Sequence record: MK295204
Source: Shigella phage vB_SdyM_006
Strand: one strand, 5' to 3'
Length of the DNA stretch: 64,000 bases
Under the pieces are notes generated by a model. It saw only the letters and a list, made by a program, of their open reading frames with translations, was not told the DNA's origin and did not search any database. The first letter of the stretch is position 1. Each line of letters begins with the position of its first letter. Positions 1 through 64,000 of this stretch are shown one piece after another. The position numbers were made by a program, and so were the translations under genes.

Positions 1-112
1 TATCAAATTCTTCATTACCTAAACCAGTTAGGCTAATTCCATCGATACTAATATTCCATTGTCCAAAGCATAGCGTTGGATAAGACCCAGTCCACTCTAC
101 AAAAATTTTCAT
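1..112 (-). CDS. hypothetical protein, partial (start codon at 110-112, runs off the window edge)
   Basis: Open minus-strand frame from ATG at 110-112 to position 1 (MKIFVEWTGSYPTLCFGQWNISIDG...); not in the ORF track because it is truncated. Confidence 0.35.
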   Translation of the reverse strand, partial: MKIFVEWTGSYPTLCFGQWNISIDGISLTGLGNEEFD

Positions 113-230
113 GTAATTCCTTATAAACATACCACAATTGCAGTTAAAAATATAAAAACCATAACAGGAACATACCAAATGGTTTTTATAGCATCATTAG
201 GTTTTTCTGAGTCAAACATGATAATCTCGA

Positions 231-584
231 TTAATAATAAATAGTATTCCCAACATAAATTTTGTTTGGATTTGTAATATTATTTAAAATTTGTAAATAT
301 TCAACAGACACGCCAAGGTTCATAGCAATTTCGCTCAGTGTGTCATTAAATCGTACTGTATATGAAAATAAATTTGAATCACGATTAATTGACGCAGTTA
401 AAAAATCAACAGAATTCAGAACTTCAAAAGTCATCGCTTTGTCGTTGCCACTATTAAAGCCAATACCACGCTTAAGAATAGAAACGATAGTTGTACCTTC
501 ACCTGTTTCAGAAGCACCGATGATGTTACGTGTATCAACCATAAAACGTGATAAATCATCTGCAGAAGTTAAAATAATTTTCAT
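231..584 (-). CDS. LysM-domain protein (putative peptidoglycan-binding)
   Basis: C-terminal ~45 aa fit the LysM pattern (YTVRFNDTLSEIAMNLGVSVEYLQILNNITNPNKIYVGNTIY); no signal peptide. Confidence 0.6.
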   Translation of the reverse strand: MKIILTSADDLSRFMVDTRNIIGASETGEGTTIVSILKRGIGFNSGNDKAMTFEVLNSVDFLTASINRDSNLFSYTVRFNDTLSEIAMNLGVSVEYLQILNNITNPNKIYVGNTIYY

Positions 585-593
585 AGTATTTCC

Positions 594-986
594 TTACCAA
601 GAATAAGCAAAACCTGCACCAAGAGTAGAATTAGATTTGTTATCAAATGCACCAGACATTTTTAATGTTACATTTGTGTTTTCTGGATGAGCACCAAAAG
701 CGACAGCTACAGCTGAACCAGATTTATAACCACCAACACCTAAGCCTAAAGAAATGGTTTTAGAAAAATCTAATGGAACATTATTCATAGCAGAAGCAGA
801 AGCAAATCCAGCTTTTACTTGGTCCATTTTTCCGTCAACATCTTTAATATATCTATTCCAGGATTCATTTACAGTTCCTTCGTGAAAAGTATGATTAAGA
901 TTTGGACTAATCCAATTATTATCTGATGCAATTGAACCAGAACTCAAAACTAATAATGAAGCCATAAAAATAAATTTTAAATTCAT
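594..986 (-). CDS. secreted protein with YadA-like (trimeric autotransporter) C-terminal membrane-anchor domain
   Basis: N-terminal signal peptide (MNLKFIFMASLLVLSSGSIA); C-terminal alternating beta-strand pattern ending ...GAGFAYSW, like TAA anchors that end in Y-x-W. Confidence 0.5.
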   Translation of the reverse strand: MNLKFIFMASLLVLSSGSIASDNNWISPNLNHTFHEGTVNESWNRYIKDVDGKMDQVKAGFASASAMNNVPLDFSKTISLGLGVGGYKSGSAVAVAFGAHPENTNVTLKMSGAFDNKSNSTLGAGFAYSW

Positions 987-1127
987 AATTTTTTCCTTGT
1001 TTGTTTAAAGTAGAAACACTATATCATAGATTATATAAAAGCTAAATTTCTTTTATTTTAAAAACAAAAAAGGTCCAACATTTCTGTGGACCTTAAAAGC
1101 AACTTCTTTTATTATTTATTTTAAATT

Positions 1128-1203
1128 TGGTACACCTACGGGAATTCGAATCCCGGTTACACGCTCGAAAGGCGTGGGTCCTAGACCACTAGACGATAGG
1201 TGC
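1128..1203 (-). tRNA. tRNA-Glu (anticodon UUC)
   Basis: Manual cloverleaf on reverse complement: 7-bp acceptor stem, T-loop TTCGAAT, anticodon loop CTTTCGA, 3' CCA encoded. Confidence 0.8.
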
Positions 1204-1210
1204 ATTAAAA

Positions 1211-1302
1211 TGGAGGAGAGTATGGGATTCGAACCCATGGAACAGCGTAACTGTCCAACGGTTTTCAAGACCGTCTCAATAATCCATCTCTGACAACTCT
1301 CC
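1211..1302 (-). tRNA. tRNA-Ser (anticodon UGA), type II with long variable arm
   Basis: Acceptor GGAGAGT/ACTCTCC, anticodon loop CTTGAAA, long variable arm, T-loop TTCGAAT, CCA encoded. Confidence 0.8.
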
Positions 1303-1309
1303 AATATAA

Positions 1310-1627
1310 TTAAAACAGTAGACTATAAACAGTACCTTTACAATCTATAGGTTGTGTTTTTGAATATTCTTTAAATAGATTTAAATAACCAATTTCTTCA
1401 GGTTCCCATTGTCCTTCTAAACCATAACATGAACAATGTGAGCCGTTAACTTCCCAAAATATATCATTACTATCTTTGAAGATTACAGTAGCATACCCAG
1501 AATAATCTTCATAATCGTAATATGCTAAAATGATTTCTTTGTCATTAAGTGAATCCATAGGGATTTGGAATTCATGACAGATGTCTTCTTTTGAAGTAAA
1601 CAGTTCCATAAACACATTAGTTTTCAT
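1310..1627 (-). CDS. hypothetical protein
   Basis: Track ORF 1310..1720 trimmed to internal ATG at 1625-1627 (MKTNVF...) because the 5' extension overlaps tRNA-Asp. Confidence 0.45.
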   Translation of the reverse strand: MKTNVFMELFTSKEDICHEFQIPMDSLNDKEIILAYYDYEDYSGYATVIFKDSNDIFWEVNGSHCSCYGLEGQWEPEEIGYLNLFKEYSKTQPIDCKGTVYSLLF

Positions 1628-1650
1628 ATCAATATCCTCAAAATTAATTT

Positions 1651-1726
1651 TGGCGGTCTTACCGAGAATCGAACTCGGTGCTGTTCCGTGACAGGGAACT
1701 ATGTTAACCAGGTACACCATAAGACC
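1651..1726 (-). tRNA. tRNA-Asp (anticodon GUC)
   Basis: Acceptor GGTCTTA/TAAGACC, anticodon stem GTTCC/GGAAC with loop CTGTCAC, T-loop TTCGATT, CCA encoded. Confidence 0.8.
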
Positions 1727-1919
1727 TTAAAAATGTACCCATCCGGCTTTCCAGTCTGGTGAAGGGTTGTCACCTCTAGTTTAAACCTGCTAGTCAAGTA
1801 ATAATTGCATATCGTCCAATTATCAAAACCGTCTAGGTTATATTACACCACTTCCTAGAATACCGTCTAAGCGGACTTGATCGACGTAGATTACACCATA
1901 TACGTCTGATTGTGGAATT

Positions 1920-1994
1920 TGGAGCGATCTACGGGTATCGAACCCGTATCTTCTGGGTGGAAACCAGAAATAATAGCCATTATACTAAGATCGC
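1920..1994 (-). tRNA. tRNA-Gly (anticodon UCC)
   Basis: Perfect acceptor stem GCGATCT/AGATCGC, anticodon loop TTTCCAC, T-loop TTCGATA, CCA encoded. Confidence 0.85.
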
Positions 1995-2615
1995 ATATTT
2001 ATTAATAAATCTTCTTGCTTGGGTATGACTTAATCCTATATGTTTAGCAAATTTATTTAAGTTACCTCTTATTGAAATATCAAATGATTTTAATATTTCT
2101 AATCTATAATTAATTTCGTCTTTTGACAATGTAGAGGCATTATTAATAGAAATTTTGTTTTTAGATATATCCGAATGTCTCTTATTTTTAAAACCAAACG
2201 AATTTTTCTTTTTGCTAAAATCATATAATCCGAGTCTAAGTCTTTTCTTAAATGTATTAACTTGTTTACTTATAGTTAATTTAGATTTTGGCAATGAATT
2301 TATATAATCCCAACCACCTTCACCACCAACTTTTAAATTATATGTATTTTTGCTTTTAACAAATTTTTCTGTAACTATTTTGGCTTCATGTATAAACATG
2401 TCATACTTATTTTTATGAAATTTTAAAATAGTTTTTTCAAAATTTTCTTTGCCATATTTTTCTATGGCTTTTTTCAAAATCTTACCTGAACCAAAATATC
2501 CATCTTCTAAATCTTTGGTTTTATGAACACCTATATAAATTTTATTATTTATTTTATTTTTAATTTTGTATGTATAATAAAACATTATAGCCTTATTTAT
2601 CTTTTGGTACTCCAT
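1980..2615 (-). CDS. GIY-YIG homing endonuclease (Seg-like) embedded in the tRNA cluster
   Basis: N-terminal GIY-YIG motif (FYYTYKIKNKINNKIYIGV...GSG), basic C-terminal region; T4 segB sits in the equivalent tRNA region; 3' end overlaps tRNA-Gly by 15 nt. Confidence 0.6.
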   Translation of the reverse strand: MEYQKINKAIMFYYTYKIKNKINNKIYIGVHKTKDLEDGYFGSGKILKKAIEKYGKENFEKTILKFHKNKYDMFIHEAKIVTEKFVKSKNTYNLKVGGEGGWDYINSLPKSKLTISKQVNTFKKRLRLGLYDFSKKKNSFGFKNKRHSDISKNKISINNASTLSKDEINYRLEILKSFDISIRGNLNKFAKHIGLSHTQARRFINKYAILV

Positions 2616-2779
2616 TCTTTATTAGTTGCTTTATTAACAGCAGTAGAATAAGAATTTTTAATATCTTCTGTAACAGAATAGCCAGTTAACATAGTAGAAA
2701 TTAAAATAACATATCCAAGCATTAATAAAATACAAGATAAAAATCCTGCAATAATAAGAATTGTACCTAAAGTAGTCAT
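2597..2779 (-). CDS. small hydrophobic (membrane) protein
   Basis: Track ORF 2597..2890 trimmed to internal ATG at 2777-2779 (MTTLGTILIIAGFLSCILLMLGYVILI...) because the 5' extension overlaps tRNA-Met/Ile. Confidence 0.35.
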   Translation of the reverse strand: MTTLGTILIIAGFLSCILLMLGYVILISTMLTGYSVTEDIKNSYSTAVNKATNKEWSTKR

Positions 2780-2798
2780 ATTGTTCTCACAAATTATT

Positions 2799-2874
2799 TG
2801 GTGACCCACCATGGAATCGAACCATGCTCCAACGCTTATGAGGCGTTCGCTTTCAACCAGTAAGCTAGAGGGCC
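2799..2874 (-). tRNA. tRNA with CAU anticodon (Met, or Ile if lysidine-modified)
   Basis: Anticodon stem AACGC/GCGTT with loop CTCATAA, T-loop TTCGATT, CCA encoded; one T-T mismatch in acceptor stem. Confidence 0.7.
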
Positions 2875-2881
2875 TTGCAAT

Positions 2882-2966
2882 TGGTGGCACCGGGTAGACT
2901 CGAACTACCGAAGGCCGAAGCCTGGAGATTTACAGTCTCCTGTCATTGCCGCTAGACTACGATGCC
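2882..2966 (-). tRNA. tRNA-Tyr (anticodon GUA), type II
   Basis: Acceptor GGCATCG/CGGTGCC, discriminator A, anticodon loop CTGTAAA, long variable arm, CCA encoded. Confidence 0.8.
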
Positions 2967-3011
2967 TTTTCTTATCAATAACGACTAAAAATAATCGTTA
3001 TTAATCAGAAT

Positions 3012-3088
3012 TGGTACACACTACTGGATTCGAACCAGTGACCTACGGTTTAGAAGACCGTTGCTCTATCCATCTGAGCTAAGCATGC
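3012..3088 (-). tRNA. tRNA-Arg (anticodon UCU)
   Basis: D-stem GCTC/GAGC, anticodon stem ACGGT/ACCGT with loop CTTCTAA, T-loop TTCGAAT, CCA encoded; three G-U pairs in acceptor stem. Confidence 0.75.
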
Positions 3089-3089
3089 A

Positions 3090-3380
3090 TTATAAGTACT
3101 GTTTAATCAGTTCTTCGTTATTTTTAAAAAGAATAAAAATATTATCACGAACTTCAGTATCTGAGATATGCCATTTCATAGCATCAATTAAAATGTCTTT
3201 TGGGATCATATTATATAAATTATTTAGTAAAGCAATATTATTTATATCAATATCAACTTCAAATAATTCAAAAATACAACACGAAATAGAATCATAAAAA
3301 TCTTTAATGTCTATTTCATACTTAGACAAATTATTTATAAATTCTGTTTTAGCTTGTTCTGGATTATGTGCTTTAAACAT
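3090..3380 (-). CDS. hypothetical protein
   Basis: ORF in track, same strand as neighbours, no recognisable motif. Confidence 0.45.
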   Translation of the reverse strand: MFKAHNPEQAKTEFINNLSKYEIDIKDFYDSISCCIFELFEVDIDINNIALLNNLYNMIPKDILIDAMKWHISDTEVRDNIFILFKNNEELIKQYL

Positions 3381-3402
3381 TTTTATTCCTATTATTCTAA
3401 AA

Positions 3403-3477
3403 TGGCAGGCTCTGTAGGAATCGAACCCACGTCTTCGGATTTGGAATCCGGTATTCTACCGACTGAACTAAGAACCT
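3403..3477 (-). tRNA. tRNA-Trp (anticodon CCA)
   Basis: Acceptor AGGTTCT/AGAGCCT, anticodon loop TTCCAAA, T-loop TTCGATT, CCA encoded. Confidence 0.75.
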
Positions 3478-3478
3478 T

Positions 3479-3562
3479 TGGCGGGCAGTGTAGGATTCGA
3501 ACCTACGTCGTCAAATGACACGGATTAACAGTCCGCTGCTTAATCCACTCAGCCAACTACCC
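3479..3562 (-). tRNA. tRNA with GUU (Asn) anticodon but type-II architecture (13-nt variable arm)
   Basis: Acceptor GGGTAGT/ACTGCCC, discriminator G, 3-bp D-stem, anticodon stem GCGGA/TCCGT with loop CTGTTAA, variable-arm hairpin GTCATTTGAC, CCA encoded. Confidence 0.6.
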
Positions 3563-3898
3563 AATAATTTTTGCATCTTCTGAATAACTAGAAATACTAC
3601 CCCATTCTGAAGTATTAAATGAAACTTTATTTCCGTTTTTGAACTCTATAACTATATTTATATTGTCAACAGAAATCTCATTATCAGATGATTCTCTTTC
3701 TGAGGTTTTTAAATATGTATCCATAGTTTCAATAGTCACTTCTTCTGTTTGAAGAAGAGGTGAATAGTACTCAGCTAAATAAACTTTATTTACAATATCA
3801 CCAAAAATAGTTTTAGCAATATCAGTTAATTTAGTTGTTTCTTTTAATAAATGTTTCATAATATGTCCTTCACATGGAGTAGAAATTAATAATAACAC
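3557..3898 (-). CDS. hypothetical protein
   Basis: ORF in track; 3' end abuts tRNA. Confidence 0.45.
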   Translation of the reverse strand: MLLLISTPCEGHIMKHLLKETTKLTDIAKTIFGDIVNKVYLAEYYSPLLQTEEVTIETMDTYLKTSERESSDNEISVDNINIVIEFKNGNKVSFNTSEWGSISSYSEDAKIIG

Positions 3899-3922
3899 AA
3901 ATAATATGAAAGCATTTCTGTT

Positions 3923-4279
3923 TTAATATTTGTGTTTTGTTTTTCTAACTAATGTAACCTGAAAAGGTGTTTCCATACAATATGTATGGACAACAGAATC
4001 TTTGTCACGATTATGATAATATGGATAATAAGCTACACGATAACCTTCACGCGTAAATCCTAATAGAACGCCAACACTTAGTCCTTTACCGCCACCTATA
4101 GATGAGTAAGAGACAATATCACCAGGACTAATATGATTACCGATCATATCGTGTTTAGGTGTCCCTTGCGTCAACTTGTGGTGCATTTCGTATAGTTCAG
4201 GGTCTGTCTTTAAAATTTCAGAAAAACCTAATTGGTTCTCTGCCTTAAACAGAGAAAAAGCTTCTTGAATTGTCATCAC
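3923..4279 (-). CDS. hypothetical protein
   Basis: ORF in track; a 43-codon upstream ORF (4276..4406) overlaps its start in an ATGA arrangement. Confidence 0.5.
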   Translation of the reverse strand: MMTIQEAFSLFKAENQLGFSEILKTDPELYEMHHKLTQGTPKHDMIGNHISPGDIVSYSSIGGGKGLSVGVLLGFTREGYRVAYYPYYHNRDKDSVVHTYCMETPFQVTLVRKTKHKY

Positions 4280-4416
4280 CAGCCCTCGTCTTCGCGTTCT
4301 TGATAATTATAATAAGTATCACGTTCTTCGCCGTTAGATTCTTTTTTGGATTGATTTTCAAAAAAACGTTGTAGTTCTCTTGCTTCTCGGATTTCTTTTT
4401 CTGTCATAGTATATCC

Positions 4417-4791
4417 TTACTCTATCTCTTTATGATCGCCCACTTTATATTTTTCTAAAGCTTCATCTTTAGATTTAGCTTCAATTTCGTATAAAATAGG
4501 AGTGTACCATTCGCCACAAAAAACCGAATCGTTTGAGTCTATTAAATCAGCATGTTTATCAATATACTCTTTGATATCGTCTGGGCTATCTAAAAATTCT
4601 AGACACTCTTCTTCGTATCCAACCAATTCAATAAAATGTTCTAATACTGCAATATAGTATTTTTTATTAAGGTGACTAGTATTTAATCTAAATACTCTTC
4701 CTGTTGGAGGAACAACAGGTCGTATTTCCATAAGACCTTTATCAATCATTTCTTTAATGATTGGAAGATCTTGGATTTCTGGCCGTTGCAT
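4417..4791 (-). CDS. hypothetical protein
   Basis: ORF in track. Confidence 0.5.
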   Translation of the reverse strand: MQRPEIQDLPIIKEMIDKGLMEIRPVVPPTGRVFRLNTSHLNKKYYIAVLEHFIELVGYEEECLEFLDSPDDIKEYIDKHADLIDSNDSVFCGEWYTPILYEIEAKSKDEALEKYKVGDHKEIE

Positions 4792-4809
4792 AATATTCCT
4801 TAAATTTAA

Positions 4810-5097
4810 TCACGAAATTGATTTTACAAAATTCGGAAAAAGATTTTTAATAATAAAAATATGGATTATTGCAGAAATACCTGCACCCATAATTAGCACT
4901 ACAAATCCTAAAATAAGCCCAGCCATCATAGCATATTGCATATCTTCAGGAACACTCATAGCCCGTTCGTATTCAGAAAAGAATTTCTTTTGGACTAACC
5001 AATCATAAATAAACCAAAAATATAACCCGCATGAGCTTCCTACTAAAGTCAGCCAATAAATAAACCCAACAAAATTTTTAGTGCTCTCATTTTTCAT
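4810..5097 (-). CDS. hypothetical membrane protein
   Basis: ORF in track; two or three hydrophobic helices. Confidence 0.5.
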   Translation of the reverse strand: MKNESTKNFVGFIYWLTLVGSSCGLYFWFIYDWLVQKKFFSEYERAMSVPEDMQYAMMAGLILGFVVLIMGAGISAIIHIFIIKNLFPNFVKSIS

Positions 5098-5129
5098 AAT
5101 CTATTTCTCACAATTTTTGTTAACGAAAC

Positions 5130-5342
5130 TTAATAACCAAGTTCTTCAATAAAACCATCTAAGGACCAATTGTATTTCATTTCTGATTTACTGTAAACAA
5201 ATATTTTAGAGTTTTCAATTTTATCATAATCTTCTGGATTAACGTTGTTTGATAATGGGCACACTAATTTTAAGCATTCAATATTAGATGCAAATCCAAC
5301 AAATAAAAAATCAAGGTCTTTTAAAGAATAGATTTTAATCAT
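5130..5342 (-). CDS. hypothetical protein
   Basis: ORF in track. Confidence 0.4.
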   Translation of the reverse strand: MIKIYSLKDLDFLFVGFASNIECLKLVCPLSNNVNPEDYDKIENSKIFVYSKSEMKYNWSLDGFIEELGY

Positions 5343-5774
5343 TTAACTAATCTGCTTCAAAGGTTGAGTGATAATAGGTTTATCAACAAAATACACTTTC
5401 ATTTCATCGAAAACACGAATAAAATCATAATCATATTGTACAGGCTCACCAAGAATAGTTTGTAAAGCTTTTAATAAATTACTACTTGGAAAATATTTGT
5501 CTACAAATTCTTGAGAAATTTTTGATTCTGAAAGTAATTTATCTAAATTTGTTCTAATACCATCTTCAATGTCATAAAAATCTTCATTACAAAGATCTTC
5601 GCCACCATGATAACTTGGCTTAAAGATCATAAGAACATTTGAGAACATAGTCACTTCTTCTAGAGTGAGGCCATCAAAATACTGGGTAGAAAAATCATCT
5701 GCGTCATTTTCCCAAGTAGTAACAGAAATTAAATATCCTGATTTAACATTTAAGCCATTAATTAATTCTTTCAT
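5343..5774 (-). CDS. hypothetical protein
   Basis: ORF in track, abuts the preceding ORF. Confidence 0.5.
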   Translation of the reverse strand: MKELINGLNVKSGYLISVTTWENDADDFSTQYFDGLTLEEVTMFSNVLMIFKPSYHGGEDLCNEDFYDIEDGIRTNLDKLLSESKISQEFVDKYFPSSNLLKALQTILGEPVQYDYDFIRVFDEMKVYFVDKPIITQPLKQIS

Positions 5775-5844
5775 TTTATATACCGTGTTGTTTAAAAGAA
5801 TTTAATCATATACAAGAATATTTTTATGCGATTAAAAACCAAAA

Positions 5845-5868
5845 AAGAGACCGAAGTCTCTTTTTAAT
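5845..5868. terminator. bidirectional intrinsic terminator (hairpin AGAGACCGAAGTCTCT with A-run and T-run flanks)
   Basis: GC-rich 6-bp stem, CGAA loop, flanking A/T tracts. Confidence 0.55.
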
Positions 5869-5882
5869 TAGTTAGTATGGTT

Positions 5883-6161
5883 TTATAAAGTGCTCTTTAA
5901 AGCCTTTTCTATATCTTTTGAATTAAGATTAACTTCTGTTTTGGCCACTATAGCTTTAGAAATATTAAATTTCTTAAATTTTGAAGAATTTAAAATAGTT
6001 TTTAAATCTTTAGCTTCTATGACATCTACAACGTCATTTTCGTTTTTACTTCCAATAATTACAGCACGATAGCCTTCAATTTCATCATATTTAGAAAATC
6101 TATATTGGAATTCTACACTAAAATCTTTAGATTCATTCAAAAATTCATCAAATGTTTTCAT
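5883..6161 (-). CDS. hypothetical protein
   Basis: ORF in track; preceded by a sigma70-like promoter. Confidence 0.5.
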   Translation of the reverse strand: MKTFDEFLNESKDFSVEFQYRFSKYDEIEGYRAVIIGSKNENDVVDVIEAKDLKTILNSSKFKKFNISKAIVAKTEVNLNSKDIEKALKSTL

Positions 6162-6191
6162 TTTTAATCTCTGGTGTTTAAATTTATAAGT

Positions 6192-6220
6192 ATTATATCA
6201 CAATTTTTATGATTGTAAAC
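6192..6220 (-). promoter_or_regulatory. sigma70-like (T4 early-type) promoter: -35 GTTTAC, 17-bp spacer, TGn-TATAAT
   Basis: Read on minus strand: GTTTAC-aatcataaaaattgtga-TATAAT. Confidence 0.5.
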
Positions 6221-6222
6221 TG

Positions 6223-6495
6223 TTATTTTAAATATTGGACCATTTTATCTACCATATCATCATCTCTGACATTAAACAAATAATCTACTTCTTTGCTATT
6301 TTTCAGTATTTGCCATTCACCTGCACGATGTCGAACAAAAGTATATGCTCCTGATTTGAATGAATCACTACTAATTTTTTTGACATGTTTTATCTTAAGG
6401 CCTTCAACCTCGGCCCATGCCACAATTTGTTGGGCTGGGGTTAATCCATAATTTTTACGCTTAACTTCTGTTATGAATTCATTAAATGTTTTCAT
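6223..6495 (-). CDS. hypothetical protein
   Basis: ORF in track; first 21 nt nearly identical to the start of ORF 5883..6161. Confidence 0.5.
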   Translation of the reverse strand: MKTFNEFITEVKRKNYGLTPAQQIVAWAEVEGLKIKHVKKISSDSFKSGAYTFVRHRAGEWQILKNSKEVDYLFNVRDDDMVDKMVQYLK

Positions 6496-6526
6496 TTTTC
6501 AATTATTCCTCTTTAGTGGTTTAAAC

Positions 6527-6555
6527 ATACTATCGTCTTAAATTACGTATGTAAA

Positions 6556-6556
<1 letters not shown>
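6527..6556 (-). promoter_or_regulatory. possible sigma70-like promoter (-35 GTTTAC, 18-bp spacer, -10 TAGTAT)
   Basis: Read on minus strand upstream of ORF 6223..6495. Confidence 0.35.
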
Positions 6557-7232
<676 letters not shown>

Positions 7233-7252
<20 letters not shown>

Positions 7253-7892
7253 GTTTTACCTTTTTTTGAAAAATTTCTAAAGAATCATTATTTTCAATAA
7301 CAATATCACCTTCTAAAATAGGGAGGTCTTGTTCAGTGATATGGTCATCATTTGTAATTGTATTTTTTTTAATATGGATAATTTTACCTTTATTGTTTCG
7401 AACAGTATCAATTTCATGTACTTGTCGACAATCAGTAATAATAACAACATGACTTCTAGGGATTAATTTATCAATGTAATTGAAAACCATATCTACCCAG
7501 TACATTTTATCCATGCTTACAACAATATCAGTTCCAAGGGTCTGTAGGAACTTTCGAATTGTAAATTCATTATTATTTATAATAGGGATTTCTGGTATAT
7601 CACCTTTAAGACCATGACTTTTTAAATATCGAATACAGCGAATCATATAATCTTCGAATTGTTCTTGTGTCATATTTAATTTATATTCGCGATCAATGCC
7701 ATGTCCGTCAAAGTCATCATAGGTCAATTCAAACCCATTATAGTTTTGCCAATTTATAGACAAAGTGAATTTTAGATAATCGGCAAAAGCCATAGTGTGT
7801 GAAGTAATATTATTTTCTTCACAAATATCTTCAATAAATTTAGCACATGTATCTTTTCCGGAACGTTTTTTACCGGTCAAACCAATAATCAT
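7233..7892 (-). CDS. 1: deoxynucleoside monophosphate kinase (gp1)
   Basis: P-loop GLTGKKRSGKDT at N-terminus; synteny 57A-1-3. Confidence 0.75.
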
Positions 7893-7894
7893 AA

Positions 7895-8473
7895 TTACCT
7901 CATAGAAGGATGTAAGTTTCTACCTATTGAAATAGCGGAGTCTTGAATAGACGGACGAGATACTATAATTTTATTATTTTTCTCTATTTCGAAATATTTA
8001 AAGTTAAATACAACAGTCATATAAACCGCTGGGTCACCTTCGTTATCATAACCATATTCTATATCAGATATAGAAGAAGGCCAAGCGCCATAATAGTTAA
8101 ATGATATTAAGGATTCTTTTTTATCATTATCTAATATATGTAATATCAGTCCTTCAGGTTGTCCAGATGGGTCCCAGGCGGTATTATTATGGGTGATATA
8201 GTTATTAATTGATAACATCCATTTGTATATCTCTACGTAAGAGAGGAGTTCCTCGTCTAATAAAACTTTAGCTACTAATTCTCCATGTTCAAGTGTAGAA
8301 CCTGGTAAATTAGATCTACCAAGTCCTTTTGTTCCTAAAGGAACTTCAGTAATAGGTATTCTAACATCAGGAAGTGTAAAGCTTTGGACATTTAATGTAA
8401 ACGCTTCAGTTAATTTACTATCTGGTATATCAATTCTAAAATTTGTAGAATTTGTTTGATTAAAAAAACTCAT
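7895..8473 (-). CDS. 3: tail completion / sheath stabiliser protein (gp3-like)
   Basis: Position between gene 1 and gene 2, size 192 aa. Confidence 0.6.
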   Translation of the reverse strand: MSFFNQTNSTNFRIDIPDSKLTEAFTLNVQSFTLPDVRIPITEVPLGTKGLGRSNLPGSTLEHGELVAKVLLDEELLSYVEIYKWMLSINNYITHNNTAWDPSGQPEGLILHILDNDKKESLISFNYYGAWPSSISDIEYGYDNEGDPAVYMTVVFNFKYFEIEKNNKIIVSRPSIQDSAISIGRNLHPSMR

Positions 8474-8490
8474 ATTAGTTTCCTTGTTTT

Positions 8491-8656
8491 ATTAATTTAT
8501 TAAAAGTATAGTATATTCTATATAACTATTAAGTAATAAATTAATAACTATATGTTACTATTTCTAAAGAAATCTGGAGCTGCGCTCCAGAATTTTTATT
8601 ATTTTATTAAGTTCTTTATATATTATATATAACTATTAAGTAATAAATTAATAACT
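8491..8656. repeat. copy A of a ~166-bp element: two 31-bp direct repeats (8519-8549, 8626-8656) flanking a GC hairpin CTGGAGC-TGC-GCTCCAG (8574-8590); inverted copy at 53705-53871
   Basis: Direct comparison: reverse complement of 53705-53871 matches 8491-8656 except for the 3-nt hairpin loop. Confidence 0.9.
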
Positions 8657-8664
8657 GTACGTTA

Positions 8665-9483
8665 TTATCTTTTCCAAACTTTAGAAGCTGCAAATCTTGA
8701 ACCTTGAGACATAAATTGCTGAGTAGGCATAAAAATAATATTAGACCAATCTTGTGGTTTAACTTCTATTATAGGGCCTTTAATATGTCCAGGTAAATAA
8801 GCTTTTATCATCTGATCAGAACCATGCATTCCTCTAACACTACTCCAATTAATTTTTAATTTAGTTTTAGAAGAAATGTTACTTGTAGAAGAAAATCTTT
8901 TTAATAGTTCTTCTAAAAATGCTTGTCTGGCTTTAGGTGGTATATAATGAAGATTTAATCCATATAATAATTGATTTCCGTTTCCAGCAGTTTTAGCACC
9001 TAAGAAAATGATCAATGGAAACTTATCCCAATACGGGAGAGTATCTTTATTTTTGGCATCATAAACATAAGTATAAATTTTACCGATTTCTGGTACTTTA
9101 GTTGTTTTTGTTCTTACACCAGTTTTTATAGTTTCTTTAAACCATTTTATAGATTTATTATTAACAGCTGCGCCTTCATTTCTTATTTTTTTCTTTAAAG
9201 TACTTCTAAAGTCATTTACAATTGCAAGTTCACGTTCTCTACGTGATAATTTATGTTTAGATTTACCTTTAATAGCTTCGACTTCTAATGCTTCTTTTAT
9301 TTTATCAGAATACCGACTCATTGCTGATGTGAATGTGCTATATTTTATTCCTTTATATTCAGCAAACTTTTTAGAAGACACAGTTCTTCTAACTTTAGCA
9401 AATTCAACACCTAATTTAATCCAATCTTGTGCTGTTTTAGGTAAAGACATTTCTTCTTCAATTTCAAATATCATCCTTTCCAC
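8665..9483 (-). CDS. 2: DNA end protector protein (gp2-like)
   Basis: Synteny 3-2-4, size 272 aa (T4 gp2 274 aa). Confidence 0.7.
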   Translation of the reverse strand: MERMIFEIEEEMSLPKTAQDWIKLGVEFAKVRRTVSSKKFAEYKGIKYSTFTSAMSRYSDKIKEALEVEAIKGKSKHKLSRRERELAIVNDFRSTLKKKIRNEGAAVNNKSIKWFKETIKTGVRTKTTKVPEIGKIYTYVYDAKNKDTLPYWDKFPLIIFLGAKTAGNGNQLLYGLNLHYIPPKARQAFLEELLKRFSSTSNISSKTKLKINWSSVRGMHGSDQMIKAYLPGHIKGPIIEVKPQDWSNIIFMPTQQFMSQGSRFAASKVWKR

Positions 9484-9920
9484 CCCATGGTCTTTAAAGA
9501 CCTTTCTGTCACTATTTTAAATTTGATATTCATTTTATCCGCTAATTTTTGGGCCGCTTTCCATTTATCACTATTAACCTGGAATGTGTATATTTCTTCC
9601 ATAAATCTTTTTTTAGCCTTAACAGTAATATTAGCAGGTGGTCTAGGTTGTTGGGTTTCTTTAAATGGTTTTACTTCAAATAGAAATTCTTGTCCACTTT
9701 TGAATTTAGCCCAAAAATCCATAAAATATCTTCTTTTTTTGCCATCTGCATTACTAAAGTATGGAATTACGACTTCTTCAGAATTCCACCTAATACAATC
9801 TGGGTTATTATCAAGCCACTTCATAAAAAAGTGTTCCCAAGATGACCTATATGTAATTTTTCTCCAATCACCTTTATATTTGTCTTTATGAACTGGCAAG
9901 TATTTTCCTTTATAAGCCAT
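9471..9920 (-). CDS. 4: head completion protein (gp4-like)
   Basis: Close N-terminal match to remembered T4 gp4 (MAY.GK...KITYRS.WE.FF..WLD.NP...IPYF.NA.GKKRRYFMD). Confidence 0.8.
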   Translation of the reverse strand: MAYKGKYLPVHKDKYKGDWRKITYRSSWEHFFMKWLDNNPDCIRWNSEEVVIPYFSNADGKKRRYFMDFWAKFKSGQEFLFEVKPFKETQQPRPPANITVKAKKRFMEEIYTFQVNSDKWKAAQKLADKMNIKFKIVTERSLKTMGWKG

Positions 9921-9935
9921 AAGTCCACTCCTTTA

Positions 9936-9943
9936 TAAATACA
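9936..9943 (+). promoter_or_regulatory. T4-type late promoter TATAAATA (for gene 53 operon)
   Basis: Exact TATAAATA 29 nt upstream of gene 53 start. Confidence 0.6.
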
Positions 9944-9953
9944 TATAATAATA

Positions 9954-9961
9954 TTTATAAT
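9954..9961 (-). promoter_or_regulatory. T4-type late promoter TATAAATA on minus strand (for gene 4-2-3)
   Basis: Exact TATAAATA on minus strand about 34 nt upstream of gene 4 start; divergent from the plus-strand late promoter. Confidence 0.6.
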
Positions 9962-9971
9962 AGGGGGTTTT

Positions 9972-10523
9972 ATGATTTTTTCCTTTTTTGATCCTGTAGA
10001 ATATAGAGGAAAACTAACAACCAATATATTCAGAAACTATAAAGTTTATATAAAAAGAGTTTTATCTAATTATAAACTTAAAACATACTATATTTCTGGC
10101 TCACCGAGACCAGAAGAACTTGCTAATGCATTATATGGTAATCCACAACTATATTGGGTCTTATTAATGATCAATGACAATTATGACCCATTCCATGGCT
10201 GGATTAAAGGACAAGAAGCCTCATATCAGAGCGCTATACAACGCTATGAGAACGCAGGAGGACAACAAGTACTATACCATATAGATAATAATGGTGAACG
10301 TTATTATAACCTAGTAGAAGATCCTGATAACCCAGGCCTTTGGTACGATAAAGGCGATAAAGATATGGAACACTTGCAATATAATGGGCCTTTAGCTGCT
10401 ATAGATATTCTTGAAGATTCAATTCTTAAAAACGAAGAACGACGAGAAATAAAAATAATTGACCCTAAAGAAATTCAATCTTTTATTAGTGCAATTATTA
10501 GAGAGATGGAAAAAACACTATGA
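9972..10523 (+). CDS. 53: baseplate wedge protein gp53
   Basis: Strong match to remembered T4 gp53 (FFDP.EY...IFRNYK.Y.KR...Y.L.TYYI.GSPRPEELANA.YGNPQLYWVLLM.NDNYDP). Confidence 0.85.
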   Translation: MIFSFFDPVEYRGKLTTNIFRNYKVYIKRVLSNYKLKTYYISGSPRPEELANALYGNPQLYWVLLMINDNYDPFHGWIKGQEASYQSAIQRYENAGGQQVLYHIDNNGERYYNLVEDPDNPGLWYDKGDKDMEHLQYNGPLAAIDILEDSILKNEERREIKIIDPKEIQSFISAIIREMEKTL

Positions 10524-12250
10524 ATATCCAAAATTCTTATATCCAACCATTTTTTGGTGTTGTTGAAGATCGAATGGACCCTAAGAAATTAGGACGTGTC
10601 AGAGTTAGAATATATGGAGATCACCCTTTTTCTAAAACTAAAGGTGACGTGGCTGGTTTAGAAACTGAAGATTTATTATGGTTCCAAGTATTATTACCAG
10701 CAACATCTGCTACTGAATCCGGTGTTGGTAATTCTCCAACTGGTATATTAGAAGGCTCTTCAGTTTTTGGCCTATATTTAGACAAATATAAAACTTCAGG
10801 AATTGTTTTAGGGACTTGGGCTGGGATAAGAACAGAAATGCCTAACTACACAGAAGGTTTTTCCGACCCAAATCAACAGTACCCTACTAAACTTGGGAAT
10901 GATTTAAATGATTTATCTCTAGGTGGAAGAATAGGTAAAGAATCTATTGTTAACGTAATTCAAAATGATAATAGAGAAACTGCACCGAACCCATCAAATA
11001 TACCTGCAGGCGAAGAACCTGAAAATAACAGCCCAGAATTGACAATAGAAAAAATGTTACAACGTGACGAAGGCTTACGTTTACGTTGGTACCCAGATAA
11101 TGGATATGCATCTATTGGTATAGGACATTTAATTAAAGCCCAGAAAACATCAGACCCAGATTTAATTAATAAATGGATTTCAGAACTTGTCGGAAGAAAA
11201 GTAACAAACGGAACCATAACAATGGATGAATGTATGTCCATTTTTAAATCTGATATTAAAAAAGTTAAAGATGGAATAGTTAAGCACCCTACTATTGGTC
11301 CGATCTACAAAAAATGTAATGCTTCTAGGAAAATGGCTTTAGAGAACATGGCATATCAAATGGGACTAGGTGGATTAGCTAAATTTAAAAAAACTTTGAG
11401 ATACATGGAAGAAGAAAAATGGGAAGACGCTTATATAAATCTCCAACAATCACTTTGGTTTAGACAAACTAAAGGACGAGCATCAAGGGTTTCTTTGATT
11501 ATTCGTAATGGTAATTTAGAATCATACGGCGAAAAGACCCCTAGTGCCGCTAGGGCGTTCTCTTTACAAAAGAATATAAACATAGAACCTGAAGATCCTT
11601 TTGTCCCTAGCGACTCTAGGGTTATGTTTGAAGAACCTAAAACAGATTATAATAGCCAATACCCATATAATAAAACCTTTGGAACAGAATCAGGTATGAT
11701 TCAAGAATTTGACGATACACCTGGTGCCGAACGTTATAGACTAACACATACTTCAGGAACATACCAAGAAATTTCTCCAGATGGAAGAAATGTACAAAAA
11801 ATAATTGGGGACAATTATAAAATAGTCCAACAAGACGACCATATATTAGTCCAAGGCGATGTTAAACTTGTTATTGGCGGTAATTCTAATGTTTACATTA
11901 TGGGGTCATTAAACCAAACAATTGATGGAAGTATAAATCAAACTGTTAGAGGAAATGTTGTTCAACATGTAGAAGGTAATGTTAAAGCGACAATAGACCA
12001 AACGGCCGATATTCTTGTTAAAGAAGAAGCTATGATAACAGTTGAAAAAGATTTAACAGTTAATGCAAATCAAAATGCGGAAATTAATGTTAAAGAAAAA
12101 GCCACGGTTAATGCAGAAAATATTTCTGTTAACGCAGAGAAGACTATGAAGTTTAAAGCTGAAGATGTTGATTTTAGTGCAGTTAAAACATTTTCTGTTG
12201 ATTCTGGTGTTCTTACTAAAATTACAGGTGCTAATGTACAGGTGGGATAA
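10520..12250 (+). CDS. 5: baseplate central spike / tail lysozyme gp5
   Basis: N-terminal GVVEDRMDPKKLGRVRVRIYG, central lysozyme-like region, C-terminal repeated beta-helix pattern; 576 aa (T4 gp5 575 aa). Confidence 0.85.
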   Translation: MNIQNSYIQPFFGVVEDRMDPKKLGRVRVRIYGDHPFSKTKGDVAGLETEDLLWFQVLLPATSATESGVGNSPTGILEGSSVFGLYLDKYKTSGIVLGTWAGIRTEMPNYTEGFSDPNQQYPTKLGNDLNDLSLGGRIGKESIVNVIQNDNRETAPNPSNIPAGEEPENNSPELTIEKMLQRDEGLRLRWYPDNGYASIGIGHLIKAQKTSDPDLINKWISELVGRKVTNGTITMDECMSIFKSDIKKVKDGIVKHPTIGPIYKKCNASRKMALENMAYQMGLGGLAKFKKTLRYMEEEKWEDAYINLQQSLWFRQTKGRASRVSLIIRNGNLESYGEKTPSAARAFSLQKNINIEPEDPFVPSDSRVMFEEPKTDYNSQYPYNKTFGTESGMIQEFDDTPGAERYRLTHTSGTYQEISPDGRNVQKIIGDNYKIVQQDDHILVQGDVKLVIGGNSNVYIMGSLNQTIDGSINQTVRGNVVQHVEGNVKATIDQTADILVKEEAMITVEKDLTVNANQNAEINVKEKATVNAENISVNAEKTMKFKAEDVDFSAVKTFSVDSGVLTKITGANVQVG

Positions 12251-14313
12251 TGAATTATTACGATAAAATAGATGAAGTTGTCTCAAACTTCGCCCATCCA
12301 TGTGAAGGTGAAGTGCCAGATGGGTTCTATAGACGTGTTAAGTGGGAACTGTATAATCCATCAAAAGAAAATAAAGGCCCAGGAAATGGCGAAGAGTGGG
12401 ACACAGAGATAATTAAAATAGGGACTAGATTATACGATCAAAACCCTTTTGGGCATAAATCTGAAGAATTTCCAGAACCGCCAGTAGAAGGTGAAGGAGA
12501 AAAATGTAAATTCTGGTCTAAAAAAATAGGTGTTTGTTTTACAACTCAAAAAGAATTATCTGATTATGTAGAATCTATTGGGTCCAAACTTTTACCTGGT
12601 AATGATTGGTATGGTGCGGATTTATCAAAATCACATTTATTTAAAACAGCAAATGAATATAACATGTATCGTATAGAAAATGCCGGCGGGACTTGGACTA
12701 AATTAGGTCCTTCTATAGATAAACGAACTATGTTAATGGTTGATAAAGATTATAATATTTTAATTAATTATGATGGGGTTGAAGGGTCTAGGTCTGCTTA
12801 CTTAAAACACTATGAAGATAAACCTTGTACTTATGTTGGTATTCGCTTAAATCTTGATATTGATTTAAGTGTCCCGGGTATACCAGAATCAGAACCACCT
12901 ACAATAGGAAGTTTACCACCAGAATTACCAGCATTAATATTTGCTGCTAGAAGTTTACCCGCAATAGGTTGTATTCCATTTAAGGCTAAATTTCCTTATA
13001 ATGGGTTATCACAAGCAATAGTTGAAGCATGGAATGAATCAAGGCGTTCATTTAAATTAATGTGGGCCAATATTCCAGGACTACCTGAAGGTGAAGGTTC
13101 AATTTGGAGTACAATGTATTCTGGCGTGTCTATTGCTATGGAAGAACTTGGTAATGCGGCTTTAAGTATGTGCCAATACGTGCAACAAATGGCATGGAAC
13201 GCATTTAAAGAAATTATTTCGCAGGCTCTTAATATAGTTGGTGCTGGTTGGGATTTATTAAAATCATTTATCCCTAAAGTTACTATTCTTGGAATAACTT
13301 TTGATATTGAAGATATTTGTACTTCTGGTGATGGTTTACAAAAATTAAAAGATGCTTTTTCTAATTTTGATACAGAAAAAATAATAGAAAGTATATATGC
13401 ATTTATTGGAAGTGCTTACGAATATTCTGTAGAATATGTAAAAGTATTTTCTCGTGACTTAATAGATGCGTTAACAGATTTATATGATTATTTGTGGTAT
13501 GTGTTGATGACAGCAGGTGTTGCTTTATGTAAGACCCTTGTTAATTTAGCAGAAATCTGGTCTATCCCACCATGGATTCCAAACCCTTTATGGAATGTAG
13601 TTATTGCTGTAAAAGAGTTAATGAAACAAATAGAACCTTTAGATATGATTCTTAAAGGTGGATTTCCTGGTTTTACGGCATCAGATTTGTATTATATGGT
13701 TGAACGAGAAGTTAAAAAAGTTATAGACGAAACTTATGCAAAAATAGAATCATTTAAAAACCAAGCCATAGCTTTATGGGAACAAGTAAAAGAAGCTAAA
13801 GATAATTGGCAGCGAGAATCAATAGGATTTAAACAATATCTTAAAGGCATGTATGGTGCTGTAACTGAAGAGCTCACAAAACAAAAAGAAGCCTTAGTTA
13901 AACAGGCTAAAGATATATACGAATCATTATTGGCAAAATATGAAGCATTAAATATAAATATAGATACACTCAAAGCTTCTGTTTCTAATGTCTTAGAACT
14001 TGCATTAAATGAATTAAGACAGCTTCCTTTAGTGGCTCAAATAGAACAACTTTTATCATTAATAGGTTCATCTCTAGATGAAATGATAACAACTATTAAA
14101 AATGGTATAACTGGCGCACAAACGTTATACAAAAATTTTACAGATGGAAGCAGATCATTAAAAGATATATGTAAGTACATATTCAGCCAAATATCTACAT
14201 TATCATTGAGTAAAGTAACACAATGGATTAATAAATTATTGAGCATATTTGGATTAGAAATAAAGTTTCCTGAACTAGAATTGTGTATACCATACGTAAA
14301 ATACGAGGAATAA
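12250..14313 (+). CDS. large hypothetical protein at the spike-tip position (where T4 has genes 5.1-5.4)
   Basis: 687-aa ORF whose start overlaps the gp5 stop (TAATG) and whose stop abuts gene 6; Cys/His N-terminus, hydrophobic helices near residues 400-450, coiled-coil C-terminal third. Confidence 0.7.
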   Translation: MNYYDKIDEVVSNFAHPCEGEVPDGFYRRVKWELYNPSKENKGPGNGEEWDTEIIKIGTRLYDQNPFGHKSEEFPEPPVEGEGEKCKFWSKKIGVCFTTQKELSDYVESIGSKLLPGNDWYGADLSKSHLFKTANEYNMYRIENAGGTWTKLGPSIDKRTMLMVDKDYNILINYDGVEGSRSAYLKHYEDKPCTYVGIRLNLDIDLSVPGIPESEPPTIGSLPPELPALIFAARSLPAIGCIPFKAKFPYNGLSQAIVEAWNESRRSFKLMWANIPGLPEGEGSIWSTMYSGVSIAMEELGNAALSMCQYVQQMAWNAFKEIISQALNIVGAGWDLLKSFIPKVTILGITFDIEDICTSGDGLQKLKDAFSNFDTEKIIESIYAFIGSAYEYSVEYVKVFSRDLIDALTDLYDYLWYVLMTAGVALCKTLVNLAEIWSIPPWIPNPLWNVVIAVKELMKQIEPLDMILKGGFPGFTASDLYYMVEREVKKVIDETYAKIESFKNQAIALWEQVKEAKDNWQRESIGFKQYLKGMYGAVTEELTKQKEALVKQAKDIYESLLAKYEALNINIDTLKASVSNVLELALNELRQLPLVAQIEQLLSLIGSSLDEMITTIKNGITGAQTLYKNFTDGSRSLKDICKYIFSQISTLSLSKVTQWINKLLSIFGLEIKFPELELCIPYVKYEE

Positions 14314-14314
14314 A

Positions 14315-16234
14315 ATGGATTTAATTAAGAAACAAATAAACAGTATTCCTGAAGTATACACTTCAGCTACTTTTGACGAAATAAAAAATGATTGGATTAA
14401 CTGGTTAAGAGGGCAAGATGAATTTAAAGACTATGATTTTAAAGGTTCTAGATTAAATGTTCTTTTAGATTTATTATCTTATAATGTCCTTTATATCCAA
14501 CAATTTAGTAATTCTGCTTTATATGAATCGTTTATAAGAACAGCTTCTTTAAGGTCTTCAGTTGTTCAGGCTGCACAAGACATGGGATATTTTCCATCTT
14601 CTATGACTGCCGCTGAATGTTCTATAATGTTAGAATGTACGCATAAATTAAAACCACAAAGTATTAAAATCCCAAGAGGTACTAAATTTTTAGCTTCATC
14701 TAAAGATGGCCCAACTCAGCCTTATAACTTTGTGGTAAAAGAAGACGTTAACGTTGTAAAAAGTAAAGACGACAAATATTACCCTATAATTAACTTAGTC
14801 CAAGGGCGTGTTGTTAGAACTGAATTAGAATACGACCCAAATCAACAGATTTTGATTCGTGATAAATTTATGGATAGACACACAGTTAGGGTTATGGTTA
14901 ATGGTGTTAAATGGGAAGACTGGACAGAAAAATCAATTGTTAATATCTCCGGAACAAGCCATGTGTTTTATATGAGAGAAACAATTGACGAATACACCGA
15001 ACTATTTTTTGGTGAAGGCCAAGCAGATTATTCTATTGTTGATGGAAGTTTACAAAGTAATTATATTGGTGGGTTAAAACCTGTTGCTGGAAGTAATATT
15101 GTAATTGAATATATTAGAACAGATGGCGGCAAAGCTAATGGGTCTATTAACTTTAGCTATGCTGATACATTGCAATACGTTTCTGTTGTTAATATAATAG
15201 AAAATTATGATGAAACAGAAGATTATATTGGCGCTTTTGGTGGCGGTGATCCTGAAGATATCGAAAGAATTCGTGAACTTGGCCCTATAAAACGAGAATC
15301 TCAACGCCGTTGTGTAACAGCAACAGATTATGAGTCATTCGTTTCAGAAAGATTTGGGCCTATTGTCCAGGCTGTTCAATGTTTTACAGATAGAGATAAA
15401 CCTGGTTATGCATTTATTGCTATAAAGCCAAAAGAAGGTTTAAGATTATCATCTGTGCAAAGAGAAGATATTCAGAATTACCTTAAAGAATACAATATTT
15501 CTACCATAACACCTAGTATTATGTCTCCTAATTATATGTTCTTAAAACATAAAGTTAAAGTTACATATTCTATGAACAAACTTTCTGAATCTGAGCAATG
15601 GTTAAAAGGTAAAATCATTGACCAAATTGACACATATTATAAAGATGAAGTAGAAATATTTAACAAAAGTTTTCATAAATCTAAAATGTTAACTTATGTT
15701 GATGATGCTGATATTTCTATATTAGGTTCTTCTGCCGAAATAACAATGGTTAGAGAACTAGAAAATTTCTTTAAAACTCCTATGTCTGGTGTAAAATATA
15801 ATAATAAAATATTACCACGTGGTCTTATTAGTAATGTATTTGAATACACAGTTAATGATGAGCTATCGTATGGTGTTAGATTAGCTTCAACTGAGCCTAA
15901 AGGCGATTTAAAAGAAGGTAAAATTGTTATAGGTCCATTTAGACAAGGAGATATTAAAATAAGTCCTTATTTGGGAACTGATTTTGAAAAATTAAAAACA
16001 ACAGATACAAGAAATAGTTATTTTGTTGTTGGTAAAATAATCCATGAAGAGGATTATATCTATTGGGACCTTGGACAATTAAATGTGACAAGTGATAAAT
16101 TTTTAGTCCCGAGTATAGAATTATACGGAACTCCAGGAGATTCTAATATCTTTACAAAAGATGGGTCATTAATTGTATTTGAAAATAATTTAAGACCCGA
16201 ATACACAGAAATTATTATGGAGCCTATAGCTTAA
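14315..16234 (+). CDS. 6: baseplate wedge protein gp6
   Basis: Strong N-terminal and central match to remembered T4 gp6 (DYDF.GSRLNVL.DLL.YN.LYIQQF.N.A.YESF.RTA.LRSSVVQAAQD). Confidence 0.85.
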   Translation: MDLIKKQINSIPEVYTSATFDEIKNDWINWLRGQDEFKDYDFKGSRLNVLLDLLSYNVLYIQQFSNSALYESFIRTASLRSSVVQAAQDMGYFPSSMTAAECSIMLECTHKLKPQSIKIPRGTKFLASSKDGPTQPYNFVVKEDVNVVKSKDDKYYPIINLVQGRVVRTELEYDPNQQILIRDKFMDRHTVRVMVNGVKWEDWTEKSIVNISGTSHVFYMRETIDEYTELFFGEGQADYSIVDGSLQSNYIGGLKPVAGSNIVIEYIRTDGGKANGSINFSYADTLQYVSVVNIIENYDETEDYIGAFGGGDPEDIERIRELGPIKRESQRRCVTATDYESFVSERFGPIVQAVQCFTDRDKPGYAFIAIKPKEGLRLSSVQREDIQNYLKEYNISTITPSIMSPNYMFLKHKVKVTYSMNKLSESEQWLKGKIIDQIDTYYKDEVEIFNKSFHKSKMLTYVDDADISILGSSAEITMVRELENFFKTPMSGVKYNNKILPRGLISNVFEYTVNDELSYGVRLASTEPKGDLKEGKIVIGPFRQGDIKISPYLGTDFEKLKTTDTRNSYFVVGKIIHEEDYIYWDLGQLNVTSDKFLVPSIELYGTPGDSNIFTKDGSLIVFENNLRPEYTEIIMEPIA

Positions 16235-19200
16235 TGAAAGCACCTAAAGTTACTAGTCTAAGAATAATAAAATTATCAGCAAACCAGGTTCATGTTAAAT
16301 GGGACCCAGTAGGAAGTAATTTTTATTATTTTGTCGAACTAGCAGAAACAAGAAATAACGGAACTCAGGTTCCGTTAGACAAATTACAATGGCAAAGCCT
16401 GAATTATAGCTCAGATAATGACCGATTTATTAGTATTGGAATAACTCCTAATACCCATTATATGATTAGAGTTTCAGTAAGGGCTAAAGGGTTTGAACAA
16501 TCTGACTGGGCTTATACAGAAGAATTTTTAACATTTAAAACTAATGCGTATTCTTTTGATCATATGAAGGAGTTTACACTATCTGAGAAATTTATTAGTG
16601 AAAAGTTTATTAATAACAACGTGAATTATGTGAATTTTAATACAGATCAGTTATTGGCTTCATTGATGTCTGAAGATTTCCAGTTTACAGCAAAATATAG
16701 CGATGTGTCTCAGGTTTCTAATAAAATTTTAAAAGAAGCTAATTTCCATGAAATACAAGGAACACCTGAAGGCATAACAAGGGTATGTTCTGATATAAAC
16801 CGGGTTATGCCTGCTGAAATGGATGGCGTTTTATATCTGTTTGAGAGATTCCAAAATGTTGTTAAGGTGTCTAATGATAAAGGCCAAACATGGAAGTATT
16901 ATAAAGCTTTAGATGACCGTGTAGGCAATCCAGTTTCTAAGACATGTATTTACCAATCAGATACAACATCGTACGTACTAGGATATGATAGAGTGTTTTA
17001 TGGACGTAGAAGTTCTGATGTTAGATGGTCTGATGACCAACACAGATTCTCAGAAACTGATTTAACATTTGCTAAAATCGGTGATACTTTAAATTTAGGA
17101 TTTGATGTTGAAGTATTCGGAACATTATCGTTTTTGCCTGGTAACGTAACAAGGTTTGCAGAAGCTATTGCAGCAAGCAATGGTTTTTTATACATCGCAG
17201 GTAAAAACAATCTTAGATTTTTAGATTTACAAAATGCTAAAGTTGATATGGACGAAGGGTCTATATCATACGGTAAAAAAATGTTTGATGAGAAAACCAT
17301 TAAAATAACAAGTAATGAAAATATTGTTGTTAAAAAGATGGATATCCTTAATGGCGAATTATATGTTTTGGTGACAGGCGAAGTTAAAAAATATTTTGAT
17401 GACCCTACTAATCCTAAAAATGTTATAGATTCTAAAGACAAAGGTGTCTACAAATTAGTTGATGGTTCATTTGTTAGAGTTTTTGGCAATAATAAAGAAG
17501 AACTTAGAAAAATAGAACATGAATATACTAATATGTCTACAGATGGTAAAGAACTCTTTATTAGTTATGCCAATTTTAAATACACTGAATACACTAAAGA
17601 CGATAATCTAGAAAATGGTATAAAGTATATAAAAACTGAAAGTGGATTATCTGATAAACACTATCATATGGGTTCTATTAGAACATCTGACGGCGATAAT
17701 TGGAAAGCATATTATATGAGTTATTATGCAGAACCTTGGTTTACATGGATGAATAGAACTAAAACCAGGGTGTGGATTAATAATGATAATAGACCTGTTG
17801 TTATATACCCATCAAAAACATACACAAAAATAATCGATACCGTTGGTCCAACAGGTGAAGACCGGGTTGTCAAAGAAGTTTGGGATAAAGGCCATGGCAC
17901 ATTTTATTGCAAGAATGTATTCTTTGAAGGGTTTAAACAATATTCTGGTGGGGTTTTAATTCATAAAAGTTCTGGCGAAATAGTTGGTTATTATGAATAC
18001 AATTATCGTGTTCGTGATAACGCTCAGATTATATGGATACCTAAACTTATTTGTCTAGAAGCAACTTTGCAAAATCAAGTTCACCCAGAAATATGGGAAC
18101 CAAAACATAATGAAGGTGAAAAAGACCCAGATTTAAGGCCTTTATTAAACACAATGATTCCAGATAGTTATCTATTACAAAATAGTAATTTTGAAAAATT
18201 CTGTGAGTATTATCTCCAATTTTTATCAGATGGTAAAAATACACATTACAATAAATTACTAAATTTAATACGTAATAAGTACCCAAGAGAAACTGATTCT
18301 GTTGAATACTTGTGGTCTGAAATAAATAAGCGAAACATTTATTTAGACAAAGAAAAAAGAGATCAAGTTATTAGATTTTTTGAATCAAGAAAATCAGACT
18401 TCTATAGTACAAAAGGGACTGAGGCAAGTTATAAATTCCTGTTTAAATTATTATATAATGAAGACGTTGAAATAGAAATAGAATCTAATTCTGGGTTAGA
18501 ATACGACATCGTTGTTTATTCCGATAATATTAACGAAGACATAGTTGGAAGAACAATATACACCCCAACTGGTCGATGTAATGTTACATATATCGAAAGA
18601 GAATACTCTGAAGGTAAATTACAATGGCGTATGACGATTCATAATATGATAGGACGCTTTTTGGTTGGCCAGAATGTTTTAGGCGAACGTAGTGATTTTA
18701 AAGGTCAAATAATCCAAGGTATAAAAGGAAAGGAAATATTATCTAATAAAGAAGACCTAGCTAATAGATCAAGAAGCTATTATGTTATGAAAATAAAATC
18801 TAAACTACCAACTTCTAGATATTCTTCTGATGTTTTGAGATTTGTTCATCCTGTTGGATTTGGATTTATTGGAATAACTCTATTAACAATGTTTATTAAT
18901 TCTGGGTTATCATTAAAACATTCTGAAACTATAATTAATAAATTAATAACATATAGATATGATTCTGGATATCCTTTAGTTTGGCCTGATAGAGTAGCAA
19001 TATTAAAAAATGATATCATAGAGCGAGACCCTGTAACAGGTGATGCATTATATACTTTGCATCCTAAAGCTGGTGAAGATTTTGATATCCCGGATGATTA
19101 TGATAAAAATGAAGGATTCATTGGTCCAGAAAAACCGTATACAAATATGGCTGAGTATTTAAAAAATGTTCCTCCTTCTAAAAGGAGAAATCATTATAGT

Positions 19201-19341
19201 CCTTTATTTGACCAATCTGGATTAACTTATTCTATATTCAGAGATATGACTACGTTGCTTATTCAAAGAGATAAATATAGATATAAAGATAATATTAATA
19301 ATCCAAGAGACCCTGAAAATCCTACACAGGAGAAAGTATAA
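16234..19341 (+). CDS. 7: baseplate wedge protein gp7
   Basis: 1035 aa (T4 gp7 1032 aa), synteny between 6 and 8. Confidence 0.75.
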   Translation: MKAPKVTSLRIIKLSANQVHVKWDPVGSNFYYFVELAETRNNGTQVPLDKLQWQSLNYSSDNDRFISIGITPNTHYMIRVSVRAKGFEQSDWAYTEEFLTFKTNAYSFDHMKEFTLSEKFISEKFINNNVNYVNFNTDQLLASLMSEDFQFTAKYSDVSQVSNKILKEANFHEIQGTPEGITRVCSDINRVMPAEMDGVLYLFERFQNVVKVSNDKGQTWKYYKALDDRVGNPVSKTCIYQSDTTSYVLGYDRVFYGRRSSDVRWSDDQHRFSETDLTFAKIGDTLNLGFDVEVFGTLSFLPGNVTRFAEAIAASNGFLYIAGKNNLRFLDLQNAKVDMDEGSISYGKKMFDEKTIKITSNENIVVKKMDILNGELYVLVTGEVKKYFDDPTNPKNVIDSKDKGVYKLVDGSFVRVFGNNKEELRKIEHEYTNMSTDGKELFISYANFKYTEYTKDDNLENGIKYIKTESGLSDKHYHMGSIRTSDGDNWKAYYMSYYAEPWFTWMNRTKTRVWINNDNRPVVIYPSKTYTKIIDTVGPTGEDRVVKEVWDKGHGTFYCKNVFFEGFKQYSGGVLIHKSSGEIVGYYEYNYRVRDNAQIIWIPKLICLEATLQNQVHPEIWEPKHNEGEKDPDLRPLLNTMIPDSYLLQNSNFEKFCEYYLQFLSDGKNTHYNKLLNLIRNKYPRETDSVEYLWSEINKRNIYLDKEKRDQVIRFFESRKSDFYSTKGTEASYKFLFKLLYNEDVEIEIESNSGLEYDIVVYSDNINEDIVGRTIYTPTGRCNVTYIEREYSEGKLQWRMTIHNMIGRFLVGQNVLGERSDFKGQIIQGIKGKEILSNKEDLANRSRSYYVMKIKSKLPTSRYSSDVLRFVHPVGFGFIGITLLTMFINSGLSLKHSETIINKLITYRYDSGYPLVWPDRVAILKNDIIERDPVTGDALYTLHPKAGEDFDIPDDYDKNEGFIGPEKPYTNMAEYLKNVPPSKRRNHYSPLFDQSGLTYSIFRDMTTLLIQRDKYRYKDNINNPRDPENPTQEKV

Positions 19342-20348
19342 TGGATTCAGTAGAATTATATAGATCGGTTGTTACATCAAAGTTTAGAACCGGTAAATTA
19401 TTAAGTTTTTATGATGCAATAGGTGATTCAGAGGCCAAAACTACAATTTATGTTGGTTTTGGCCGACAGGAACCTTGGGCTGATAACGAAAAAGATATTG
19501 GATTCGCTCCACCTTATCCAATAGATGATGTATCAGGTGTTTCTGATATGTGGACACATATGATAGGTTTAATGAAGGTTGATAAAAGTTTAGTTGACGC
19601 TTTAATTCCTAGACGTGATTGGGGAGATTCAAGATATCCTAACCCAAGAACATTTAATATTGGTGATATTGTAGTTACAAATAGTGCGCCATATAATCAG
19701 ACTGATATAGGCGATGGGTGGAAAGTTTACCGAGTTATTGATATCCCAAAAACTGGTGTGTGTTCGATAAGCAATATTAAAGATAAAGAAGAATGCATTA
19801 AATTAGGTGGAACTTGGACACCATCTTACGAATCTGTGTTTCCACCAAAAGGACGTGGTGATGCTGAAAAAGGTGGATTAGTGGATATGGAAGATGGATA
19901 TCTATGGGAATATCTTTATACTATTCCACCTGATGTATCTATTAATAGATGTACAAACGAATATATTGTTGTTCCAACTCCAGATGAATTAGGACAAGAC
20001 CTAGAGCGCTGGGGATATGAAGACAATTTATCGTGGCAACAAAACGATAATAATCTTGTTTACAGACTTAAAGTTGTCACATTACGTTTTAGAGCGTTTA
20101 TGGATTCTGTATATTTTCCAGAAGCTTCATGGCCAGGGAATAATGGGTTCAGACAAATATGTGTTGTTATTAATCCATTAGAAAAGAAACAATTTCCAAA
20201 TGATAAAAATGTTAAAGCAACTAAAAACTATTATCGAGTATCTCAAGTAGAACGACACTCAGGTGAAATGATTTATTTAGAAAACAGGCCTCCTATAACA
20301 AGGTCAATAGATCAAACAGAACTTATTGATTTAGTTTTCAGTTTTTAA
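19341..20348 (+). CDS. 8: baseplate wedge protein gp8
   Basis: 335 aa (T4 334 aa), synteny. Confidence 0.75.
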   Translation: MDSVELYRSVVTSKFRTGKLLSFYDAIGDSEAKTTIYVGFGRQEPWADNEKDIGFAPPYPIDDVSGVSDMWTHMIGLMKVDKSLVDALIPRRDWGDSRYPNPRTFNIGDIVVTNSAPYNQTDIGDGWKVYRVIDIPKTGVCSISNIKDKEECIKLGGTWTPSYESVFPPKGRGDAEKGGLVDMEDGYLWEYLYTIPPDVSINRCTNEYIVVPTPDELGQDLERWGYEDNLSWQQNDNNLVYRLKVVTLRFRAFMDSVYFPEASWPGNNGFRQICVVINPLEKKQFPNDKNVKATKNYYRVSQVERHSGEMIYLENRPPITRSIDQTELIDLVFSF

Positions 20349-20350
20349 AT

Positions 20351-20375
20351 TAGGAGACTTCGGTCTCCTTTTTTG
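20351..20375 (+). terminator. intrinsic terminator (GGAGAC-TTCG-GTCTCC followed by T-run)
   Basis: Hairpin plus TTTTTT directly after gene 8 stop. Confidence 0.6.
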
Positions 20376-20383
20376 TATAAATA
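20376..20383 (+). promoter_or_regulatory. T4-type late promoter TATAAATA (gene 9)
   Basis: Exact TATAAATA 24 nt upstream of gene 9 ATG. Confidence 0.6.
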
Positions 20384-20406
20384 AGGATATATAACGAGGA
20401 CTCAAT

Positions 20407-21258
20407 ATGCAAGAATTCAAAACACTTATTGACACCGGTATTAAAGGAAATTCTTCAACTGGGGATATTTTATACGACGGTGGCGAAAAACTAAATATCA
20501 ATATGAACAATATCTATAATACTTTTGGTGATTATAGATTATTTGATGAAACACTTCAAGGCCAAGGAAAACAGAAACTTCATGCCACTGGGTATTACCA
20601 AAAACATACAAGAATGTATTATTTAGATACTCCTGAAGGCATAGAAATGGGTTCACTTCATGATGTTGATACAAGTTCAGGTAAATTAGATATTAAACTT
20701 CCAGCTGCTAAATTGGGCGAAGGAATTGTCATTATCAATAGTAATGGGTCTTTAAGTAAAGACACCCCTGTAATATTATCTGCTTTTGGTTCTGATACTA
20801 TTTTAGGTCATGGTGCAAGATTATCACTTGAAATGCCTAAAACAAAAACTACACTATGGTGCACACGTCAAGACCAAGGTATTGGTGTATGGGAATACAG
20901 AATAGAATCTATGTTTGGCAATCATCAACTTGCTGTAGATTCTGACTTATTACTAGATACATCCGAAAAAACCATAGAACTTGGAAACGTTGACCACTAC
21001 AATACAATAAAACTACTTCTACATGGTGTATCTCAAAACCAAAAGTCGTTTAAAAGCTCAGAAATGTTGATATCTATTTTACATTCTTCAGGCGAAGTTT
21101 ATAAAACAGAATACGCAGTTTTAAAAAATAATGGAGATTTGTTTTCAATAGATTTTGTTATAGATTCTGGAATTTTAAAGGCTAAAGTAAAATCATTATC
21201 AGGAAACGTAGCTTTTTCTATTAAATCTATTGGAACTATTAAGGTAGGAGCCGTATGA
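20407..21258 (+). CDS. 9: baseplate wedge / long tail fibre socket protein gp9
   Basis: 283 aa (T4 288 aa), synteny. Confidence 0.7.
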   Translation: MQEFKTLIDTGIKGNSSTGDILYDGGEKLNINMNNIYNTFGDYRLFDETLQGQGKQKLHATGYYQKHTRMYYLDTPEGIEMGSLHDVDTSSGKLDIKLPAAKLGEGIVIINSNGSLSKDTPVILSAFGSDTILGHGARLSLEMPKTKTTLWCTRQDQGIGVWEYRIESMFGNHQLAVDSDLLLDTSEKTIELGNVDHYNTIKLLLHGVSQNQKSFKSSEMLISILHSSGEVYKTEYAVLKNNGDLFSIDFVIDSGILKAKVKSLSGNVAFSIKSIGTIKVGAV

Positions 21259-22991
21259 TACAAGTAATTAATATTGGTAATACTGTCGATGACGGGACTG
21301 GCGACTATTTACGTAAAGGTGGCCAAAAAACAAACGCAAACTTTAAAGAAATATATCATGAATTAGGCGATGATAAAATCCTACATTCTGCCGGAGCATG
21401 GAAAACATTTACTGCCAAATCTGGTGCTTTAACACCGTCTTTTGGACAATCTTTGGCTCTAAATACATTAGAAGGCCCAATAAACATAACTTTACCTAAA
21501 GGAACTGCATCTGATTATAATAAAGTTATTAGAATTAGAGATGTGTGGAATTCTTGGGAAAAGTCTCCTGTTAACGTGATTGCATCTAAAGGCGATACAA
21601 TAAAAGGTTCTTCGGGTTCTAAGAAATTTGACAAGAACTTAATGGACTTAGAATTAGTATATTGTGCTCCTGGGCGTTGGGAATATGTAGAAAATAAACG
21701 TGTTGATAGATTAACAAATCCTAATATGTCAACTGTTATTAAAAGAAGTATTATTGCTAAGCAAGGTCAAAAAGATTTTTTAGATATTTTCAATGGCAAT
21801 TTATATAATACACGTAATTTTGATGTTTATCGTCGTGGTAACATTTTGTACTATGGTGATAATTCATTTGATAAAGCAAATGCTGATTACGGATCTCCAG
21901 ACGGAGCTTCTAATATTAAAGCACTTGATGGCAAAAATGTTAGATTAAAAGATGCGTGTGAAGCAGGTGACGTAATTACTTTTATTTCGTTTTTAGACGG
22001 AATTGATTCCTGGAAAAGTTCTTATAATAGAAAAATTGTGGCTTTAGTTGATAAGGCTTTAAGTTCAGAAAAAACAATCCCAGGTCGATTAATATCGGTC
22101 GATTTTACAAAATGGCCACTTGAGATATCAATGAATGATTTTGGGTTCTTTGACGGTGAATCTGCGAATCCATATGCATTAGAAGTTCTTGTGAATGGTG
22201 TTCAGTATACTCAATTAAACGATGCAAACACTGCGACAATGACCGGTGATTATGAATTTAAAATGGTTAACGGTAAAATAGAATCTATTGTCTTCCATAC
22301 AAGATTGGCTCATAATGATAATATTGTTCTACGCTGGTTCAATAATGACATAGGAACAACTCTTCCTATTGAAGAAATAACAGCTATAACAGACCAAATG
22401 TACGTTGCTTCAGAAACTGTAAGGGTTTCAAATAGAATAGCGTATACTGATACTGATAATCCTTCTCAGAAAACTAAAATTTCTATTGATGACGATGGCG
22501 ATTATAAAGTAAATAATGTGTCTAAAATGTTTGACTTATTTTATCCTATTGGGACAATTTATGAAAATGCTCATAATGCAGCGAATCCGGCTACATATAT
22601 GGGTATAGGAACATGGGTAAGATATGCAGAAGGTATGACAACGGTTGGTTGGAACTCTGATTCAAATGATAAAAATTTCCATTATAATAATTCGGATTTA
22701 AATGCCCAAGGTATTCCATCTAAAACAGCTGGTGGTAAAGTTGGTAAAGCATTTATTGCTTTAGAAAAAGCAAATCTTCCTGGAACCGAAACTAATGAAG
22801 AAGTTCTTATTAAAGACAAGAATGGGACTATTATTATTGGTGGGTGTCAATTTGACCCTGATGATGAAGGTCCTGGATATGATAAGTATAGAGAAGATAA
22901 AGCAACAATTGGGGTTAAATCAGATTATGGACGAGAATTTAGTTTAATTCAACCGTCTATTACTACGTATAAATGGATAAGGGTAGCATAA
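21255..22991 (+). CDS. 10: baseplate wedge / short tail fibre attachment protein gp10
   Basis: 578 aa (T4 602 aa), synteny. Confidence 0.7.
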   Translation: MIQVINIGNTVDDGTGDYLRKGGQKTNANFKEIYHELGDDKILHSAGAWKTFTAKSGALTPSFGQSLALNTLEGPINITLPKGTASDYNKVIRIRDVWNSWEKSPVNVIASKGDTIKGSSGSKKFDKNLMDLELVYCAPGRWEYVENKRVDRLTNPNMSTVIKRSIIAKQGQKDFLDIFNGNLYNTRNFDVYRRGNILYYGDNSFDKANADYGSPDGASNIKALDGKNVRLKDACEAGDVITFISFLDGIDSWKSSYNRKIVALVDKALSSEKTIPGRLISVDFTKWPLEISMNDFGFFDGESANPYALEVLVNGVQYTQLNDANTATMTGDYEFKMVNGKIESIVFHTRLAHNDNIVLRWFNNDIGTTLPIEEITAITDQMYVASETVRVSNRIAYTDTDNPSQKTKISIDDDGDYKVNNVSKMFDLFYPIGTIYENAHNAANPATYMGIGTWVRYAEGMTTVGWNSDSNDKNFHYNNSDLNAQGIPSKTAGGKVGKAFIALEKANLPGTETNEEVLIKDKNGTIIIGGCQFDPDDEGPGYDKYREDKATIGVKSDYGREFSLIQPSITTYKWIRVA

Positions 22992-23611
22992 TGAAGAACA
23001 ATAACGTATCACATTCGTCTCCTAATTCTAGTGAAATATATTATGAAGTTCATAATGATACATTAGCAGGTAATAGGGTTCCACTAGGAACCCAAGATAC
23101 AAGACAGTCAAGTTTAAACACATACCAACCTAATGTGCAGGCTGCTATAGACGATCTTAAGGGATCGTTTTTACCTTTAAACACATTAATCTATAACTCT
23201 GATGGAGAAAACCCACAGGGAGCTTCTCAAGTGGATTTTATAGATTTTAGTGGGACCGTTGAAGGAACTGGACCTACTATTGTCCAAGTTTTTGGCCTGC
23301 CCGTAACAGTTAATGGTGGTGATACCGCATCTGAAGTTACAGCAGCGTTCGAAAAACTTGCACAAGACTTGGTTTCTAAAAATCAGTATTTTTCTTTTGT
23401 ACAAAAAGAAACTGAGACTAGACTGACAATCAAATATATCGATTATAGAGACCATGATGCTATAAATATGTATAGTAATGGTATTAATGTATCAACAGAA
23501 CTTCAATCTCCAGCTAAATATGGATATGGGACTTGGGTTAAATTAGGTGTTAAAAATGAAACCTTAGGAGATACAGAATTACCAGTCCATATATTCAAAA
23601 GGATAGCATGA
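22991..23611 (+). CDS. 11: baseplate wedge protein gp11
   Basis: Synteny, ~206 aa; start set at the ATG overlapping the gp10 stop (track ORF begins 22973 inside gene 10). Confidence 0.65.
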   Translation: MKNNNVSHSSPNSSEIYYEVHNDTLAGNRVPLGTQDTRQSSLNTYQPNVQAAIDDLKGSFLPLNTLIYNSDGENPQGASQVDFIDFSGTVEGTGPTIVQVFGLPVTVNGGDTASEVTAAFEKLAQDLVSKNQYFSFVQKETETRLTIKYIDYRDHDAINMYSNGINVSTELQSPAKYGYGTWVKLGVKNETLGDTELPVHIFKRIA

Positions 23612-24954
23612 TGCAAAATACATATAAACATATAAGTGACAGTTCGTCTTTTGTCACTTTTAATCCAGCCAATACACAGTGGGACCAATCTATTAAAGAT
23701 GTCCAGACTGCTTTATCAAAAATTGGTTCATGGGCTATGATAGGTAAAGGATTACCTATCTCAACAGAAACATTAAACGGGATAATTAGAACTGCAACTC
23801 GTGATGAAGTTCTAAAAGGTTTAGGTTCAGGAGCGGTGACACCTAAATATTTAGAAGAACGTCTAGCTCATCCTCAAGCAACAGAATCCGTTTTAGGATT
23901 AACTAAATATGCTAATAATTCTGAAACACTAGCTGGGTCCATTAATAATAAGGCTGTTGTTCCTACTGGATTAAAACATACATTAGATTCTAGAACTTCT
24001 ACTGAAGGAAGAACTGGGTTAATTAAGATATCTTCTTTAGCCGCAGCGGCACAAGGTATTGATGACACAACGGCTATGACTCCTAAAAAAGTCAAACATG
24101 CTATAAACCAATTATCCCCGTCTTATGGTGTTGCAACAGAAAAAAATAGTGGGACCGTTAATATTGCGTCTATAGGGCAAGTTGCCCAAGGTCAAGCACA
24201 TGACGGTATTGCAGTTTCTCCTAAAGGTTTTATTTCAACTAGGGCCACAGAAACACAAGTTGGTACAACTAAAATAGCTAATGTTGCTCAAACTAAAGCC
24301 ATGACTGATGGGACTGTTGTTATTTCCCCTAAAAATTTGGCTCAACTTAAAGCATCAGATTCTGAATTTGGATTAGTTAAAACCACAACAACTATAGGCA
24401 ATTCTGGTGCCAATCTTGCACTAAGTCCTATGGCTCCAGTTGTCCCTAATACAAGAACCGTAAACAATAAGCCTTTAACAGGCAATATTGTTTTAAGCGC
24501 TGATGACGTAGGTGCATACTCTAAATCACAAGTATGGACTAAAACAGAATCCGATGCAAGGTATATGCCTAAAACAGATATTCCAAAACAGTCATTTTAT
24601 ACTTATTTTGATGCATGGGATTTAGGTGGTAAATATCCGATTGGGCGTGGCGGTTATTGGGCAGATATAGGCCAAACTAGATTACCATTTGGTGAATATA
24701 CACGACTACAATTTAATCTGACATTAAAAAATACATCAGATCTTAGACCGTTTGTGTTAAGAATATGGCAAAATGGAACATTAATAAAAGAACATTCTAG
24801 ATTTATAGGTTACCCAAACAATTATGATTTTACAGATAGATTATTAATTAATGGCAAATTTAAAGCTGGGGATATTATTAGGGCAGAAGCCACAGCCAAT
24901 GGTGGTCCTAATTACAGATATAATTTAAGTACATGGTACCTATTATTCACATAA
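23608..24954 (+). CDS. 12: short tail fibre protein gp12
   Basis: N-terminus MMQNTYKHISDSS.FVTF resembles T4 gp12 MSNNTYQHVSNES.YVKF; synteny. Confidence 0.8.
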   Translation: MMQNTYKHISDSSSFVTFNPANTQWDQSIKDVQTALSKIGSWAMIGKGLPISTETLNGIIRTATRDEVLKGLGSGAVTPKYLEERLAHPQATESVLGLTKYANNSETLAGSINNKAVVPTGLKHTLDSRTSTEGRTGLIKISSLAAAAQGIDDTTAMTPKKVKHAINQLSPSYGVATEKNSGTVNIASIGQVAQGQAHDGIAVSPKGFISTRATETQVGTTKIANVAQTKAMTDGTVVISPKNLAQLKASDSEFGLVKTTTTIGNSGANLALSPMAPVVPNTRTVNNKPLTGNIVLSADDVGAYSKSQVWTKTESDARYMPKTDIPKQSFYTYFDAWDLGGKYPIGRGGYWADIGQTRLPFGEYTRLQFNLTLKNTSDLRPFVLRIWQNGTLIKEHSRFIGYPNNYDFTDRLLINGKFKAGDIIRAEATANGGPNYRYNLSTWYLLFT

Positions 24955-24963
24955 GGAAATATA

Positions 24964-26700
24964 ATGGATAAAATAGAATTACTTCCACTGCCATTTGTTG
25001 ATGGCCCAATTAAAGACCAAACACAGATAGAATGGATTTTAAATAAAAAAGAATGTTTAACCGGAGCATCTAAATACGGTAAATCGGACGGGGTCCTTAA
25101 TAGGGTCCCAGCACAATTATATGAAAATATCAAAACGCTTGAAGAAAATGACTCATTATTACATGGGCAAGTAAATGAATTGATTGATTCTGTAGATACT
25201 ATTAATGAATCATTAGAAATTGGTAACAATAAAGATTTAATAAAAACAATTATTGAAACCAAAGAACGAGCTGATATATTTGAAAGCGTTATACAAAGCA
25301 ATTCTGATGACATTTTTAGCTTAGACGAAGATATTGTAGATCTGAAGGGAGAAGTTGGTATTCATAATCCTATTGATACTGTAAAAAGAACACTTCGTGA
25401 TGACACATTATGGATTAAACGTGAAATGGGTTCTTATCCAGGCCAAGACATTAATGGACAGTCTTCTCAAGAATCTTTAGGAAGCGGTATGAAAAGACGT
25501 ATTATCGATACTGCAACACAAACAGTTGATAATACTAAAAGAATATCTGCGTTAGAAAAAACATGGAGCGATTCTGATGTTGGTAGTTTAACTATTGAAG
25601 TTGGTAAATTAAGAACTGAACTTGGTAATTCTTCTGATCAAGAATATTTGTCTGTATATAAACGACTTTCTGTTATTGAAGATAACGTAGATAAAGGTAG
25701 TGAAGTCATTAGTGATATTATGACTAAAATAGGTTCTGGTAACATTTCTGAAGCTGTTAATGAAAATAGTTCAGAAATAACTAAACTTAATGAGGAAGTT
25801 CTAGGCACGTCTGGAGTAAAAACTAGAGTATCACGTATAGAAACTAAAATTGGAAATGACACTACACCGTTTACTATTCTTTATGATATAAGTAAAAACA
25901 CAGAAGGATTAAAAGATTTAAATACGACAGTCGGTGCTGACACAAGTTCAGGTCTTCGTGGACAAGTTGCATGGATTCAAACACAAGTTGGCCTTGGAGA
26001 CGAACCACCTGCTCCAGGAACGGTTTTGTCTAAAATAGACTTGTTAACAAATAGCACTAATGAACTTAGTATAGATGTCCAAAATCTCCAATCTGAAGTA
26101 GGTAATAATAAAACTGGTATTAAGGGAACCGTTATTCAATTAGTTAAGGCTATTGAAGGAACTGATCCTGAAGGCACAACGGTTAAAGAAATAGGAATTC
26201 AAAAAGCTACTGAAGATATGTATGAAGTTTATGACAAAGGCATGCCTTTACCTCCAGAAGATGGTAAAGCTTATATATGCCGTTATAAAACTTGGTATGC
26301 TATTCCTACTTCTCTTGGTGTGTTTACAGCAAATTATAATAAAACTGTTGAAGAAGGTCTTAATGATGTTGCAATAACTGATACAGTGATAACTAAGCTA
26401 TGTGAACTCACTGATGGCAAAATCTCTATATTTGATACAGGATATTATGAGATAGATTTTGAATCACTTATCCCTAAAGAGTTTTCCGAAAGAAAAATTA
26501 AATTTAGTTTATTTAAAAATGAAGAAGCTTTTTTTGAAACAAGCGATTTAATTTCTACTAATAATTCTAATGTGTTTAAAGAATCAACTATAGTAGAAAT
26601 AGCGGAAAACGATAATATTTCTATTAAAGTAGAATCACTTGATTCAGATTTTTCTGAAATAACGTTTGGAATTAAAATACAAGTAAAACCACTTATATAA
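24964..26700 (+). CDS. wac: fibritin (whisker antigen control, wac) with extended C-terminal domain
   Basis: N-terminal LPFVDGP and internal LWIKRE.G.Y.GQDINGQ and SDVGSLTIEVG.LR.ELG blocks match remembered T4 fibritin; 578 aa vs 487 aa in T4. Confidence 0.85.
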   Translation: MDKIELLPLPFVDGPIKDQTQIEWILNKKECLTGASKYGKSDGVLNRVPAQLYENIKTLEENDSLLHGQVNELIDSVDTINESLEIGNNKDLIKTIIETKERADIFESVIQSNSDDIFSLDEDIVDLKGEVGIHNPIDTVKRTLRDDTLWIKREMGSYPGQDINGQSSQESLGSGMKRRIIDTATQTVDNTKRISALEKTWSDSDVGSLTIEVGKLRTELGNSSDQEYLSVYKRLSVIEDNVDKGSEVISDIMTKIGSGNISEAVNENSSEITKLNEEVLGTSGVKTRVSRIETKIGNDTTPFTILYDISKNTEGLKDLNTTVGADTSSGLRGQVAWIQTQVGLGDEPPAPGTVLSKIDLLTNSTNELSIDVQNLQSEVGNNKTGIKGTVIQLVKAIEGTDPEGTTVKEIGIQKATEDMYEVYDKGMPLPPEDGKAYICRYKTWYAIPTSLGVFTANYNKTVEEGLNDVAITDTVITKLCELTDGKISIFDTGYYEIDFESLIPKEFSERKIKFSLFKNEEAFFETSDLISTNNSNVFKESTIVEIAENDNISIKVESLDSDFSEITFGIKIQVKPLI

Positions 26701-26703
26701 TTT

Positions 26704-26727
26704 AAGGACCTTCGGGTCCTTTTTTTG
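26704..26727 (+). terminator. intrinsic terminator (GGACC-TTCG-GGTCC followed by T7)
   Basis: Hairpin plus TTTTTTT after wac stop. Confidence 0.6.
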
Positions 26728-26736
26728 GAGTAAATT

Positions 26737-27663
26737 ATGGCTGGATATAACGCATATAATCCTAAAGAATTAAAAGATGTTATCTTAAGACGTTTAGGAG
26801 CACCAATTATTAACGTAGAAGTAACAGAAGATCAAATCTATGACTGTATTCAAAGGGCTTTAGAACTATACGGAGAATACCACTTTGATGGGCTTAATAA
26901 AACATACCAAACATTTTACGTTGGAGAAGACGAAACCTATACAAAAGGAGTTTTTGATTTACACCCATCGGTTTTTGCTGTTACACAAATAGTTCGAACT
27001 AATGTTGGTTCTATAACATCAATGGATGGCAATGCAACTTATCCCTGGTTTACAGATTTTTTAATGGGTATGGCTGGCATAAATGGTGGGATGGGTTCTT
27101 CTTGTAATAAATTTTATGGTCCTAATGCCTTTGGAGCAGACCTTGGATATTTTACACAGTTAATGCAATACAGAAGTATGATGCAAGACATGTTATCTCC
27201 ACTTCCAGATTATTGGCAAAACTCTGATACAAACCAATTAAAAGTCATGGGTAATTTTAAACCAGGCGATATTATTATATGTGAAGTTTATGTTAAATCG
27301 TATATCGATGTTCCTGATAATATGGGTGCAACATCTGGGTACGCTTGGGCTGGCGGTTGTGAAGATGAAGGAAGTGCTTCGGATATATATGATAATCCAT
27401 ATAAGAAGTTGACAGGATATACTGCTGGCGACGATTCACAAGTCCATCAAGGTTCATATAACAATAGATGGGTCAAAGATTATTCGACAACATTAGTTAA
27501 AGAATTAAATGGACAAATCTTAGCTAAACATCAAGGCATGCAATTAGCTGGTGGTGTTACCGTTGATGGTATTCGTTTAATAGAAGAAGCTAGAGAAGAA
27601 AAAAGACTTCTAAGAGAAGAACTAGAATTATTAGACGGGCCAGTTGGAATACTAATAGGATAA
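26737..27663 (+). CDS. 13: neck protein gp13
   Basis: 308 aa (T4 309 aa), synteny. Confidence 0.75.
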
Positions 27664-27666
27664 ATT

Positions 27667-28410
27667 ATGTATGATAGTAGCTTATTTGCAAAATTAGAAA
27701 ATGATTCTGGTTATCATAAAACAAATGAGAGTCAGATACTGAACCCTTATGTCAATTTTATGAAGCACGGAAACACACAAGAATTAGCTGATGTTTTAGT
27801 TCAAGAAACAATACAAATGAGAGGTTTAGAATTATATTATATTCCTAGAGAATACGCTAATTTAGACCTTTTATTTGGAGAAGATCCAAATTCTAAATTT
27901 ACTAAAGCTTGGAAATTTGCAGCATATTTAGATTCATATGAAGGGTATTCCGGTGACAACTCTTTTATTTCGTCTTTTGGGTATCAAGTTAATGACCAAG
28001 TTAAATTCATTATAAATCCATCTTTGTTCAAGCATCAAGTTAATGGTAAAGAACCTATTGAAGGCGATTTAATTTATTTTCCTATGGACAATTCATTATT
28101 CGAAATAAATTGGGTCGAACCGTATACACCGTTTTATCAAGTTGGAAAAAATGCACAACGCCAAATCGTAGCAGAGAAATTCATTTATTCTGGTGAAGAA
28201 CTGAATCCTGAATTACAAAGAAATGAAGGAATAGAAATAGATGAGTTTAGTGTTTTAGACTTAGAACCAGTTAAAAACTTAGATGGCTTAGCTGACATTA
28301 CATCAGACGAATACTCAGAAGTTAAGCAGATTAATAGTGAAGCCAAAGAATTCGTTCAACCATATTATGTTGGGACTGGGCGAGGAACGCCGTTTGATGA
28401 CTTTGAATAA
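27667..28410 (+). CDS. 14: neck protein gp14
   Basis: 247 aa (T4 256 aa), synteny. Confidence 0.75.
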
Positions 28411-28495
28411 ATAAGTATATAAACAAATTAAATGATGGGGGTGGGTTATTTTTGGACACTGGTACAATAGCTCGTTAAGAAGGTACATAGTATTA

Positions 28496-29281
28496 ATGGG
28501 AGATTTATTCTCTCATGTTTCTGTTGCCAGGATACGAGATGATAAAATAAAATATATAAGAGTTCCTATTACATATAAATCTAAAGAAAGATTTGTTCAA
28601 GTATTAAATAAATATACAAACCCTTCTAGTCAAGAAAATATTGCTAAAGTCGAAACAGTTTTACCACGAATGAATTTAAACCTTGTTGATATGATGTATA
28701 ATTCTGGGTATAAAACTTCTCAAGCTAATAGAACCATGTCTAGAGAAAATGGGTTAAGAACATATTCTCAATACGCGCCAACGGCTTTTAAGATGATATT
28801 TGAATTAGGAATATACACTAGAAATCAGGACGATATGTTTCAAATTGTTGAGCAGATTCTTCCTTATTTCCAGCCACATTTTAATACAACAATTACAGAA
28901 ATGCATACAAATCCTATTAAAAAATTTGATAGAGATATAAGAATAGCGTTCCAAAGTGTTGCTATTGATGAAACACCAGATGGTGATGTTAATACAAGAA
29001 GACATATAGAATGGTCTATTATGTTTGAAGTTAATGGATGGATTTATCCACCTGTTGCTGACATTAAAGGCGAAATTAAAACAGTATATGTTAATTTCTT
29101 TAATGAGAAAGTAGAACTTACTCCTGAAGGAGAATTTGAAGAATTCGAAGAATTTGAATCAGTAGATCACCAGGTAGTCCCAGATGACGTTCAGGAAGCG
29201 GATTGGGATGGAGAAAGTGTTACTACATATTCTAGAAATAAGCCTATTCCTGTTGATCCTGATAAGCCTAAACCGAGGTAA
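28496..29281 (+). CDS. 15: tail sheath stabiliser / tail terminator gp15 (coordinates from first ATG; conserved N-terminal codons lie upstream from about 28448)
   Basis: MGDLFS...IRVPITY.SKE.F matches T4 gp15; the in-frame upstream codons ...IFGHWYNSSLRRYIVL match the T4 gp15 N-terminus (MFGYFYNSSFRRYATL) but contain no ATG. Confidence 0.85.
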
Positions 29282-29283
29282 TT

Positions 29284-31534
<2,251 letters not shown>

Positions 31535-31564
31535 TAAATACTATAAACAAATGAGGATAAATCA

Positions 31565-33562
31565 ATGGCATCGACATTACTTTCACCTGGAGTTGAATCT
31601 AGGGAAACTAGCGTACAATCTACGATTGTCAGAAACGCTACAGGAAGAGCGGCTCTTGCAGGTAAATTTGCATGGGGTCCAGCGTTCCAAGTTGTACAAA
31701 TTACAAATGAAGTAGAATTAGTTGACACTTTTGGTGGCCCTAATAATGATACAGCAGATTATTTTATTAGTGCTATGAACTTTTTACAGTACGGTAATGA
31801 TTTACGTGTTGTAAGGGCTGTTGACACAAAAAATGCTAAAAATGCTTCACCATTATTTGGACAAATTAAATCTAAAATCGTTTCAGGTGGTTCTAACTAC
31901 ACTGTAGGCGATAAAGTTGTTGTAAAATACAATAATAAAACTATTGAAGAAGACGGTATTGTTACACAAGTTGCTAGTGATACTAAAAAAATTGAGAAGA
32001 TTTTTATTCCATCAGCTAAAATTATTGCACATTCAAAAGCAATTGGCACATACCCACAATTAGGTGCAGGATGGACTGCCGAAGTTTCAAAAAGTACTTC
32101 TGGTGTTGCAGGTTCAATCACTTTAGATTCTATTATTGTTGATTCAGGTATTTTACTAACAGAATCTGATTCTGCAAATAGTATTATTACTTCTGAAGAA
32201 TATATGGAACAAATTAAAGCTTATTCATTACCTGCTATTGCAGCCGTATATCCGGGTGAACGAGGTTCTAATATTGAAGTAGAAATAGTCTCTAAAGAAT
32301 CTTATGAGAAAAATACGACTATAAATCAATACCCAGATGGTGGCGAAAAACAAACTTCCGGTCCTTTAGTATTCCAATATGGACCTCAAAATGAAGACCA
32401 GTATGGTATCATTGTTCGTGTTGACGGAATTATCCAAGAATCTATGATTCTTAGTGTTAAACGTGGCGATAAAGATGTGTATGGTTCTAACATTTTTATG
32501 GATGACTATTTCTCTAAAGGTTCTAGTAAATTCATTTATGCTAGTTCAATGAATTGGCCTAAAGGTTTTTCTGGATTTATTAAATTAGGTGGCGGTTTAT
32601 CATCAAATAAAACTGTTTCTGCTGGTGATTTAATGCAAGCTTGGGACCATTTTGCTGATCGTGAATCATTACATGTTAATTTGCTGATTGCTGGATCTTG
32701 TGCTGGTGAATCTGAAGAAATTGCATCAACTGTCCAAAAACATGTTATTTCTATTGCAGATGAACGTCAAGATTGTTTAGCTTTAATTTCTCCTCCAAGA
32801 GAGCTCCTGGTTAACGTTCCTTTGGCCAAAGCTGTTTCTAATATAACATCATGGAGAAAAGGTAGAAGTTCATCAGGCGAAGCCCTGGACAACAATATGA
32901 ATGTTAATAGTACATATTTTGAGATTGACGGCAACTATAAATATCAGTATGACAAGTACAATGATGTTAATAGATGGGTTCCATTAGCAGCAGATATTGC
33001 AGGATTATGTGCTAGAACAGATTCAGTTGCACAACCATGGGCTTCACCAGCTGGATATAATCGTGGTCAAATCATGAATTGTATTAAACTTGCTATTGAG
33101 CCAAGACAATCACATCGTGATGAACTATATCAATTAGGAATTAACCCTGTTGCAGGATTTGCAGGTGGTGATGGATTCATTTTATTCGGAGATAAAACTG
33201 GTGCATTAGCTCCAACTCCATTTGACCATATTAACGTTCGTAGACTGTTTAATATGCTTAAGAAAAATATTGGTGATTCCGCTAAATATAAATTATTCGA
33301 AATCAATGATGATTTTACTCGTAAATCGTTCAGAATGGAAGTTTCTCAGTATCTGGCTGGATTAAAATCACTTGGTGCAATGTATGATTTCCGTGTAGTT
33401 TGTGATACAACAAACAATACTCCTGCAGTTATCGATAGAGGAGAATTTGTAGCTTCTATCTATATTAAACCTGCACGTAGTATTAACTATATTACATTGA
33501 ACTTTATCGCTACAAATACTGGCGCTGATTTTGATGAATTAATTGGACCTCAACAACAGTAA
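31565..33562 (+). CDS. 18: tail sheath protein gp18
   Basis: 665 aa (T4 659 aa), MASTLLSPGVESRETS-type N-terminus, synteny. Confidence 0.8.
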   Translation: MASTLLSPGVESRETSVQSTIVRNATGRAALAGKFAWGPAFQVVQITNEVELVDTFGGPNNDTADYFISAMNFLQYGNDLRVVRAVDTKNAKNASPLFGQIKSKIVSGGSNYTVGDKVVVKYNNKTIEEDGIVTQVASDTKKIEKIFIPSAKIIAHSKAIGTYPQLGAGWTAEVSKSTSGVAGSITLDSIIVDSGILLTESDSANSIITSEEYMEQIKAYSLPAIAAVYPGERGSNIEVEIVSKESYEKNTTINQYPDGGEKQTSGPLVFQYGPQNEDQYGIIVRVDGIIQESMILSVKRGDKDVYGSNIFMDDYFSKGSSKFIYASSMNWPKGFSGFIKLGGGLSSNKTVSAGDLMQAWDHFADRESLHVNLLIAGSCAGESEEIASTVQKHVISIADERQDCLALISPPRELLVNVPLAKAVSNITSWRKGRSSSGEALDNNMNVNSTYFEIDGNYKYQYDKYNDVNRWVPLAADIAGLCARTDSVAQPWASPAGYNRGQIMNCIKLAIEPRQSHRDELYQLGINPVAGFAGGDGFILFGDKTGALAPTPFDHINVRRLFNMLKKNIGDSAKYKLFEINDDFTRKSFRMEVSQYLAGLKSLGAMYDFRVVCDTTNNTPAVIDRGEFVASIYIKPARSINYITLNFIATNTGADFDELIGPQQQ

Positions 33563-33564
33563 TA

Positions 33565-33585
33565 TAAGGCCGAAAGGCCTTTTAT
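33565..33585 (+). terminator. possible intrinsic terminator/attenuator (AGGCC-GAAA-GGCCT + TTTT)
   Basis: Hairpin directly after gp18 stop. Confidence 0.45.
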
Positions 33586-33599
33586 AAAAGGATTAAATA

Positions 33600-34091
33600 A
33601 TGAATCTTACAGATTTAACACGTGCCTTTGAATCAGGAGATTTCGCTCGTCCAAACTTGTTCGAGGTCGAAATTCCGTTTTTAGGTAATAATTTTAAACT
33701 TAAATGTAAAGCAGCAACTATGCCGCCAAGTGTGGTAGAAAAAATTCCTGTTGGGTACATGAACCGTAAACTAAATATTGCCGGTGACCGTACTTATGAT
33801 GACTGGACAATTACGGTTTATAATGATGATGCACACTCAACTCGTCAAAAAATCCTTGATTGGTCGCATTTAACACATGGCCGTGGTGACGAAATTTCTG
33901 GTGCTTCTCCTGCAGAATATAAGAAAACTGCTTTAATCCGTCAATTCCATCGTAATGGTAAAGATGTTACACACGAAGAGACAGTCCAAGGAATTTGGCC
34001 TACTAACGTTGGTGAAGTTCAATTAGATTGGGACTCAAATAACGAAGTTGAAACATTTGAAGTAACATTCTCTGTTGACTGGACCGAATAA
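33600..34091 (+). CDS. 19: tail tube protein gp19
   Basis: 163 aa, identical length to T4 gp19, synteny. Confidence 0.8.
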   Translation: MNLTDLTRAFESGDFARPNLFEVEIPFLGNNFKLKCKAATMPPSVVEKIPVGYMNRKLNIAGDRTYDDWTITVYNDDAHSTRQKILDWSHLTHGRGDEISGASPAEYKKTALIRQFHRNGKDVTHEETVQGIWPTNVGEVQLDWDSNNEVETFEVTFSVDWTE

Positions 34092-34120
34092 TAATGGGCC
34101 TACGGGCCCTTATTAATGGA

Positions 34121-34128
34121 TATAAATA
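34121..34128 (+). promoter_or_regulatory. T4-type late promoter TATAAATA (gene 20)
   Basis: Exact TATAAATA, followed by GGAG and the ATG at 34149. Confidence 0.55.
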
Positions 34129-34148
34129 TTAGTAACAATGGAGATATT

Positions 34149-35699
34149 ATGTTTGAAACTTTAAAAATGTTTAGCCCTTGGGCTAAAGAAGACCAATCAA
34201 CGTATAACCAAATAATTAATAATAACAATGATTCTATAACAGCTCCTAAATTTGATGATGGCGCTATAGAATATGAATCTGATTCATCTTCATATAATGT
34301 TTTAATGCAACAATTCTTCGGTTCTAATATAAGTCCAGAAGTTAAAAACACAACAGATTTAATTAAAACCTATCGGGCTTTAGTTAATATACATGAAGTT
34401 GATAATGCTGTTTCTGAAATAGTCAACGATGCTATAGTTTTTGATGACGACGAAGAAGTTGTATCAATAAATTTAGACAATACTTCATTTAGTGATTCTA
34501 TTAAAACTAAAATACAAGAAGAGTTTGATTCTGTTTTAAATATCTTAGATTTTAGACGAAGAGCCCAAGACCATTTTAGAAGATGGTATATAGATTCAAG
34601 GATTTATTTCCATAAAGTAATAGATGTTAATAACCCTAAAAAAGGGATAATGGAACTTAGACGATTAAATCCTTTTAATGTCCAATATGTCAGAGAAATT
34701 ATCACTGAAACAGAAAATAATGTAAAGGTTGTTAAAGGGTATAAAGAATCTTTTATCTATGATACTGGAAATGAAAGTTATACAATTGGCGGTAGAATAT
34801 ACGGTCCTAACACTAAAATATCTATCCCAAAATCTGCTATAGTTTATGCTCACTCTGGTTTAGTTGATGAATGCGGTAAAAATATTATCGGATATTTGCA
34901 TAGAGCTGTTAAACCGGCTAATCAATTAAAACTATTAGAAGATGCTATGGTCATTTATCGTATCACACGTTCTCCGGAACGAAGAGTGTTTTACATAGAT
35001 ACTGGTAACATGCCAAATAAAAAAGCAACACAACACATGAACAATATTATGAATGGGCTTAAAAACCGAGTTGTCTATGATGCAACTACAGGTAAAATTA
35101 AGAACCAACAACATAATATGGCTATGACTGAAGACTACTGGTTACAAAGACGTGACGGTAAAGCAGTTACTGATGTTACTTCTCTTCCTGGTGCAACAGG
35201 AATGAATGAAATAGAAGACGTCAGATGGTTTAATCAAAAATTATATGAAGCACTAAGAATTCCGTTATCTAGAATCCCTAATCCACAAGGTGGTGTTAAT
35301 TTTGGAATGGGCTCAGAAATAACTCGGGATGAGGTAAACTTTTTTAAATTTATCAAAATTCTTAGACATCAATTTGAGGCTATTCTTTCAGACCCACTTA
35401 AATCTAATTTAATCCTTAAAAAGATTATTACAGAAGAAGAATGGAACGAAGAGCGTAATAATATTAAAATCATTTTTAATAATGATTCATATTTTACTGA
35501 ACTTAAAGATGCCGAAATATTAGAACGTAGATTGAATATGCTTCAAATGGTAGAACCGTTTATCGGTAAATATTATTCTAATAGATCTGTTATGAAAGGT
35601 ATTCTTAAAATGACAGATGAACAAATAGAACAAGAATTTAAACAAATAGAACTAGAATCTAAAGATTCTAAATTTAATGATGAGCCCGAGGAATTTTAA
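34149..35699 (+). CDS. 20: portal vertex protein gp20
   Basis: Strong match to remembered T4 gp20 ([56 protein letters not shown]); start moved to ATG 34149 because the track start overlaps the late promoter. Confidence 0.9.
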
Positions 35700-35927
35700 A
35701 TGGAAGACATAATTGTAGCAATTAAAAATAAAGACCTTGTAGAGGTTAAAAAACTTTTCAGTGAAGCAATGAAAGAGCGAACACTAGGTCTAATCGAAGC
35801 CGAAAAATTAAAAATCTGTCAAAATATTTTTGTCGAAGGCGAAGAATCTGACAAAGACGATTCAGATGACAAAGAAAAAGACGTTAAAGATACTAAAAAA
35901 GATAAAGATGACAAAGATGCCGAATAA
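35700..35927 (+). CDS. 67: prohead core protein gp67-like (small acidic)
   Basis: 75 aa, highly acidic C-terminus, position after gene 20. Confidence 0.6.
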
Positions 35928-35938
35928 GGAGAATTCTT

Positions 35939-36361
35939 ATGATTATTGTAGAAGATGATTTCGACATCACATTAGAAAACATAGAATCTTTTTCTGAAGA
36001 AGCAAGTAAACAATTCGACCTTATAAAAGCGTTAGAAAAAACCGATATAAATAGAATTATAGAGAACATTGCTTCTAGTGGTGATTTTGGTACTGCGATT
36101 TGTATGGGCTCATTAAACGAAAATATGCCTTTAAACGAGTATATTGTTAAACATGTTTCTTCACGCGGTGAAGTTACAAGAACTAAAGATAGAAAAACTC
36201 GTGAACGAAATGCGTTTAAAACAACTGGTTTAAGTAAATCTAAACGTAGACAAATTGCAAGAAGAGCCGTAAAAACTAAACGCGCTAATCCTTCTATCCA
36301 AACACGTGCTCAAAGAAAACGTAAAAAAGCGATGAAGAGAAGAGAGGCCTTAGGGTTATGA
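35939..36361 (+). CDS. 68: prohead core protein gp68-like
   Basis: 140 aa (T4 141 aa), basic C-terminus, synteny. Confidence 0.6.
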
Positions 36362-36984
36362 GTGAAATACTTTTAATCGAAGACTGGGGATTACCAGGTG
36401 AAACCTTAAACGGAACACCCTTAATTGAATCTTCAGAATCAGACGGCGCTCTTTATATTGAAGGTATTTTTATGCAGGCTGAAGTCGTTAATAGAAATAA
36501 ACGACTTTATCCTAAAAAAATCCTAGAACAAGCCGTAAGTAAGTACATAAAAGAACAAGTTAATTCTAAACAGGCTTTAGGCGAATTAAACCACCCACCA
36601 AGAGCTTCAGTTGATCCGATGCAAGCAGCGATTTTAATAGAAAAATTGTGGTGGGAAGGCAATAACGTGTATGGGAGAGCTAGAGTCATTGAAGGCGATT
36701 ACGGCCCAGGCGATAAGCTTGCTGCTAATATACGAGCTGGATGGATTCCAGGTGTAAGTTCTCGTGGCCTTGGTTCTTTAAAATCTTCTGGTAAAGGATA
36801 TAACGTTGTTCAAGAAGGTTATAGATTAACAGTAGGTGTAGACGTTGTATGGGGTCCTTCAGCACCAGATGCTATGGTTACTCCAAAAAGAATTCAGGAA
36901 TCTGTAGATATTCCTAAAAATATGGAAAATAGTGCTGACAAGGCATTTTCTTTATTATCACAGCGCTTAAAACAAGCGTTATAA
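36358..36984 (+). CDS. 21: prohead core protease gp21
   Basis: 208 aa (T4 212 aa), synteny between 68 and 22. Confidence 0.75.
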
Positions 36985-36987
36985 ATA
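36980..36987 (+). promoter_or_regulatory. T4-type late promoter TATAAATA (gene 22)
   Basis: Exact TATAAATA 30 nt upstream of gene 22 ATG. Confidence 0.55.
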
Positions 36988-37016
36988 ATTATGTAATTTA
37001 ACAACAGGACTTAAAA

Positions 37017-37811
37017 ATGCTTAAAGAATTCTTAATTGAAGAAGCACAGAAAATCAATGATGTTTCTGTAGCTCTAGATGGCATTTTCGAATCAGTTGAA
37101 TTGTCTGATGATGTAAAAGCCCAATTCAGCACTGTTTTCGAAAACGCAGTAAAAACTAATGCTATCAAATTAGCAGAAACCCATATCAATGACTTAACTG
37201 AAAAAGCTGATCAAAAAGAACTAGAGATTAAAGAATCTGTTCAAGCTGCTATAGAAACAGAAATGACCGAAAACATTTCTAAATTTATGGACCATGTATC
37301 AGAACAGTGGTTAGAAGAAAATAAATTAGCTGTGACTAATGGTATTAAAGCCGATTTATTTGAATCTATGTTCCAAAGTATTAAAACCGTAGTTATTGAC
37401 CATAATGTTATTCTTCCTGAAGAATCTGTGGATGTAGTCAAAGAAATGGAAGAAGAACTGGAAGAAAGTAAATCTGAAGTTGCTTCATTATTCGATAAAA
37501 CTGTATCTTTGCAAGAAAAAGTAAACACTCTTGAAAAAGAAAAAATTATCAAAGAAGAAACTCAAAATTTGACTGAATCACAAAAAGAAAAAGTTGCTTC
37601 TTTAATTGAAGGACTTGCTTATGGTGATAAGTTCAAAGATAATTTAGAAGCTATTGTTTCTATGGTGTCTAAAACTAATGAAGAAAAAGCACCTATTTCT
37701 GAAGCTATAAATACTACTGATGAGAGCGGTATCAACTATACCCCAGAAAATCCTGTCGTAAAAAACGACCCAATGAGTGTTTATACAGCTGCGGCTAAAA
37801 AAATCAATTAA
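37017..37811 (+). CDS. 22: prohead core scaffold protein gp22
   Basis: 264 aa, acidic coiled-coil (T4 269 aa), synteny. Confidence 0.75.
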   Translation: MLKEFLIEEAQKINDVSVALDGIFESVELSDDVKAQFSTVFENAVKTNAIKLAETHINDLTEKADQKELEIKESVQAAIETEMTENISKFMDHVSEQWLEENKLAVTNGIKADLFESMFQSIKTVVIDHNVILPEESVDVVKEMEEELEESKSEVASLFDKTVSLQEKVNTLEKEKIIKEETQNLTESQKEKVASLIEGLAYGDKFKDNLEAIVSMVSKTNEEKAPISEAINTTDESGINYTPENPVVKNDPMSVYTAAAKKIN

Positions 37812-37831
37812 TTTAATTTAAAGGTATTAAA

Positions 37832-39382
37832 ATGGAAATCAAAAATAAAGATGCATTAATCGAAAAATGGGGTGGTTTTATGAGCAACCCTGATCTTGGA
37901 GTTATCGAAGGTTCTACCAAACAAGCTATTATGGCTAAAATCTTAGAAAACCAAGAAATGGATATTCAAAAATCTCCAGAATATCGTGACGAAAAAATTG
38001 CTGAAGCTTTTGGTGATTTTTTAACTGAAGCCGAAGTTGGTGGTGACCATGGTTATGACGCTAGCAATATTGCTATGGGTAAAACAAGTGGTGCTGTAAC
38101 TCAAATTGGGCCTGCTGTAATGGGTATGGTTCGTCGTTCATTCCCTAATATGATCGGGTTTGATATCGCTGGTGTTCAGCCAATGAATGGACCAACTGGT
38201 CAGTACTTCTCATTACGTTCTATTTACGGTGAAGATCCACTGGCTAAAGATGCTAAAGAAGCATTCCATCCTATGTTTGCACCAGATGCAATGTACGGTG
38301 GTCGTGGTTCTCACGAAGTATTCGAAAAAATCGAAGCTTCAAAATCATTAACCGAAGGTAAAGTTTACACATTTGAATTTGCCGAAACTGGTACTGCACA
38401 TTTACAAGCTGTAGAAGCTGTTACTATTGCAGGTACAGATGTAGAAGTAGATGTTCTTAAGAATATTGAAGCTGGTAAATTAGTAGAAATCGCAGAAGCA
38501 ATGGCAACAAGTATTGCGGAACTGCAACAAAGCTTTAATAAGTCTAAAGACAATCCATGGGATGAAATGACTTTCCGTATCGACAAACAAGTTGTTGAAG
38601 CGAAATCAAAACAACTTAAAGCAAGTTATTCTATCGAACTGGCACAAGATTTACGTGCAGTACATGGTATGGATGCTGATGCTGAGTTGAGTTCTATCCT
38701 GGCTACAGAAATTCTGTTAGAAATGAACCGTGAATTAGTTAACTGGATTAACTATACTGCTCAACCTGGTAAAACTGGTATGACATTAACCATGGGTTCA
38801 AAAGCAGGTGTATTTGACTTCCAAGACCCAATCGATACACGTGGTGCAAGATGGGCTGGTGAAAGCTTCAAATCTCTGTTATACCAAATCGATAAAGAAG
38901 CTGCAGAAATTGCACGTCAAACTGGTCGTGGTGCTGGTAACTTCTTGATTGCTTCACGTAACGTTGTTAATATCTTAGCTTCTGTTGATGTTAACGTTAC
39001 TCCAGCTGCTCAAGGTTTAGCACGTGGTCTGAATACAGATACAACTAAAGCAGTATTTGCCGGTGTTCTTGGTGGTAAATACAAAGTTTATATTGACCAA
39101 TACGCTCGTCAAGATTACTTCACTGTTGGTTATAAAGGTGCTAACGAAATGGATGCAGGTATCTACTACTGTCCATACGTTGCATTAACACCATTACGTG
39201 GTAGCGATCCTAAGAACTTCCAACCAGTAATGGGCTTCAAAACTCGTTACGGTATTGGTATTAACCCATTTGCTGATTCTCGTTCACAAGCTCCAACAGA
39301 CAGAATCACTTCTGGTATGCCTTCTTTAGATTCAATCGGTAAGAATGCTTACTTCCGCCGTGTGTGGGTTAAAGGTGCATAA
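37832..39382 (+). CDS. 23: major capsid protein gp23
   Basis: Very strong match to remembered T4 gp23 (GGDHGY.A.NIA.G.TSGAVTQIGPAVMGMVRR, KNAYFRRV.VKG); 516 aa. Confidence 0.95.
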   Translation: MEIKNKDALIEKWGGFMSNPDLGVIEGSTKQAIMAKILENQEMDIQKSPEYRDEKIAEAFGDFLTEAEVGGDHGYDASNIAMGKTSGAVTQIGPAVMGMVRRSFPNMIGFDIAGVQPMNGPTGQYFSLRSIYGEDPLAKDAKEAFHPMFAPDAMYGGRGSHEVFEKIEASKSLTEGKVYTFEFAETGTAHLQAVEAVTIAGTDVEVDVLKNIEAGKLVEIAEAMATSIAELQQSFNKSKDNPWDEMTFRIDKQVVEAKSKQLKASYSIELAQDLRAVHGMDADAELSSILATEILLEMNRELVNWINYTAQPGKTGMTLTMGSKAGVFDFQDPIDTRGARWAGESFKSLLYQIDKEAAEIARQTGRGAGNFLIASRNVVNILASVDVNVTPAAQGLARGLNTDTTKAVFAGVLGGKYKVYIDQYARQDYFTVGYKGANEMDAGIYYCPYVALTPLRGSDPKNFQPVMGFKTRYGIGINPFADSRSQAPTDRITSGMPSLDSIGKNAYFRRVWVKGA

Positions 39383-39393
39383 TCTTTAAGTTT

Positions 39394-39420
39394 AAAGCCC
39401 GGGAAACCGGGCTATTTTAT
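39394..39420 (+). terminator. intrinsic terminator (AGCCCGG-GAAA-CCGGGCT + T-run)
   Basis: Strong GC hairpin and TATTTTATT directly after gp23 stop. Confidence 0.65.
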
Positions 39421-39500
39421 TAATATTTTATCGTAAAGTATTAATAAAATATTTTAAACTCTAACAACTAAAAAGATTTATACTTTAAGAGAGAAATAAA

Positions 39501-40751
39501 ATGACCAATAAGATTCAAAAATTATTGCGCGAATCAAGTACAACAGCCAGTTCATCTAATGGACGTCCTGATCTTGTTGGGTTAACACGCGCAACACATG
39601 ATTTAATTTTTACAGATTTAATTGCAATACAGAATACAAATCAGCCAGAAGCGACTCTTTATGGTGTCAAATATTTAAATGACAATAAAGATATGAGTTT
39701 TATGACACCAGCTACATATTCTGGTGCTATAAAATCAAGAGAAAATATCGAAGAACTTGACCCATCTAAATCATATTCTAAAGATGATATGTTTAAATTT
39801 GAAGAAGTGGTTTATAAAGTCGTTAAAGATAATCCATTTACAGATTTGACGTCATTACCAAAAAATGAAGCTTTAGGCCAAGCAATTATAGATGGTTCTA
39901 TTAGATTTATGTCTGAAGCGGCATTAACTGGGCATTTTGAAAAGAAAGACGTAGAAATAGCAGAAGCTTCTGTCAGATTAGATCGTTGGAATATTCCTGT
40001 AAGAACAAGAAAAATTAAAACAGAGCTCACAGTTGAATTTGCTCAAGACTTAAATTCAAACCAGTTTGAAGCAGGTGCCGTAATTGATGACATGTTAGCT
40101 ACTATTTTAGCTGAAGATGTTAATAAAGACGTTATCCAAAAAATTATGACTGTTTCTAGTCGATATAAGGTTAAAGGAATTTCTGATAAAGGAATGTTAG
40201 ATTTAACCAAAACGGATGTTGCTCCTGAACAAGGACGTACTTTATATCGTTATATTTGTGAAATGAATGCGTCTATCGAAAGAAATACAACTTATGATGG
40301 GACATATGTTTTAGCTAGTTCAAGATGTGCTGCTATTTTGTCTGCATCAGGTTGGATGGATATTAATCCTGATTATCCTTTAGCCGCTGGCACACTTAAA
40401 AATGGCTTACCTGTTTATTCTGACCCTTGGTCTCCTGTTGACTATGTAGTTGTAGGAACTAAACAAAACCTTGGTGAGCTAGAACATGTAGGTTCTTTAT
40501 TCTATGCACCTTATATTGATTTTGATGGCGCAGGTGCTTATAAATTAGTTGTCGATCCAGATAGTTTACAACCTAAACTTGCTTTAATGGTCCGATATGG
40601 GTTATCAATTAATCCATATACAGTCATTGAAGTAGACGAAACACCTCAAAAAGAATCTATGTTAGTTCAAGGTGATGATTGGGACAATTTAGTTGGTAAG
40701 TCTAAAATGTCATATATTTTAGGTGTTCAATTACCTAAACTTATAGAATAA
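39501..40751 (+). CDS. 24: capsid vertex protein gp24
   Basis: 416 aa (T4 427 aa), gp23-like fold signatures, synteny. Confidence 0.8.
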   Translation: MTNKIQKLLRESSTTASSSNGRPDLVGLTRATHDLIFTDLIAIQNTNQPEATLYGVKYLNDNKDMSFMTPATYSGAIKSRENIEELDPSKSYSKDDMFKFEEVVYKVVKDNPFTDLTSLPKNEALGQAIIDGSIRFMSEAALTGHFEKKDVEIAEASVRLDRWNIPVRTRKIKTELTVEFAQDLNSNQFEAGAVIDDMLATILAEDVNKDVIQKIMTVSSRYKVKGISDKGMLDLTKTDVAPEQGRTLYRYICEMNASIERNTTYDGTYVLASSRCAAILSASGWMDINPDYPLAAGTLKNGLPVYSDPWSPVDYVVVGTKQNLGELEHVGSLFYAPYIDFDGAGAYKLVVDPDSLQPKLALMVRYGLSINPYTVIEVDETPQKESMLVQGDDWDNLVGKSKMSYILGVQLPKLIE

Positions 40752-40784
40752 TTTATTTAATTTCCGGTAATTTATTACCTTTTT

Positions 40785-40810
40785 TGGGAACTTCGGTTCC
40801 CTTTTTATTA
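40785..40810 (+). terminator. intrinsic terminator (GGGAAC-TTCG-GTTCCC + TTTTT)
   Basis: Hairpin plus T-run after gp24. Confidence 0.6.
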
Positions 40811-41371
40811 GAAAAAATCATCTAATGTAAACTCTTTATATCCTATCATTTCTTTGAATTCGCACATCACTATTGGGTTATATAAATTATAAGTCTTTAT
40901 CCCTAAATAACGTGCTAGATAAACAGCTGTTCTTGTCCCTCCAGAAACATTCCCATATTTATCCTCAGGTGCCCAAAATATAACTGAATCAACAGGATTT
41001 TCTAAAGTAGGTGTTAATATTTGCATACAATTTCTACATTGAAGATGTTTAACAGTTTTAGAAACACTGTCTAATTTAGGATAAAATCTTCTTATAATAT
41101 TAGCGGCTTTTTCTTGGATTTCGTCATTAAAGTCTGTAAATATATGAACACCATTCCCAGAATAGTGATTATTGAACCCCTGGTGAGGAATAATAACACA
41201 TTTATTTTCAGATGAGTATTTCTTCATAAACAAATAATCACTCCCAGGCGCTCCTCCTGATGTTCCTAGCACTCCTAAATTAGAAATATATTCTCCACCA
41301 CTTATTAAAATATTAGATAAACGACTTGGTATTTTTCTTGACCCTATTAAAGCTACAGAATTTTTAACCAT
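40808..41371 (-). CDS. Rossmann-fold protein, possibly DprA/LOG/SLOG-like
   Basis: Weak motif resemblance (ALIGSRK...; GTSGGAPGSD; VSGGTRTAV); unverified. Confidence 0.35.
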   Translation of the reverse strand: MVKNSVALIGSRKIPSRLSNILISGGEYISNLGVLGTSGGAPGSDYLFMKKYSSENKCVIIPHQGFNNHYSGNGVHIFTDFNDEIQEKAANIIRRFYPKLDSVSKTVKHLQCRNCMQILTPTLENPVDSVIFWAPEDKYGNVSGGTRTAVYLARYLGIKTYNLYNPIVMCEFKEMIGYKEFTLDDFF

Positions 41372-41383
41372 GCTAACCTCAAA

Positions 41384-41404
41384 AAGGACCCGAAGGTCCT
41401 TTAA
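41384..41404 (-). terminator. intrinsic terminator on minus strand (GGACC-CGAA-GGTCC; T-run on minus)
   Basis: Hairpin followed by TTTTTGAG on minus strand. Confidence 0.5.
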
Positions 41405-41405
41405 T

Positions 41406-41561
41406 TTATTGTAAAGCTAAAATTAAACCCACAATAATAAACCATAACACAAACCCAATCCATAATGGTGATAACACCCATAGCCAAGACCAAGCAATGA
41501 CACCAACTAGTTTTAAAACAATAAACACAATACCTAGTACACCCAAAAATCCAATTTTCAT
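41406..41561 (-). CDS. small hydrophobic membrane protein (51 aa)
   Basis: Untracked ORF MKIGFLGVLGIVFIVLKLVGVIAWSWLWVLSPLWIGFVLWFIIVGLILALQ; followed by a terminator. Confidence 0.3.
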   Translation of the reverse strand: MKIGFLGVLGIVFIVLKLVGVIAWSWLWVLSPLWIGFVLWFIIVGLILALQ

Positions 41562-41562
41562 A

Positions 41563-41808
41563 TTACCAACCTGTTATTTGTATTATATTAGAATCAAATT
41601 GGGTTCTTTTAACAGTTAACCCTTCGTTTTGTAATTTTGTAATAACTTTCTCTTGGACTCGGTATGAGATTTCACCTAGAGTCCAAGTTAAACTATCATA
41701 CCCATGTTTAGATTTAAGCATTAATCGCTTTGCAATATCATTAAACACCTGTTTAGATTCAAGCTCAACTAAGCTATCTTTAGAATCTTTTAATTTATCA
41801 ATAAACAT
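41563..41808 (-). CDS. hypothetical protein
   Basis: ORF in track. Confidence 0.45.
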   Translation of the reverse strand: MFIDKLKDSKDSLVELESKQVFNDIAKRLMLKSKHGYDSLTWTLGEISYRVQEKVITKLQNEGLTVKRTQFDSNIIQITGW

Positions 41809-41815
41809 AATAAAC

Positions 41816-42820
41816 CTATTTTGTAATTAAATTGACCCAATCTTTTCGAATGAATTCTTGTATTTCTTTTTGAATAGATTTCTTGATTAATGCTGGGTCA
41901 TCGTAATCAAGAATATCATGCCCGTCTTTTAACATATCTTTTAAAACATCCTGCATCATTAGACCTTGAACTTTGCCAAAATCTTTTGAAGATATTTCGC
42001 CAACATGGCTAATCACATTAGATAAACGTTGTGCAGTGATATATGATGTAGAAAAATTAACCAGTTCTTGGTCGTCATTTGATAATTCTGGTGTAGGTCT
42101 AATTGTTTTTACTTTACCAGTTTCTTTGAACTTAGCATTTTTACATTTAAAAATTACACGGCTTTTATTATTGAACTGTGTTGGAGTAATAGGTTTAAGA
42201 ACATAACCTTCTGCAATATTTTCTGAACCTTCTTTTTGAGGACCAAATACGTGGGCATTTGCAGCCGGAATACCATGTTCTTTTACTATTGCATTAAATT
42301 CTGGGATTAAAGAATCAAATGAACGCTCTAAATTACTTAATTCATCAAAGTCACCAGTTAAAATAACAGGGCAGATTTTAAGATTTGTTTTAGAAGATAA
42401 CATTCTTAAAAATAAAGCATCTACTAAATCACCATTAATTAAAATATCAAATACCCAGAAATCTTTTTCTTCGTAATCTACTTCTCGTTGAATACCAGGG
42501 CCTGCATATTCGCCAAAGACTGTTAAAAGTTCTAAGTCAGGCATTGATTCTTTAACAGTATTAAACATGTCAAGAATGTTTTGTTTATAACGCTTTAAGA
42601 TTAATTCGTATCCAAAAAATGCTTCAGATTCACCAATAAGATTAGTTCGTTTTGCACAAACAACATCTACACCATCACAAATAAAACTAAAATTAGTCCC
42701 ATGTATTTTTTCTTGGGCAATCCAAGGAATACCTGGTGCTGTTTTTCCTTCAAAAAAGGCCTTTTCTACTAATTTAGTGTTATCAATATTTTCAATAGAA
42801 TCATATTTAATAAATTGCAT
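41816..42820 (-). CDS. rnlB: RNA ligase 2 (RnlB)
   Basis: 334 aa, identical length to T4 Rnl2; adenylation motif KIHGTNFS; further blocks match remembered T4 Rnl2 (FGE.AGPGIQ, EGYVLKP, DFGKV.GL..QD). Confidence 0.9.
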   Translation of the reverse strand: MQFIKYDSIENIDNTKLVEKAFFEGKTAPGIPWIAQEKIHGTNFSFICDGVDVVCAKRTNLIGESEAFFGYELILKRYKQNILDMFNTVKESMPDLELLTVFGEYAGPGIQREVDYEEKDFWVFDILINGDLVDALFLRMLSSKTNLKICPVILTGDFDELSNLERSFDSLIPEFNAIVKEHGIPAANAHVFGPQKEGSENIAEGYVLKPITPTQFNNKSRVIFKCKNAKFKETGKVKTIRPTPELSNDDQELVNFSTSYITAQRLSNVISHVGEISSKDFGKVQGLMMQDVLKDMLKDGHDILDYDDPALIKKSIQKEIQEFIRKDWVNLITK

Positions 42821-43156
42821 TTATACCTCAAACAATCGTATTTTAAGACTAGTTGTATATTTGATTTCTAAATTATAAACTTTACCACTATAAACAACAA
42901 GAATTTTATTTGGGTTTTCTTCACACCACATTATATTATCGTCATTAATAATGTTTAAAAATTCTAGCTCTGAATAACAAGCCCACGAGAATGATTTACT
43001 TAAAAACTCTTTTAAATCAAGCCAATCGGTTTCGTCACAAATAGCAGGACTCATAACAGCAAGTTTGTGGGTATATGTTTCTTTATCACACCAACGAGTA
43101 AAAAACACTTCACGTTTTTCTTCTAAAGGAATAACACCAGCAGTATACCAAGACAT
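42821..43156 (-). CDS. hypothetical protein
   Basis: ORF in track; C-terminal segment similar to that of the next ORF. Confidence 0.45.
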   Translation of the reverse strand: MSWYTAGVIPLEEKREVFFTRWCDKETYTHKLAVMSPAICDETDWLDLKEFLSKSFSWACYSELEFLNIINDDNIMWCEENPNKILVVYSGKVYNLEIKYTTSLKIRLFEV

Positions 43157-43165
43157 AATAATTCC

Positions 43166-43450
43166 TTATTTGATTGGGATGATTCTAAATTTGTATTCAC
43201 CGCCACGAGTAAATTTAACTTCTAACTGAGTTGATTCACCAATGTAAAGAACCAAAATTGAATTTTTATTAGAACGTAACCAGTCTTGATATTCTTCAAA
43301 AGACTTGCGTAAAGATGGGATGCTATTTTTATATCGGCCTAAAATAGTCCATGAGAATTCACCACTGCCCATCCATTTAGTGGAACGGTCATATTTTAAA
43401 AGGTTTTCAATATCAATATTTAACCATGTTTTAAAGTTTTCTTTAATCAT
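43166..43450 (-). CDS. hypothetical protein
   Basis: ORF in track; C-terminus ...ILVLYIGESTQLEVKF resembles ...ILVVYSGKVYNLEIKY of ORF 42821..43156. Confidence 0.45.
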   Translation of the reverse strand: MIKENFKTWLNIDIENLLKYDRSTKWMGSGEFSWTILGRYKNSIPSLRKSFEEYQDWLRSNKNSILVLYIGESTQLEVKFTRGGEYKFRIIPIK

Positions 43451-43650
43451 TTTCTTACCTTCATTCGTTTACGATAAACTACTTTTTCGCGAGTTTTAAA
43501 TTCCTTCTGTTTTTGTTCAACTTCAATATAAACAGAAGCCATTTCTTTAGCTGTTCCACCCATTTTTCTGGCTATATCAACAAAGTGCATACCTTGTTGT
43601 TTAAGAAAGTGGATTTTTATTTTATCATGATTTGTCATTATTTTCTTCAA
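43447..43650 (-). CDS. small basic protein with putative helix-turn-helix
   Basis: MHFVDIARKMGGTAKEMASVY resembles an HTH; basic C-terminus. Confidence 0.4.
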   Translation of the reverse strand: MKKIMTNHDKIKIHFLKQQGMHFVDIARKMGGTAKEMASVYIEVEQKQKEFKTREKVVYRKRMKVRK

Positions 43651-43831
43651 AATCTTTACAGATATCCAAGAGTTTTTTGTTTAAAGCTTCAACAAATTCT
43701 GTAGCTGAATCAGGGTATTCGTTAAATAAATAACACAAATACTCACTATGTATTTCATGGGCCACTTGAGAAACCATAGTCTTAAGTTCTTTATTCATAT
43801 AATCACCTCTCAATAATGTGTATTCTATCAT
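43625..43831 (-). CDS. hypothetical protein
   Basis: ORF in track. Confidence 0.4.
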   Translation of the reverse strand: MIEYTLLRGDYMNKELKTMVSQVAHEIHSEYLCYLFNEYPDSATEFVEALNKKLLDICKDFEENNDKS

Positions 43832-44237
43832 CTAAAATATCATTAAGCATAGGACCAATGACATCCCAATTTAAGCCACCATTAGAACACCCTGGTTTAG
43901 GCAGGAGAACTCTTTTAAAATTGTTATTAGATACTATCTCCATTAATTCTAATGCACTCTTACGTATCAGGTCTTTATCAGACTTGTTATACCAATCATG
44001 TTTAGTAGGAAATGATATTAAATTAATGTTATTATATTTCGTAAGAATTCTGCATACATGGCCGTATTGGATTAAGGATTTAGCCATGATTAAGTCTAAA
44101 TTAGGAACCTTCAACGAAAAGAGACGGGCAATTCCGGCTCCCATAACAGCTCTTTTATTTTTCTTGATATTCATGTTTGTTGTAATGCAAATAGCATCAC
44201 AAGGGATATCAAGAATATTTCCAGATACTATTTTCAT
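43803..44237 (-). CDS. putative macro-domain protein (ADP-ribose binding/hydrolase-like)
   Basis: Motif resemblance to macro domains: DAICITTNMN...AVMGAGIA and LLPKPGCSNGGL; unverified. Confidence 0.4.
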   Translation of the reverse strand: MKIVSGNILDIPCDAICITTNMNIKKNKRAVMGAGIARLFSLKVPNLDLIMAKSLIQYGHVCRILTKYNNINLISFPTKHDWYNKSDKDLIRKSALELMEIVSNNNFKRVLLPKPGCSNGGLNWDVIGPMLNDILDDRIHIIER

Positions 44238-44656
44238 AAAGCTTCTTTTAAAACTTCTATAGCATGCTTAATTTCAAAAGGGATACCTTCTGATGGATGC
44301 TGGCGAATGTTATCGTCAATATGACTAAAATCCATGCCAATTACACGGACTTTATATTTTTGCTCACTATCAAATTCTGATATATTAGAACCCCAAGTGT
44401 TTGATGATGTAACTTCTTTAGTCTCAAAATAAGTACATCCACAATGACAATATTCGTGCCAAAAATCACAGTCTTTATCAAATAAAGGGTGGTCTTCGCG
44501 AAGAGTTAAATATACCGCATAACTCCAATCCGGACGACCATCATTAAATAAAGCTTTATAACTAGGTGGTAATCCTGTAAACCATGAAGTAACTTCAATA
44601 GCTTCGCCTTTCTTTTTATCTGCATGAACAGTGTATACATATTTTTGAATAGACAT
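44234..44656 (-). CDS. hypothetical Cys/His-rich protein
   Basis: ORF in track; CDFWHEYCHCGC cluster suggests metal binding. Confidence 0.45.
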   Translation of the reverse strand: MSIQKYVYTVHADKKKGEAIEVTSWFTGLPPSYKALFNDGRPDWSYAVYLTLREDHPLFDKDCDFWHEYCHCGCTYFETKEVTSSNTWGSNISEFDSEQKYKVRVIGMDFSHIDDNIRQHPSEGIPFEIKHAIEVLKEAL

Positions 44657-44854
44657 TTATTTTACCTCAATAATAGTGAGTTCAGTATCTTCTGTCAAAT
44701 CACAAAAGTCAAAAGCCAATGCAGCAATACCTGGGTATTCTGATTCGTCAATAATACATTCAGTATTATTATTTTTGATGTCTAAGGCTAATTGATAATT
44801 AGACGTAGTAAATCCAAGTTCAAGTTCTTCGCACCATACGGTATACTTTTTCAT
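44657..44854 (-). CDS. hypothetical small protein (tandem paralogue 1)
   Basis: 65 aa; shares WCEE...GF.T..YQLA...ELT.IEVK pattern with the adjacent 64-aa ORF. Confidence 0.5.
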   Translation of the reverse strand: MKKYTVWCEELELGFTTSNYQLALDIKNNNTECIIDESEYPGIAALAFDFCDLTEDTELTIIEVK

Positions 44855-45049
44855 TTATTTTACCTCAATGAGTTCACAATCGTATAAACAACTACACAGT
44901 TCACAAAAAGAATAAGCCGATGCATATGAATCAGTGTCTATCCAAAACCCAAGATTATCAATAGCACCTTTACGAACTTCATAAGCAAGTTGATAATCAA
45001 CTGTTTCAAATCCAATTTTCTTTTCTTCGCACCATACTATATATTTCAT
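44855..45049 (-). CDS. hypothetical small protein (tandem paralogue 2)
   Basis: 64 aa; paralogue of 44657..44854. Confidence 0.5.
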   Translation of the reverse strand: MKYIVWCEEKKIGFETVDYQLAYEVRKGAIDNLGFWIDTDSYASAYSFCELCSCLYDCELIEVK

Positions 45050-45894
45050 GAGTATTCCTTGTCATAATAAGAATCTGGAGTAAAAATATTTAACATATTT
45101 GTAGAATTATCAATAGTAATAATATTTTCCTGTTCAACTTCAGGTGTATAATATTTTAAAAACTCTTCTTTAACGTATTTTACTGGATCACTTTTATAAT
45201 CGTCAGTAGAAATATCAAATAATTCAATTGTATACGTATCAAGCCATTTTTCAGAACATGTTAATCGTCCACATAATAATCCATCATAAACGATAGCATA
45301 TTCAATATGGCCCCATTTATATGAGCTATCAGCGTCGTGTCTGATTAGATAAAACTTAATATCAGAATTCTCACAATCATCACTAATATTGTCACGAACA
45401 TCGTATTCATTGAGCTCGGTCAATTCACTTAAAGCATTAATAAACAGGTTTTTATATTGAGGGCCAGTTACTAACTTATCTTCTGTTAGTTCTTTCTCAA
45501 TAAATTCTTTTAAAGTTAAAACTGGCAATTCATACTTAGGAAATAATGCAGTTTCAGTAATAGTGCCGATATTCAATTCGGCCAATTTCTTAATAACAGA
45601 ATCTTCAGCTTTATCAGAATCAGTCCAAATATGAAGAACTTTAAAATTATGATTATTCCAAATTTTTTGTGGGTCAACATCAATCACATCTTGGGTTTTA
45701 GACAAAAACATTAAAAGGTAATCAGAATCATTCCACCCTACTGGGTTTTCGTATTTTTGAATGACTAGATATTGGAAATCAGTCATTAATGCATTATATC
45801 TTTCTTTAGAAGCTAAAGAAGTAGAATCCATAGATGAAGAAAAAGCTTCAATAACACTAGCTGGGTTTTTAATTAACATTTTGAATAGTCCCAT
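45046..45894 (-). CDS. hypothetical protein
   Basis: 282-aa ORF in track, no recognised motif. Confidence 0.5.
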   Translation of the reverse strand: MGLFKMLIKNPASVIEAFSSSMDSTSLASKERYNALMTDFQYLVIQKYENPVGWNDSDYLLMFLSKTQDVIDVDPQKIWNNHNFKVLHIWTDSDKAEDSVIKKLAELNIGTITETALFPKYELPVLTLKEFIEKELTEDKLVTGPQYKNLFINALSELTELNEYDVRDNISDDCENSDIKFYLIRHDADSSYKWGHIEYAIVYDGLLCGRLTCSEKWLDTYTIELFDISTDDYKSDPVKYVKEEFLKYYTPEVEQENIITIDNSTNMLNIFTPDSYYDKEYS

Positions 45895-46115
45895 GTGATT
45901 TTAACACGATCATGATATATTACTCTATCATGGCTTTTTGAAACTGTAAATCCTTTTTCTTTAAGAATTTCAATCAACGCATCTTTAATGGCTTCATTTT
46001 CTGGAAGCTTTGCGTAATGCTCTGTACTATCATGCAAAGCCAGTTGGCAAATATCATTTAACACAATAGCTAAATTGTGTTCAACAACAGTATTTTTAAG
46101 ATCAGATAAATTCAT
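45873..46115 (-). CDS. hypothetical protein
   Basis: ORF in track. Confidence 0.4.
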   Translation of the reverse strand: MNLSDLKNTVVEHNLAIVLNDICQLALHDSTEHYAKLPENEAIKDALIEILKEKGFTVSKSHDRVIYHDRVKITWDYSKC

Positions 46116-46200
46116 ATTATTCTCACAGTTGCGAATTGATGATGTGTATACTATATTATAAAATAGTGTTTGTAAACATCTAAAATAATTTAAAATAAAT

Positions 46201-46229
46201 GTTTACTTTTGCTGTCATTATGATATTAT
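46201..46229 (+). promoter_or_regulatory. sigma70-like early-type promoter inside a repeated promoter-RBS-start cassette (-35 GTTTAC, 17 bp, TGa-TATTAT)
   Basis: Cassette tgtttacttttgctg...tattatatacatattgaaac...ggagtatattATG also occurs at 60771-60845 and 61096-61168 on the minus strand. Confidence 0.55.
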
Positions 46230-46271
46230 ATACATATTGAAACGAAACATGAAAAACAAATGGAGTATATT

Positions 46272-46616
46272 ATGAATAAGACACAAATCAATGCAGTTTT
46301 AAAAACTTTAGGTTATGGTAATTTACGTTATTCTAATGGTAAAACATACCGCAGAGGAAACTCTATGGTTAAAGGTTTTCATTTAATTTCTACTGGTGCA
46401 TGTATGGTGACTTCACCAGAAACACAAAAATTTAGTGATCTTGTTAATGAGTTAAAACAACATTTTGAATTACAATCATATTATGACAATTGCATGGCAA
46501 TATTTGTGACAGGAAAATTAAAAATTGTTGTTTGTTTAACAAATTTTAATACATACGGTGGCTTAAACCCAGATTATAAAACATGGTTTGCATCTGTTAA
46601 TATTGAAAAGTTATAA
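46272..46616 (+). CDS. hypothetical protein
   Basis: Start set at the cassette ATG (MNKTQ...) 8 nt after GGAG; lone plus-strand gene among minus-strand genes. Confidence 0.5.
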   Translation: MNKTQINAVLKTLGYGNLRYSNGKTYRRGNSMVKGFHLISTGACMVTSPETQKFSDLVNELKQHFELQSYYDNCMAIFVTGKLKIVVCLTNFNTYGGLNPDYKTWFASVNIEKL

Positions 46617-46621
46617 AACAA

Positions 46622-46650
46622 AAATGGGACCGTAAGGTCCCATTTTCAAA
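46622..46650. terminator. bidirectional terminator (ATGGGACC-GTAA-GGTCCCAT)
   Basis: 8-bp stem; T-runs on both strands; sits between convergent genes. Confidence 0.6.
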
Positions 46651-47560
46651 TTAATCTTGTTACAGCTCCTATTCCTCCTCCAGCACCACCTAATCTTGTT
46701 AAATTTCTTAATGAAGAGCTTAAAGAGTTTTCTTCTGAAATTGTATCTATGGCACCAATTGCTTTTGATTCTAACCAATCAAGAGCTGCTTGCCTACCGA
46801 CAGAACCTACCTGCATCACCCTGTATGCGAATGTAACATCAAAAACAGCAATAGTATTATTATCTTCATATGAAAGTTCAGGAGCACCTACCGACATAGG
46901 AACACACCCTGTGAACATGGCAACAGTATGTGGAAGACCGTTTCTATTGTGTAAATTAACCTGGATATCGGCTTCAACATCTATAGGTAAAGCACGTAGT
47001 CCTGTGATTGGGTCTTCAACTGAATTCACCCAATCTTGCATAGCTCGATAATTACTTGCTTCTGAATCCATCCTAAACGAAATTATCAACGGGTCATATT
47101 CTCTAGATAGAACTTTTATATTAGGTGAATTATGATTTTTATCCATCTCATAAGATAGTCTGTTTTCTGGTAATTTGACAGAATAAACCATTAACCCAGA
47201 TGTTGGAAATGCCATATTAAAGAAATCTAATAGATAAGTCCCTACTTCAAATTCTCCTAATAATGATTGAACCACACGATTAGACATGGCTCCTAAAAGA
47301 TATTTAGAAACACCAGATTTTCTCACTAGTTTTTGAGTACCAGCAACAACTAGACTTGATACTGCACTAGTTACATCATTTTGAGATATTCCAAGAAAAT
47401 CTGTATCTATAGGTAAATTGTTAAACAAAAAACCACCAAAATTATCTAAAAGCTCATTAGTTTTTGATGATGGGGCTGTGGCAAAAACAACACTAAACAT
47501 GTTTGTTCTTTGGAAGTCAAGATTGACAGCTTGGCTTTTAAATTCTTCTAATGTATACAT
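46646..47560 (-). CDS. 54: baseplate tail tube initiator gp54
   Basis: 304 aa (T4 320 aa), synteny 29-48-54. Confidence 0.65.
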   Translation of the reverse strand: MYTLEEFKSQAVNLDFQRTNMFSVVFATAPSSKTNELLDNFGGFLFNNLPIDTDFLGISQNDVTSAVSSLVVAGTQKLVRKSGVSKYLLGAMSNRVVQSLLGEFEVGTYLLDFFNMAFPTSGLMVYSVKLPENRLSYEMDKNHNSPNIKVLSREYDPLIISFRMDSEASNYRAMQDWVNSVEDPITGLRALPIDVEADIQVNLHNRNGLPHTVAMFTGCVPMSVGAPELSYEDNNTIAVFDVTFAYRVMQVGSVGRQAALDWLESKAIGAIDTISEENSLSSSLRNLTRLGGAGGGIGAVTRLI

Positions 47561-48603
47561 TATAACAATCCTTCTGCAAACAAAGTTCCACGATTTAGTG
47601 TTAAAATCTCTCTAAACGTTATTTCAAGAGTAAACGTACTTGGTAAATTTGGGGCCATGGCTAGACCATTAAAATGTCCATTAGGAGATTTGTCAAATCT
47701 TATACTAGAAATCTGGGCTGGTCCAAATATATCAGTTCGGCCATCATAAGAAGATGTTTTACCAAAATTTCGTATAACCCATATTGTTGGGTTACTTACA
47801 ACAAGAACATTAGTTAAAAAACTTGTAATATTTTCCAATATTGTTCCTGAAGTATCAGCACCGTCTGGGGTATTAGGATTTATTAATGTTGTTTTATACC
47901 ATTCATCAATAGCGGCTTTAATTTCTTTAGCAAATTTAGACACACCTGTTTCACCATAAGAGAAATAACTAAATATTTCGTAAATATACAAAATTTGTAT
48001 AAGGTCTTGTGGAGTCCTTGGTGTTAAATGCCAGGTAAAAACTTTAGTTCTATTATCCGCTCCAGCATACATAGATCTAGCTGTAGTATAAATTTGTTCG
48101 CCTTTATCAGCCATAATTCCTTGTGTAATCGAATCTAATGCACCAAAAACAGCCGTTGACGCAACATTACTCAAAGCACCTGTTACGCTACCACCACCTT
48201 TAGTTAATAAAGAATCTCCAACATCATTAAATCTATGAGAAATGTTATCTACGTCAGATTGACTTCTTGGCATTAATATATTAGCAACAGATTCTTGACT
48301 AAAGGTGGTTGTCCCACCTTTTTTAGAAAAATCAATATTAATTGCGTCAACGGCATTTTGTTTTTTTCTAAAGTCTCTTAATGAGCCTGTATCGCGTGCA
48401 TTATAATTATATGCAGTAAATAACAGCCCGTTTTTATATAAGTCATTAAGTCTAAAATCTAAAGCATTATCTGTACCAGAGGCTCGTTCTGCTGGAAACT
48501 GAGCCACTAATGTTTTGGTTTGAGTATTTGTTGGATTAGAAGACCCAGCAGATATTTTTGTTCCTATTTTCTCTACTTCTTCATCCAGAACTTTTATTTT
48601 CAT
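47560..48603 (-). CDS. 48: baseplate tail tube junction protein gp48
   Basis: 347 aa (T4 364 aa), synteny. Confidence 0.65.
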   Translation of the reverse strand: MKIKVLDEEVEKIGTKISAGSSNPTNTQTKTLVAQFPAERASGTDNALDFRLNDLYKNGLLFTAYNYNARDTGSLRDFRKKQNAVDAINIDFSKKGGTTTFSQESVANILMPRSQSDVDNISHRFNDVGDSLLTKGGGSVTGALSNVASTAVFGALDSITQGIMADKGEQIYTTARSMYAGADNRTKVFTWHLTPRTPQDLIQILYIYEIFSYFSYGETGVSKFAKEIKAAIDEWYKTTLINPNTPDGADTSGTILENITSFLTNVLVVSNPTIWVIRNFGKTSSYDGRTDIFGPAQISSIRFDKSPNGHFNGLAMAPNLPSTFTLEITFREILTLNRGTLFAEGLL

Positions 48604-50324
48604 TAATTAACCTCTAAAGCTTTATACATGCCAGGAGCAGCATATCCTGTTACAGGATTTTGTTGAATAACAGTCTTATTATTAGCTACATTGTTTTGGA
48701 CATTAGCTGTATTTGTGGTCGTTTGAGATGATGTTTCTGTTGTTTCTATATTATTGATATTTTCTGCACTTGTGTAAGCTTGAGATTCTTTAGGATCTTC
48801 AGGTTTAATAGATGGGATCTGCTCTAATAACAAATCTGATCTATCTAATGCATCTATTCCTAATTTATAATAATCCGAATCGACTTCAACATCTTGGTTA
48901 TCAACAATAGAACTTGCAAGTTCTCTTAATTCGCCAGCTATTTTAGTTAAAGCCTCTGGGTTATTTCTATGAGCTTCAGATAAGGCCATTAATTGATTTA
49001 ATCTAGCTTCAGTTTTTACTTGTTCTTCTATATCGCCCATTTCTGGTGCAGATTCATCTTGCTTTTTAGCTAAAGCAATAGCCCTATCAGCATCTTCTCT
49101 ACTTATAACATTATTTTTTACATAAGTGTTTGCAGCTTCTTCTATAGACCCACCTGTAAATCTTGCTCTAGCTTTTATCATTGATAAATAGCCTTCATCA
49201 TCACTTTTGGCGGTATTTCTAATGTCGTTACCACGAACTTTAGCCATTAACTTAAGTTCATCTTCGTTAGGCATATAACCTGTATTTTTATTATATGCTT
49301 CTATAGTTGCAACTTCTAATTCGTCAGCCCAGTCGTCCTGCCCTATAGCTCGTAATAATGAAGATAACATTTTTCCTAATGCGTACTGTAAGCCTTGTAA
49401 AAGATTTTCTAAAACGTTTACCATACCTTTTACAATGGCTAATGCTAAATTACCAAAATCGCCTTCTTTCCAGAATTTTTTGACATCTTCTAGTGTAGCA
49501 AATATAGAACGCAATATCGGGGCTAGTGGTCCAAGTTTTTCTTCAAAATCGTCAAAGGCTTCATTAAATAATTTACCCCAATATTTAAAATGAATCATTA
49601 TAAGGTCCATAGCTAATACTATAGCCAACATTATTGCTGCCCATTTGGCAGCAAACAACGCCGCTGTTACAGTGTATTTAAACAACATATCAGCTATTCT
49701 GTTTGTCATCCCATAAGCAGATTTGAACCCAGTTTTAACATTTTTATTTAAAGAATTTAAAACTTTAGATAAAGAGTCTTTTTCTTTATTGTCATCTTTA
49801 GGTTCTTTCTTTTTCTTCTCTTCTTCTGGGACCGGTGCTCTATCGACGTCATCTCTTCTAATAACAAGGTCTTTAATAGCAGATTCTAGTTTATTATCTT
49901 CAACCGGAACAGGGAGTTTAGAAAAAGCTTCTTCGGTCTCAGAAACTTCTGGTTCTACAATTTCCTGTTTTTCTGGTTTAAATTTTTCTTTTAACATATT
50001 ACTTAATTTAGATATGTTCGAAGAAAAAGAATTTGATAATTTAGAATTACTTGTTGCTAAGTCTTTTAAGTTATTATTTGTTTCTTGACTAGAATCTATT
50101 AATAACTCAACACCAGCTTGAACATCTTCTACAGAAGAAACAACTTTAGAAGTCCCAGATTCTACGGTTTCTGCAACTAGCTCAATACCATTTGATAAGT
50201 CATCTAAAGAATCAGAAACATTAAGCATAGAGTTAGCAACATTTTCTTGGCCTTTAGATTCTTTAGATATTTTATTTTTTTCTTCTATTACTTTATTTCT
50301 TCTAAACGAATCAGGTGTTTTCAT
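48603..50324 (-). CDS. 29: baseplate hub / tail length determinant (tape measure) gp29
   Basis: 573 aa (T4 590 aa), low-complexity coiled-coil-rich, synteny. Confidence 0.7.
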   Translation of the reverse strand: MKTPDSFRRNKVIEEKNKISKESKGQENVANSMLNVSDSLDDLSNGIELVAETVESGTSKVVSSVEDVQAGVELLIDSSQETNNNLKDLATSNSKLSNSFSSNISKLSNMLKEKFKPEKQEIVEPEVSETEEAFSKLPVPVEDNKLESAIKDLVIRRDDVDRAPVPEEEKKKKEPKDDNKEKDSLSKVLNSLNKNVKTGFKSAYGMTNRIADMLFKYTVTAALFAAKWAAIMLAIVLAMDLIMIHFKYWGKLFNEAFDDFEEKLGPLAPILRSIFATLEDVKKFWKEGDFGNLALAIVKGMVNVLENLLQGLQYALGKMLSSLLRAIGQDDWADELEVATIEAYNKNTGYMPNEDELKLMAKVRGNDIRNTAKSDDEGYLSMIKARARFTGGSIEEAANTYVKNNVISREDADRAIALAKKQDESAPEMGDIEEQVKTEARLNQLMALSEAHRNNPEALTKIAGELRELASSIVDNQDVEVDSDYYKLGIDALDRSDLLLEQIPSIKPEDPKESQAYTSAENINNIETTETSSQTTTNTANVQNNVANNKTVIQQNPVTGYAAPGMYKALEVN

Positions 50325-50829
50325 TTTGGAATAATCCTAATATGTCGTCGCCATAAACAACTTTGTCTTCAAGGTTTATAGCAATACTTTTTCCAAGTTC
50401 ATCAGCCCATTTATACACAAAAGCTGGCATACTACCAAAATCAACTTTTTCTAAACATAATGTTTCTAAAAGTTCTTTAGCTGAAGTGAATCTTTCTCCT
50501 GGTAATATGTCTCTAAATTTATATTCTTTTCCTTGATAAGTAAATTTAGGTGTTGGTAATAGATAAACATCATTTATTGAGTAAGTTTTATCTTTATATA
50601 CGAATGTGTCTGTACATTTACCATTAAATTCGGCTAAATGAAGCAAGACTAAATGAGCTTCTTTAAATGACAAATTTTTATCTACAGAATCAAGAACTAT
50701 TTTTAAAGTATCTTCTGGAGATTTAGCTTCTTTGAATTTGTCATAATAATTAAGTCCGAGTTTAGGAATTGTTAATTCTTTTCCATTTATATTAATCTTC
50801 TTCAGTGGAAGAATTATCTTTAATTTCAT
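50311..50829 (-). CDS. 28: baseplate hub distal subunit gp28
   Basis: 172 aa (T4 177 aa), synteny. Confidence 0.65.
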   Translation of the reverse strand: MKLKIILPLKKININGKELTIPKLGLNYYDKFKEAKSPEDTLKIVLDSVDKNLSFKEAHLVLLHLAEFNGKCTDTFVYKDKTYSINDVYLLPTPKFTYQGKEYKFRDILPGERFTSAKELLETLCLEKVDFGSMPAFVYKWADELGKSIAINLEDKVVYGDDILGLFQNENT

Positions 50830-51937
50830 TTTTTACCTTAATATGATCTACTGGTTTAAGAATTTTACTATTACTGAACATGTAAATATGTGTAAAACTC
50901 TGATTATTAGACATTTCATGTATAACAGAATCTACATAAAAAGTACTTAAGAACTGATTCTTAGGGTCATAGAATTCTAATTTATTTCCAGGCGTTATAT
51001 CAAAATCCCCATAAGTTGTACATTTTGCATAGGAATCATATTGAGCCATTGTATTTAATTTAGTCGCTTCTTCATACCCATTTCTAAATAACTGATCTGA
51101 ATACCCGCCATTTCTCGAAACTAAAATAGAATTTTCGCCATTTCCATTCACTATCCTAGTACAAGTTTTATCAATCATACTAAAAGAATATATAGTCGAG
51201 TTTTCGTATGGGTTTCTATTATGAGAATTTGTTTTTGTTATCCATTCAAAATCATATGCAAGTGGATATTCAAGTTGATCTGCAAATTGTCCAACCATTA
51301 ACGGTTCTCCGACTACCATTTCCTTAACTTTTGAATTAATGATTTGTTGGAAATCTGTGACGTGGATCCCATTAAAATCATCCCAAACCAAAGCAAACAT
51401 ATCAGATGCAACAGAAATACCAGTATCTCTAACATAGTCCATATATTCCTTAATTCCAAGAACCCATGGAACTAAAGGAACGTGAATATTCGTGCCAGTG
51501 ATCGTAGGTTTCAATAAAGGGGTGTCGGTATATAAAACATTTATCATTTCTTCTATAGTCTCTGTGGCGTTCTTGAAGAACACTCGACTAAATTTAAGAT
51601 TTTTATTTTTATACGGTGGAATCAATTGCATTGTAATAATGTTATCGCCTTTTTGATCAACTGATACAGAAGAATATTTTACGGCATAAATTCTATTTTT
51701 AGTTATTGATGTATTTGCATTACCTACAGAAATTTGGATTATTTGGTCTCCATCTAATTTAGTATGCATATTTTTATGATCGTAAATTTGTAACATCCCT
51801 TCGTTGGTCCCGTATAAATCATCTCTAATTGTCAACGAAGTAAAAGTTCCTGCTAATTCTATAAATCGGTTTTCTAACCAAGCATCATAACTTTGGTATA
51901 ATTTTATCGATATATTAGGATAACCCACCTTTTGCAT
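50792..51937 (-). CDS. 27: baseplate hub subunit gp27
   Basis: 381 aa (T4 391 aa), synteny. Confidence 0.7.
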   Translation of the reverse strand: MQKVGYPNISIKLYQSYDAWLENRFIELAGTFTSLTIRDDLYGTNEGMLQIYDHKNMHTKLDGDQIIQISVGNANTSITKNRIYAVKYSSVSVDQKGDNIITMQLIPPYKNKNLKFSRVFFKNATETIEEMINVLYTDTPLLKPTITGTNIHVPLVPWVLGIKEYMDYVRDTGISVASDMFALVWDDFNGIHVTDFQQIINSKVKEMVVGEPLMVGQFADQLEYPLAYDFEWITKTNSHNRNPYENSTIYSFSMIDKTCTRIVNGNGENSILVSRNGGYSDQLFRNGYEEATKLNTMAQYDSYAKCTTYGDFDITPGNKLEFYDPKNQFLSTFYVDSVIHEMSNNQSFTHIYMFSNSKILKPVDHIKVKNEIKDNSSTEED

Positions 51938-52688
51938 GTTTTTTGTCCTTTAAATCTTTTTCTATTAATGCTAATGTGATTGTCCTGTTCATTGGGGTCA
52001 TTTTCTCTATATCGTTTAGAGAATAGCCTTGTTTAACCATGATATGATTAATTTTATAAAATGCTATAATTTCCTCTTCAGACAAAATTATTTTAAACAG
52101 GTCTAAAATGTTTCTATATACCATTTCGTGAGTATCACAACAACTAAATTTAACAGGGATATAAATTGGATATATCTCTTTTATTATTTGTTCAAAATCA
52201 TCTAGAGAAATAACAGACATAACAAGATTTTTATTCTCTTGGTCTAAATCTTCCCATATATAAGAACCATTATTGTCTTCAATTTTATATATACAGCTGT
52301 CAAATAATTTTTTTATATCAGTTGTCATTATATCTGTAAAATCAAAATGAATTTTTATTCCTGAAGTTTCTAGAACAGGTCTTTTAAGTCTTTTCAATTC
52401 TAAGTTTAAAAAGGTCTTCTTTTCTTTACCACATTTAGGGCATTTAAAACGTATAGGAAGAACAGATTTACCAATAGATGAAGTAAACCAAATTATAAAT
52501 GCATAAGCTCTATATATTTTTGGCATATAAGGAAATGACTCTTCTAATAATTCATCTAGTATTTGTTCTGCTTCTTCTTGATTTTTTTCTATTTCACTCC
52601 GTACAAATAATAATTGTAAATAATCATCATTAGTAAACTGACGAATTCTGTATGTTTTTTCTGGTGTGACTATTCTTATTATGTTCAT
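51915..52688 (-). CDS. 51: baseplate hub assembly protein gp51
   Basis: 257 aa (T4 249 aa), synteny, divergent from gene 26. Confidence 0.6.
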   Translation of the reverse strand: MNIIRIVTPEKTYRIRQFTNDDYLQLLFVRSEIEKNQEEAEQILDELLEESFPYMPKIYRAYAFIIWFTSSIGKSVLPIRFKCPKCGKEKKTFLNLELKRLKRPVLETSGIKIHFDFTDIMTTDIKKLFDSCIYKIEDNNGSYIWEDLDQENKNLVMSVISLDDFEQIIKEIYPIYIPVKFSCCDTHEMVYRNILDLFKIILSEEEIIAFYKINHIMVKQGYSLNDIEKMTPMNRTITLALIEKDLKDKKHAKGGLS

Positions 52689-52704
52689 AGTGTCTCCTCT
52701 TATT

Positions 52705-52712
52705 TATTTATA
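52705..52712 (-). promoter_or_regulatory. T4-type late promoter TATAAATA on minus strand (gene 51-27-28-29-48-54)
   Basis: Exact TATAAATA on minus strand, overlapping the divergent plus-strand late promoter. Confidence 0.55.
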
Positions 52713-52716
52713 AATA
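52709..52716 (+). promoter_or_regulatory. T4-type late promoter TATAAATA (gene 26-25)
   Basis: Exact TATAAATA on plus strand 18 nt upstream of gene 26 ATG. Confidence 0.55.
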
Positions 52717-52733
52717 GATAAAAAGGAGACACT

Positions 52734-53318
52734 ATGTTTGAAATAACATGTAACGACATAACATACAACGCTAGATATTTCACTCTAGACGAATACGAGG
52801 ACGTTCTTAATAAAATAACTGATAATAATATTAAAGACGCCATTAGTGGGCTCTTAATTGATTGTATAGACTCCTACGATACAAACTTGCCTAAACACTA
52901 TGCAGAATGTATTTTTCTTAAATTATGGGCTCACAGTTTAGGTGGAGTAACTAAAGAACTAAATGATATTTTTGTTAATTTTAATTATATAGAAACACCT
53001 AAAGAAAAAGGATTTATTTACAAATTAGATGGATTGAGTCTCAAAATGAGATATCCAAAATTATTTGAAGACTCTGATAAATTAGAAATGGTCATAAATT
53101 GTATTGACTCAGTATTATTAGAAGACCAAACAGAAATTAAAGCTTCAGAGCTTTCTTCAGATGATTTAAACGTTTTATATTCATACTTGACGAAAGACGT
53201 AATTTTTTCGTTAAGAGACGAATTACTTAGACCTAAACCGTATATCGCTTTTCCTGTTGATGACGAAATTAAAACAATAGAAGGGTTTAAAAATTTATTA
53301 GAGGTGATAGATGAGTAA
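52734..53318 (+). CDS. 26: baseplate hub subunit gp26
   Basis: 194 aa (T4 208 aa), synteny. Confidence 0.6.
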   Translation: MFEITCNDITYNARYFTLDEYEDVLNKITDNNIKDAISGLLIDCIDSYDTNLPKHYAECIFLKLWAHSLGGVTKELNDIFVNFNYIETPKEKGFIYKLDGLSLKMRYPKLFEDSDKLEMVINCIDSVLLEDQTEIKASELSSDDLNVLYSYLTKDVIFSLRDELLRPKPYIAFPVDDEIKTIEGFKNLLEVIDE

Positions 53319-53697
53319 AATGAATGTTTTATATTCTGACTTAGACCCTAAAATGGAAAAAGGCTGGGATAAAGACCTGCATAAAGTCGTAGGAGATAGG
53401 GCTGTCAAAAATTCTATTCTAGGAATAATTAGTACTAGGAAAGGGTCTAGACCCTTTGACCCAGAATTTGGGTGTAATATAACAGACCAATTATTCGAAA
53501 ATATGAGTCCATTAATAGAAGACACTATAGAGCGATCTATAGTTTCGGCTATTAAAAATTATGAGCCAAGAGTACAAAGATTAAAAGTTTCTGTTACTGC
53601 ATTGTATGATTCAAATTCTATAGTTGTAGATATTATTTTTTCTATTGTAGATAATCCAGACACATTAGAACAGATAAAAGTTCAATTATCAAAATAG
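53311..53697 (+). CDS. 25: baseplate wedge protein gp25
   Basis: 128 aa (T4 132 aa); gpW/gp25-like pattern (ILGIISTRKGSRPFDPEFGC). Confidence 0.75.
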   Translation: MSKMNVLYSDLDPKMEKGWDKDLHKVVGDRAVKNSILGIISTRKGSRPFDPEFGCNITDQLFENMSPLIEDTIERSIVSAIKNYEPRVQRLKVSVTALYDSNSIVVDIIFSIVDNPDTLEQIKVQLSK

Positions 53698-53704
53698 TTT
53701 ACTA

Positions 53705-53871
53705 TAGTTATTAATTTATTACTTAATAGTTATATATAATATATAAAGAACTTAATAAAATAATAAAAATTCTGGAGCTGCGCTCCAGATTTCTTTAGAA
53801 ATAGTAACATATAGTTATTAATTTATTACTTAATAGTTATATAGAATATACTATACTTTTAATAAATTAAT
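53705..53871. repeat. copy B (inverted) of the ~166-bp element; hairpin CTGGAGC-TGC-GCTCCAG at 53771-53787
   Basis: Reverse complement identical to 8491-8656 apart from the 3-nt hairpin loop. Confidence 0.9.
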
Positions 53872-53936
53872 TTACTAGAGTTACTATTAATAGGCTATTA
53901 TAATAAAATGGTTATAATGAATCATTTGGAGGAACT

Positions 53937-54347
53937 ATGAATTTAGAAGAATTACAAACAATGTTATCAGAAGATTTAAGAATTGATCCATTAAAACTTC
54001 AATATGAAGCTGCAAATAATCCAACATTATATGGAAAATGGTTAAAAATTTATTCTGATATAAAGAAAGGAATTATTTCTTATGAAGCTAATAAGAAAAA
54101 ACTTTTAAAACAAAGATTAGACCATTATACTGGACGTGGTGATGAAGTGTGTATGGACTTATATGAAAAATCAGAACTTAAAACTGTTATTGCAGCTGAC
54201 CCAGAAATTTTGAAAACACAAACATCTGTGGAATATAGAACATTATTATTGGATTTTGCATCAAAAGCTTTAGATGCTATTAAAGCCCGTGGATTTAGTA
54301 TTAAGCACATTCTAGAATGTAGACAATTTGAGGCAGGAACAAAATGA
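53937..54347 (+). CDS. uvsY: recombination mediator UvsY
   Basis: Strong match to remembered T4 UvsY (KLQYEAANN, YSGRGD/YTGRGD, LLDF.S.ALDAIK.RGF.IKHI). Confidence 0.9.
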   Translation: MNLEELQTMLSEDLRIDPLKLQYEAANNPTLYGKWLKIYSDIKKGIISYEANKKKLLKQRLDHYTGRGDEVCMDLYEKSELKTVIAADPEILKTQTSVEYRTLLLDFASKALDAIKARGFSIKHILECRQFEAGTK

Positions 54348-54715
54348 CAAGCATTGATGTATTGAATCAACAGATTGATTTAGCTTCTTCAATTGAAGGA
54401 ATTACTGACAAAACTCCTGTAATAAAATCAATGAAACACTATTTAAGAGATATAAATAATATTAAGCCAATGGCTGAAGGTATACTTAAAAGTAATAAAT
54501 TACCTGATTATACATTATCTCAAATCATTGAAGAACTAAAAGGATGGGCTATGGACCATATTTGTGTAGTTTGTAAAAAGCCTATTGATGAGAGTTTAGT
54601 TATCTATAACGATAATAATGAACCTGTTCATCCGGGGCCTTGTTATAATTTTGCTAAAGAACAACCTGTAACAGAATCAGGTCATTCTTTAAATGAAGTA
54701 GAATTATTAATGTAA
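54344..54715 (+). CDS. hypothetical protein (uvsY-adjacent; possible Zn-ribbon C..C...H..C)
   Basis: ORF overlapping the uvsY stop; HICVVCKKPID...HPGPC. Confidence 0.5.
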   Translation: MTSIDVLNQQIDLASSIEGITDKTPVIKSMKHYLRDINNIKPMAEGILKSNKLPDYTLSQIIEELKGWAMDHICVVCKKPIDESLVIYNDNNEPVHPGPCYNFAKEQPVTESGHSLNEVELLM

Positions 54716-54720
54716 AAAAT

Positions 54721-54747
54721 AAAAGACGAGGGTTACTCGTCTTTTTC
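54721..54747. terminator. bidirectional terminator (AGACGAG-GGTTA-CTCGTCT)
   Basis: Hairpin with A-run upstream and T-run downstream, between convergent genes. Confidence 0.6.
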
Positions 54748-54954
54748 TGTTTCTAAATCTTCTAATTCTAATCTCTTGCCTTCTAAGGCATCTCTTATAG
54801 AGATATCATCAGTATCTTTAATTTCTAATTCTTTTATACGTTTAGAATAATATTTTTCTAATTCGTCTAAACCAGCCAATGTTTGACATTCTCTTATTTT
54901 GTTCATAAAAGTTTCGACACTAGCTTCGATTAAAATATCTTTAAATTTTAACAT
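54733..54954 (-). CDS. UvsW.1-like small acidic protein
   Basis: 73 aa, directly downstream of uvsW on the same strand. Confidence 0.55.
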   Translation of the reverse strand: MLKFKDILIEASVETFMNKIRECQTLAGLDELEKYYSKRIKELEIKDTDDISIRDALEGKRLELEDLETEKDE

Positions 54955-56453
54955 AATTTTACCTCTCTCATAGAATAATCAAATTGTTCACTTGCATACC
55001 TTTCTATACGTTCTAAAGCGTGTTTTAATGCATAATTTAAATGTACATATTTCTTTTTAGAATTTTTAGATTTAGGTTTTACACCCATGTCATCTACAAT
55101 GTCCCAAAGAACACCTTCAGCTTTAGAACCATGTAATCTAAGAACACGTCCAATAGATTGTAATACGGTTACTTTTGATTTAATTGGGTGTGCAAATATA
55201 ACATGGTGTAAATTTTTTATAGATACACCAGCACTGAAAACACCATAAGAAGCGACTACAACCATCCCTGAGCGTTTTTCTGCTAAGGCCTTTATAATAT
55301 CTCTATCTTTGTCTTTAACTTCTCCTGCGATAAAGAAGACGTTTTCTTCGCCATATATAGCCTTACATGCCTCGTATAGATCTTTACCATGGGCTATTCT
55401 ATCAAACATAACAAACACATTTTCATTTTTAGATGCTAATTTACATGCAAGTTTAGCTATCCATTCATTACGCTGTTTAGCTTTAATAATGATTTTAATT
55501 TCATCTTGATACGAAAATCCTTTAACTTTTTCTGTAAACGCATCCGGGTATCTTAAAAACAAAGTATTAATTTTAAGTTTAGACACTTGTCCTGCTTCCA
55601 TTAGTTCAGCCGTGGACACTGGTTTGTATATATCTCCAAATAATCCGATATATTGCATTACATTAGCTTTGCCATCTTTAACGGTTCCTGTTAGCCCGAA
55701 TTTAAATTTACAGTTGTTTAATCCGTTAATAATAGTACTAATACTTTTACCAGTCGCTAAATGACACTCATCATTCATTAACATTCCAAATTGACTAAAC
55801 CATTCTTTTGGTTGCTTAATAGCTGTCTGCCAGGTTGATACGTAAACCAAAGCATCAGAATCTTTAGCTGTACCGCCTTTTATTCCTAATAACATTTCTT
55901 TAGAAAATAGTCTATAGTCGACTAAGTCATCAATCATTTGTTTAACAAGAATAGTTGTTGGAACTAAAATTAAAACTTTACCTTGAAAGTTTTCTATATA
56001 ATAACGTGCTAAGAGCGCCTGGATCAACGATTTACCAGCTGATGTAGGTAAATTCAATAAAGCTCTATTTTGTGTTAAGCCTTTAACTACAGAATCTTTT
56101 TGATACCAATGAGGCGTTATCTTAGATGACCCAGAATATATTTCTTTAGAATCTATCCAATCAGAAACTTCTTTTTCAGTAATATCGCCATTATCATATA
56201 TTTTAGGATCCGTTTCTACAGTATAGTCCATATTAGAAGCAAACTTTTTAACATAGTTCACAAGCCCGTATGGTAATAAGCCGTCATACCCTAAAATTCT
56301 AATCTTGCCGTCCCATTGACCATATTTAAATTTTGGATTAAATTGGTACCCAGGAGTTTCGAAAGAGAAATAATCTCTTAATTCAAAGAACACAGAATCT
56401 TCACACTCGATTTTTACACTACTATAATCGTAAAACTTTAATTTAATATCCAT
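54948..56453 (-). CDS. uvsW: UvsW DNA/RNA-DNA helicase
   Basis: Extensive match to remembered T4 UvsW (MDIK..F.D.S.V.I.CE, helicase motif I NLPTSAGKSLIQALLARYY, DECHLATGKS, VLQSIGRVLR); start set at MDIKLKF (56453) with RBS AAGGTGA. Confidence 0.9.
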   Translation of the reverse strand: MDIKLKFYDYSSVKIECEDSVFFELRDYFSFETPGYQFNPKFKYGQWDGKIRILGYDGLLPYGLVNYVKKFASNMDYTVETDPKIYDNGDITEKEVSDWIDSKEIYSGSSKITPHWYQKDSVVKGLTQNRALLNLPTSAGKSLIQALLARYYIENFQGKVLILVPTTILVKQMIDDLVDYRLFSKEMLLGIKGGTAKDSDALVYVSTWQTAIKQPKEWFSQFGMLMNDECHLATGKSISTIINGLNNCKFKFGLTGTVKDGKANVMQYIGLFGDIYKPVSTAELMEAGQVSKLKINTLFLRYPDAFTEKVKGFSYQDEIKIIIKAKQRNEWIAKLACKLASKNENVFVMFDRIAHGKDLYEACKAIYGEENVFFIAGEVKDKDRDIIKALAEKRSGMVVVASYGVFSAGVSIKNLHHVIFAHPIKSKVTVLQSIGRVLRLHGSKAEGVLWDIVDDMGVKPKSKNSKKKYVHLNYALKHALERIERYASEQFDYSMREVKLC

Positions 56454-56466
56454 TACTTTCACCTTG

Positions 56467-56474
56467 TTATAAAT
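56467..56474 (+). promoter_or_regulatory. T4-type late promoter TATAAATA (inh-hoc)
   Basis: Exact TATAAATA 35 nt upstream of the 56509 ATG. Confidence 0.5.
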
Positions 56475-56480
56475 ACATAT

Positions 56481-56488
56481 ATATTTAT
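56481..56488 (-). promoter_or_regulatory. T4-type late promoter TATAAATA on minus strand (uvsW)
   Basis: Exact TATAAATA on minus strand 28 nt upstream of uvsW ATG. Confidence 0.5.
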
Positions 56489-56508
56489 ACAAAGCCTAAG
56501 AGGACATT

Positions 56509-57222
56509 ATGAAAATTGATCAACAATATATTGATTCTTTAACTGAAGAATATACTTCAGGCGAAATTGATAGAAAAACAGCTAAACAAAAATTAACAGA
56601 TTATGCTAAAGAATCTTTTAATTTTGATTTAAACAAACAAAAAAGTTTTGAGAATATGATTGTTCAGCTTAAAGAAATGATCGATAATTATGTAGAACCC
56701 GAATTAGAAGAACAAGATGGAATTTCTATTAAAGATCTAATTACCGCAGCTGACCAATTAGATGGTAAAAGTGTTTTTAATGATGCCAATGAAGAAGCAT
56801 TAGAATTACTTTCAGATGTTTCTTATGATGGAATTAAACCAGATTTGGTAATTAAAACACCCCAACCACAAATTACTAAAGAAGAAATTATTGATAAACC
56901 AGAAAAATCTTTAATAAGTAAGAATTTAGAAGTTAAAGAAGAAATTAAATCCCAAGAATATATGCCGGAATCGGCAAAATATGTTCTTCCTGATGGGTTC
57001 TCTCCAACTATTACATTAATTGGTAAAACTCCTGGATATTATACTCTTCCATGGTGGATTTATCAATGGATTTTAGAAAATGAAGATTGGAAAGATAGGC
57101 CAGAAGAATGCCCCGAGTATTCAGCTATTAATATTTTAAAATCATTGATTTACTTTATTAATAGAGATGGACAGGTCAAAATTAGAGAAACAAGAAATTC
57201 AAGATTTTATACCCTAAAATAA
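56509..57222 (+). CDS. hypothetical protein, possibly Inh-like (prohead protease inhibitor) by position
   Basis: 237 aa between uvsW and hoc, as inh is in T4; no sequence-level confirmation. Confidence 0.35.
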   Translation: MKIDQQYIDSLTEEYTSGEIDRKTAKQKLTDYAKESFNFDLNKQKSFENMIVQLKEMIDNYVEPELEEQDGISIKDLITAADQLDGKSVFNDANEEALELLSDVSYDGIKPDLVIKTPQPQITKEEIIDKPEKSLISKNLEVKEEIKSQEYMPESAKYVLPDGFSPTITLIGKTPGYYTLPWWIYQWILENEDWKDRPEECPEYSAINILKSLIYFINRDGQVKIRETRNSRFYTLK

Positions 57223-57231
57223 GGATTATAT

Positions 57232-58056
57232 ATGAGTATAGTACTAAAATTAACACCAGAGAACCCTAAAATTACTATAGGAGAATCTCAAGAATTCACC
57301 ATGACTACAGAGAATCAAACAGATGAGACTCTAAAATATGAATGGTATATTAATGAAGACATATATGAAGCCACAAATAAAAATATGACATATACACCTG
57401 ATAAATCAGGTGAATTTATTATAAAATGTAAAGTATCTTCTTTAGGATTAGAAGGGGAAACCGTTTTAGGCGAAGAATCCACCACTTTAACTGTAAATCT
57501 TAAAACTATAACCGATTTGACGACAAATATTACAGGCCCAAAAGAAGCAGAATATGGCGAAGAATTTGAACTTGTTGTAAATGCTGAAACTACAGCAGAA
57601 TCTCCTAAATATACATATAAATGGTCTAGTGGTGAAACTACAAAAAAAATAAAGGTAATTGAATCTGAAGAAGGTGAAAAAACTTTTACATGTACAGTAA
57701 CATGTAAATCAACTAATTATGAACCCGCTACTTCAACATCAGAACATAAAGTTTCTATATCAAAACCCGTAGTTCCTGAACCAGATCCGTCTTGTGAATC
57801 ATGTAGATATATTCATCCTTTAGACCATAGAGAATCAGCATATTTATGGGTAGGATACTGGGTACTAGAAGAAATAGAAAAAGCCGTGGAAGAAGGAATT
57901 GATTGGAAGAAGCCAGATGATACTGATCTAAAATATAAATGTGATTTGAAGACCCTCGCATTTATGTTAGAAAAATACCCTAATGTAGATGTACAAGAAT
58001 CAAGAAATGGATATATCTTATCTAAAGACGATATTGAAAATGGGGTTATTTACTAA
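57232..58056 (+). CDS. hoc: Hoc-like outer capsid protein (two Ig-like domains + capsid-binding C-terminus)
   Basis: C-terminus matches remembered T4 Hoc (HPL.HR.SAY.W.G.WV..EI.K..EEG.DWK..D.D.KY, VDVQESRNGYI); N-terminal repeated Ig-like units. Confidence 0.8.
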   Translation: MSIVLKLTPENPKITIGESQEFTMTTENQTDETLKYEWYINEDIYEATNKNMTYTPDKSGEFIIKCKVSSLGLEGETVLGEESTTLTVNLKTITDLTTNITGPKEAEYGEEFELVVNAETTAESPKYTYKWSSGETTKKIKVIESEEGEKTFTCTVTCKSTNYEPATSTSEHKVSISKPVVPEPDPSCESCRYIHPLDHRESAYLWVGYWVLEEIEKAVEEGIDWKKPDDTDLKYKCDLKTLAFMLEKYPNVDVQESRNGYILSKDDIENGVIY

Positions 58057-58063
58057 ACAAAAA

Positions 58064-58090
58064 AGGGACCAATTGGTCCCTTTTTATTTT
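58064..58090. terminator. bidirectional terminator (AGGGACC-AATT-GGTCCCT)
   Basis: Hairpin with A6 upstream and T-rich tract downstream. Confidence 0.6.
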
Positions 58091-58359
58091 TATTTTCTAA
58101 AGATCTTACCAAATTTGCTAATCACAAAATTCTCACCAACTTTAATATCGATACGAATAGAAACATGTCCTATTGTATCAGTATTCAACATATCACTTAA
58201 AGACATTGAAGAATGTCTTTCGAAATCTTCAACAATATTAAACCCATCATTATCACAATGAGTGTCAATAAATTCTTTAAGCTTTACTGAGCTTCCTTCA
58301 GATAAAATAGGGTCATTATAGAAACGACAAGATGATTCAAATAATTTTAAAGTAACCAT
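58090..58359 (-). CDS. hypothetical protein
   Basis: Start set at internal ATG 58357-58359 (MVTLKLF...) with strong RBS AAAGGAGA. Confidence 0.45.
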   Translation of the reverse strand: MVTLKLFESSCRFYNDPILSEGSSVKLKEFIDTHCDNDGFNIVEDFERHSSMSLSDMLNTDTIGHVSIRIDIKVGENFVISKFGKIFRK

Positions 58360-58419
58360 GATATTCTCCTTTGTTGTTGATGTAAGTATAGTAACACTAC
58401 ACAAAGGAGATGTAAACAA

Positions 58420-60483
58420 TTAAATAATAAATTTTTCTGGGACAAAAGTAAGATCAACAGCTGTTGATAATAATTCTAGCCCTTTTTGACTAATTTTACC
58501 AGTATTTTCTTTTAAGAATTCTTTAAACCCAATTTTTTCGATTTTTCCTTCAGATAAAAACTTATTTCCGTCAATAAGTTCGCTTTCATCTAGTAATTCT
58601 GGATCCACTACAGATGTTTCTACTAATATTGGTCTATTAAATTCTATATCACGAGCGTTTTCATAACCGTGGATAGAATGAATCTTAAGAGCTAAACCTC
58701 TAGGTAAAATCACCTCGCATTCACTAGAGTATTTTGACATATTACCAGGAATAATAACATTGACTTTATGTGCACCTTTAATAGTTATACCCATAGAAAT
58801 GTTAATATCTGTTTTCTTAGTTGCTTTCTTACCATTAACGGCTACACCAATATTTTTTGGTGTCATAACTGTTGATATAACATCATCGAATGTTTCGGAT
58901 TCAAAAGTTACTGTAGTCGCGTTAGGTTTAATATTATCAAGAACATCATTTCGTTCCCCAAAAATAATTGGAGCTAATGAAGTCGAAATATAATTAGGAA
59001 AATATAATGTTTTATTTTTAGCAGCTTTTTCTACGTCGGCATAAGGTAATTTTTGTGCTCTATATAAAATAGTTCCTTTTTCTAACTTGGTTCCTTTTTT
59101 GAAGGCCCCATCTAAGACAGGAATTTTGTTTTCATACACAGATTTTAAACTTTTATCTTTACCAAGCAAAAAGTCGTTCATTTCTTCATATCCACGTAAA
59201 GCATAATCTGTGATAACTTTTCGCTCTTCTTCTGTTAAATCCATTTCTGTTTCGGTTCTAAATAACTCTTCTAAAGGAGTATAGAAAACATTTCTGTTTA
59301 AAGCAGAGATACAGCCTCTTAAAGCTCTAGTCTTAGCCACATTATCGTCAGGTCCATATGTTTCTAAATCTTCGGCTATTTTTTTGTAAACATCCATAGC
59401 ATTATTAGAAGTTTTGAGCGCATTGTTAATTATCAATATATACGGTTTTGCTAATTTATATTTTTCTTCACTAGATAAATGATAAAAATTTTCAACACCA
59501 TACCCAGATATGCGTTCTAAAGAATCTAATAAAAATCTAGCTTCTAGATCTGATTCTTCTTCACTCACGGCCGAATTTATTTTATCTAAAAACACAGATT
59601 TAGATTCATCAATTTTATTAAGGACATTTTTATGAACTAATGCAATTTTTGTAGAATCACTTTGGACAATAGGAGGATTATCTTGTAGTTCAATATATTT
59701 TCTTCTTCCTTCTTCAGAATAATTTTCTAAGTCTTCTGGTTTAGAAACACCATACATTGCTGATAATAATTCACGTCTAGAAACTTTAGTTTTTGAAATG
59801 ACAGATCGTTCACTTCTTGTGTTTTCTTGTGCTGCAATACTTCCTGCAATGGCTTCTAATTTAGACACTTGCTTGCCAGTTTTGTCATTGATATACACAT
59901 CACCTACTTTAGAATCGACTTTAGTATATAAGTCAGAATCAATACCAGGAATCCCAGCGATGTCTTCTAAAGGTCTGTTTTTACGATATATTAAAACATA
60001 AGCATGTTTACCTGTAAATTGATACAAATCTTCTAAGACAACAAATTTACCACCAGTACGTTGCATAGCCAGACGTTTGATTATTCTTTGTAATGTCTTT
60101 TCTTGGCCTTTCATTTTTTTAGCAGGGAATCTAAATAAAACTGCGTCCATTTTAAGTTTTTTAACTTGTTCGTATACAGTGTCAAAAATAGTATTCAATG
60201 CCCCAATAGGGTCTGAGCCTAAACCATTTCTTAATTCTGCTGCATTACCATTTTTAGACAAACTCATCAAAAACACTTGAACAAATTTATCACCTTGCTT
60301 TACTGCTTTTAATGCATCGCCTTTAGATAAATAAGACACCATTCTAACTAAAAGATTGTCATTTCCAGGAACACTGACATTCCATAATTGAGGGACCTTA
60401 GCCCTTTTATTAAGATTAATAGCTTTATATTGAGCTATTTCTGAATCAAAAACCTCATTTAAATTAATTTCATTTAATTCCAT
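58420..60483 (-). CDS. alt: ADP-ribosyltransferase Alt-like (capsid-packaged RNA polymerase modifier)
   Basis: 687 aa (T4 Alt 682 aa); C-terminal ART triad in order R (YRAQKL), S-T-S (YISTSLAP), E-x-E (SECEVILP); late promoter upstream. Confidence 0.75.
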   Translation of the reverse strand: MELNEINLNEVFDSEIAQYKAINLNKRAKVPQLWNVSVPGNDNLLVRMVSYLSKGDALKAVKQGDKFVQVFLMSLSKNGNAAELRNGLGSDPIGALNTIFDTVYEQVKKLKMDAVLFRFPAKKMKGQEKTLQRIIKRLAMQRTGGKFVVLEDLYQFTGKHAYVLIYRKNRPLEDIAGIPGIDSDLYTKVDSKVGDVYINDKTGKQVSKLEAIAGSIAAQENTRSERSVISKTKVSRRELLSAMYGVSKPEDLENYSEEGRRKYIELQDNPPIVQSDSTKIALVHKNVLNKIDESKSVFLDKINSAVSEEESDLEARFLLDSLERISGYGVENFYHLSSEEKYKLAKPYILIINNALKTSNNAMDVYKKIAEDLETYGPDDNVAKTRALRGCISALNRNVFYTPLEELFRTETEMDLTEEERKVITDYALRGYEEMNDFLLGKDKSLKSVYENKIPVLDGAFKKGTKLEKGTILYRAQKLPYADVEKAAKNKTLYFPNYISTSLAPIIFGERNDVLDNIKPNATTVTFESETFDDVISTVMTPKNIGVAVNGKKATKKTDINISMGITIKGAHKVNVIIPGNMSKYSSECEVILPRGLALKIHSIHGYENARDIEFNRPILVETSVVDPELLDESELIDGNKFLSEGKIEKIGFKEFLKENTGKISQKGLELLSTAVDLTFVPEKFII

Positions 60484-60513
60484 TTTATCACCTTTATAAT
60501 AAGAATATATTAC

Positions 60514-60521
60514 TATTTATA
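60514..60521 (-). promoter_or_regulatory. T4-type late promoter TATAAATA on minus strand (alt)
   Basis: Exact TATAAATA on minus strand 31 nt upstream of alt ATG. Confidence 0.55.
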
Positions 60522-60534
60522 CCAAAAAGGAGAC

Positions 60535-60560
60535 CGAAGTCTCCTTGTTTTTATATTATT
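60535..60560 (-). terminator. intrinsic terminator on minus strand (GGAGAC-CGAA-GTCTCC; T-run on minus)
   Basis: Hairpin followed by TTTTTGG on the minus strand downstream of ORF 60564..60773. Confidence 0.55.
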
Positions 60561-60563
60561 TAT

Positions 60564-60773
60564 TTATTCACCAATTTCTTCTAAGAAATTCTCATAATCA
60601 GTTGGGAATCTTTTCCAAAACTTTTTAATTTTTTGTTCTTTATTCTTGCATTCTGCCAATGAAATCATTAAACCGTTATCAGAATCAGATTCAACTCGTG
60701 TTAATGTTAAACCTAATTCAGAAAGTGCTGTTAAGTGATTTTGTGCCAATACATATAAATATAAATCAAACAT
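60564..60773 (-). CDS. hypothetical small protein
   Basis: Start set at cassette ATG (MFDLYLYV...) 8 nt after GGAG; the track ORF extends upstream into the promoter. Confidence 0.45.
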   Translation of the reverse strand: MFDLYLYVLAQNHLTALSELGLTLTRVESDSDNGLMISLAECKNKEQKIKKFWKRFPTDYENFLEEIGE

Positions 60774-60813
60774 AATATACTCCGTTGTTTCCGTGTGTTG
60801 TTTCAATATGTAT

Positions 60814-60842
60814 ATAATAACATGTCTACAGCAAAAGTAAAC
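60814..60842 (-). promoter_or_regulatory. sigma70-like early-type promoter, cassette copy 1 (-35 GTTTAC, 17 bp, TGt-TATTAT)
   Basis: Minus strand reads tgtttac-ttttgctgtagacatgt-tattat; identical core to the copy at 61136-61164. Confidence 0.55.
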
Positions 60843-60861
60843 ATGTTATTGTGGCTTTTTA

Positions 60862-61098
60862 TTAAATAATTCTAGCTATCAATGCAGAAGTATTAATACT
60901 AACAGTAAATTCCATTGGCGTTTCATCTTCTTCAGAACTAATTACCATTGAATGGATTTCGGTAACACCAGATACGGATAAAACTCTATCTTCAATAATA
61001 GTTATATGTGAAGAATATTCAAAAGGACCATATGGGTCTCCATCTAATCTAGATGTATCTTTAAGCATTTTTAACAATTCAGCACTTGATAATTTCAT
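60862..61098 (-). CDS. hypothetical small protein
   Basis: Start set at cassette ATG (MKLSSAELLK...) after GGAGTATATA; the track ORF extends upstream into the promoter. Confidence 0.45.
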   Translation of the reverse strand: MKLSSAELLKMLKDTSRLDGDPYGPFEYSSHITIIEDRVLSVSGVTEIHSMVISSEEDETPMEFTVSINTSALIARII

Positions 61099-61135
61099 TA
61101 TATACTCCATTTTCGTATGTTGTTTCAATATGTAT

Positions 61136-61164
61136 ATAATAACATGTCTACAGCAAAAGTAAAC
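61136..61164 (-). promoter_or_regulatory. sigma70-like early-type promoter, cassette copy 2
   Basis: Same sequence as copy 1. Confidence 0.55.
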
Positions 61165-61167
61165 AAA

Positions 61168-61190
61168 AAAGAGCCTTTCGGCTCTAAATA
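61168..61190 (-). terminator. intrinsic terminator on minus strand (AGAGCC-TTTC-GGCTCT; T-run on minus)
   Basis: Hairpin followed by TTTTTTGTTT on minus strand, downstream of the ligase gene. Confidence 0.5.
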
Positions 61191-61316
61191 ATTTTTGATA
61201 AATCATCTTGTATTGCTAAGATTTTATGAAAATCTGATTCTCTTATAGGACAAGACTTATCTAACTTAAATGATATTAAAGAATTCATAAAGATAGATTC
61301 TATTTGTTCTTCTAAA

Positions 61317-62789
61317 TCATCTATTAAAATATTCTTCTGGTGATTGTCCAAAGATTTCATAAAAGTCATTTGCCTCTTGTTTATCAAGACGTCTCATTTT
61401 AACACGTGGTAAAAATAAACTATATGTTTCTCGTCCATCAACTTTTTGAGCTGCATTACATACACCCGAGATAATCATACCGACAAGTTTACCTTTCTTA
61501 TGAAGATCCCATAATAAACGACGGTCTAATTCATGACGTTTATCGAGTGGAATCCAGATTTTTTCTTTTGAACCTTTTACCTTTTCGTAATCTTTATCCT
61601 TAAAACCAGAACCACAGTCAACTAAAATAGTCCCATCTCTAGACCTTAAATTGACACCACCTAATTTTTCAGGGTCTTTAGAATGTGGATACGCACCAAT
61701 AATTTCTAAATCAAAATCTTTTTCTTCTTTAAATTTTACTTGGTCACAAGTACGTCCATCAGACCAAACACCAAGTTTATTTTTTAGAATAATACCTTCT
61801 AACTTCATATCAACATATTTTCTGTAAATAACTTGGGCTTCTTCTAAAGTCTTAACTTCTTCTGATGGAATTAATTCTAAACGTCCTGCTTTTTTAGTAA
61901 TTAATTCTAAATTTTTTAACCTTTCTTTGTAAGGTTTATTAATTTCTGAATTATCAGTCTGTGTACCTTGTGTAACTTCATAGTTAATTAGATCCCAGAC
62001 CTGGAATTTAACACAATCTGCTTCGGTTTTTGAAATGGTTCCTTGGATTGATTTATTTGCAATACCGTTACCTTCTTCTCTAGAAGCAACAATATTTTCT
62101 TCTTCGTCTTCATCAAAGAATAAATCTAGACCTTGTTTTGTTGATTTAGGAAAATAAACTAGTTCACCATCAAGAACAACGTTTCCTAATCCTTCAGTGA
62201 TAGATACAATTTCTTCTTTTAGCAAATCTAGACCAAGATATTCGCTACCAGAACGAGAATATAAATTAACTTCCCCGTCTACAACTTCGGCAAAACATCT
62301 AGCACCATCTGCTTTAAGCTGAGCTAATGCTGGGAATTTAATTTTAGATACATTAGCTTTACTAAAAGGCGCTGCTAAAAACTGCGGCTGCTTTGGTAAT
62401 AAATTTTCCCATACTTTGTTTGGAATACTTCTTCCTACACCACATTCCAAGTCACGTTTGACAATGCGTTTAATTAATGCTGCATCTTTAGGGCATAAAC
62501 TTTCTAATACATCTTTTAAAGCAGCAATTGCAGCATGTCCTGTTAAAACCCGTTCACCTAAAACATTTTCTAAAAAATCTAAAGCGTCACGAAGTGTTTT
62601 AGATTCGGTTTTAGGTTCATATTCTGGAATCTTTTTAATATGGAATTTGACTCTTTGAGAATATGTTAATCTAAACACATCTTTTACTAATAAATTGTTT
62701 TTATATTTTAAAAGAATATTTTCTTTTTCTTTTAATGAATCCGTAGAAGCTAGTTCTACAATAATATCGTATACCATACCTTTTTCCAT
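61317..62789 (-). CDS. 30: ATP-dependent DNA ligase (gp30)
   Basis: Strong match to remembered T4 DNA ligase (VFRLTYS, LKADGARCFAEV, YLGLDLLKEE, VLDGELVY); 490 aa (T4 487 aa). Confidence 0.9.
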   Translation of the reverse strand: MEKGMVYDIIVELASTDSLKEKENILLKYKNNLLVKDVFRLTYSQRVKFHIKKIPEYEPKTESKTLRDALDFLENVLGERVLTGHAAIAALKDVLESLCPKDAALIKRIVKRDLECGVGRSIPNKVWENLLPKQPQFLAAPFSKANVSKIKFPALAQLKADGARCFAEVVDGEVNLYSRSGSEYLGLDLLKEEIVSITEGLGNVVLDGELVYFPKSTKQGLDLFFDEDEEENIVASREEGNGIANKSIQGTISKTEADCVKFQVWDLINYEVTQGTQTDNSEINKPYKERLKNLELITKKAGRLELIPSEEVKTLEEAQVIYRKYVDMKLEGIILKNKLGVWSDGRTCDQVKFKEEKDFDLEIIGAYPHSKDPEKLGGVNLRSRDGTILVDCGSGFKDKDYEKVKGSKEKIWIPLDKRHELDRRLLWDLHKKGKLVGMIISGVCNAAQKVDGRETYSLFLPRVKMRRLDKQEANDFYEIFGQSPEEYFNR

Positions 62790-62798
62790 TTATAGTCC

Positions 62799-63434
62799 TT
62801 ATTTTATACTATTTAATGATTCTTCTAAGTCTGGTAAAATGGATTCAAAATCATACCAGTCTTTAACATTGATAATAGGACAATCTGGCAAATCACGTTG
62901 TCCACGTGGCATATGAATCAAAGGTAGTCTCGAAATAACTTTATGACAATCTTCAAGATTATGAGCCAAATCATCAACAAAACATAAAAGATTTTTAGTG
63001 TGTTTAACTTTAACATCTAAATAATGAGGAGTTTTAGATTCACCATAATTCACAAGTAAAATATCACTAAATGCATTAGGAAATAAAGAATTCAAATTAT
63101 ATAACCGATTAAACAATGCCTGGTTAGTAGTTCCTAAAGCTGTGATAGCAACAAATTCATACTTATGTTTAAGCCTATTAATGACTTCAATGGCATCAGT
63201 ATATCCAGTTAGATACTTAATATATTTTGAGTTATTGTATTCCGTCATTAATTTTAAGCCAAGTTCTTCATTACAACGGAACATTTCGCCTGGCGACATA
63301 AAAACATTTTCTGTGATAACTCTTAAAATATTTGATGTATCAATACCATAATCTTGTGCAAAATAAGGAAGTCCAGATGCCCACTGGACTAAAATGCCAT
63401 CAACGTCAGTTAAAATAACAGGTTTTACTTGCAT
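62799..63434 (-). CDS. HAD-superfamily hydrolase (putative 5'-nucleotidase-like)
   Basis: N-terminal HAD motif I ILTDVDGIL and C-terminal FVDD-type motif. Confidence 0.5.
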   Translation of the reverse strand: MQVKPVILTDVDGILVQWASGLPYFAQDYGIDTSNILRVITENVFMSPGEMFRCNEELGLKLMTEYNNSKYIKYLTGYTDAIEVINRLKHKYEFVAITALGTTNQALFNRLYNLNSLFPNAFSDILLVNYGESKTPHYLDVKVKHTKNLLCFVDDLAHNLEDCHKVISRLPLIHMPRGQRDLPDCPIINVKDWYDFESILPDLEESLNSIK

Positions 63435-63877
63435 TATGCATCCTCATATTTAATTGCCATAAGAGCCTTTTTAGTGAATTCGTAGATGTCAATATTTTTA
63501 ACACCTTGGCTTAAAATAGATTCCACTGTTTTATCAAGAACTGGCTTAATAAAAGGTCCTTGAAGATTCATTGTTCCAGTTCTATCTTTAAATGCGATAA
63601 CGAATTTACGATCGACCCAATTATTTTTGGGTTCAAGATTTTCTATTTTTTCAAAATAACCATGTTCATCAACGTCAATAATAAACGCTACTGTAAAATC
63701 GTCTTCGGTTAAAGTTTCGTCACCACATTTAAGTTTTTTGACATGTCCACTTTCGTCAAGTTCAATAACTTTAAATGGGCTATTTGAGATAGCATTAGCA
63801 ATACGTTCATTAGAATAATTTTCATCAACAAATCCGTCAATGTCAATTAATTTATACCAACCATTTAATTCAAACAT
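63434..63877 (-). CDS. hypothetical protein
   Basis: ORF in track; start abuts the downstream gene. Confidence 0.5.
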   Translation of the reverse strand: MFELNGWYKLIDIDGFVDENYSNERIANAISNSPFKVIELDESGHVKKLKCGDETLTEDDFTVAFIIDVDEHGYFEKIENLEPKNNWVDRKFVIAFKDRTGTMNLQGPFIKPVLDKTVESILSQGVKNIDIYEFTKKALMAIKYEDA

Positions 63878-63883
63878 AGTATT

Positions 63884-64000
63884 CTCACTTAAAAGTAATA
63901 GATTGGGTGATTTCAGCAGTTTTATCTAAAGTATACATTTCAACTTTACCAGTAGGATTTTTTGTTAAAAATGCTTCGATACTTTTATGTGCTGATTCTT
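63884..64000 (-). CDS. hypothetical protein, partial (C-terminal end only; runs off the window edge)
   Basis: Open minus-strand frame ending at stop 63884-63886 (...GKVEMYTLDKTAEITQSITFK*). Confidence 0.3.

What the first reader, a model, noticed from the sequence alone, without database searches (positions are those of the whole stretch)
3479..3562. tRNA with Asn anticodon (GUU) but tRNA-Tyr-like type-II architecture
The 84-nt tRNA has a 13-nt variable arm with its own hairpin (GTCATTTGAC) and a 3-bp D-stem, features of bacterial Tyr/Ser/Leu tRNAs. Its anticodon loop is CUGUUAA (GUU, Asn) and its discriminator is G, the AsnRS identity base. The variable arm resembles that of E. coli tRNA-Tyr, and a canonical tRNA-Tyr (GUA, discriminator A) lies 500 nt away. 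This may be a Tyr-derived tRNA retargeted to Asn codons (AAC/AAU, abundant in this AT-rich genome), or a tRNA that mistranslates.
Basis: partly seen in the sequence, partly recalled or inferred. Interest (0 to 1): 0.55.

Follow-up and report, generated by a model that had tools for sequence, protein, structure and literature searches.

The report
Phage asparagine tRNA with extra arm
This phage gene encodes a real asparagine tRNA that carries an extra hairpin arm normally seen only in tyrosine, serine and leucine tRNAs. It belongs to a large, almost phage-only family that I could not find described in the literature available to me.

Summary
Window 3479-3562 (minus strand) is an 84-nt tRNA with anticodon GUU, discriminator G73, encoded CCA, a 3-bp D-stem and a 13-nt variable arm (ARAGORN; Rfam tRNA 59.2 bits).

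It is not a one-off.
- About 625 cultured enterobacterial phages from four lineages carry 77-89% identical copies annotated tRNA-Asn.
- In IMG/VR, 11 of 120 pattern-matched tRNA-Asn genes have a long arm. Arm length is bimodal.
- The same pattern found only 20 sites in 185,579 bacterial species genomes, and most of the real tRNAs among them lie in phage-like tRNA arrays.

The extra helix covaries strongly. The family keeps asparagine identity marks: G73 in 88%, U1-A72 in 63%. In the window copy the anticodon arm is 17/17 identical to E. coli tRNA-Asn. The arm geometry is tyrosine-like: 3-4 bp, tetraloop, 3-4-nt 3' tail. There is no specific sequence or positional link to co-resident tRNA-Tyr.

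Best reading: a functional, asparagine-charged tRNA serving an AAU-rich phage. The conserved arm most plausibly changes recognition by tRNA-binding proteins such as defence nucleases; that step is inferred. Mistranslation is unlikely. No description of class II tRNA-Asn was found in the held literature.

The parts
3479..3562 (-). 84-nt class II tRNA-Asn(GUU) gene with encoded CCA
   Evidence: ARAGORN; Rfam tRNA 59.2 bits, E=2.7e-11; sequence
3527..3529 (-). Anticodon GUU (positions 34-36). The full anticodon arm (3520-3536) is GCGGA-CUGUUAA-UCCGU.
   Evidence: 17/17 identical to E. coli asnT. It keeps U36AAUC|C41, the AriB cleavage context described in PMC12409363.
3507..3519 (-). 13-nt variable arm GUC-AUUU-GAC-GAC: 3-bp stem, 4-nt loop, 3-nt 3' tail ending in C48
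   Evidence: Hairpin predicted. The homologous helix covaries. It sits where E. coli asnT has AUGUC.
3482..3482 (-). Discriminator G73
   Evidence: Sequence. G73 occurs in 101/115 long family members. G73 plus the anticodon define Asn identity (PMC9976931).
3537..3553 (-). D-arm (positions 10-25) plus A26. The stem is G10-C25, C11-G24, U12-A23 with G13.A22, and U16 is in the loop.
   Evidence: Sequence and Rfam alignment. The D helix shows 3 covarying pairs in the family alignment.
3403..3477 (-). tRNA-Trp(CCA) 1 nt downstream. Asn-Trp forms a dimeric cassette that the closest relative, phiP4-3, lacks.
3557..3898 (-). Upstream ORF (113 aa, no family match) whose TAG stop lies inside the first 6 nt of the tRNA. 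The tRNA is therefore probably cut from the 3' end of this transcript.
   Evidence: for the ORF; two searches found no family
1128..3562 (-). Cluster of nine tRNA genes, in transcription order Asn, Trp, Arg, Tyr, Met, Gly, Asp, Ser, Glu
1980..2615 (-). GIY-YIG (Seg-like) homing endonuclease gene inside the tRNA cluster. It offers a plausible route for cassette exchange.
   Evidence: Pfam SegE_GIY-YIG 26.5 bits; phrog_314 homing endonuclease, E=2.7e-44

Best explanation
The gene encodes a functional asparagine tRNA of a phage-specific structural class.

1. It is transcribed with the minus-strand tRNA cluster. It follows a small ORF and precedes tRNA-Trp by one nucleotide. It already carries CCA, so it needs only end processing.
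2. Host AsnRS charges it with asparagine through the GUU anticodon and G73, and it reads AAU/AAC. This is inferred from identity rules, not measured.
3. This supplies a phage in which Asn codons make up 6.1% of all codons and 79% of them are AAU.
4. The extra hairpin is a selected structural feature, which is shown here. It sits where type I tRNA-Asn has a 5-nt variable loop and is accompanied by a class II-type D-arm.
5. Its most likely role is to change how proteins other than AsnRS see this tRNA. The leading candidates are host tRNA-targeting nucleases that attack tRNA-Asn, so that decoding of Asn codons survives host defence or toxin attack. This step is inferred and is the weakest.

My probabilities: functional, Asn-charged tRNA about 0.8; the arm acting as a recognition-altering or anti-nuclease device about 0.3.
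For: Real tRNA.

Conservation and selection:
- 625 phage records hold 77-89% identical full-length copies, those listed being annotated tRNA-Asn where annotated. A further search found 291 T5-like records with the 83-nt version.
- It is the only tRNA-Asn in the tRNA regions fetched (8-18 kb) for an Epseptimavirus, a Phapecoctavirus and a Jiaodavirus.
- Among these relatives there are compensatory changes in the acceptor stem. The arm stem varies as GUC/GAC, GUUC/GAAC, GUCA/UGAC and GUCC/GGAC.
- RNAalifold on 39 diverse members predicts five helices.
- 94.5% of cells are paired against 61.3% in shuffles, and the covariation score is 0.833 against 0.201 (0 of 500 shuffles reach it). The arm helix is 93.6% paired, with 17-23 double changes per pair.
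- Among 115 members, 61 have an arm hairpin of at least 4 bp; shuffles give a mean of 24.8 and a maximum of 39. GNRA tetraloops dominate.

Asn identity:
- G73 in 101/115 and U1-A72 in 72/115 long members, like short phage tRNA-Asn (121/123 and 94/123). Phage tRNA-Tyr is 62/62 A73.
- The window anticodon arm is 17/17 identical to E. coli asnT.
- Asn identity was transplanted into a tRNA-Lys body with only the anticodon and G73 (PMC9976931).

Demand: Asn 6.1% of codons, AAT 79% of them, GC 31.9%.

Phage restriction:
- 11 of 120 pattern matches in IMG/VR are long, with nothing at intermediate lengths.
- Only 20 sites were found in 185,579 species genomes, and most of the real tRNAs among them lie in arrays of 10-23 tRNAs.
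- No close copy was listed in 5,426 E. coli genomes.

Defence link:
- E. coli tRNA-Asn(GUU) is cut by the PARIS nuclease AriB between positions 40 and 41. Phage T5 tRNA-Lys, Thr and Asn together rescue cells (PMC12409363).
- The modelled AriB dimer bridges C40/A41 and D-loop U16-U17. A long arm emerging at positions 44-48 might interfere with this; that is my unmodelled conjecture.
- 36 of 118 phage loci hold both a long and a canonical tRNA-Asn, which argues that the two are not redundant.
Against: - No aminoacylation, expression or nuclease data exist for any long-arm tRNA-Asn.
- The T5 tRNA-Asn used in the PARIS rescue is a 78-nt type I variant with an altered anticodon stem, not this class.
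- The window tRNA keeps the host-like U36AAUC|C41 context and U16, so on sequence alone it looks cleavable by AriB.
- Bas34, a T5 relative that encodes its own tRNA-Asn, still needed plasmid-borne T5 tRNA-Asn for rescue. The authors could not exclude that its tRNA is cleaved. I could not determine whether the Bas34 gene is the long type.
- Class II synthetases of the Asp/Asn/Lys group approach tRNA from the variable-loop side (my own knowledge). Tolerance of the arm by AsnRS is therefore assumed, not shown.
- The family was collected with a pattern that fixes positions 30-40 and part of the T-arm. Conservation of the anticodon within that set is partly by construction. The BLAST-derived set does not have this bias.
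Confidence: 0.62

Rival explanations
1. Neutral structural variant. A hairpin insertion in the variable loop of a tRNA-Asn happens to be tolerated by AsnRS and the ribosome. It spread by horizontal transfer of tRNA cassettes and has no function of its own.
For: - The alignment shows the hairpin exactly where E. coli asnT has AUGUC.
- tRNA cassettes are mobile: the Asn-Trp pair is absent from the 99.7% identical relative phiP4-3, and a homing endonuclease sits in the cluster.
- In three phage lineages the long form is simply the only tRNA-Asn.
Against: - The helix is maintained by compensatory changes across more than 60 distinct stem sequences, with GNRA loops.
- Arm length is bimodal, with no intermediates.
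- The class is common in phages and nearly absent from cellular genomes.
- Long and short genes coexist in 36 of 118 loci.
- The same arm design recurs in other isotypes of the same phages.
Confidence: 0.2
2. Non-translational decoy. The tRNA, charged or not, acts mainly as a competitive inhibitor or sponge for a host tRNA-binding defence protein rather than as an adaptor.
For: - The PARIS authors raise the possibility that overexpressed viral tRNAs inhibit AriB by competition.
- The window tRNA keeps the host-like anticodon arm and U16, so it could still be bound.
Against: - The full set of translation features is conserved: CCA, 7/5 acceptor/T geometry, T-loop, G73 and anticodon loop.
- It is the only tRNA-Asn in the fetched tRNA regions of three phages.
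- The window phage has high Asn codon demand.
Confidence: 0.07
3. Mistranslator charged by SerRS. The long arm plus G73, G1-C72, G2-C71 and C11-G24 make it a serine acceptor that inserts Ser at AAU/AAC.
For: - The window tRNA has G1-C72, G2-C71, C11-G24 and G73.
- G1-C72 and G2-C71 are conserved in bacterial tRNA-Ser and G73 is a serine determinant in vivo; C11-G24 as a serine element is from my own knowledge of older work. Serine identity does not depend on the anticodon (PMC9976931).
- From my own knowledge, Himeno et al. 1990 obtained Ser charging of tRNA-Tyr after lengthening its arm by one base pair. I could not read that paper.
Against: - The arm has 3 bp and a 3-nt 3' tail. Phage tRNA-Ser arms have 4-7 bp and 0-2 unpaired 3' nucleotides.
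- Most family members have U1-A72 (72/115), and 33/115 have C2-G71. C2-G71 is listed as a SerRS antideterminant.
- Serine features are therefore not what the family conserves, whereas the AsnRS determinants are fully present.
Confidence: 0.06
4. Tyr-derived tRNA still charged by TyrRS, inserting Tyr at Asn codons.
For: - Tyr-like arm geometry, G1-C72, and G34 and U35 shared with tRNA-Tyr.
- The T-arm matches E. coli tyrT at 15/17 positions and the variable arm at 9/13.
Against: - A73 is critical for tyrosylation, and G73 is listed as an antideterminant against TyrRS.
- All 62 phage tRNA-Tyr have A73, whereas long tRNA-Asn have G73 or U73.
Confidence: 0.02
5. Pseudogene or prediction artefact.
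For: No expression data were found for this class.
Against: - High covariance-model score.
- Conservation with compensatory changes across four phage lineages.
Confidence: 0.02

Closest known systems
Canonical (type I) bacterial and phage tRNA-Asn(GUU), e.g. E. coli asnT
   Same: Anticodon arm identical at 17/17 positions, G73, and the CUGUUAA loop. From established rules that loop predicts Q34 and t6A37. It has the same decoding task, and G73 and U1-A72 frequencies across the family resemble those of short phage tRNA-Asn.
   Different: 13-nt hairpin arm instead of the 5-nt loop AUGUC. 3-bp D-stem with G13.A22 instead of 4 bp. G1-C72 instead of U1-A72. Only 61% overall identity.
Bacterial class II tRNA-Tyr, e.g. 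E. coli tyrT and phage tRNA-Tyr
   Same: Arm geometry (3-bp stem, 3-nt 3' tail), G13.A22, A26 and G1-C72. T-arm 15/17 and arm 9/13 identical to E. coli tyrT.
   Different: G73 instead of A73, U36 instead of A36, and an Asn-type anticodon stem. No specific similarity or adjacency to co-resident tRNA-Tyr.
Phage T5 nuclease-escape tRNAs (tRNA-Lys, Thr and Asn variants that neutralise PARIS/AriB; PMC12409363)
   Same: A phage-encoded replacement for a host tRNA species that a defence nuclease targets. In T5-like phages the long gene lies between tRNA-Cys and tRNA-Asp, as does the T5 tRNA-Asn gene.
   Different: The T5 variants escape through base substitutions at positions 39-41 or 16. T5 tRNA-Asn is type I, 78 nt, with a weakened anticodon stem. 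The window tRNA keeps the host-like sequence there and differs instead by the added arm. Its resistance has not been tested.
Nematode nev-tRNAs and bacterial allo-tRNAs (class II-shaped tRNAs with unexpected anticodons)
   Same: A long variable arm combined with an anticodon not normally found on class II tRNAs.
   Different: As I recall the literature, those are charged according to their Leu- or Ser-type body and act as missense or nonsense suppressors. Allo-tRNAs also have 8/4 or 9/3 acceptor/T geometry (PMC5389517). Here the geometry is 7/5 and the identity elements agree with the anticodon.

Membership tests
tRNA-Asn (AsnRS substrate, bacterial type) | Anticodon G34 U35 U36 | tested here: met
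   ARAGORN anticodon gtt; loop CUGUUAA
tRNA-Asn (AsnRS substrate, bacterial type) | Discriminator G73 | tested here: met
   G73 occurs in 101/115 family members. The rule comes from PMC9976931.
tRNA-Asn (AsnRS substrate, bacterial type) | Type I body: 4-5-nt variable loop and 4-bp D-stem | tested here: not met
   13-nt arm and 3-bp D-stem
tRNA-Asn (AsnRS substrate, bacterial type) | U1-A72 first pair (typical of bacterial tRNA-Asn and required by GatCAB) | tested here: not met
   The window has G1-C72. The family has U1-A72 in 72/115, and short phage tRNA-Asn in 94/123.
tRNA-Asn (AsnRS substrate, bacterial type) | Aminoacylation with asparagine | not testable with these tools
   Needs charging assays
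Bacterial tRNA-Tyr | Long variable arm with a short stem and about 3 unpaired 3' nucleotides | tested here: met
   GUC-AUUU-GAC-GAC. Phage Tyr mode is 3 bp with a 3-nt tail.
Bacterial tRNA-Tyr | Discriminator A73 | tested here: not met
   G73; phage Tyr 62/62 A73
Bacterial tRNA-Tyr | Anticodon GUA | tested here: not met
   GUU
Bacterial tRNA-Ser | Long arm with a 4-7-bp stem and at most 2 unpaired 3' nucleotides | tested here: not met
   3 bp with a 3-nt tail.
Bacterial tRNA-Ser | G1-C72, G2-C71 and G73 | tested here: met
   the rules are
Phage nuclease-escape tRNA variants (AriB/PARIS type) | Substitutions at the cleavage context (positions 39-41) or at U16 | tested here: not met
   The window keeps U36AAUC|C41 and U16
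Phage nuclease-escape tRNA variants (AriB/PARIS type) | Resistance to cleavage, or rescue of defence-induced toxicity | not testable with these tools
   Needs cleavage and rescue assays
Allo-tRNA (8/4 or 9/3) | 12-bp acceptor branch split 8/4 or 9/3 | tested here: not met
   7-bp acceptor and 5-bp T stem
Phage long-arm tRNA-Asn class (defined here) | GUU anticodon, G73 (rarely U73), a covarying 3-4-bp arm hairpin with a 3-4-nt 3' tail, and location in a phage tRNA cluster | tested here: met

The most novel reading that the evidence does not exclude
Phages have evolved a structural class of tRNA that cells lack: ordinary type I isoacceptors fitted with a tyrosine-style variable arm and a class II D-arm.

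- Asn is by far the commonest. Thr(UGU), Ile, Met, Cys and Lys also occur, and each keeps its own identity marks.
- The arm would be a general device that lets phage tRNAs escape host tRNA-targeting defence nucleases. Alternatively, it would let phage factors tell phage tRNAs from host ones, without changing which amino acid is attached.
- The window gene would be the enterobacterial-phage representative of this class. It is directly testable in cultured phages, including a BASEL collection member (TrudiRoth/Bas30).
Probability: 0.3. Interest if true: 0.85.

Novelty: new variant of a known kind. Interest (0 to 1): 0.64.

Why it matters
Textbook tRNA biology restricts long variable arms to Leu, Ser, Sec and bacterial Tyr. 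A conserved class II tRNA-Asn breaks that rule. It is common in phages, accounting for about 9% of a pattern-defined sample of viral tRNA-Asn genes and occurring in hundreds of cultured enterobacterial phages, and it is nearly absent from bacteria.

- If AsnRS charges it, then a class IIb synthetase tolerates a long arm. That bears on identity rules and on the design of orthogonal tRNAs.
- If the arm protects against tRNA-cleaving defences such as PARIS/AriB or colicin-type nucleases, it would be a second escape route alongside the point substitutions already described for T5. It could also help explain why phages carry their own copies of abundant host tRNAs.
- Laboratory phages that carry the gene make the question experimentally accessible.

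Tried and rejected
- **Recent duplication of the neighbouring tRNA-Tyr followed by an anticodon change.** Rejected. Identity to the window Tyr is 62%, there is no excess similarity to co-resident Tyr in 83 loci, and Tyr is not enriched as a neighbour.
- **BLAST against E. coli genomes to find a host parent.** The listed hits showed only generic tRNA similarity (tRNA-Lys at about 70%), which is uninformative.
- **T5 tRNA-Asn as experimental evidence for this class.** Rejected after reading the T5 record. The T5 gene is a 78-nt type I variant.
- **Whether Bas34, whose own tRNA-Asn did not protect it from PARIS, carries the long type.** I could not map the Bas number to a record.
- **Himeno et al. 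1990 on Tyr-to-Ser identity conversion.** The paper is not held. Statements about it rest on my own knowledge.
- **Literature searches for any description of class II tRNA-Asn or long-arm phage tRNAs.** and the reading found none. Older T5 tRNA papers in subscription journals could not be searched.
- **Promoter and terminator scan.** Matches were at chance level, so nothing was concluded.
- **Pfam and PHROGs on the flanking small ORFs.** No function emerged except the homing endonuclease.
Full report
**1. Observation**

ARAGORN finds nine tRNA genes on the minus strand between 1128 and 3562. The last is tRNA-Asn(gtt) at 3479-3562, 84 nt. The Rfam tRNA model matches 3482-3562 at 59.2 bits (E=2.7e-11; gathering score 29), with a 10-nt insertion in the variable region.

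Read in RNA sense, the gene has:
- a 7-bp acceptor stem (GGGUAGU/ACUGCCC, with U4.G69);
- U8 and G9;
- a D-stem of three Watson-Crick pairs plus G13.A22;
- the anticodon arm GCGGA-CUGUUAA-UCCGU;
- the 13-nt variable region GUCAUUUGACGAC;
- the T-arm GUAGG-UUCGAAU-CCUAC;
- G73 and an encoded CCA.

Single-sequence folding predicts the GUC/GAC hairpin in both the MFE and the centroid structures. A canonical tRNA-Tyr (GUA, A73) lies at 2882-2966.

**2. Setting**

The window comes from a T4-type Proteus phage. Its structural genes are 99.7% identical to Proteus phage phiP4-3, genus Bragavirus.

The tRNA clusters of the two phages differ. phiP4-3 has Arg, Tyr, Met, Pro, Gly, Asp, Ser and Glu, and has neither Asn nor Trp. 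The window has an Asn-Trp pair separated by one nucleotide, and no Pro.

A GIY-YIG Seg-like homing endonuclease gene sits in the cluster at 1980-2615. The stop codon of a 113-aa ORF of unknown function overlaps the first six nucleotides of the tRNA. The Asn-Trp pair thus looks like an exchangeable cassette.

**3. It is a member of a large family**

*Cultured phages.* A sensitive BLAST of the 84 nt against 50,697 phage records found 625 records. In 615 of them the match covers at least 80% of the gene at roughly 77-89% identity, and the listed matches are annotated tRNA-Asn wherever the record is annotated. Carriers include:
- Serratia phage CHI14 (89% identical);
- T5-like Epseptimavirus phages, where 291 records hold an 83-nt version;
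- Jiaodavirus T4-like Klebsiella phages;
- Phapecoctavirus.

In the tRNA regions I fetched for TrudiRoth, ESCO13 and Klebsiella phage 17-11, it is the only tRNA-Asn.

With the gap widened to N(11-30), a sample of 120 sites contained 109 with N=11-13 and 11 with N=18-28, and none in between. About 9% of viral tRNA-Asn genes that fit this pattern therefore have a long arm, and the length distribution is bimodal.

*Cellular genomes.* The long pattern found only 20 sites in one genome each of 185,579 bacterial and archaeal species. Fourteen of these are ARAGORN tRNAs with a GUU anticodon and a long arm. Six of them lie in arrays of 10-23 tRNAs, which is typical of phage DNA, and several others sit on short MAG contigs. 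In 5,426 complete E. coli genomes the listed hits show only generic tRNA similarity. I could not count short matches in the cellular collection, so the contrast is qualitative, but it is large.

**4. The extra arm is a selected helix**

- Among 115 distinct long sequences, 104 have an arm hairpin of at least 3 bp and 61 have one of at least 4 bp. Composition-preserving shuffles give means of 75.6 and 24.8, with a maximum of 39 for the 4-bp class.
- There are 64 distinct stem sequences, and GNRA loops dominate: GAAA 25, GCAA 7, GUAA 6.
- RNAalifold on 39 diverse members predicts acceptor, D, anticodon, variable and T helices.
- Counting pairs on that alignment gives 94.5% paired cells against 61.3% in shuffles, and 35-46% when partners are slid by 1-3 columns. 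The covariation score is 0.833 against 0.201 (0 of 500 shuffles reach it).
- The three arm pairs show 22, 23 and 17 sequences changed on both sides.

Caveat: those 39 were taken from members that my parser had already judged to have a hairpin.

The BLAST-derived enterobacterial set is free of that bias. It shows the same thing on a small scale, with stems GUC/GAC, GUUC/GAAC, GUCA/UGAC and GUCC/GGAC. It also shows compensatory changes in the acceptor stem.

**5. Identity**

The review of tRNA identity (PMC9976931) states the following rules:
- Bacterial Asn identity rests on the three anticodon bases and G73, and was transplanted into a tRNA-Lys body.
- Tyrosylation depends critically on A73 and U35, with G1-C72 in bacteria.
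- G73 acts as an antideterminant against TyrRS and LeuRS.
- G1-C72 and G2-C71 are conserved in bacterial tRNA-Ser.

How the sequences compare:
- Long family: G73 in 101/115, U73 in 12, U1-A72 in 72/115.
- Short phage tRNA-Asn from the same loci: G73 in 121/123, U1-A72 in 94/123.
- Phage tRNA-Tyr: A73 in 62/62, and mostly G1-C72.

The window tRNA has G73 and an anticodon arm identical at 17/17 positions to E. coli asnT. These facts point to AsnRS as the charging enzyme. This is an inference; nothing here measures charging.

**6. What the body resembles**

Arm geometry separates the class II isotypes in the same phage loci:

| Isotype | Stem | 5' unpaired | 3' unpaired |
|---|---|---|---|
| Tyr | 3 bp | 0-1 nt | 3 nt |
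| Ser | 4-7 bp | mostly 1 nt | 0-2 nt |
| Leu | 3-5 bp | 0 nt | 1 nt |
| Long Asn | 3-4 bp, mostly a tetraloop | 1 nt | 3-4 nt |

Long Asn is therefore tyrosine-like in geometry.

With the arm removed and the anticodon masked, family cores score best against a Tyr profile in 43 of 102 cases, Ser in 22 and short Asn in 19. Mean scores are 33.7, 30.2 and 31.1 bits. The core is thus class II-like, but only weakly assignable.

For the window tRNA the segments are mosaic:
- anticodon arm 17/17 identical to E. coli Asn;
- variable arm 9/13 and T-arm 15/17 identical to E. coli Tyr;
- acceptor stem like neither.

Overall identities (68% to E. coli tyrT, 61% to asnT, 62% to the window Tyr, 67% to the window Ser) are at the background level for tRNAs.

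In 83 phage loci the closest co-resident tRNA is scattered over all isotypes. The commonest neighbour of a long Asn gene is another Asn gene (18%), while Tyr is at background (4% against 3%).

I conclude that the architecture is tyrosine-like but that no recent Tyr-to-Asn conversion is visible. Deep origin remains open. It could be an ancient Tyr-derived body, or a hairpin insertion into tRNA-Asn with co-adaptation of the D-arm.

**7. A wider pattern seen in the same data**

In the IMG/VR loci, arms of the same design also occur in tRNAs that keep the marks of their own isotype. The design is one or two nucleotides, a 3-4-bp stem, a GNRA loop, and a CAUC/CACC-type tail. Affected isotypes include Thr(UGU), Ile(GAU, UAU), Met and initiator Met, Cys, Lys and Asp.

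- Among tRNAs other than Ser, Leu, Tyr and Asn, 9.0% have arms of at least 10 nt in loci with a long Asn. The figure is 3.3% in loci with a short Asn (odds ratio 2.9, p=1.6e-5).
- Long arms are more frequent on anticodons ending in U (10.1%) or A (11.2%) than on those ending in C (4.3%) or G (2.8%).

The sample is biased towards Asn-containing loci, so I treat this as a lead.

**8. Function**

*Supply.* The window has 31.9% GC, and Asn codons make up 6.1% of 18,006 codons in 56 long ORFs. Of these, 79% are AAU. A supplementary tRNA-Asn is therefore useful.

*The arm.* The only experimental literature I found that touches phage tRNA-Asn is the PARIS study (PMC12409363). Its main points are:
- The cleavage context is U36AAUC|N.
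- T5 tRNA-Lys, Thr and Asn together rescue cells.
- An AlphaFold 3 model has the dimer bridging C40/A41 and D-loop U16-U17. A U16C change impairs cleavage.

That paper never mentions the variable region. The T5 tRNA-Asn it used is a 78-nt type I tRNA with a weakened anticodon stem. In the T5-like phage TrudiRoth the long gene lies between tRNA-Cys and tRNA-Asp, as the T5 gene does. T5-like phages therefore appear to hold two different departures from host tRNA-Asn at what looks like the same position.

The window tRNA keeps U16 and U36AAUC|C41, so any protection would have to come from the arm. The arm emerges three nucleotides from the cut site. Whether it lies in the way of the modelled dimer is my unmodelled conjecture.

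Against this idea, Bas34, a T5 relative with its own tRNA-Asn, still needed T5 tRNA-Asn for rescue. I could not establish which type Bas34 carries.

I therefore rate the anti-nuclease or recognition-altering role at about 0.3. I rate a neutral, tolerated insertion at about 0.2, and the core claim of a functional Asn-charged tRNA at about 0.8.

**9. Rivals**

- *Serine mischarging.* This is conceivable for the window copy, which has G1-C72, G2-C71, C11-G24 and G73. However, the arm is too short and has the wrong tail, and the family as a whole does not conserve serine features.
- *Tyrosine mischarging.* G73 blocks it.
- *A decoy role.* Possible, but it does not explain why every translation feature is conserved.

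**10. Novelty**

Hundreds of GenBank records annotate these genes as tRNA-Asn, so the gene itself is known. Eight full-text searches and several targeted readings found no statement that a tRNA-Asn, or any other type I isoacceptor in phages, has a class II architecture. Older T5 tRNA papers were not searchable.

I classify it as a new variant of a known kind. It is a phage tRNA-Asn that probably has its ordinary decoding function. Its body plan is unexpected, conserved and phage-restricted, and the purpose of that body plan is unknown.

Noticed in passing
IMG/VR loci, e.g. L049, L016, L038, L057 (tRNA clusters): Hairpin variable arms of the same design occur in phage tRNAs for Thr(UGU), Ile, Met/fMet, Cys, Lys and Asp, and each keeps its own discriminator and acceptor marks. 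The design is a 3-4-bp stem, a GNRA loop and a CAUC/CACC-type tail. They make up 9.0% of non-Ser/Leu/Tyr/Asn tRNAs in loci with a long tRNA-Asn, against 3.3% in loci with a short one (OR 2.9, p=1.6e-5).
   Followed up: partly
IMG/VR loci L001-L229 (all ARAGORN tRNAs): Long arms on normally type I isotypes are about twice as frequent when the anticodon ends in U (10.1%) or A (11.2%) as when it ends in C (4.3%) or G (2.8%). These are the tRNAs that read codons starting with A or U. Arg(UCU) and Phe(GAA) are exceptions, with none.
   Followed up: partly
L252:9953-10030 (phage T5, NC_005859) versus L253:9001-9083 (TrudiRoth): Between tRNA-Cys and tRNA-Asp, T5 has a 78-nt type I tRNA-Asn with an odd anticodon arm (loop UUGUUAA, and only 3 of 5 stem pairs by my reading). 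Epseptimavirus relatives carry the 83-nt long-arm tRNA-Asn in the same position.
   Followed up: partly
window 1980-2615 (-) and the whole cluster 1128-3562: A GIY-YIG Seg-like homing endonuclease gene lies inside the tRNA cluster. The cluster content differs from the 99.7% identical phage phiP4-3: the window has Asn and Trp and lacks Pro.
   Followed up: partly
L240:5291-5376 (Chromatiales MAG, JBQTIC010000110.1): An 86-nt tRNA has a fully tyrosine-type body (G1-C72, A73, Tyr-like arm) but a GUU anticodon. Unlike the phage family, it looks like a true tRNA-Tyr with an A36U change. It is a candidate Tyr-at-Asn mistranslator or a sequencing error.
   Followed up: no
IMG/VR loci, e.g. L013, L016, L044, L047, L049, L072, L091, L119: A subgroup of long tRNA-Asn has U73 instead of G73 (12/115, against 2/123 among short ones). 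It also has G1-C72 and a distinctive D-arm, GCUUUAG(A/U)GG(C/U)CGAAAAGU. Its charging enzyme is less predictable.
   Followed up: no
IMG/VR loci with two tRNA-Asn genes, e.g. L003, L004, L016, L029, L040: 36 of 118 loci with a long tRNA-Asn also hold a canonical short one, and another Asn gene is the commonest immediate neighbour (18%). The two are no more similar to each other (mean 0.58) than unrelated tRNAs are.
   Followed up: partly
L239:7426-7499 (Prevotella sp. CAG:1092 scaffold); a tRNA labelled Pyl also appears in L004: ARAGORN calls a 74-nt tRNA with a CUA anticodon (labelled Pyl) inside a 20-tRNA array. A tRNA given the same Pyl label appears in L004; its anticodon was not printed. 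The L239 tRNA looks like an amber-suppressor tRNA of a stop-codon-recoded phage.
   Followed up: no
window 1214-1266 (+) and 3482-3528 (+): There are weak Rfam matches to the plastid psbI-rps4 3'UTR family on the strand opposite tRNA-Ser and tRNA-Asn (40.3 and 29.6 bits; gathering score 68). They are probably antisense images of class II tRNA T-arm and variable-arm sequence, not real elements.
   Followed up: no
window 3557-3562: The TAG stop codon of the upstream 113-aa ORF (3557-3898, minus strand) lies within the first six nucleotides of the tRNA (GGGUAG). The mRNA 3' end and the tRNA 5' end therefore overlap.
   Followed up: no

What the first reader, a model, noticed from the sequence alone, without database searches (positions are those of the whole stretch)
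6131..6556. Two adjacent small genes share promoter architecture and first seven codons but not the rest
ORFs 5883..6161 and 6223..6495 both begin ATGAAAACATTT(G/A)ATGAATT (MKTF(D/N)EF). Each has its own -35 GTTTAC promoter and a TTTAAAC-containing leader, yet the downstream protein sequences are unrelated. This looks like a second family of expression cassettes that include the N-terminal codons, distinct from the triplicated cassette, and suggests cargo swapping behind a conserved initiation module.
Basis: seen in the sequence. Interest (0 to 1): 0.45.

Follow-up and report, generated by a model that had tools for sequence, protein, structure and literature searches.

The report
T4-type injected internal-protein genes
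The two small genes are tandem "internal protein" genes of a T4-like phage: their shared opening codons encode a known address tag that loads otherwise unrelated proteins into the phage head for injection into the host. This is a well-described arrangement, not a new kind of expression cassette.

Summary
Two minus-strand ORFs, 5883..6161 (A, 92 aa) and 6223..6495 (B, 90 aa), start with ATGAAAACATTT(G/A)ATGAATT. Each has its own GTTTAC -35 promoter, and the two proteins are unrelated after about residue 12.

The window is a T4-like Bragavirus, 93% identical to Proteus phage phiP4-3. Proteins A and B are 100% identical to those of Shigella phage vB_SdyM_006. The two genes lie directly downstream of 57B/Acb1, the position of ipI in T4.

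The shared module is 10 residues, MKTF(D/N)EF(L/I)xE. That matches the T4 capsid targeting sequence (IPII/IPIII MKTYQEFIAE, IPI MKTFKEF...) and ends in the (L/I)xE site cut by the gp21 prohead protease. The window itself encodes gp21 and the gp22 scaffold.

Close relatives carry different cargo sets at this locus (B+A; A; B-pseudogene+C; C; B'+D+A'). The indel junctions fall at the -35 GTTTACA, and the A/C swap falls at the end of the targeting codons.

The promoter is the phage's generic early type. The "TTTAAAC leader" is not significant.

Cargo swapping is therefore real, but it was described in 1994 (Repoila et al.). The conserved codons are a protein-level packaging and processing tag, not an initiation module. 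Gene A is an unannotated new member of the family. The function of both cargos is unknown; an anti-defence role is inferred.

The parts
6527..6556 (-). T4-type early promoter of gene B (GTTTAC, 18-nt spacer, TAGTAT). Its first G is the last base of the 57B/Acb1 stop codon.
6466..6495 (-). Capsid targeting sequence codons of gene B: MKTFNEFITE, with predicted gp21 cleavage after E10 (I-T-E).
   Evidence: Compared with the T4 IPI/II/III N-termini. Roles of positions 4, 7, 8 and 10 from PMC9026906.
6223..6495 (-). Gene B: 90-aa internal-protein precursor. The predicted mature protein is 80 aa, 9.35 kDa, pI 9.6.
   Evidence: phrog_8765 'internal virion protein', E 4.6e-39. The phiP4-3 ortholog is annotated 'internal virion protein'. 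Physico-chemical values. AF2 pLDDT 80.5.
6192..6220 (-). T4-type early promoter of gene A (GTTTAC, 17-nt spacer, TATAAT with upstream TG).
6132..6161 (-). Capsid targeting sequence codons of gene A: MKTFDEFLNE, with predicted gp21 cleavage after E10 (L-N-E). The first 36 nt are 100% identical to the start of the unrelated 173-aa gene C of Proteus phage PM2.
5883..6161 (-). Gene A: 92-aa internal-protein precursor, annotated 'hypothetical' in relatives. The predicted mature protein is 82 aa, 9.35 kDa, pI 8.8. It is an ORFan confined to Bragavirus-like phages.
5842..5865 (-). Intrinsic terminator hairpin (AAAAAGAGACTTCGGTCTCTTTTT followed by a T run) closing the A cassette. In phage SJ_PmiM the same hairpin, followed by GGTTTACA, flanks the A cassette on both sides.
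6556..7017 (-). 57B/Acb1 anti-CBASS gene. This is the synteny anchor: in T4, ipI lies immediately downstream of 57B.
   Evidence: Pfam Acb1, E 1.2e-52; T4 gene map
36358..36984 (+). gp21 prohead core serine protease, the enzyme predicted to remove the 10-residue targeting peptides.
   Evidence: Pfam Peptidase_S77, E 3.8e-88; sequence
37017..37811 (+). gp22 scaffolding core protein, the structure that targeting-tagged proteins bind in T4.
   Evidence: Pfam T4_CASP, E 5e-80

Best explanation
Genes A and B are two tandem internal-protein (IP) genes in the ipI hyperplastic locus of a T4-like Bragavirus.

Proposed mechanism:
1. Each gene is transcribed from its own T4-type early promoter.
2. Each encodes a ~10.5 kDa precursor whose first 10 residues, MKTF(D/N)EF(L/I)xE, are a capsid targeting sequence (CTS).
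3. The tag directs the precursor into the gp22 scaffolding core of the assembling prohead.
4. The gp21 prohead protease cuts after Glu10 at the (L/I)-x-E site. This leaves a ~9.35 kDa basic mature protein in the head.
5. The mature protein is ejected into the host together with the DNA.
6. By analogy with T4 Ip1-3, which each inhibit a distinct GmrSD type IV restriction enzyme, the two unrelated cargos most likely neutralise different host defences against this phage's probably hypermodified DNA.

Cargo diversity arises by recombination at short conserved sequences that bracket the cassettes: the -35 GTTTACA, the terminator hairpin, and the CTS codons.

Shown here: the sequence motifs, synteny, presence of protease and scaffold, unrelatedness of the cargos, and cassette swapping among relatives. 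Inferred: packaging, cleavage, injection and the anti-defence role.
For: Motif. The N-termini match T4 IPI (MKTFKEF...ITE|A) and IPII/IPIII (MKTYQEFIAE|A). The aromatic residues at positions 4 and 7 and the L/I and E at positions 8 and 10 are conserved. PMC9026906 reports these positions as determining targeting and processing.

Synteny. The gene order 4-2-3-1-57A-57B-IP is the same as in T4.

Machinery. gp21, gp22, gp67 and gp23 are in the window. gp23 carries FLTE|AEVGG at the position of the known T4 gp23 cleavage site (the T4 site is recalled from general knowledge; window sequence).

Family hits. B is a full-length match to phrog_8765 'internal virion protein'. Both proteins give N-terminus-only hits to other IP PHROGs.

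Mature proteins. Both are small and basic, like T4 IPI* and IPII*.

Locus contents in relatives:
- window and phiP4-3: B, A
- SJ_PmiM: A
- PM2: B pseudogene, then C
- Pm5461: C
- PSTCR6: B', D, A'
All of these proteins start with a CTS.

Junctions. Every indel junction lies at GTTTACA. The A/C swap junction lies at codon 12.

Wider survey. A capped IMG/VR scan for the start module found at least 120 loci. The 121 proteins of at least 45 aa fall into 68 unrelated cargo clusters. [LIVM]xE occupies positions 8-10 in 40%, against a 1.1% background.

Literature. The IPs share only the CTS (PMC3012670, PMC12373910). The IP loci are hyperplastic and carry promoter/stem-loop elements (PMC2839356, citing Repoila 1994). 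Bragaviruses carry cytosine-hypermodification genes (PMC13326640, PMC8056088).
Against: - There is no direct evidence of packaging, cleavage or injection for either protein. No virion proteomics for these phages was found.
- Neither mature protein resembles T4 Ip1, Ip2 or Ip3 or any solved structure. The anti-restriction role is therefore purely analogical.
- The two leaders in the window lack the strong promoter-embedded stem-loops seen at T4 ipI/ipII and PM2 gene C (z -0.02 and -0.61, against -2.7 to -6.3).
- Only early-type promoters are evident, although the proteins are needed during late prohead assembly. This is also the case at the T4 ip genes inspected here.
Confidence: 0.85

Rival explanations
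1. The two genes are ordinary tandem paralogues that have diverged beyond recognition except at the N-terminus.
For: The genes are adjacent, in the same orientation and almost the same length (92 and 90 aa), and the mature proteins have similar pI. BLASTP extends weakly to residue 32, including a shared E(I/V)EG.
Against: - DNA identity falls abruptly from 90% to a random 25-28% after codon 10.
- hhalign probability is 9%, over the N-terminus only.
- The AF2 models have different topologies: A is beta-beta-beta-alpha-beta-beta-alpha, B is alpha-alpha-beta5-alpha.
- The two proteins fall in different PHROGs.
- The same CTS also precedes the unrelated cargos C and D in relatives.
Confidence: 0.05
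2. The conserved first codons are a nucleic-acid-level expression module, for example a translation-initiation enhancer carried along with the promoter. On this view the encoded peptide has no function.
For: The DNA of the first 20 nt is nearly identical between the genes. The A-rich codons after the ATG (AAA ACA) are of a type known to favour initiation. The exact DNA word recurs at ORF starts on at least 120 viral contigs.
Against: - Only 2 ORFs in 64 kb use the module, although the window has 9 promoters of this type.
- Conservation follows the amino acids. Position 8 is L or I with six different codons among the cassettes compared, and E10 and the aromatics at 4 and 7 are conserved, while positions 5 and 9 vary freely.
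- Variants such as MKSFKEFITE and MNFKEFLNE keep the peptide pattern with different DNA.
- The 8-10 [LIVM]xE motif lies outside the searched DNA word yet is about 36-fold enriched.
- In T4 the 10 residues alone suffice to package foreign proteins (PMC9026906).
Confidence: 0.07
3. The match is chance or compositional: two short AT-rich ORFs in a 32% GC genome happen to start alike, and one or both are not real genes.
For: The genome is AT-rich. Protein A has essentially no homologues outside its own 50%-identity cluster.
Against: - Only 3 of 100 shuffles give at least 2 matches, even with 3 mismatches allowed.
- Both ORFs are conserved at 74-100% identity as intact ORFs in several phages.
- Both have a promoter, and A is followed by a terminator.
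- Both fold with pLDDT around 80.
Confidence: 0.01

Closest known systems
T4 internal protein I (ipI, precursor of IPI*)
   Same: Same genomic position immediately downstream of 57B. Same start, ATGAAAACATTT.A.GAATT / MKTFxEF. Its own GTTTAC early promoter begins soon after the upstream stop codon. Small basic mature protein.
   Different: The T4 IPI propeptide is 19 residues (cut at ITE|A), whereas A and B have the (L/I)xE site at residues 8-10, as in IPII/IPIII. The mature sequences are unrelated. IPI* did not appear among the Foldseek PDB hits for either model. T4's ipI promoter contains a 10-bp stem-loop across the -10 that the window's promoters lack.
T4 internal proteins II and III (ipII, ipIII) and the 10-residue capsid targeting sequence MKTYQEFIAE
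   Same: A 10-residue tag with an aromatic residue at positions 4 and 7, I/L at 8 and E at 10, followed by unrelated cargo. The tag is experimentally sufficient for packaging and gp21 processing in T4 (PMC9026906).
   Different: Position 4 is F rather than Y, and positions 5 and 9 differ. ipII and ipIII lie in the other T4 IP locus, between e and denV. Ip2 and Ip3 are now known GmrSD inhibitors (PMC12373910), whereas no target is known for A or B.
IP hyperplastic regions and PeSL (early promoter + stem-loop) shuffling cassettes of T4-type phages (Repoila et al. 1994; Arbiol et al. 2010, PMC2839356; Comeau et al. 2014, PMC4122927)
   Same: Non-essential ORFans each carry their own early promoter. 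Presence, absence and replacement polymorphism among close relatives has junctions inside the promoter element. In SJ_PmiM a hairpin + GGTTTACA repeat flanks the A cassette on both sides.
   Different: In the window the two promoters themselves have no significant stem-loop; the hairpin is a separate terminator downstream of A. A second recombination or selection boundary exists at the 3' end of the CTS, a protein-coding feature that generic PeSL cassettes lack.

Membership tests
T4-type internal proteins (CTS-bearing, head-packaged) | N-terminal capsid targeting sequence resembling MKT(Y/F)xEF(I/L)xE | tested here: met
   A is MKTFDEFLNE and B is MKTFNEFITE, against T4 MKTYQEFIAE (IPII/III) and MKTFKEF (IPI).
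T4-type internal proteins (CTS-bearing, head-packaged) | gp21 processing determinants: hydrophobic L/I at position 8 and Glu at position 10, plus targeting determinants at positions 4 and 7 | tested here: met
   F4, F7, L8/I8 and E10 are present in both proteins. The roles of these positions come from PMC9026906. This is a sequence-level test only.
T4-type internal proteins (CTS-bearing, head-packaged) | The phage encodes the gp21 prohead protease and the gp22/gp67 scaffolding core | tested here: met
   Peptidase_S77 E 3.8e-88, T4_CASP E 5e-80, GP67 E 1.1e-16, all within the window.
T4-type internal proteins (CTS-bearing, head-packaged) | Location in one of the two variable IP loci (downstream of 57B, or between e and denV) | tested here: met
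   The genes lie directly downstream of 57B/Acb1, in the same gene order as T4.
T4-type internal proteins (CTS-bearing, head-packaged) | Membership of a family already named as an internal virion protein | tested here: inconclusive
   B matches phrog_8765 'internal virion protein' (E 4.6e-39), and its phiP4-3 ortholog is annotated that way. A matches phrog_31819 'unknown function'; only its N-terminal 24 residues hit an IP PHROG.
T4-type internal proteins (CTS-bearing, head-packaged) | Physical presence in the virion, removal of the propeptide, and ejection into the host | not testable with these tools
   No virion proteomics for Bragavirus phages was found in the library.
PeSL / IP-associated promoter-stem-loop shuffling cassettes | Strong early promoter immediately upstream of each ORFan | tested here: met
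   GTTTAC-N17-TATAAT upstream of A and GTTTAC-N18-TAGTAT upstream of B.
PeSL / IP-associated promoter-stem-loop shuffling cassettes | Stable stem-loop embedded in or adjoining the promoter | tested here: not met
   The two window leaders fold no better than shuffles (z -0.02 and -0.61). PM2-C, T4 ipI and T4 ipII give z -5.2, -2.7 and -6.3. A hairpin exists only as the terminator downstream of A. The hairpin + GGTTTACA composite is seen in SJ_PmiM.
PeSL / IP-associated promoter-stem-loop shuffling cassettes | Insertion, deletion and replacement junctions between related genomes coincide with the element | tested here: met
   To the left of GTTTACA the sequence follows the upstream gene; to the right it follows the cassette. 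Five different combinations were observed. blastn breakpoints are at window 6220, 6556 and 6126.
GmrSD (type IV restriction) inhibitors Ip1/Ip2/Ip3 | Sequence or fold similarity of the mature protein to Ip1*, Ip2 or Ip3 | tested here: not met
   Ip2, Ip3 and the relatives' cargos C and D match the window only over their CTS, and Ip1 gives no match at E <= 10. All are separate cargo clusters. There are no significant PDB fold hits.
GmrSD (type IV restriction) inhibitors Ip1/Ip2/Ip3 | Inhibition of a cognate host nuclease | not testable with these tools
   This requires plaque assays or biochemistry.

The most novel reading that the evidence does not exclude
A and B are injected inhibitors of host defences that have not yet been described. 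One candidate class is type IV nucleases of Proteus or Shigella that recognise the arabinosyl-type hypermodified cytosine these phages probably carry. Both proteins would have folds without solved relatives. The CTS start word would then be a practical handle for mining dozens of unrelated injected anti-defence effectors from environmental T4-like phages: 68 cargo clusters appeared in a capped sample of 120 IMG/VR loci.
Probability: 0.4. Interest if true: 0.5.

Novelty: new member of a known kind. Interest (0 to 1): 0.22.

Why it matters
The architecture itself is textbook T4 biology, so it does not open a new question.

Its practical value is in annotation and discovery. Gene A is labelled 'hypothetical' in every relative, yet the evidence here identifies it as a head-packaged, injected protein. 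Internal proteins are the first phage proteins to meet host immunity, and all three T4 examples turned out to be specific inhibitors of type IV restriction enzymes (PMC12373910). A and B are therefore good candidates for new anti-defence proteins against Proteus, Providencia or Shigella systems.

The locus also gives a clean natural example of cassette exchange, with junctions resolved to a 7-nt promoter core and to the end of the targeting tag.

Tried and rejected
- Pfam and NCBIfam gave nothing meaningful for A or B. The Trans_coact hit (E 0.11) and the MrpA hit (E 0.009) are far below the curated cut-offs.
- A PDB sequence search for B and Foldseek PDB searches for both models gave no match at E <= 0.001. 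The weak RNase H-like and GH31 fragment hits were disregarded.
- The BFVD search for B found only uncharacterised phage proteins. The best was Pectobacterium phage PM2, 167 aa, 39% identity.
- An exhaustive profile search with A against 1.84 billion representatives returned only A's own cluster. No origin or function could be inferred.
- I tested whether the two leaders share more than the promoter hexamers. They do not.
- I tested whether TTTAAAC is a conserved element. It is not: 40 copies in the window, variable position, and absent from homologous cassettes.
- I tested for PeSL-type stem-loops in the two promoters. They are not significant.
- I looked for further CTS ORFs in the window and found none. 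I also looked for the 127-aa CTS gene of relatives and it is absent.
- Repoila 1994 and Rifat 2008 could not be read because they are not held. Their content is cited only through papers that were read.

Full report
**What is there**

On the minus strand, ORF A (5883..6161, 92 aa) and ORF B (6223..6495, 90 aa) begin with ATGAAAACATTTGATGAATT and ATGAAAACATTTAATGAATT. These are the only two matches to that 20-mer in the 64-kb window, even with three mismatches allowed, against 0.23 expected. An independent repeat finder returns the pair as 6127-6165 / 6461-6499.

Each ORF is preceded by GTTTAC-N17/18-TAnnAT. A's promoter is GTTTAC-17-TATAAT with an upstream TG (11/12 to consensus). B's is GTTTAC-18-TAGTAT. 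A is followed by a strong terminator hairpin at 5865-5842.

The proteins share MKTF(D/N)EF(L/I)xE and then diverge.
- BLASTP aligns residues 1-32 only.
- Profile-profile probability is 9%.
- Ungapped DNA identity is 90% for nt 1-21, 56% for nt 22-30 and 25-28% afterwards.
- AlphaFold models (pLDDT 81 and 80.5) have different topologies: beta3-alpha-beta2-alpha for A and alpha2-beta5-alpha for B.

**Context**

The window is a T4-like phage.
- Positions 5000-9000 are 93% identical to Proteus phage phiP4-3 (Bragavirus).
- A and B are 100% identical to proteins 128 and 129 of Shigella phage vB_SdyM_006.
- Immediately upstream of B lie 57B (Pfam Acb1, E 1.2e-52), then 57A, gene 1 (dNMP kinase), and genes 3, 2 and 4. 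In T4 the gene immediately downstream of 57B is ipI.
- T4 IPI starts MKTFKEFTSTTTPVSTITE|A, encoded by ATGAAAACATTTAAAGAATTT. T4 IPII and IPIII both start MKTYQEFIAE|A.

The shared start is therefore the T4 capsid targeting sequence (CTS). According to the review PMC9026906:
- The IP propeptides are 10-19 residues long.
- The first 10 residues of IPIII suffice for incorporation into the head.
- Targeting depends mainly on residues 4 and 7.
- Processing depends on residues 8 and 10.
- gp21 removes the propeptide.

A and B have F4, F7, L8/I8 and E10. The window also encodes the machinery: gp21 (Peptidase_S77, E 3.8e-88), gp22 scaffold, gp67 and gp23. gp23 carries FLTE|AEVGG at the position of the known T4 cleavage site; the window sequence is and the T4 site is my own recollection. 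The predicted mature proteins are 82 and 80 aa, about 9.35 kDa, with pI 8.8 and 9.6, similar to T4 IPI* and IPII*.

B is a full-length member of phrog_8765 'internal virion protein' (E 4.6e-39), and its phiP4-3 ortholog is annotated that way. A falls in phrog_31819 (unknown function) and is 'hypothetical' everywhere.

**Cargo swapping is real and can be seen in close relatives**

The table lists what lies downstream of 57B in each phage.

| Phage | Genes downstream of 57B |
|---|---|
| window, phiP4-3 | B, A |
| SJ_PmiM | A only |
| PM2 | B with a TGG->TGA stop at codon 27, then C |
| Pm5461 | C only |
| Providencia phage PSTCR6 | B', D, A' |

- C is an unrelated 173-aa protein starting MKTFDEFLNESK, identical to A's first 12 codons at the DNA level.
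- B' starts MKTFEEFLSE.
- D is an unrelated 124-aa protein starting MKTFEEFLNKSSITE.
- A' is an A homologue starting MNFKEFLNE.

Aligning the upstream regions shows where the joints are. Everything to the left of the -35 core GTTTACA follows the upstream neighbour (the end of 57B, the end of B, or a terminator). Everything to the right follows the cassette (leader type 1 with A, type 2 with B, type 3 with C/D). Five left/right combinations occur.

blastn breakpoints agree. SJ_PmiM lacks exactly 6221-6556. The PM2 match stops at 6126, which is codon 12 of A. In SJ_PmiM the A cassette is flanked on both sides by ATAAAGAGACTTyGGTCTCTTTTT(T)GGTTTACA, a terminator hairpin followed by the -35.

This is the behaviour described for the IP loci by Repoila et al. 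1994 and generalised as PeSL cassettes (PMC2839356). That paper states that PeSL-like elements based on T4 early promoters flank the two highly variable IP loci, and that more than 30 IP variants are known.

**What is not special**

- The GTTTAC promoter is the phage's general early promoter: 9 occurrences in the window against 1.3 expected, at unrelated genes.
- The two leaders are not significantly similar: 105 of 1000 shuffles score as well.
- TTTAAAC occurs 40 times in the window and sits at different distances from the -10 and the ATG. It is missing from the leaders of C, D and the T4 ip genes.
- The window's two promoters lack the strong stem-loops present at PM2-C, T4 ipI and T4 ipII.

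**Peptide-level versus DNA-level conservation**

- Among the cassettes compared, position 8 is L or I encoded by six different codons, while positions 5 and 9 vary freely.
- Variants such as MKSFKEFITE and MNFKEFLNE keep the pattern with different DNA.
The ORFs are almost always true starts: 113 of 122 have no upstream in-frame ATG.
- The 121 proteins of at least 45 aa, including the reference IPs, fall into 68 cargo clusters.
- [LIVM]xE lies outside the searched word. It occupies positions 8-10 in 45 of 113 proteins, against a per-position background of 1.1%. It occurs within residues 8-25 in 83 of 113.
- 51 of the 120 fragments carry at least one T4-like gene.

The module therefore behaves as a protein tag with a protease site, not as an initiation element.

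**Function of the cargos**

Nothing informative came from Pfam, NCBIfam, PDB sequence search or Foldseek against the PDB. A is an ORFan, with one cluster among 1.84 billion representatives. B has uncharacterised relatives in other T4-like phages; the best is a 167-aa protein of Pectobacterium phage PM2 at 39% identity.

By analogy, T4 Ip1, Ip2 and Ip3 each inhibit a distinct GmrSD type IV restriction enzyme and share only the leader (PMC12373910). Bragaviruses carry genes for cytosine hypermodification (PMC13326640; PMC8056088). The neighbouring gene is the anti-CBASS nuclease Acb1. On those grounds I infer that A and B are injected anti-defence proteins with different targets. This step is inference only.

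**Verdict**

The finding is real and well explained. It is a known kind of system (T4 internal-protein genes with a capsid targeting sequence, in a hyperplastic locus). B is already annotated as such in a relative. A is a new, unannotated member. Interest is low to moderate.

Noticed in passing
L005 (Proteus phage PM2) 4290-4370, orthologous to window 6223-6495: PM2's copy of gene B carries TGG->TGA at codon 27 and is unannotated. This looks like an internal-protein pseudogene left in place next to a different cargo, gene C.
   Followed up: partly
L001 (phiP4-3) 848-1231; the corresponding window region is about 3094-3934: A third CTS gene (127 aa, MKSFKEFITE|SVLTE...) sits near the tRNA cluster in phiP4-3, PM2, Pm5461 and SJ_PmiM. 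In phiP4-3 it is annotated only as a 42-aa fragment. It is absent from the window. The window instead has different sequence there, including tRNA-Trp and tRNA-Asn at 3403-3562.
   Followed up: partly
window 6556-7017 (-): The gene annotated 'RNA ligase' (57B) in RefSeq relatives is a clear Acb1 anti-CBASS protein (Pfam E 1.2e-52). The IP genes therefore sit next to a known anti-defence gene.
   Followed up: partly
window 60788-60843 and 61110-61165 (-); related promoter at 46201-46229 (+): A 56-nt promoter/leader segment is duplicated at 96% identity 322 nt apart, upstream of small ORFs next to the Alt-like ADP-ribosyltransferase gene. Both copies contain GTTTACTTTTGCTGTAGACATGTTATTAT, and a third, similar promoter lies at about 46.2 kb.
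   Followed up: no
window 8473-8668 and 53692-53871: AT-rich ~75-nt repeats occur as tandem pairs spaced 107 nt apart in two distant intergenic regions. One pair lies between genes 3 and 2. Their function is unknown.
   Followed up: no
L007 (SJ_PmiM) 3950-3990 and 4320-4350: The A cassette is bracketed by direct repeats of a terminator hairpin followed by GGTTTACA. This is the configuration proposed to allow excision as a mini-circle in PeSL shuffling.
   Followed up: partly
window 6181-6188 (-): TATAAATT lies between the -10 and the ribosome-binding site of gene A. It is one mismatch from the T4 late-promoter consensus TATAAATA (consensus from my own knowledge). It might provide late expression for a protein needed at prohead assembly. 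B has no equivalent.
   Followed up: no
window 58420-60483 (-): The Alt-like ADP-ribosyltransferase (687 aa) starts MELNEINLNE. This is a different N-terminus from the IP tag but also ends in L-x-E near residue 10, consistent with gp21 processing of Alt as in T4.
   Followed up: no
IMG/VR loci L022, L031, L043, L047, L116: A cluster of 150-181-aa proteins starts MKTFQEFIAE|AKRLKF..YHGT, which differs from the T4 IPII/III tag MKTYQEFIAE only at residue 4 (F for Y). It is one of many uncharacterised cargo families behind the tag in environmental phages.
   Followed up: no

What the first reader, a model, noticed from the sequence alone, without database searches (positions are those of the whole stretch)
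8491..8656. Two near-identical ~166-bp inverted-repeat elements 45 kb apart (8491-8656 and 53705-53871)
The reverse complement of 53705-53871 matches 8491-8656 base for base except for the 3-nt hairpin loop. Each copy has two 31-bp direct repeats (tatataactattaagtaataaattaataact) flanking a perfect 7-bp GC hairpin. Copy A lies between late genes 3 and 2; copy B lies between gene 25 and uvsY. This degree of identity in intergenic DNA implies recent transposition/duplication or ongoing homogenisation. In a recombination-proficient T4-like phage, inverted repeats of this size should also promote inversion of the 45-kb segment between them. The architecture recalls the mobile promoter/stem-loop cassettes (PeSL-type) reported in T4-type hyperplastic regions, or a MITE-like element.
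Basis: seen in the sequence. Interest (0 to 1): 0.8.

Follow-up and report, generated by a model that had tools for sequence, protein, structure and literature searches.

The report
Repeated intergenic terminator cassettes, Proteus phage
Two almost identical 166-bp stretches between essential genes of a T4-like Proteus phage belong to a previously undescribed four-site family of "repeat unit + terminator hairpin" cassettes. The phage's own recombination keeps the copies alike, and what the repeat unit does is still unknown.

Summary
Window 8491-8656 equals the reverse complement of 53706-53871 at 163 of 166 bases. The only difference is the 3-nt hairpin loop, which is flipped (GCA vs TGC).

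The window is a Bragavirus, 98-99% identical to Proteus phage phiP4-3. Both copies have the same orientation relative to local transcription (gp2→gp3 and gp25→uvsY).

They are not a lone pair. Whole genomes carry four such sites, the other two at gp35→gp36 and upstream of gp55. Each has two ~66-bp AT-rich units plus a GC hairpin, in all five sequenced Bragaviruses.

Copies within a genome are more alike (87-100%) than the same site in different lineages (79-82%). That is concerted evolution, not recent transposition.

A unit core (TATTACTTAAY-NN-TTATATAKAA) and the unit-hairpin-unit layout before gp3 also occur in Gualtarvirus, whose flanking genes are only ~70% identical. The unit is therefore probably functional.

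The hairpin covaries and looks like a bidirectional intrinsic terminator. The units fail tests for canonical early, middle and late promoters, and for MITEs.

My best reading is a PeSL-like transcription punctuation cassette with an unidentified cis-element. Inversion of the 45-kb segment is plausible but untested; all five genomes are collinear.

The parts
8491..8656 (-). Cassette copy A, between gp2 (stop) and gp3 (start). The sense orientation is the minus strand.
8598..8659 (-). Copy A, unit b. It comes first in the direction of transcription, right after the gp2 stop. Invariant core at 8626-8656, followed by an A-rich tail that runs into the hairpin.
8573..8591 (.). Copy A hairpin: 7-8 bp GC-rich stem with a 3-nt loop. 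It looks like a terminator on both strands, with the better T-tract (AATTTTTATTATTTT) on the + (antisense) side.
8491..8556 (-). Copy A, unit a. It comes second in the direction of transcription. Core at 8519-8549; contains TTATTACTTAAT-N13-TATACT. Its 3' end runs straight into the gp3 ribosome-binding site and ATG (8473).
53706..53871 (+). Cassette copy B, between gp25 (stop) and uvsY. The sense orientation is the plus strand.
53703..53764 (+). Copy B, unit b (core 53706-53736).
53771..53789 (.). Copy B hairpin. The loop is flipped relative to copy A and to the orthologous copy in phiP4-3.
53806..53871 (+). Copy B, unit a (core 53813-53843).
53889..53919 (+). T4-type MotA middle-promoter-like site (AATAGGCTATTA-N13-TATAAT) between cassette B and the uvsY ribosome-binding site. 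It is the positional counterpart of T4 PuvsY/oriF, so uvsY does not depend on the cassette for a promoter.
7895..8473 (-). gp3 (tail completion) gene, downstream of copy A.
8665..9474 (-). gp2 (DNA end protector) gene, upstream of copy A.
53311..53697 (+). gp25 baseplate wedge gene, upstream of copy B.
53937..54347 (+). uvsY gene, downstream of copy B.

Best explanation
Copies A and B are two members of a four-site family of intergenic cassettes in Bragavirus genomes.

Each cassette sits directly behind the stop codon of the upstream gene and points the same way as transcription. It consists of two ~66-bp, almost pure A+T units and one GC-rich hairpin flanked by an A-tract and a T-tract.

The hairpin is an intrinsic terminator, or an RNA 3'-end hairpin, that can act in both directions. 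It is weaker in the sense direction, so late transcripts can still reach gp3.

The unit carries a conserved cis-element, TATTACTTAAY-NN-TTATATAKAA. I infer that it is a non-canonical promoter-like or factor-binding site that restarts or tunes transcription of the downstream gene. In unit a the motif is followed by TATACT, about 36 nt before the gp3 ATG.

The near-identity of A and B is maintained by repeated gene conversion between the dispersed copies, carried out by the phage's own homologous recombination. The 3-nt difference is an inversion of the hairpin loop, produced by strand switching within the palindrome.

Shown: the anatomy, orientation, copy number, concerted evolution, hairpin covariation and conservation across two genera. 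Inferred: terminator activity, promoter or binding function, and the conversion mechanism.
For: - Orientation. A (minus strand) and B (plus strand) align collinearly from the upstream stop codon to the downstream ATG. All four sites in phiP4-3 are co-oriented with their flanking genes.
- Family size. There are exactly 4 loci with 2 cores each in phiP4-3 and in Pm5461, and the sites are present in SJ_PmiM and PM2 as well.
- Hairpin. It looks like a terminator on both strands, against ~0 expected in shuffles. Stem sequences differ between sites and genera while pairing is kept; 6 of 8 pairs show changes on both sides. The Pm5461 depositors annotated the site C and D hairpins as rho-independent terminators.
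- Read-through. No TATAAATA late promoter lies between the gp4 late promoter (9952-9959, minus strand) and gp3, so late gp3 expression must pass the hairpin or start in the unit.
- Conservation. The core is invariant in 32 of 32 full units. The Rgz1 (Gualtarvirus) gp2→gp3 spacer has the same unit-hairpin-unit-RBS layout, with 25 of 25 core bases identical, although the whole gp2-gp3 stretch (genes plus spacer) is only ~70% identical.
- Concerted evolution. Identity is 97-100% (window, phiP4-3) or 87.5% (PM2, Pm5461) between A and B in one genome, against 79-82% for the same site in different lineages. The PM2/Pm5461 lineage carries a relic of the gp3 leader (AACTAAGGAAACTAT) before the hairpin at both sites.
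- Loop flips. The flipped state appears separately in window copy B and in Pm5461 copy A.
- Promoter resemblance. Unit a matches sigma-70 at 9 of 12 positions (TTAATA-16-TATACT). It scores 8.1 bits on a weight matrix (PWM) built from T4 middle promoters, with an ACTT-type MotA box like T4 P46.
Against: - The units are not canonical promoters of any T4 class. They lack the phage's early consensus GTTTAC-N16-19-TAnnnT. The 8.1-bit middle-promoter score is ordinary: 274 sites in the genome score at least 8 bits. They contain no TATAAATA.
- The sigma-70 match is no better than shuffled sequence gives.
- At sites B, C and D a separate promoter-like sequence lies between the cassette and the gene: 15.6 bits at B, TATAAATA at C, 10.3 bits at D.
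- At sites C and D both units lie upstream of the hairpin.
- The TATACT element is not conserved in Gualtarvirus.
- There are no expression data for any of these phages.
Confidence: 0.45

Rival explanations
1. Functionally neutral or selfish repeats. The hairpins are ordinary operon-end terminators. The AT-rich units are recombination-spread 'junk', like PeSLs, whose identity only reflects frequent gene conversion in a highly recombinogenic phage.
For: Strong concerted evolution and exchange between sites. A tandem 49-bp duplication at site B in phiP4-3 shows slippage or unequal crossing-over. The units fail all three promoter-class tests. A mosaic boundary between the window and phiP4-3 lies at the left edge of copy A.
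Against: The core is identical at 25 of 25 bases between Bragavirus and the Rgz1 gp2→gp3 spacer, although the whole gp2-gp3 stretch is ~70% identical. All 33 units are co-oriented with transcription. The cassettes are kept at the same four junctions in every genome, although dispersed 166-bp repeats should generate lethal deletions and inversions.
Confidence: 0.2
2. Replication-origin or DNA-unwinding modules. The cassettes would be easily melted regions used for R-loop or recombination-primed initiation, analogous to T4 ori(uvsY)/oriF, which has a middle promoter plus an AT-rich unwinding element.
For: Copy B lies in the same intergenic region as T4 oriF. T4 oriF and oriG need a MotA promoter plus an AT-rich unwinding element of no fixed sequence (PMC3016281). 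The eight units are the eight least stable 60-bp duplex windows of the whole 168-kb phiP4-3 genome: -54 to -56 kcal/mol against a mean of -72.1 (sd 4.2), with the next window at -59.0. They are also the top four in the window.
Against: The T4-like uvsY promoter lies downstream of the cassette and fires away from it. T4 oriF and oriG are not stability extremes by the same measure (94th and 88th percentile), so the test does not predict known origins. T4 ori(34) RNA is antisense to gene 34, whereas site C is sense. No T4 origin is annotated at gene 55.
Confidence: 0.12
3. A small RNA gene. A promoter in the unit would transcribe ~20-35 nt of AU-rich RNA that ends at the hairpin terminator.
For: Unit b always directly precedes the hairpin. 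The distance from the TAKAAW motif to the hairpin is 26-42 nt in both genera. The segment AACTTAATAA between them is conserved.
Against: No Rfam family matches. The T-tract on the sense side is weak or absent at several sites, including site D and the Gualtarvirus sites. Promoter activity is unproven.
Confidence: 0.08
4. A mobile element (MITE or transposon), or a programmed inversion switch that flips the 45-kb late-gene segment.
For: The repeats are inverted, 166 bp long and separated by 45,049 bp. Because both copies are sense-oriented, a crossover between them would keep every gene correctly oriented behind a cassette (inference).
Against: No terminal inverted repeats, no target-site duplication and no transposase or invertase ORF in or next to the element. 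The sites are fixed in all genomes. All five genomes and T4 show the same, uninverted order.
Confidence: 0.03

Closest known systems
PeSL / PmSL cassettes of T4-type phages (Arbiol et al. 2010, PMC2839356; Comeau et al. 2014, PMC4122927)
   Same: A composite of a stem-loop terminator and an adjacent AT-rich promoter-like segment that ends in a ribosome-binding site and ATG (site A). Several copies per genome act as substrates for homologous recombination. The orientation follows the genes.
   Different: The units lack the early consensus (TTTACW-N17-TAYWAT; in this phage GTTTAC...) and have only a marginal MotA-type match. There are two units per hairpin, sometimes both upstream of it. The identity is much longer (166 bp). 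The sites lie between conserved essential late or middle genes, not next to variable ORFans in hyperplastic regions. The cassettes are fixed at the same four junctions in every genome. This phage has separate, canonical PeSL-like cassettes elsewhere.
T4 ori(uvsY)/oriF and ori(34)/oriG (middle-mode promoter plus AT-rich unwinding element)
   Same: Copy B occupies the gp25-uvsY spacer where T4 has PuvsY/oriF. The DNA is extremely AT-rich and easily melted. Kreuzer and Alberts found, by my recollection of their work, that the T4 origins are also recombination hot spots.
   Different: The T4 origins share no sequence motif (PMC3016281). Here four sites share one. The T4-like uvsY promoter is outside and downstream of the cassette. 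No replication evidence exists.
Bidirectional intrinsic (rho-independent) terminators
   Same: A GC-rich stem of 6-8 bp with a 3-4 nt loop, an A-tract upstream and a T-tract downstream. Pairing is kept through compensatory changes.
   Different: The terminator is embedded between long repeated units. The T-tract is consistently better on the antisense side, although the flanking genes are co-oriented.
Small hairpin-loop inversions (quasi-palindrome template switching; known from T4 rII mutagenesis and from chloroplast spacers). Cited from my own knowledge.
   Same: The loop of a perfect short palindrome is reverse-complemented while the stem and flanks stay unchanged, and this has happened in separate lineages.
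   Different: None of note. This explains only the 3-nt difference between the copies.

Membership tests
PeSL (promoter-early stem-loop) | Stem-loop that acts as a transcription terminator, placed just upstream of the promoter | tested here: met
   Terminator-like hairpins on both strands at both copies, ~0 expected in shuffles. Covariation in 6 of 8 pairs. Unit a follows the hairpin at sites A and B. Terminator activity itself was not measured.
PeSL (promoter-early stem-loop) | Strong sigma-70-like early promoter (TTGACA/TTTACW-N17-TAYWAT) | tested here: not met
   The phage's 34 early-type sites all carry GTTTAC-N16-19-TAnnnT; the units do not. The best sigma-70 match is 9 of 12, no better than shuffles.
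PeSL (promoter-early stem-loop) | Ribosome-binding site and start codon at the 3' end of the cassette | tested here: inconclusive
   Met at site A (gp3). At B, C and D another promoter-like segment lies between the cassette and the gene.
PeSL (promoter-early stem-loop) | Located in hyperplastic regions next to variable ORFs and indels | tested here: not met
   The sites lie between gp2/gp3, gp25/uvsY, gp35/gp36 and orf/gp55, and are conserved in all five genomes.
PeSL (promoter-early stem-loop) | Copies recombine with each other | tested here: met
   Concerted evolution and transfer of the gp3-leader relic between sites. This is sequence inference; no recombination products were observed.
PmSL / T4 MotA-dependent middle promoter | MotA box (wwwTGCTTtA) 12±1 bp upstream of a good -10 (TAnnnT) | tested here: inconclusive
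   Unit a has TATTACTTAA-N13-TATACT and scores 8.1 bits on a matrix built from 26 T4 promoters. 274 genome sites score at least 8, and likely true sites score 14-19. Unit b scores 4.7 bits. An ACTT core is known from T4 P46 (PMC2988021).
T4 late promoter | TATAAATA at -10 | tested here: not met
   No TATAAATA lies inside either copy; the window has 21, all elsewhere.
MITE / transposable element | Terminal inverted repeats and a target-site duplication | tested here: not met
   The element ends are direct repeats. The flanks at A (…TAACGTAC / AAAACAAGG…) and B (…TTTACTAT / TTTACTAGAG…) share no duplication. No ORF of 20 aa or more with any meaning lies inside.
T4-type R-loop origin (oriF/oriG) | Middle-mode promoter followed downstream by an AT-rich unwinding element | tested here: inconclusive
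   The promoter-like site (15.6 bits) lies downstream of cassette B and points away from it. The units are the least stable DNA in the genome, but that measure does not single out T4 oriF or oriG.
T4-type R-loop origin (oriF/oriG) | Supports initiation of replication | not testable with these tools
   This needs marker-frequency analysis or plasmid replication assays.
Known RNA families (Rfam 15) | Covariance-model match | tested here: not met
   No hit with E-value up to 1 in window 8200-8900, both strands.

The most novel reading that the evidence does not exclude
The cassettes could be a new, lineage-specific class of cis-element shared by Bragavirus and Gualtarvirus. One version: a common recognition site for an unidentified phage factor that co-regulates gp3/gp1, uvsY, gp55 and the distal tail-fibre genes. 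Another version: a shared unwinding or initiation module marking the phage's replication or recombination start sites. T4 origins have no common motif, so that would be new. In addition, the inverted A/B pair may produce two coexisting genome isomers that differ by inversion of the 45-kb structural-gene block.
Probability: 0.15. Interest if true: 0.75.

Novelty: new variant of a known kind. Interest (0 to 1): 0.5.

Why it matters
T4-like phages recombine at very high rates and need only short patches of homology (under 50 bp, PMC2839356). Four dispersed 140-220-bp near-identical repeats inside the essential core should therefore be costly. The two direct pairs would delete 35-38 kb, and the inverted pairs would flip large blocks.

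The cassettes are nevertheless kept at the same junctions in every Bragavirus. Their core survives in another genus. Both facts argue for a function that published annotations have missed.

If the units prove to be a promoter class or a factor-binding site, they define a small regulon linking recombination (uvsY), the late sigma factor (gp55), nucleotide supply (gp1, downstream of gp3) and tail assembly. If they are unwinding or initiation sites, they would be the first origins in a T4-like phage to share a sequence.

Either way, they offer a clean natural system for measuring gene conversion, hairpin-loop inversion and large inversions in a lytic phage. They also matter for engineering Proteus therapeutic phages, because repeats destabilise constructs.

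Tried and rejected
- Canonical promoter classes. I built a weight matrix from 26 mapped T4 middle promoters (coordinates from PMC2988021). I also collected the phage's own early sites and all TATAAATA sites. The units do not fit any class convincingly. The scans did find separate promoters downstream of sites B, C and D.
- Rfam search: no hit.
- ORFs inside the element: only 25-26 aa low-complexity frames.
- MITE or transposon features: absent.
- Scan of IMG/VR with the 21-nt core: only phiP4-3 and Pm5461.
- Scan of JGI metagenomes with the same core: eight unrelated chance hits and no Bragavirus contig. Inversion isomers and further diversity could therefore not be examined.
- Duplex-stability profile as an origin predictor. 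It is striking for the units, but the control on T4 oriF and oriG failed, so I do not use it as evidence for an origin.
- Mosaic breakpoints. One boundary between the window and phiP4-3 falls at the edge of copy A. With about 15 boundaries in 60 kb this has roughly a 0.1 chance of being coincidence, and SJ_PmiM shows no breakpoint at either copy.
- Resemblance of the core to the RegA RNA operator, DnaA boxes, IHF sites and alternative sigma promoters. I checked these by eye from memory only. None fits in sequence or position.
- Literature. The Pm5461 and MP1 genome papers do not mention the repeats.

Full report
OBSERVATION

Window 8491-8656 and the reverse complement of 53706-53871 are identical except for the three loop bases of a central hairpin. 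The repeat finder extends the pair to 169 nt at 98% complementarity, with 45,043 nt between the arms.

None is expected in shuffled sequence.

The hairpin CTGGAGC-NNN-GCTCCAG occurs only at 8574-8590 and 53772-53788, and both read TGC in the loop on the + strand. Because the flanks are inverted, the loop is reverse-complemented relative to the element. It is not randomly mutated.

The internal direct repeat is really a ~66-75-bp unit, of which 31 bp are perfect (D2).

IDENTITY AND CONTEXT

The window is a T4-like Proteus phage of the genus Bragavirus. It is 97.9-99.1% identical to phiP4-3 over most of its length.

Copy A lies between the gp2 (DNA end protector) and gp3 (tail completion) homologues, both on the minus strand. 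Copy B lies between gp25 and uvsY, both on the plus strand.

When A is read on the minus strand and B on the plus strand, the two spacers align collinearly from the upstream stop codon to the downstream start codon. The two copies are inverted in the genome but have the same orientation relative to transcription.

In that 'sense' direction the layout is: stop codon, unit b, A-tract, hairpin, unit a, then the gene. At site A the ribosome-binding site and ATG of gp3 follow directly. At site B a degenerate third unit and a further promoter-like segment come before uvsY.

A FOUR-SITE FAMILY, NOT A PAIR

Blast of the element against the assembled phiP4-3 genome finds two further sites outside the window. 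One lies between gp35 and gp36 (phiP4-3 9814-9984). The other lies between an ORF and gp55, the late sigma factor (128710-128853).

At those two sites the order is unit a, unit b, hairpin, then a separate promoter. At gp36 that promoter is a TATAAATA late promoter. At gp55 it is a 10.3-bit middle-promoter-like site.

All four sites are co-oriented with their genes. An exact scan of IMG/VR with a 21-nt core finds only phiP4-3 and Pm5461, each with four loci and two cores per locus. SJ_PmiM was checked at all four sites and PM2 at sites A and B; both carry the cassettes there.

In 33 units from five genomes the segment TAATTTATTACTTAATAGTTATATA is invariant in all 32 full-length units.

HISTORY

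Two sequence variants of the A/B cassette exist. The window and phiP4-3 have unit b before the hairpin. PM2 and Pm5461 instead have a unit-a-like copy followed by a relic of the gp3 leader (AACTAAGGAAACTAT), and they have it at both sites.

Identity between A and B within a genome is 97-100% (window, phiP4-3) or 87.5% (PM2, Pm5461). The same site compared across the two lineages is only 79-82% identical. SJ_PmiM is a mosaic, with the PM2-type variant at A and the phiP4-3-type variant at B.

This is the signature of concerted evolution by gene conversion between dispersed copies. It is not the signature of a recent insertion.

The loop is GCA in most copies, TGC in window copy B and in Pm5461 copy A, and ACA in SJ_PmiM copy A. 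The flipped state therefore appears separately in the two lineages. Small-palindrome loop inversion by template switching explains this (mechanism cited from my own knowledge).

phiP4-3 also has a 49-bp tandem duplication spanning the gp25 stop and the start of the cassette. This is another sign of slippage or unequal exchange at these repeats.

CONSERVATION BEYOND THE GENUS

Gualtarvirus phages of Providencia and Morganella carry related modules at the same junctions.
- Before uvsY (PSTRCR_121, Rgz1): unit, hairpin CTGGAGC-TAC-GCTCCAG, then a 16.4-bit MotA-type promoter.
- Before gp55 (PSTRCR_127): unit, then hairpin.
- Between gp2 and gp3 (Rgz1, MP1): unit, hairpin, unit. In Rgz1 the ribosome-binding site and ATG follow directly; MP1 has a second hairpin first.

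The second Rgz1 unit shares 25 of 25 bases (TTTATTACTTAATAGTTATATAGAA) with Bragavirus, although the whole gp2-gp3 stretch (genes plus spacer) is only ~70% identical. The consensus across the two genera is TATTACTTAAY-NN-TTATATAKAA.

The hairpin stems differ: CTGGAGC, CTGGGAGC, CAAGGAGC, CTGGGGA, CTGGGCC and CTGAAC. Pairing is always kept, and 6 of 8 aligned pairs show changes on both sides.

So the hairpin is selected for its structure and the unit core for its sequence. The unit-hairpin-unit layout before gp3 is older than Bragavirus. Copy B in Bragavirus appears to have been converted to the layout of copy A.

WHAT THE PARTS MAY DO

The hairpin looks like a terminator on both strands. Its T-tract is consistently better on the antisense side (AATTTTTATTATTTT). 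On the sense side it is weak (TTTCTTT) or absent, as at site D and several Gualtarvirus sites.

No late promoter lies between the gp4 late promoter (9952-9959, minus strand) and gp3. Late gp3 expression therefore needs read-through of the hairpin or initiation in unit a. A leaky sense terminator fits that requirement.

I tested the units against the three T4 promoter classes.
- Early. The phage's own early promoters are GTTTAC-N16-19-TAnnnT, often right after a terminator, which is the PeSL arrangement. The units lack this.
- Middle. A weight matrix from 26 mapped T4 middle promoters recovers plausible sites in phiP4-3 with a plus-strand bias. These include a 15.6-bit site between cassette B and uvsY (window 53889-53919), which is the positional counterpart of T4 PuvsY/oriF. 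Unit a (TATTACTTAA-N13-TATACT, with an ACTT core as in T4 P46) scores only 8.1 bits, and 274 genome sites reach 8 bits. Unit b scores 4.7 bits.
- Late. No TATAAATA is present.

The unit is therefore a conserved, oriented cis-element of unknown class. Several points favour a promoter-like or factor-binding role:
- its position ~36 nt upstream of the gp3 ATG;
- its duplication together with the gp3 leader;
- its sequence relationship to the true uvsY middle promoter of Gualtarvirus (TTTACTTAATAGTATAT);
- in T4, middle promoters serve uvsY, gene 55 and gene 1, which lies just downstream of gene 3.

None of this proves such a role.

AN UNEXPECTED PHYSICAL PROPERTY

By nearest-neighbour free energy, the eight units are the eight least stable 60-bp windows in the whole 168-kb phiP4-3 genome. 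They give -54 to -56 kcal/mol against a mean of -72.1 (sd 4.2), and the next window is -59.0. They are also the top four in the window.

This observation, and the position of copy B in the spacer where T4 has oriF, keeps an origin or unwinding-element reading alive. Three points count against it. T4 oriF and oriG are not extremes by the same measure. The uvsY promoter points away from the cassette. The ori(34) primer RNA is antisense to gene 34, while site C is sense.

INVERSION

A crossover between A and B would invert 45 kb. Because both copies are sense-oriented, every gene would still sit behind a cassette in the correct polarity, so the isomer might be viable (inference).

T4-type recombination needs less than 50 bp of homology (PMC2839356), so such events should occur. 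However, all five genomes and T4 show the same junctions. No additional Bragavirus contigs exist in the metagenome collection. The prediction therefore remains untested.

The direct pairs (A with D, B with C) would delete 35-38 kb of essential genes. That is a cost, and it argues that the cassettes are retained for a reason.

COMPARISON AND VERDICT

The closest known things are the PeSL and PmSL composite terminator/promoter cassettes of T4-type phages (PMC2839356, PMC4122927). The logic is shared: a stem-loop, a promoter-like AT-rich segment, a ribosome-binding site, several recombining copies.

Two defining features fail. The units are not strong early promoters, and the sites are not in hyperplastic regions. 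The architecture is also different: two long units per hairpin, fixed at core-gene junctions, with 166-bp identity. The phage has ordinary PeSL-like cassettes elsewhere.

The genome papers for Pm5461 and MP1 do not describe these repeats.

I rate this a new variant of a known kind and of moderate interest (0.5). The family, its concerted evolution and its conservation across two genera are solid. The function of the unit is open.

Noticed in passing
window 46201-46229 (+), 60814-60842 (-), 61136-61164 (-); repeats D3/I5/I6 at 46199-46255, 60788-60844, 61110-61165: Three copies of a ~57-bp canonical early-promoter cassette (GTTTACTTTTGCTGT...TATTATATACATATTGAAAC), 84-96% identical. At least one directly follows a terminator hairpin (GAGCCGAAAGGCTC TTTTTT). 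These are true PeSL-type cassettes and form a family distinct from the finding.
   Followed up: partly
window 8357-8387 (-), inside the 5' part of gp3 (phiP4-3 93375-93405): A strong T4-type middle-promoter-like site (AAAGCTTTAC-N13-TAGAAT, 15.9 bits in phiP4-3) lies 90 nt into gp3. It could drive gp1 (dNMP kinase). Unlike in T4, gp1 here follows gp3 with no spacer.
   Followed up: partly
window 4000-18000, 42500-46000, 47500-48000 and 61500-62000, versus 18000-42000: Divergence from phiP4-3 is patchy: blocks at 2-10% alternate with blocks that are nearly identical. This shows recent mosaic recombination among Bragaviruses. One boundary (8% falling to below 0.5%) lies at 8408-8487, the left edge of cassette A.
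   Followed up: partly
phiP4-3 locus L002 1789-1837 (gp25 3' end / start of cassette B); absent from the window: A 49-bp tandem duplication (TTCAATTATCAAAATAGTTTACTATAGTTATTAATTTATTACTTAA) spans the gp25 stop codon and the first part of the unit.
   Followed up: no
window 26699-26724 / 41381-41406, and 5838-5870 / 60521-60553: Two further families of short GC-rich terminator hairpins (AAGGACC-TTCG-GGTCCTT and GAGAC-CGAA-GTCTC) recur at distant sites, some in inverted orientation.
   Followed up: no
window 1727-2596 and 2967-4031: These stretches have no blastn match in phiP4-3, so they are indels or replacements. They lie in the tRNA / small-ORF region next to the gp1-gp3 block, which behaves as a hyperplastic region.
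   Followed up: no
window 8487-8668 and 53692-53871; phiP4-3 sites at 9.8 kb and 128.7 kb: The cassette units are the least thermodynamically stable duplex DNA in the window and in the whole phiP4-3 genome, more than 4 sd below the mean for 60-bp windows.
   Followed up: yes
window 9934-9941 (+) / 9952-9959 (-), and 52709-52716 (+) / 52705-52712 (-): Back-to-back TATAAATA late promoters sit in the divergent spacers gp4|gp53 and gp51|gp26. Each lies about 1-1.3 kb from a cassette, so each cassette sits near a switch in transcription strand.
   Followed up: no
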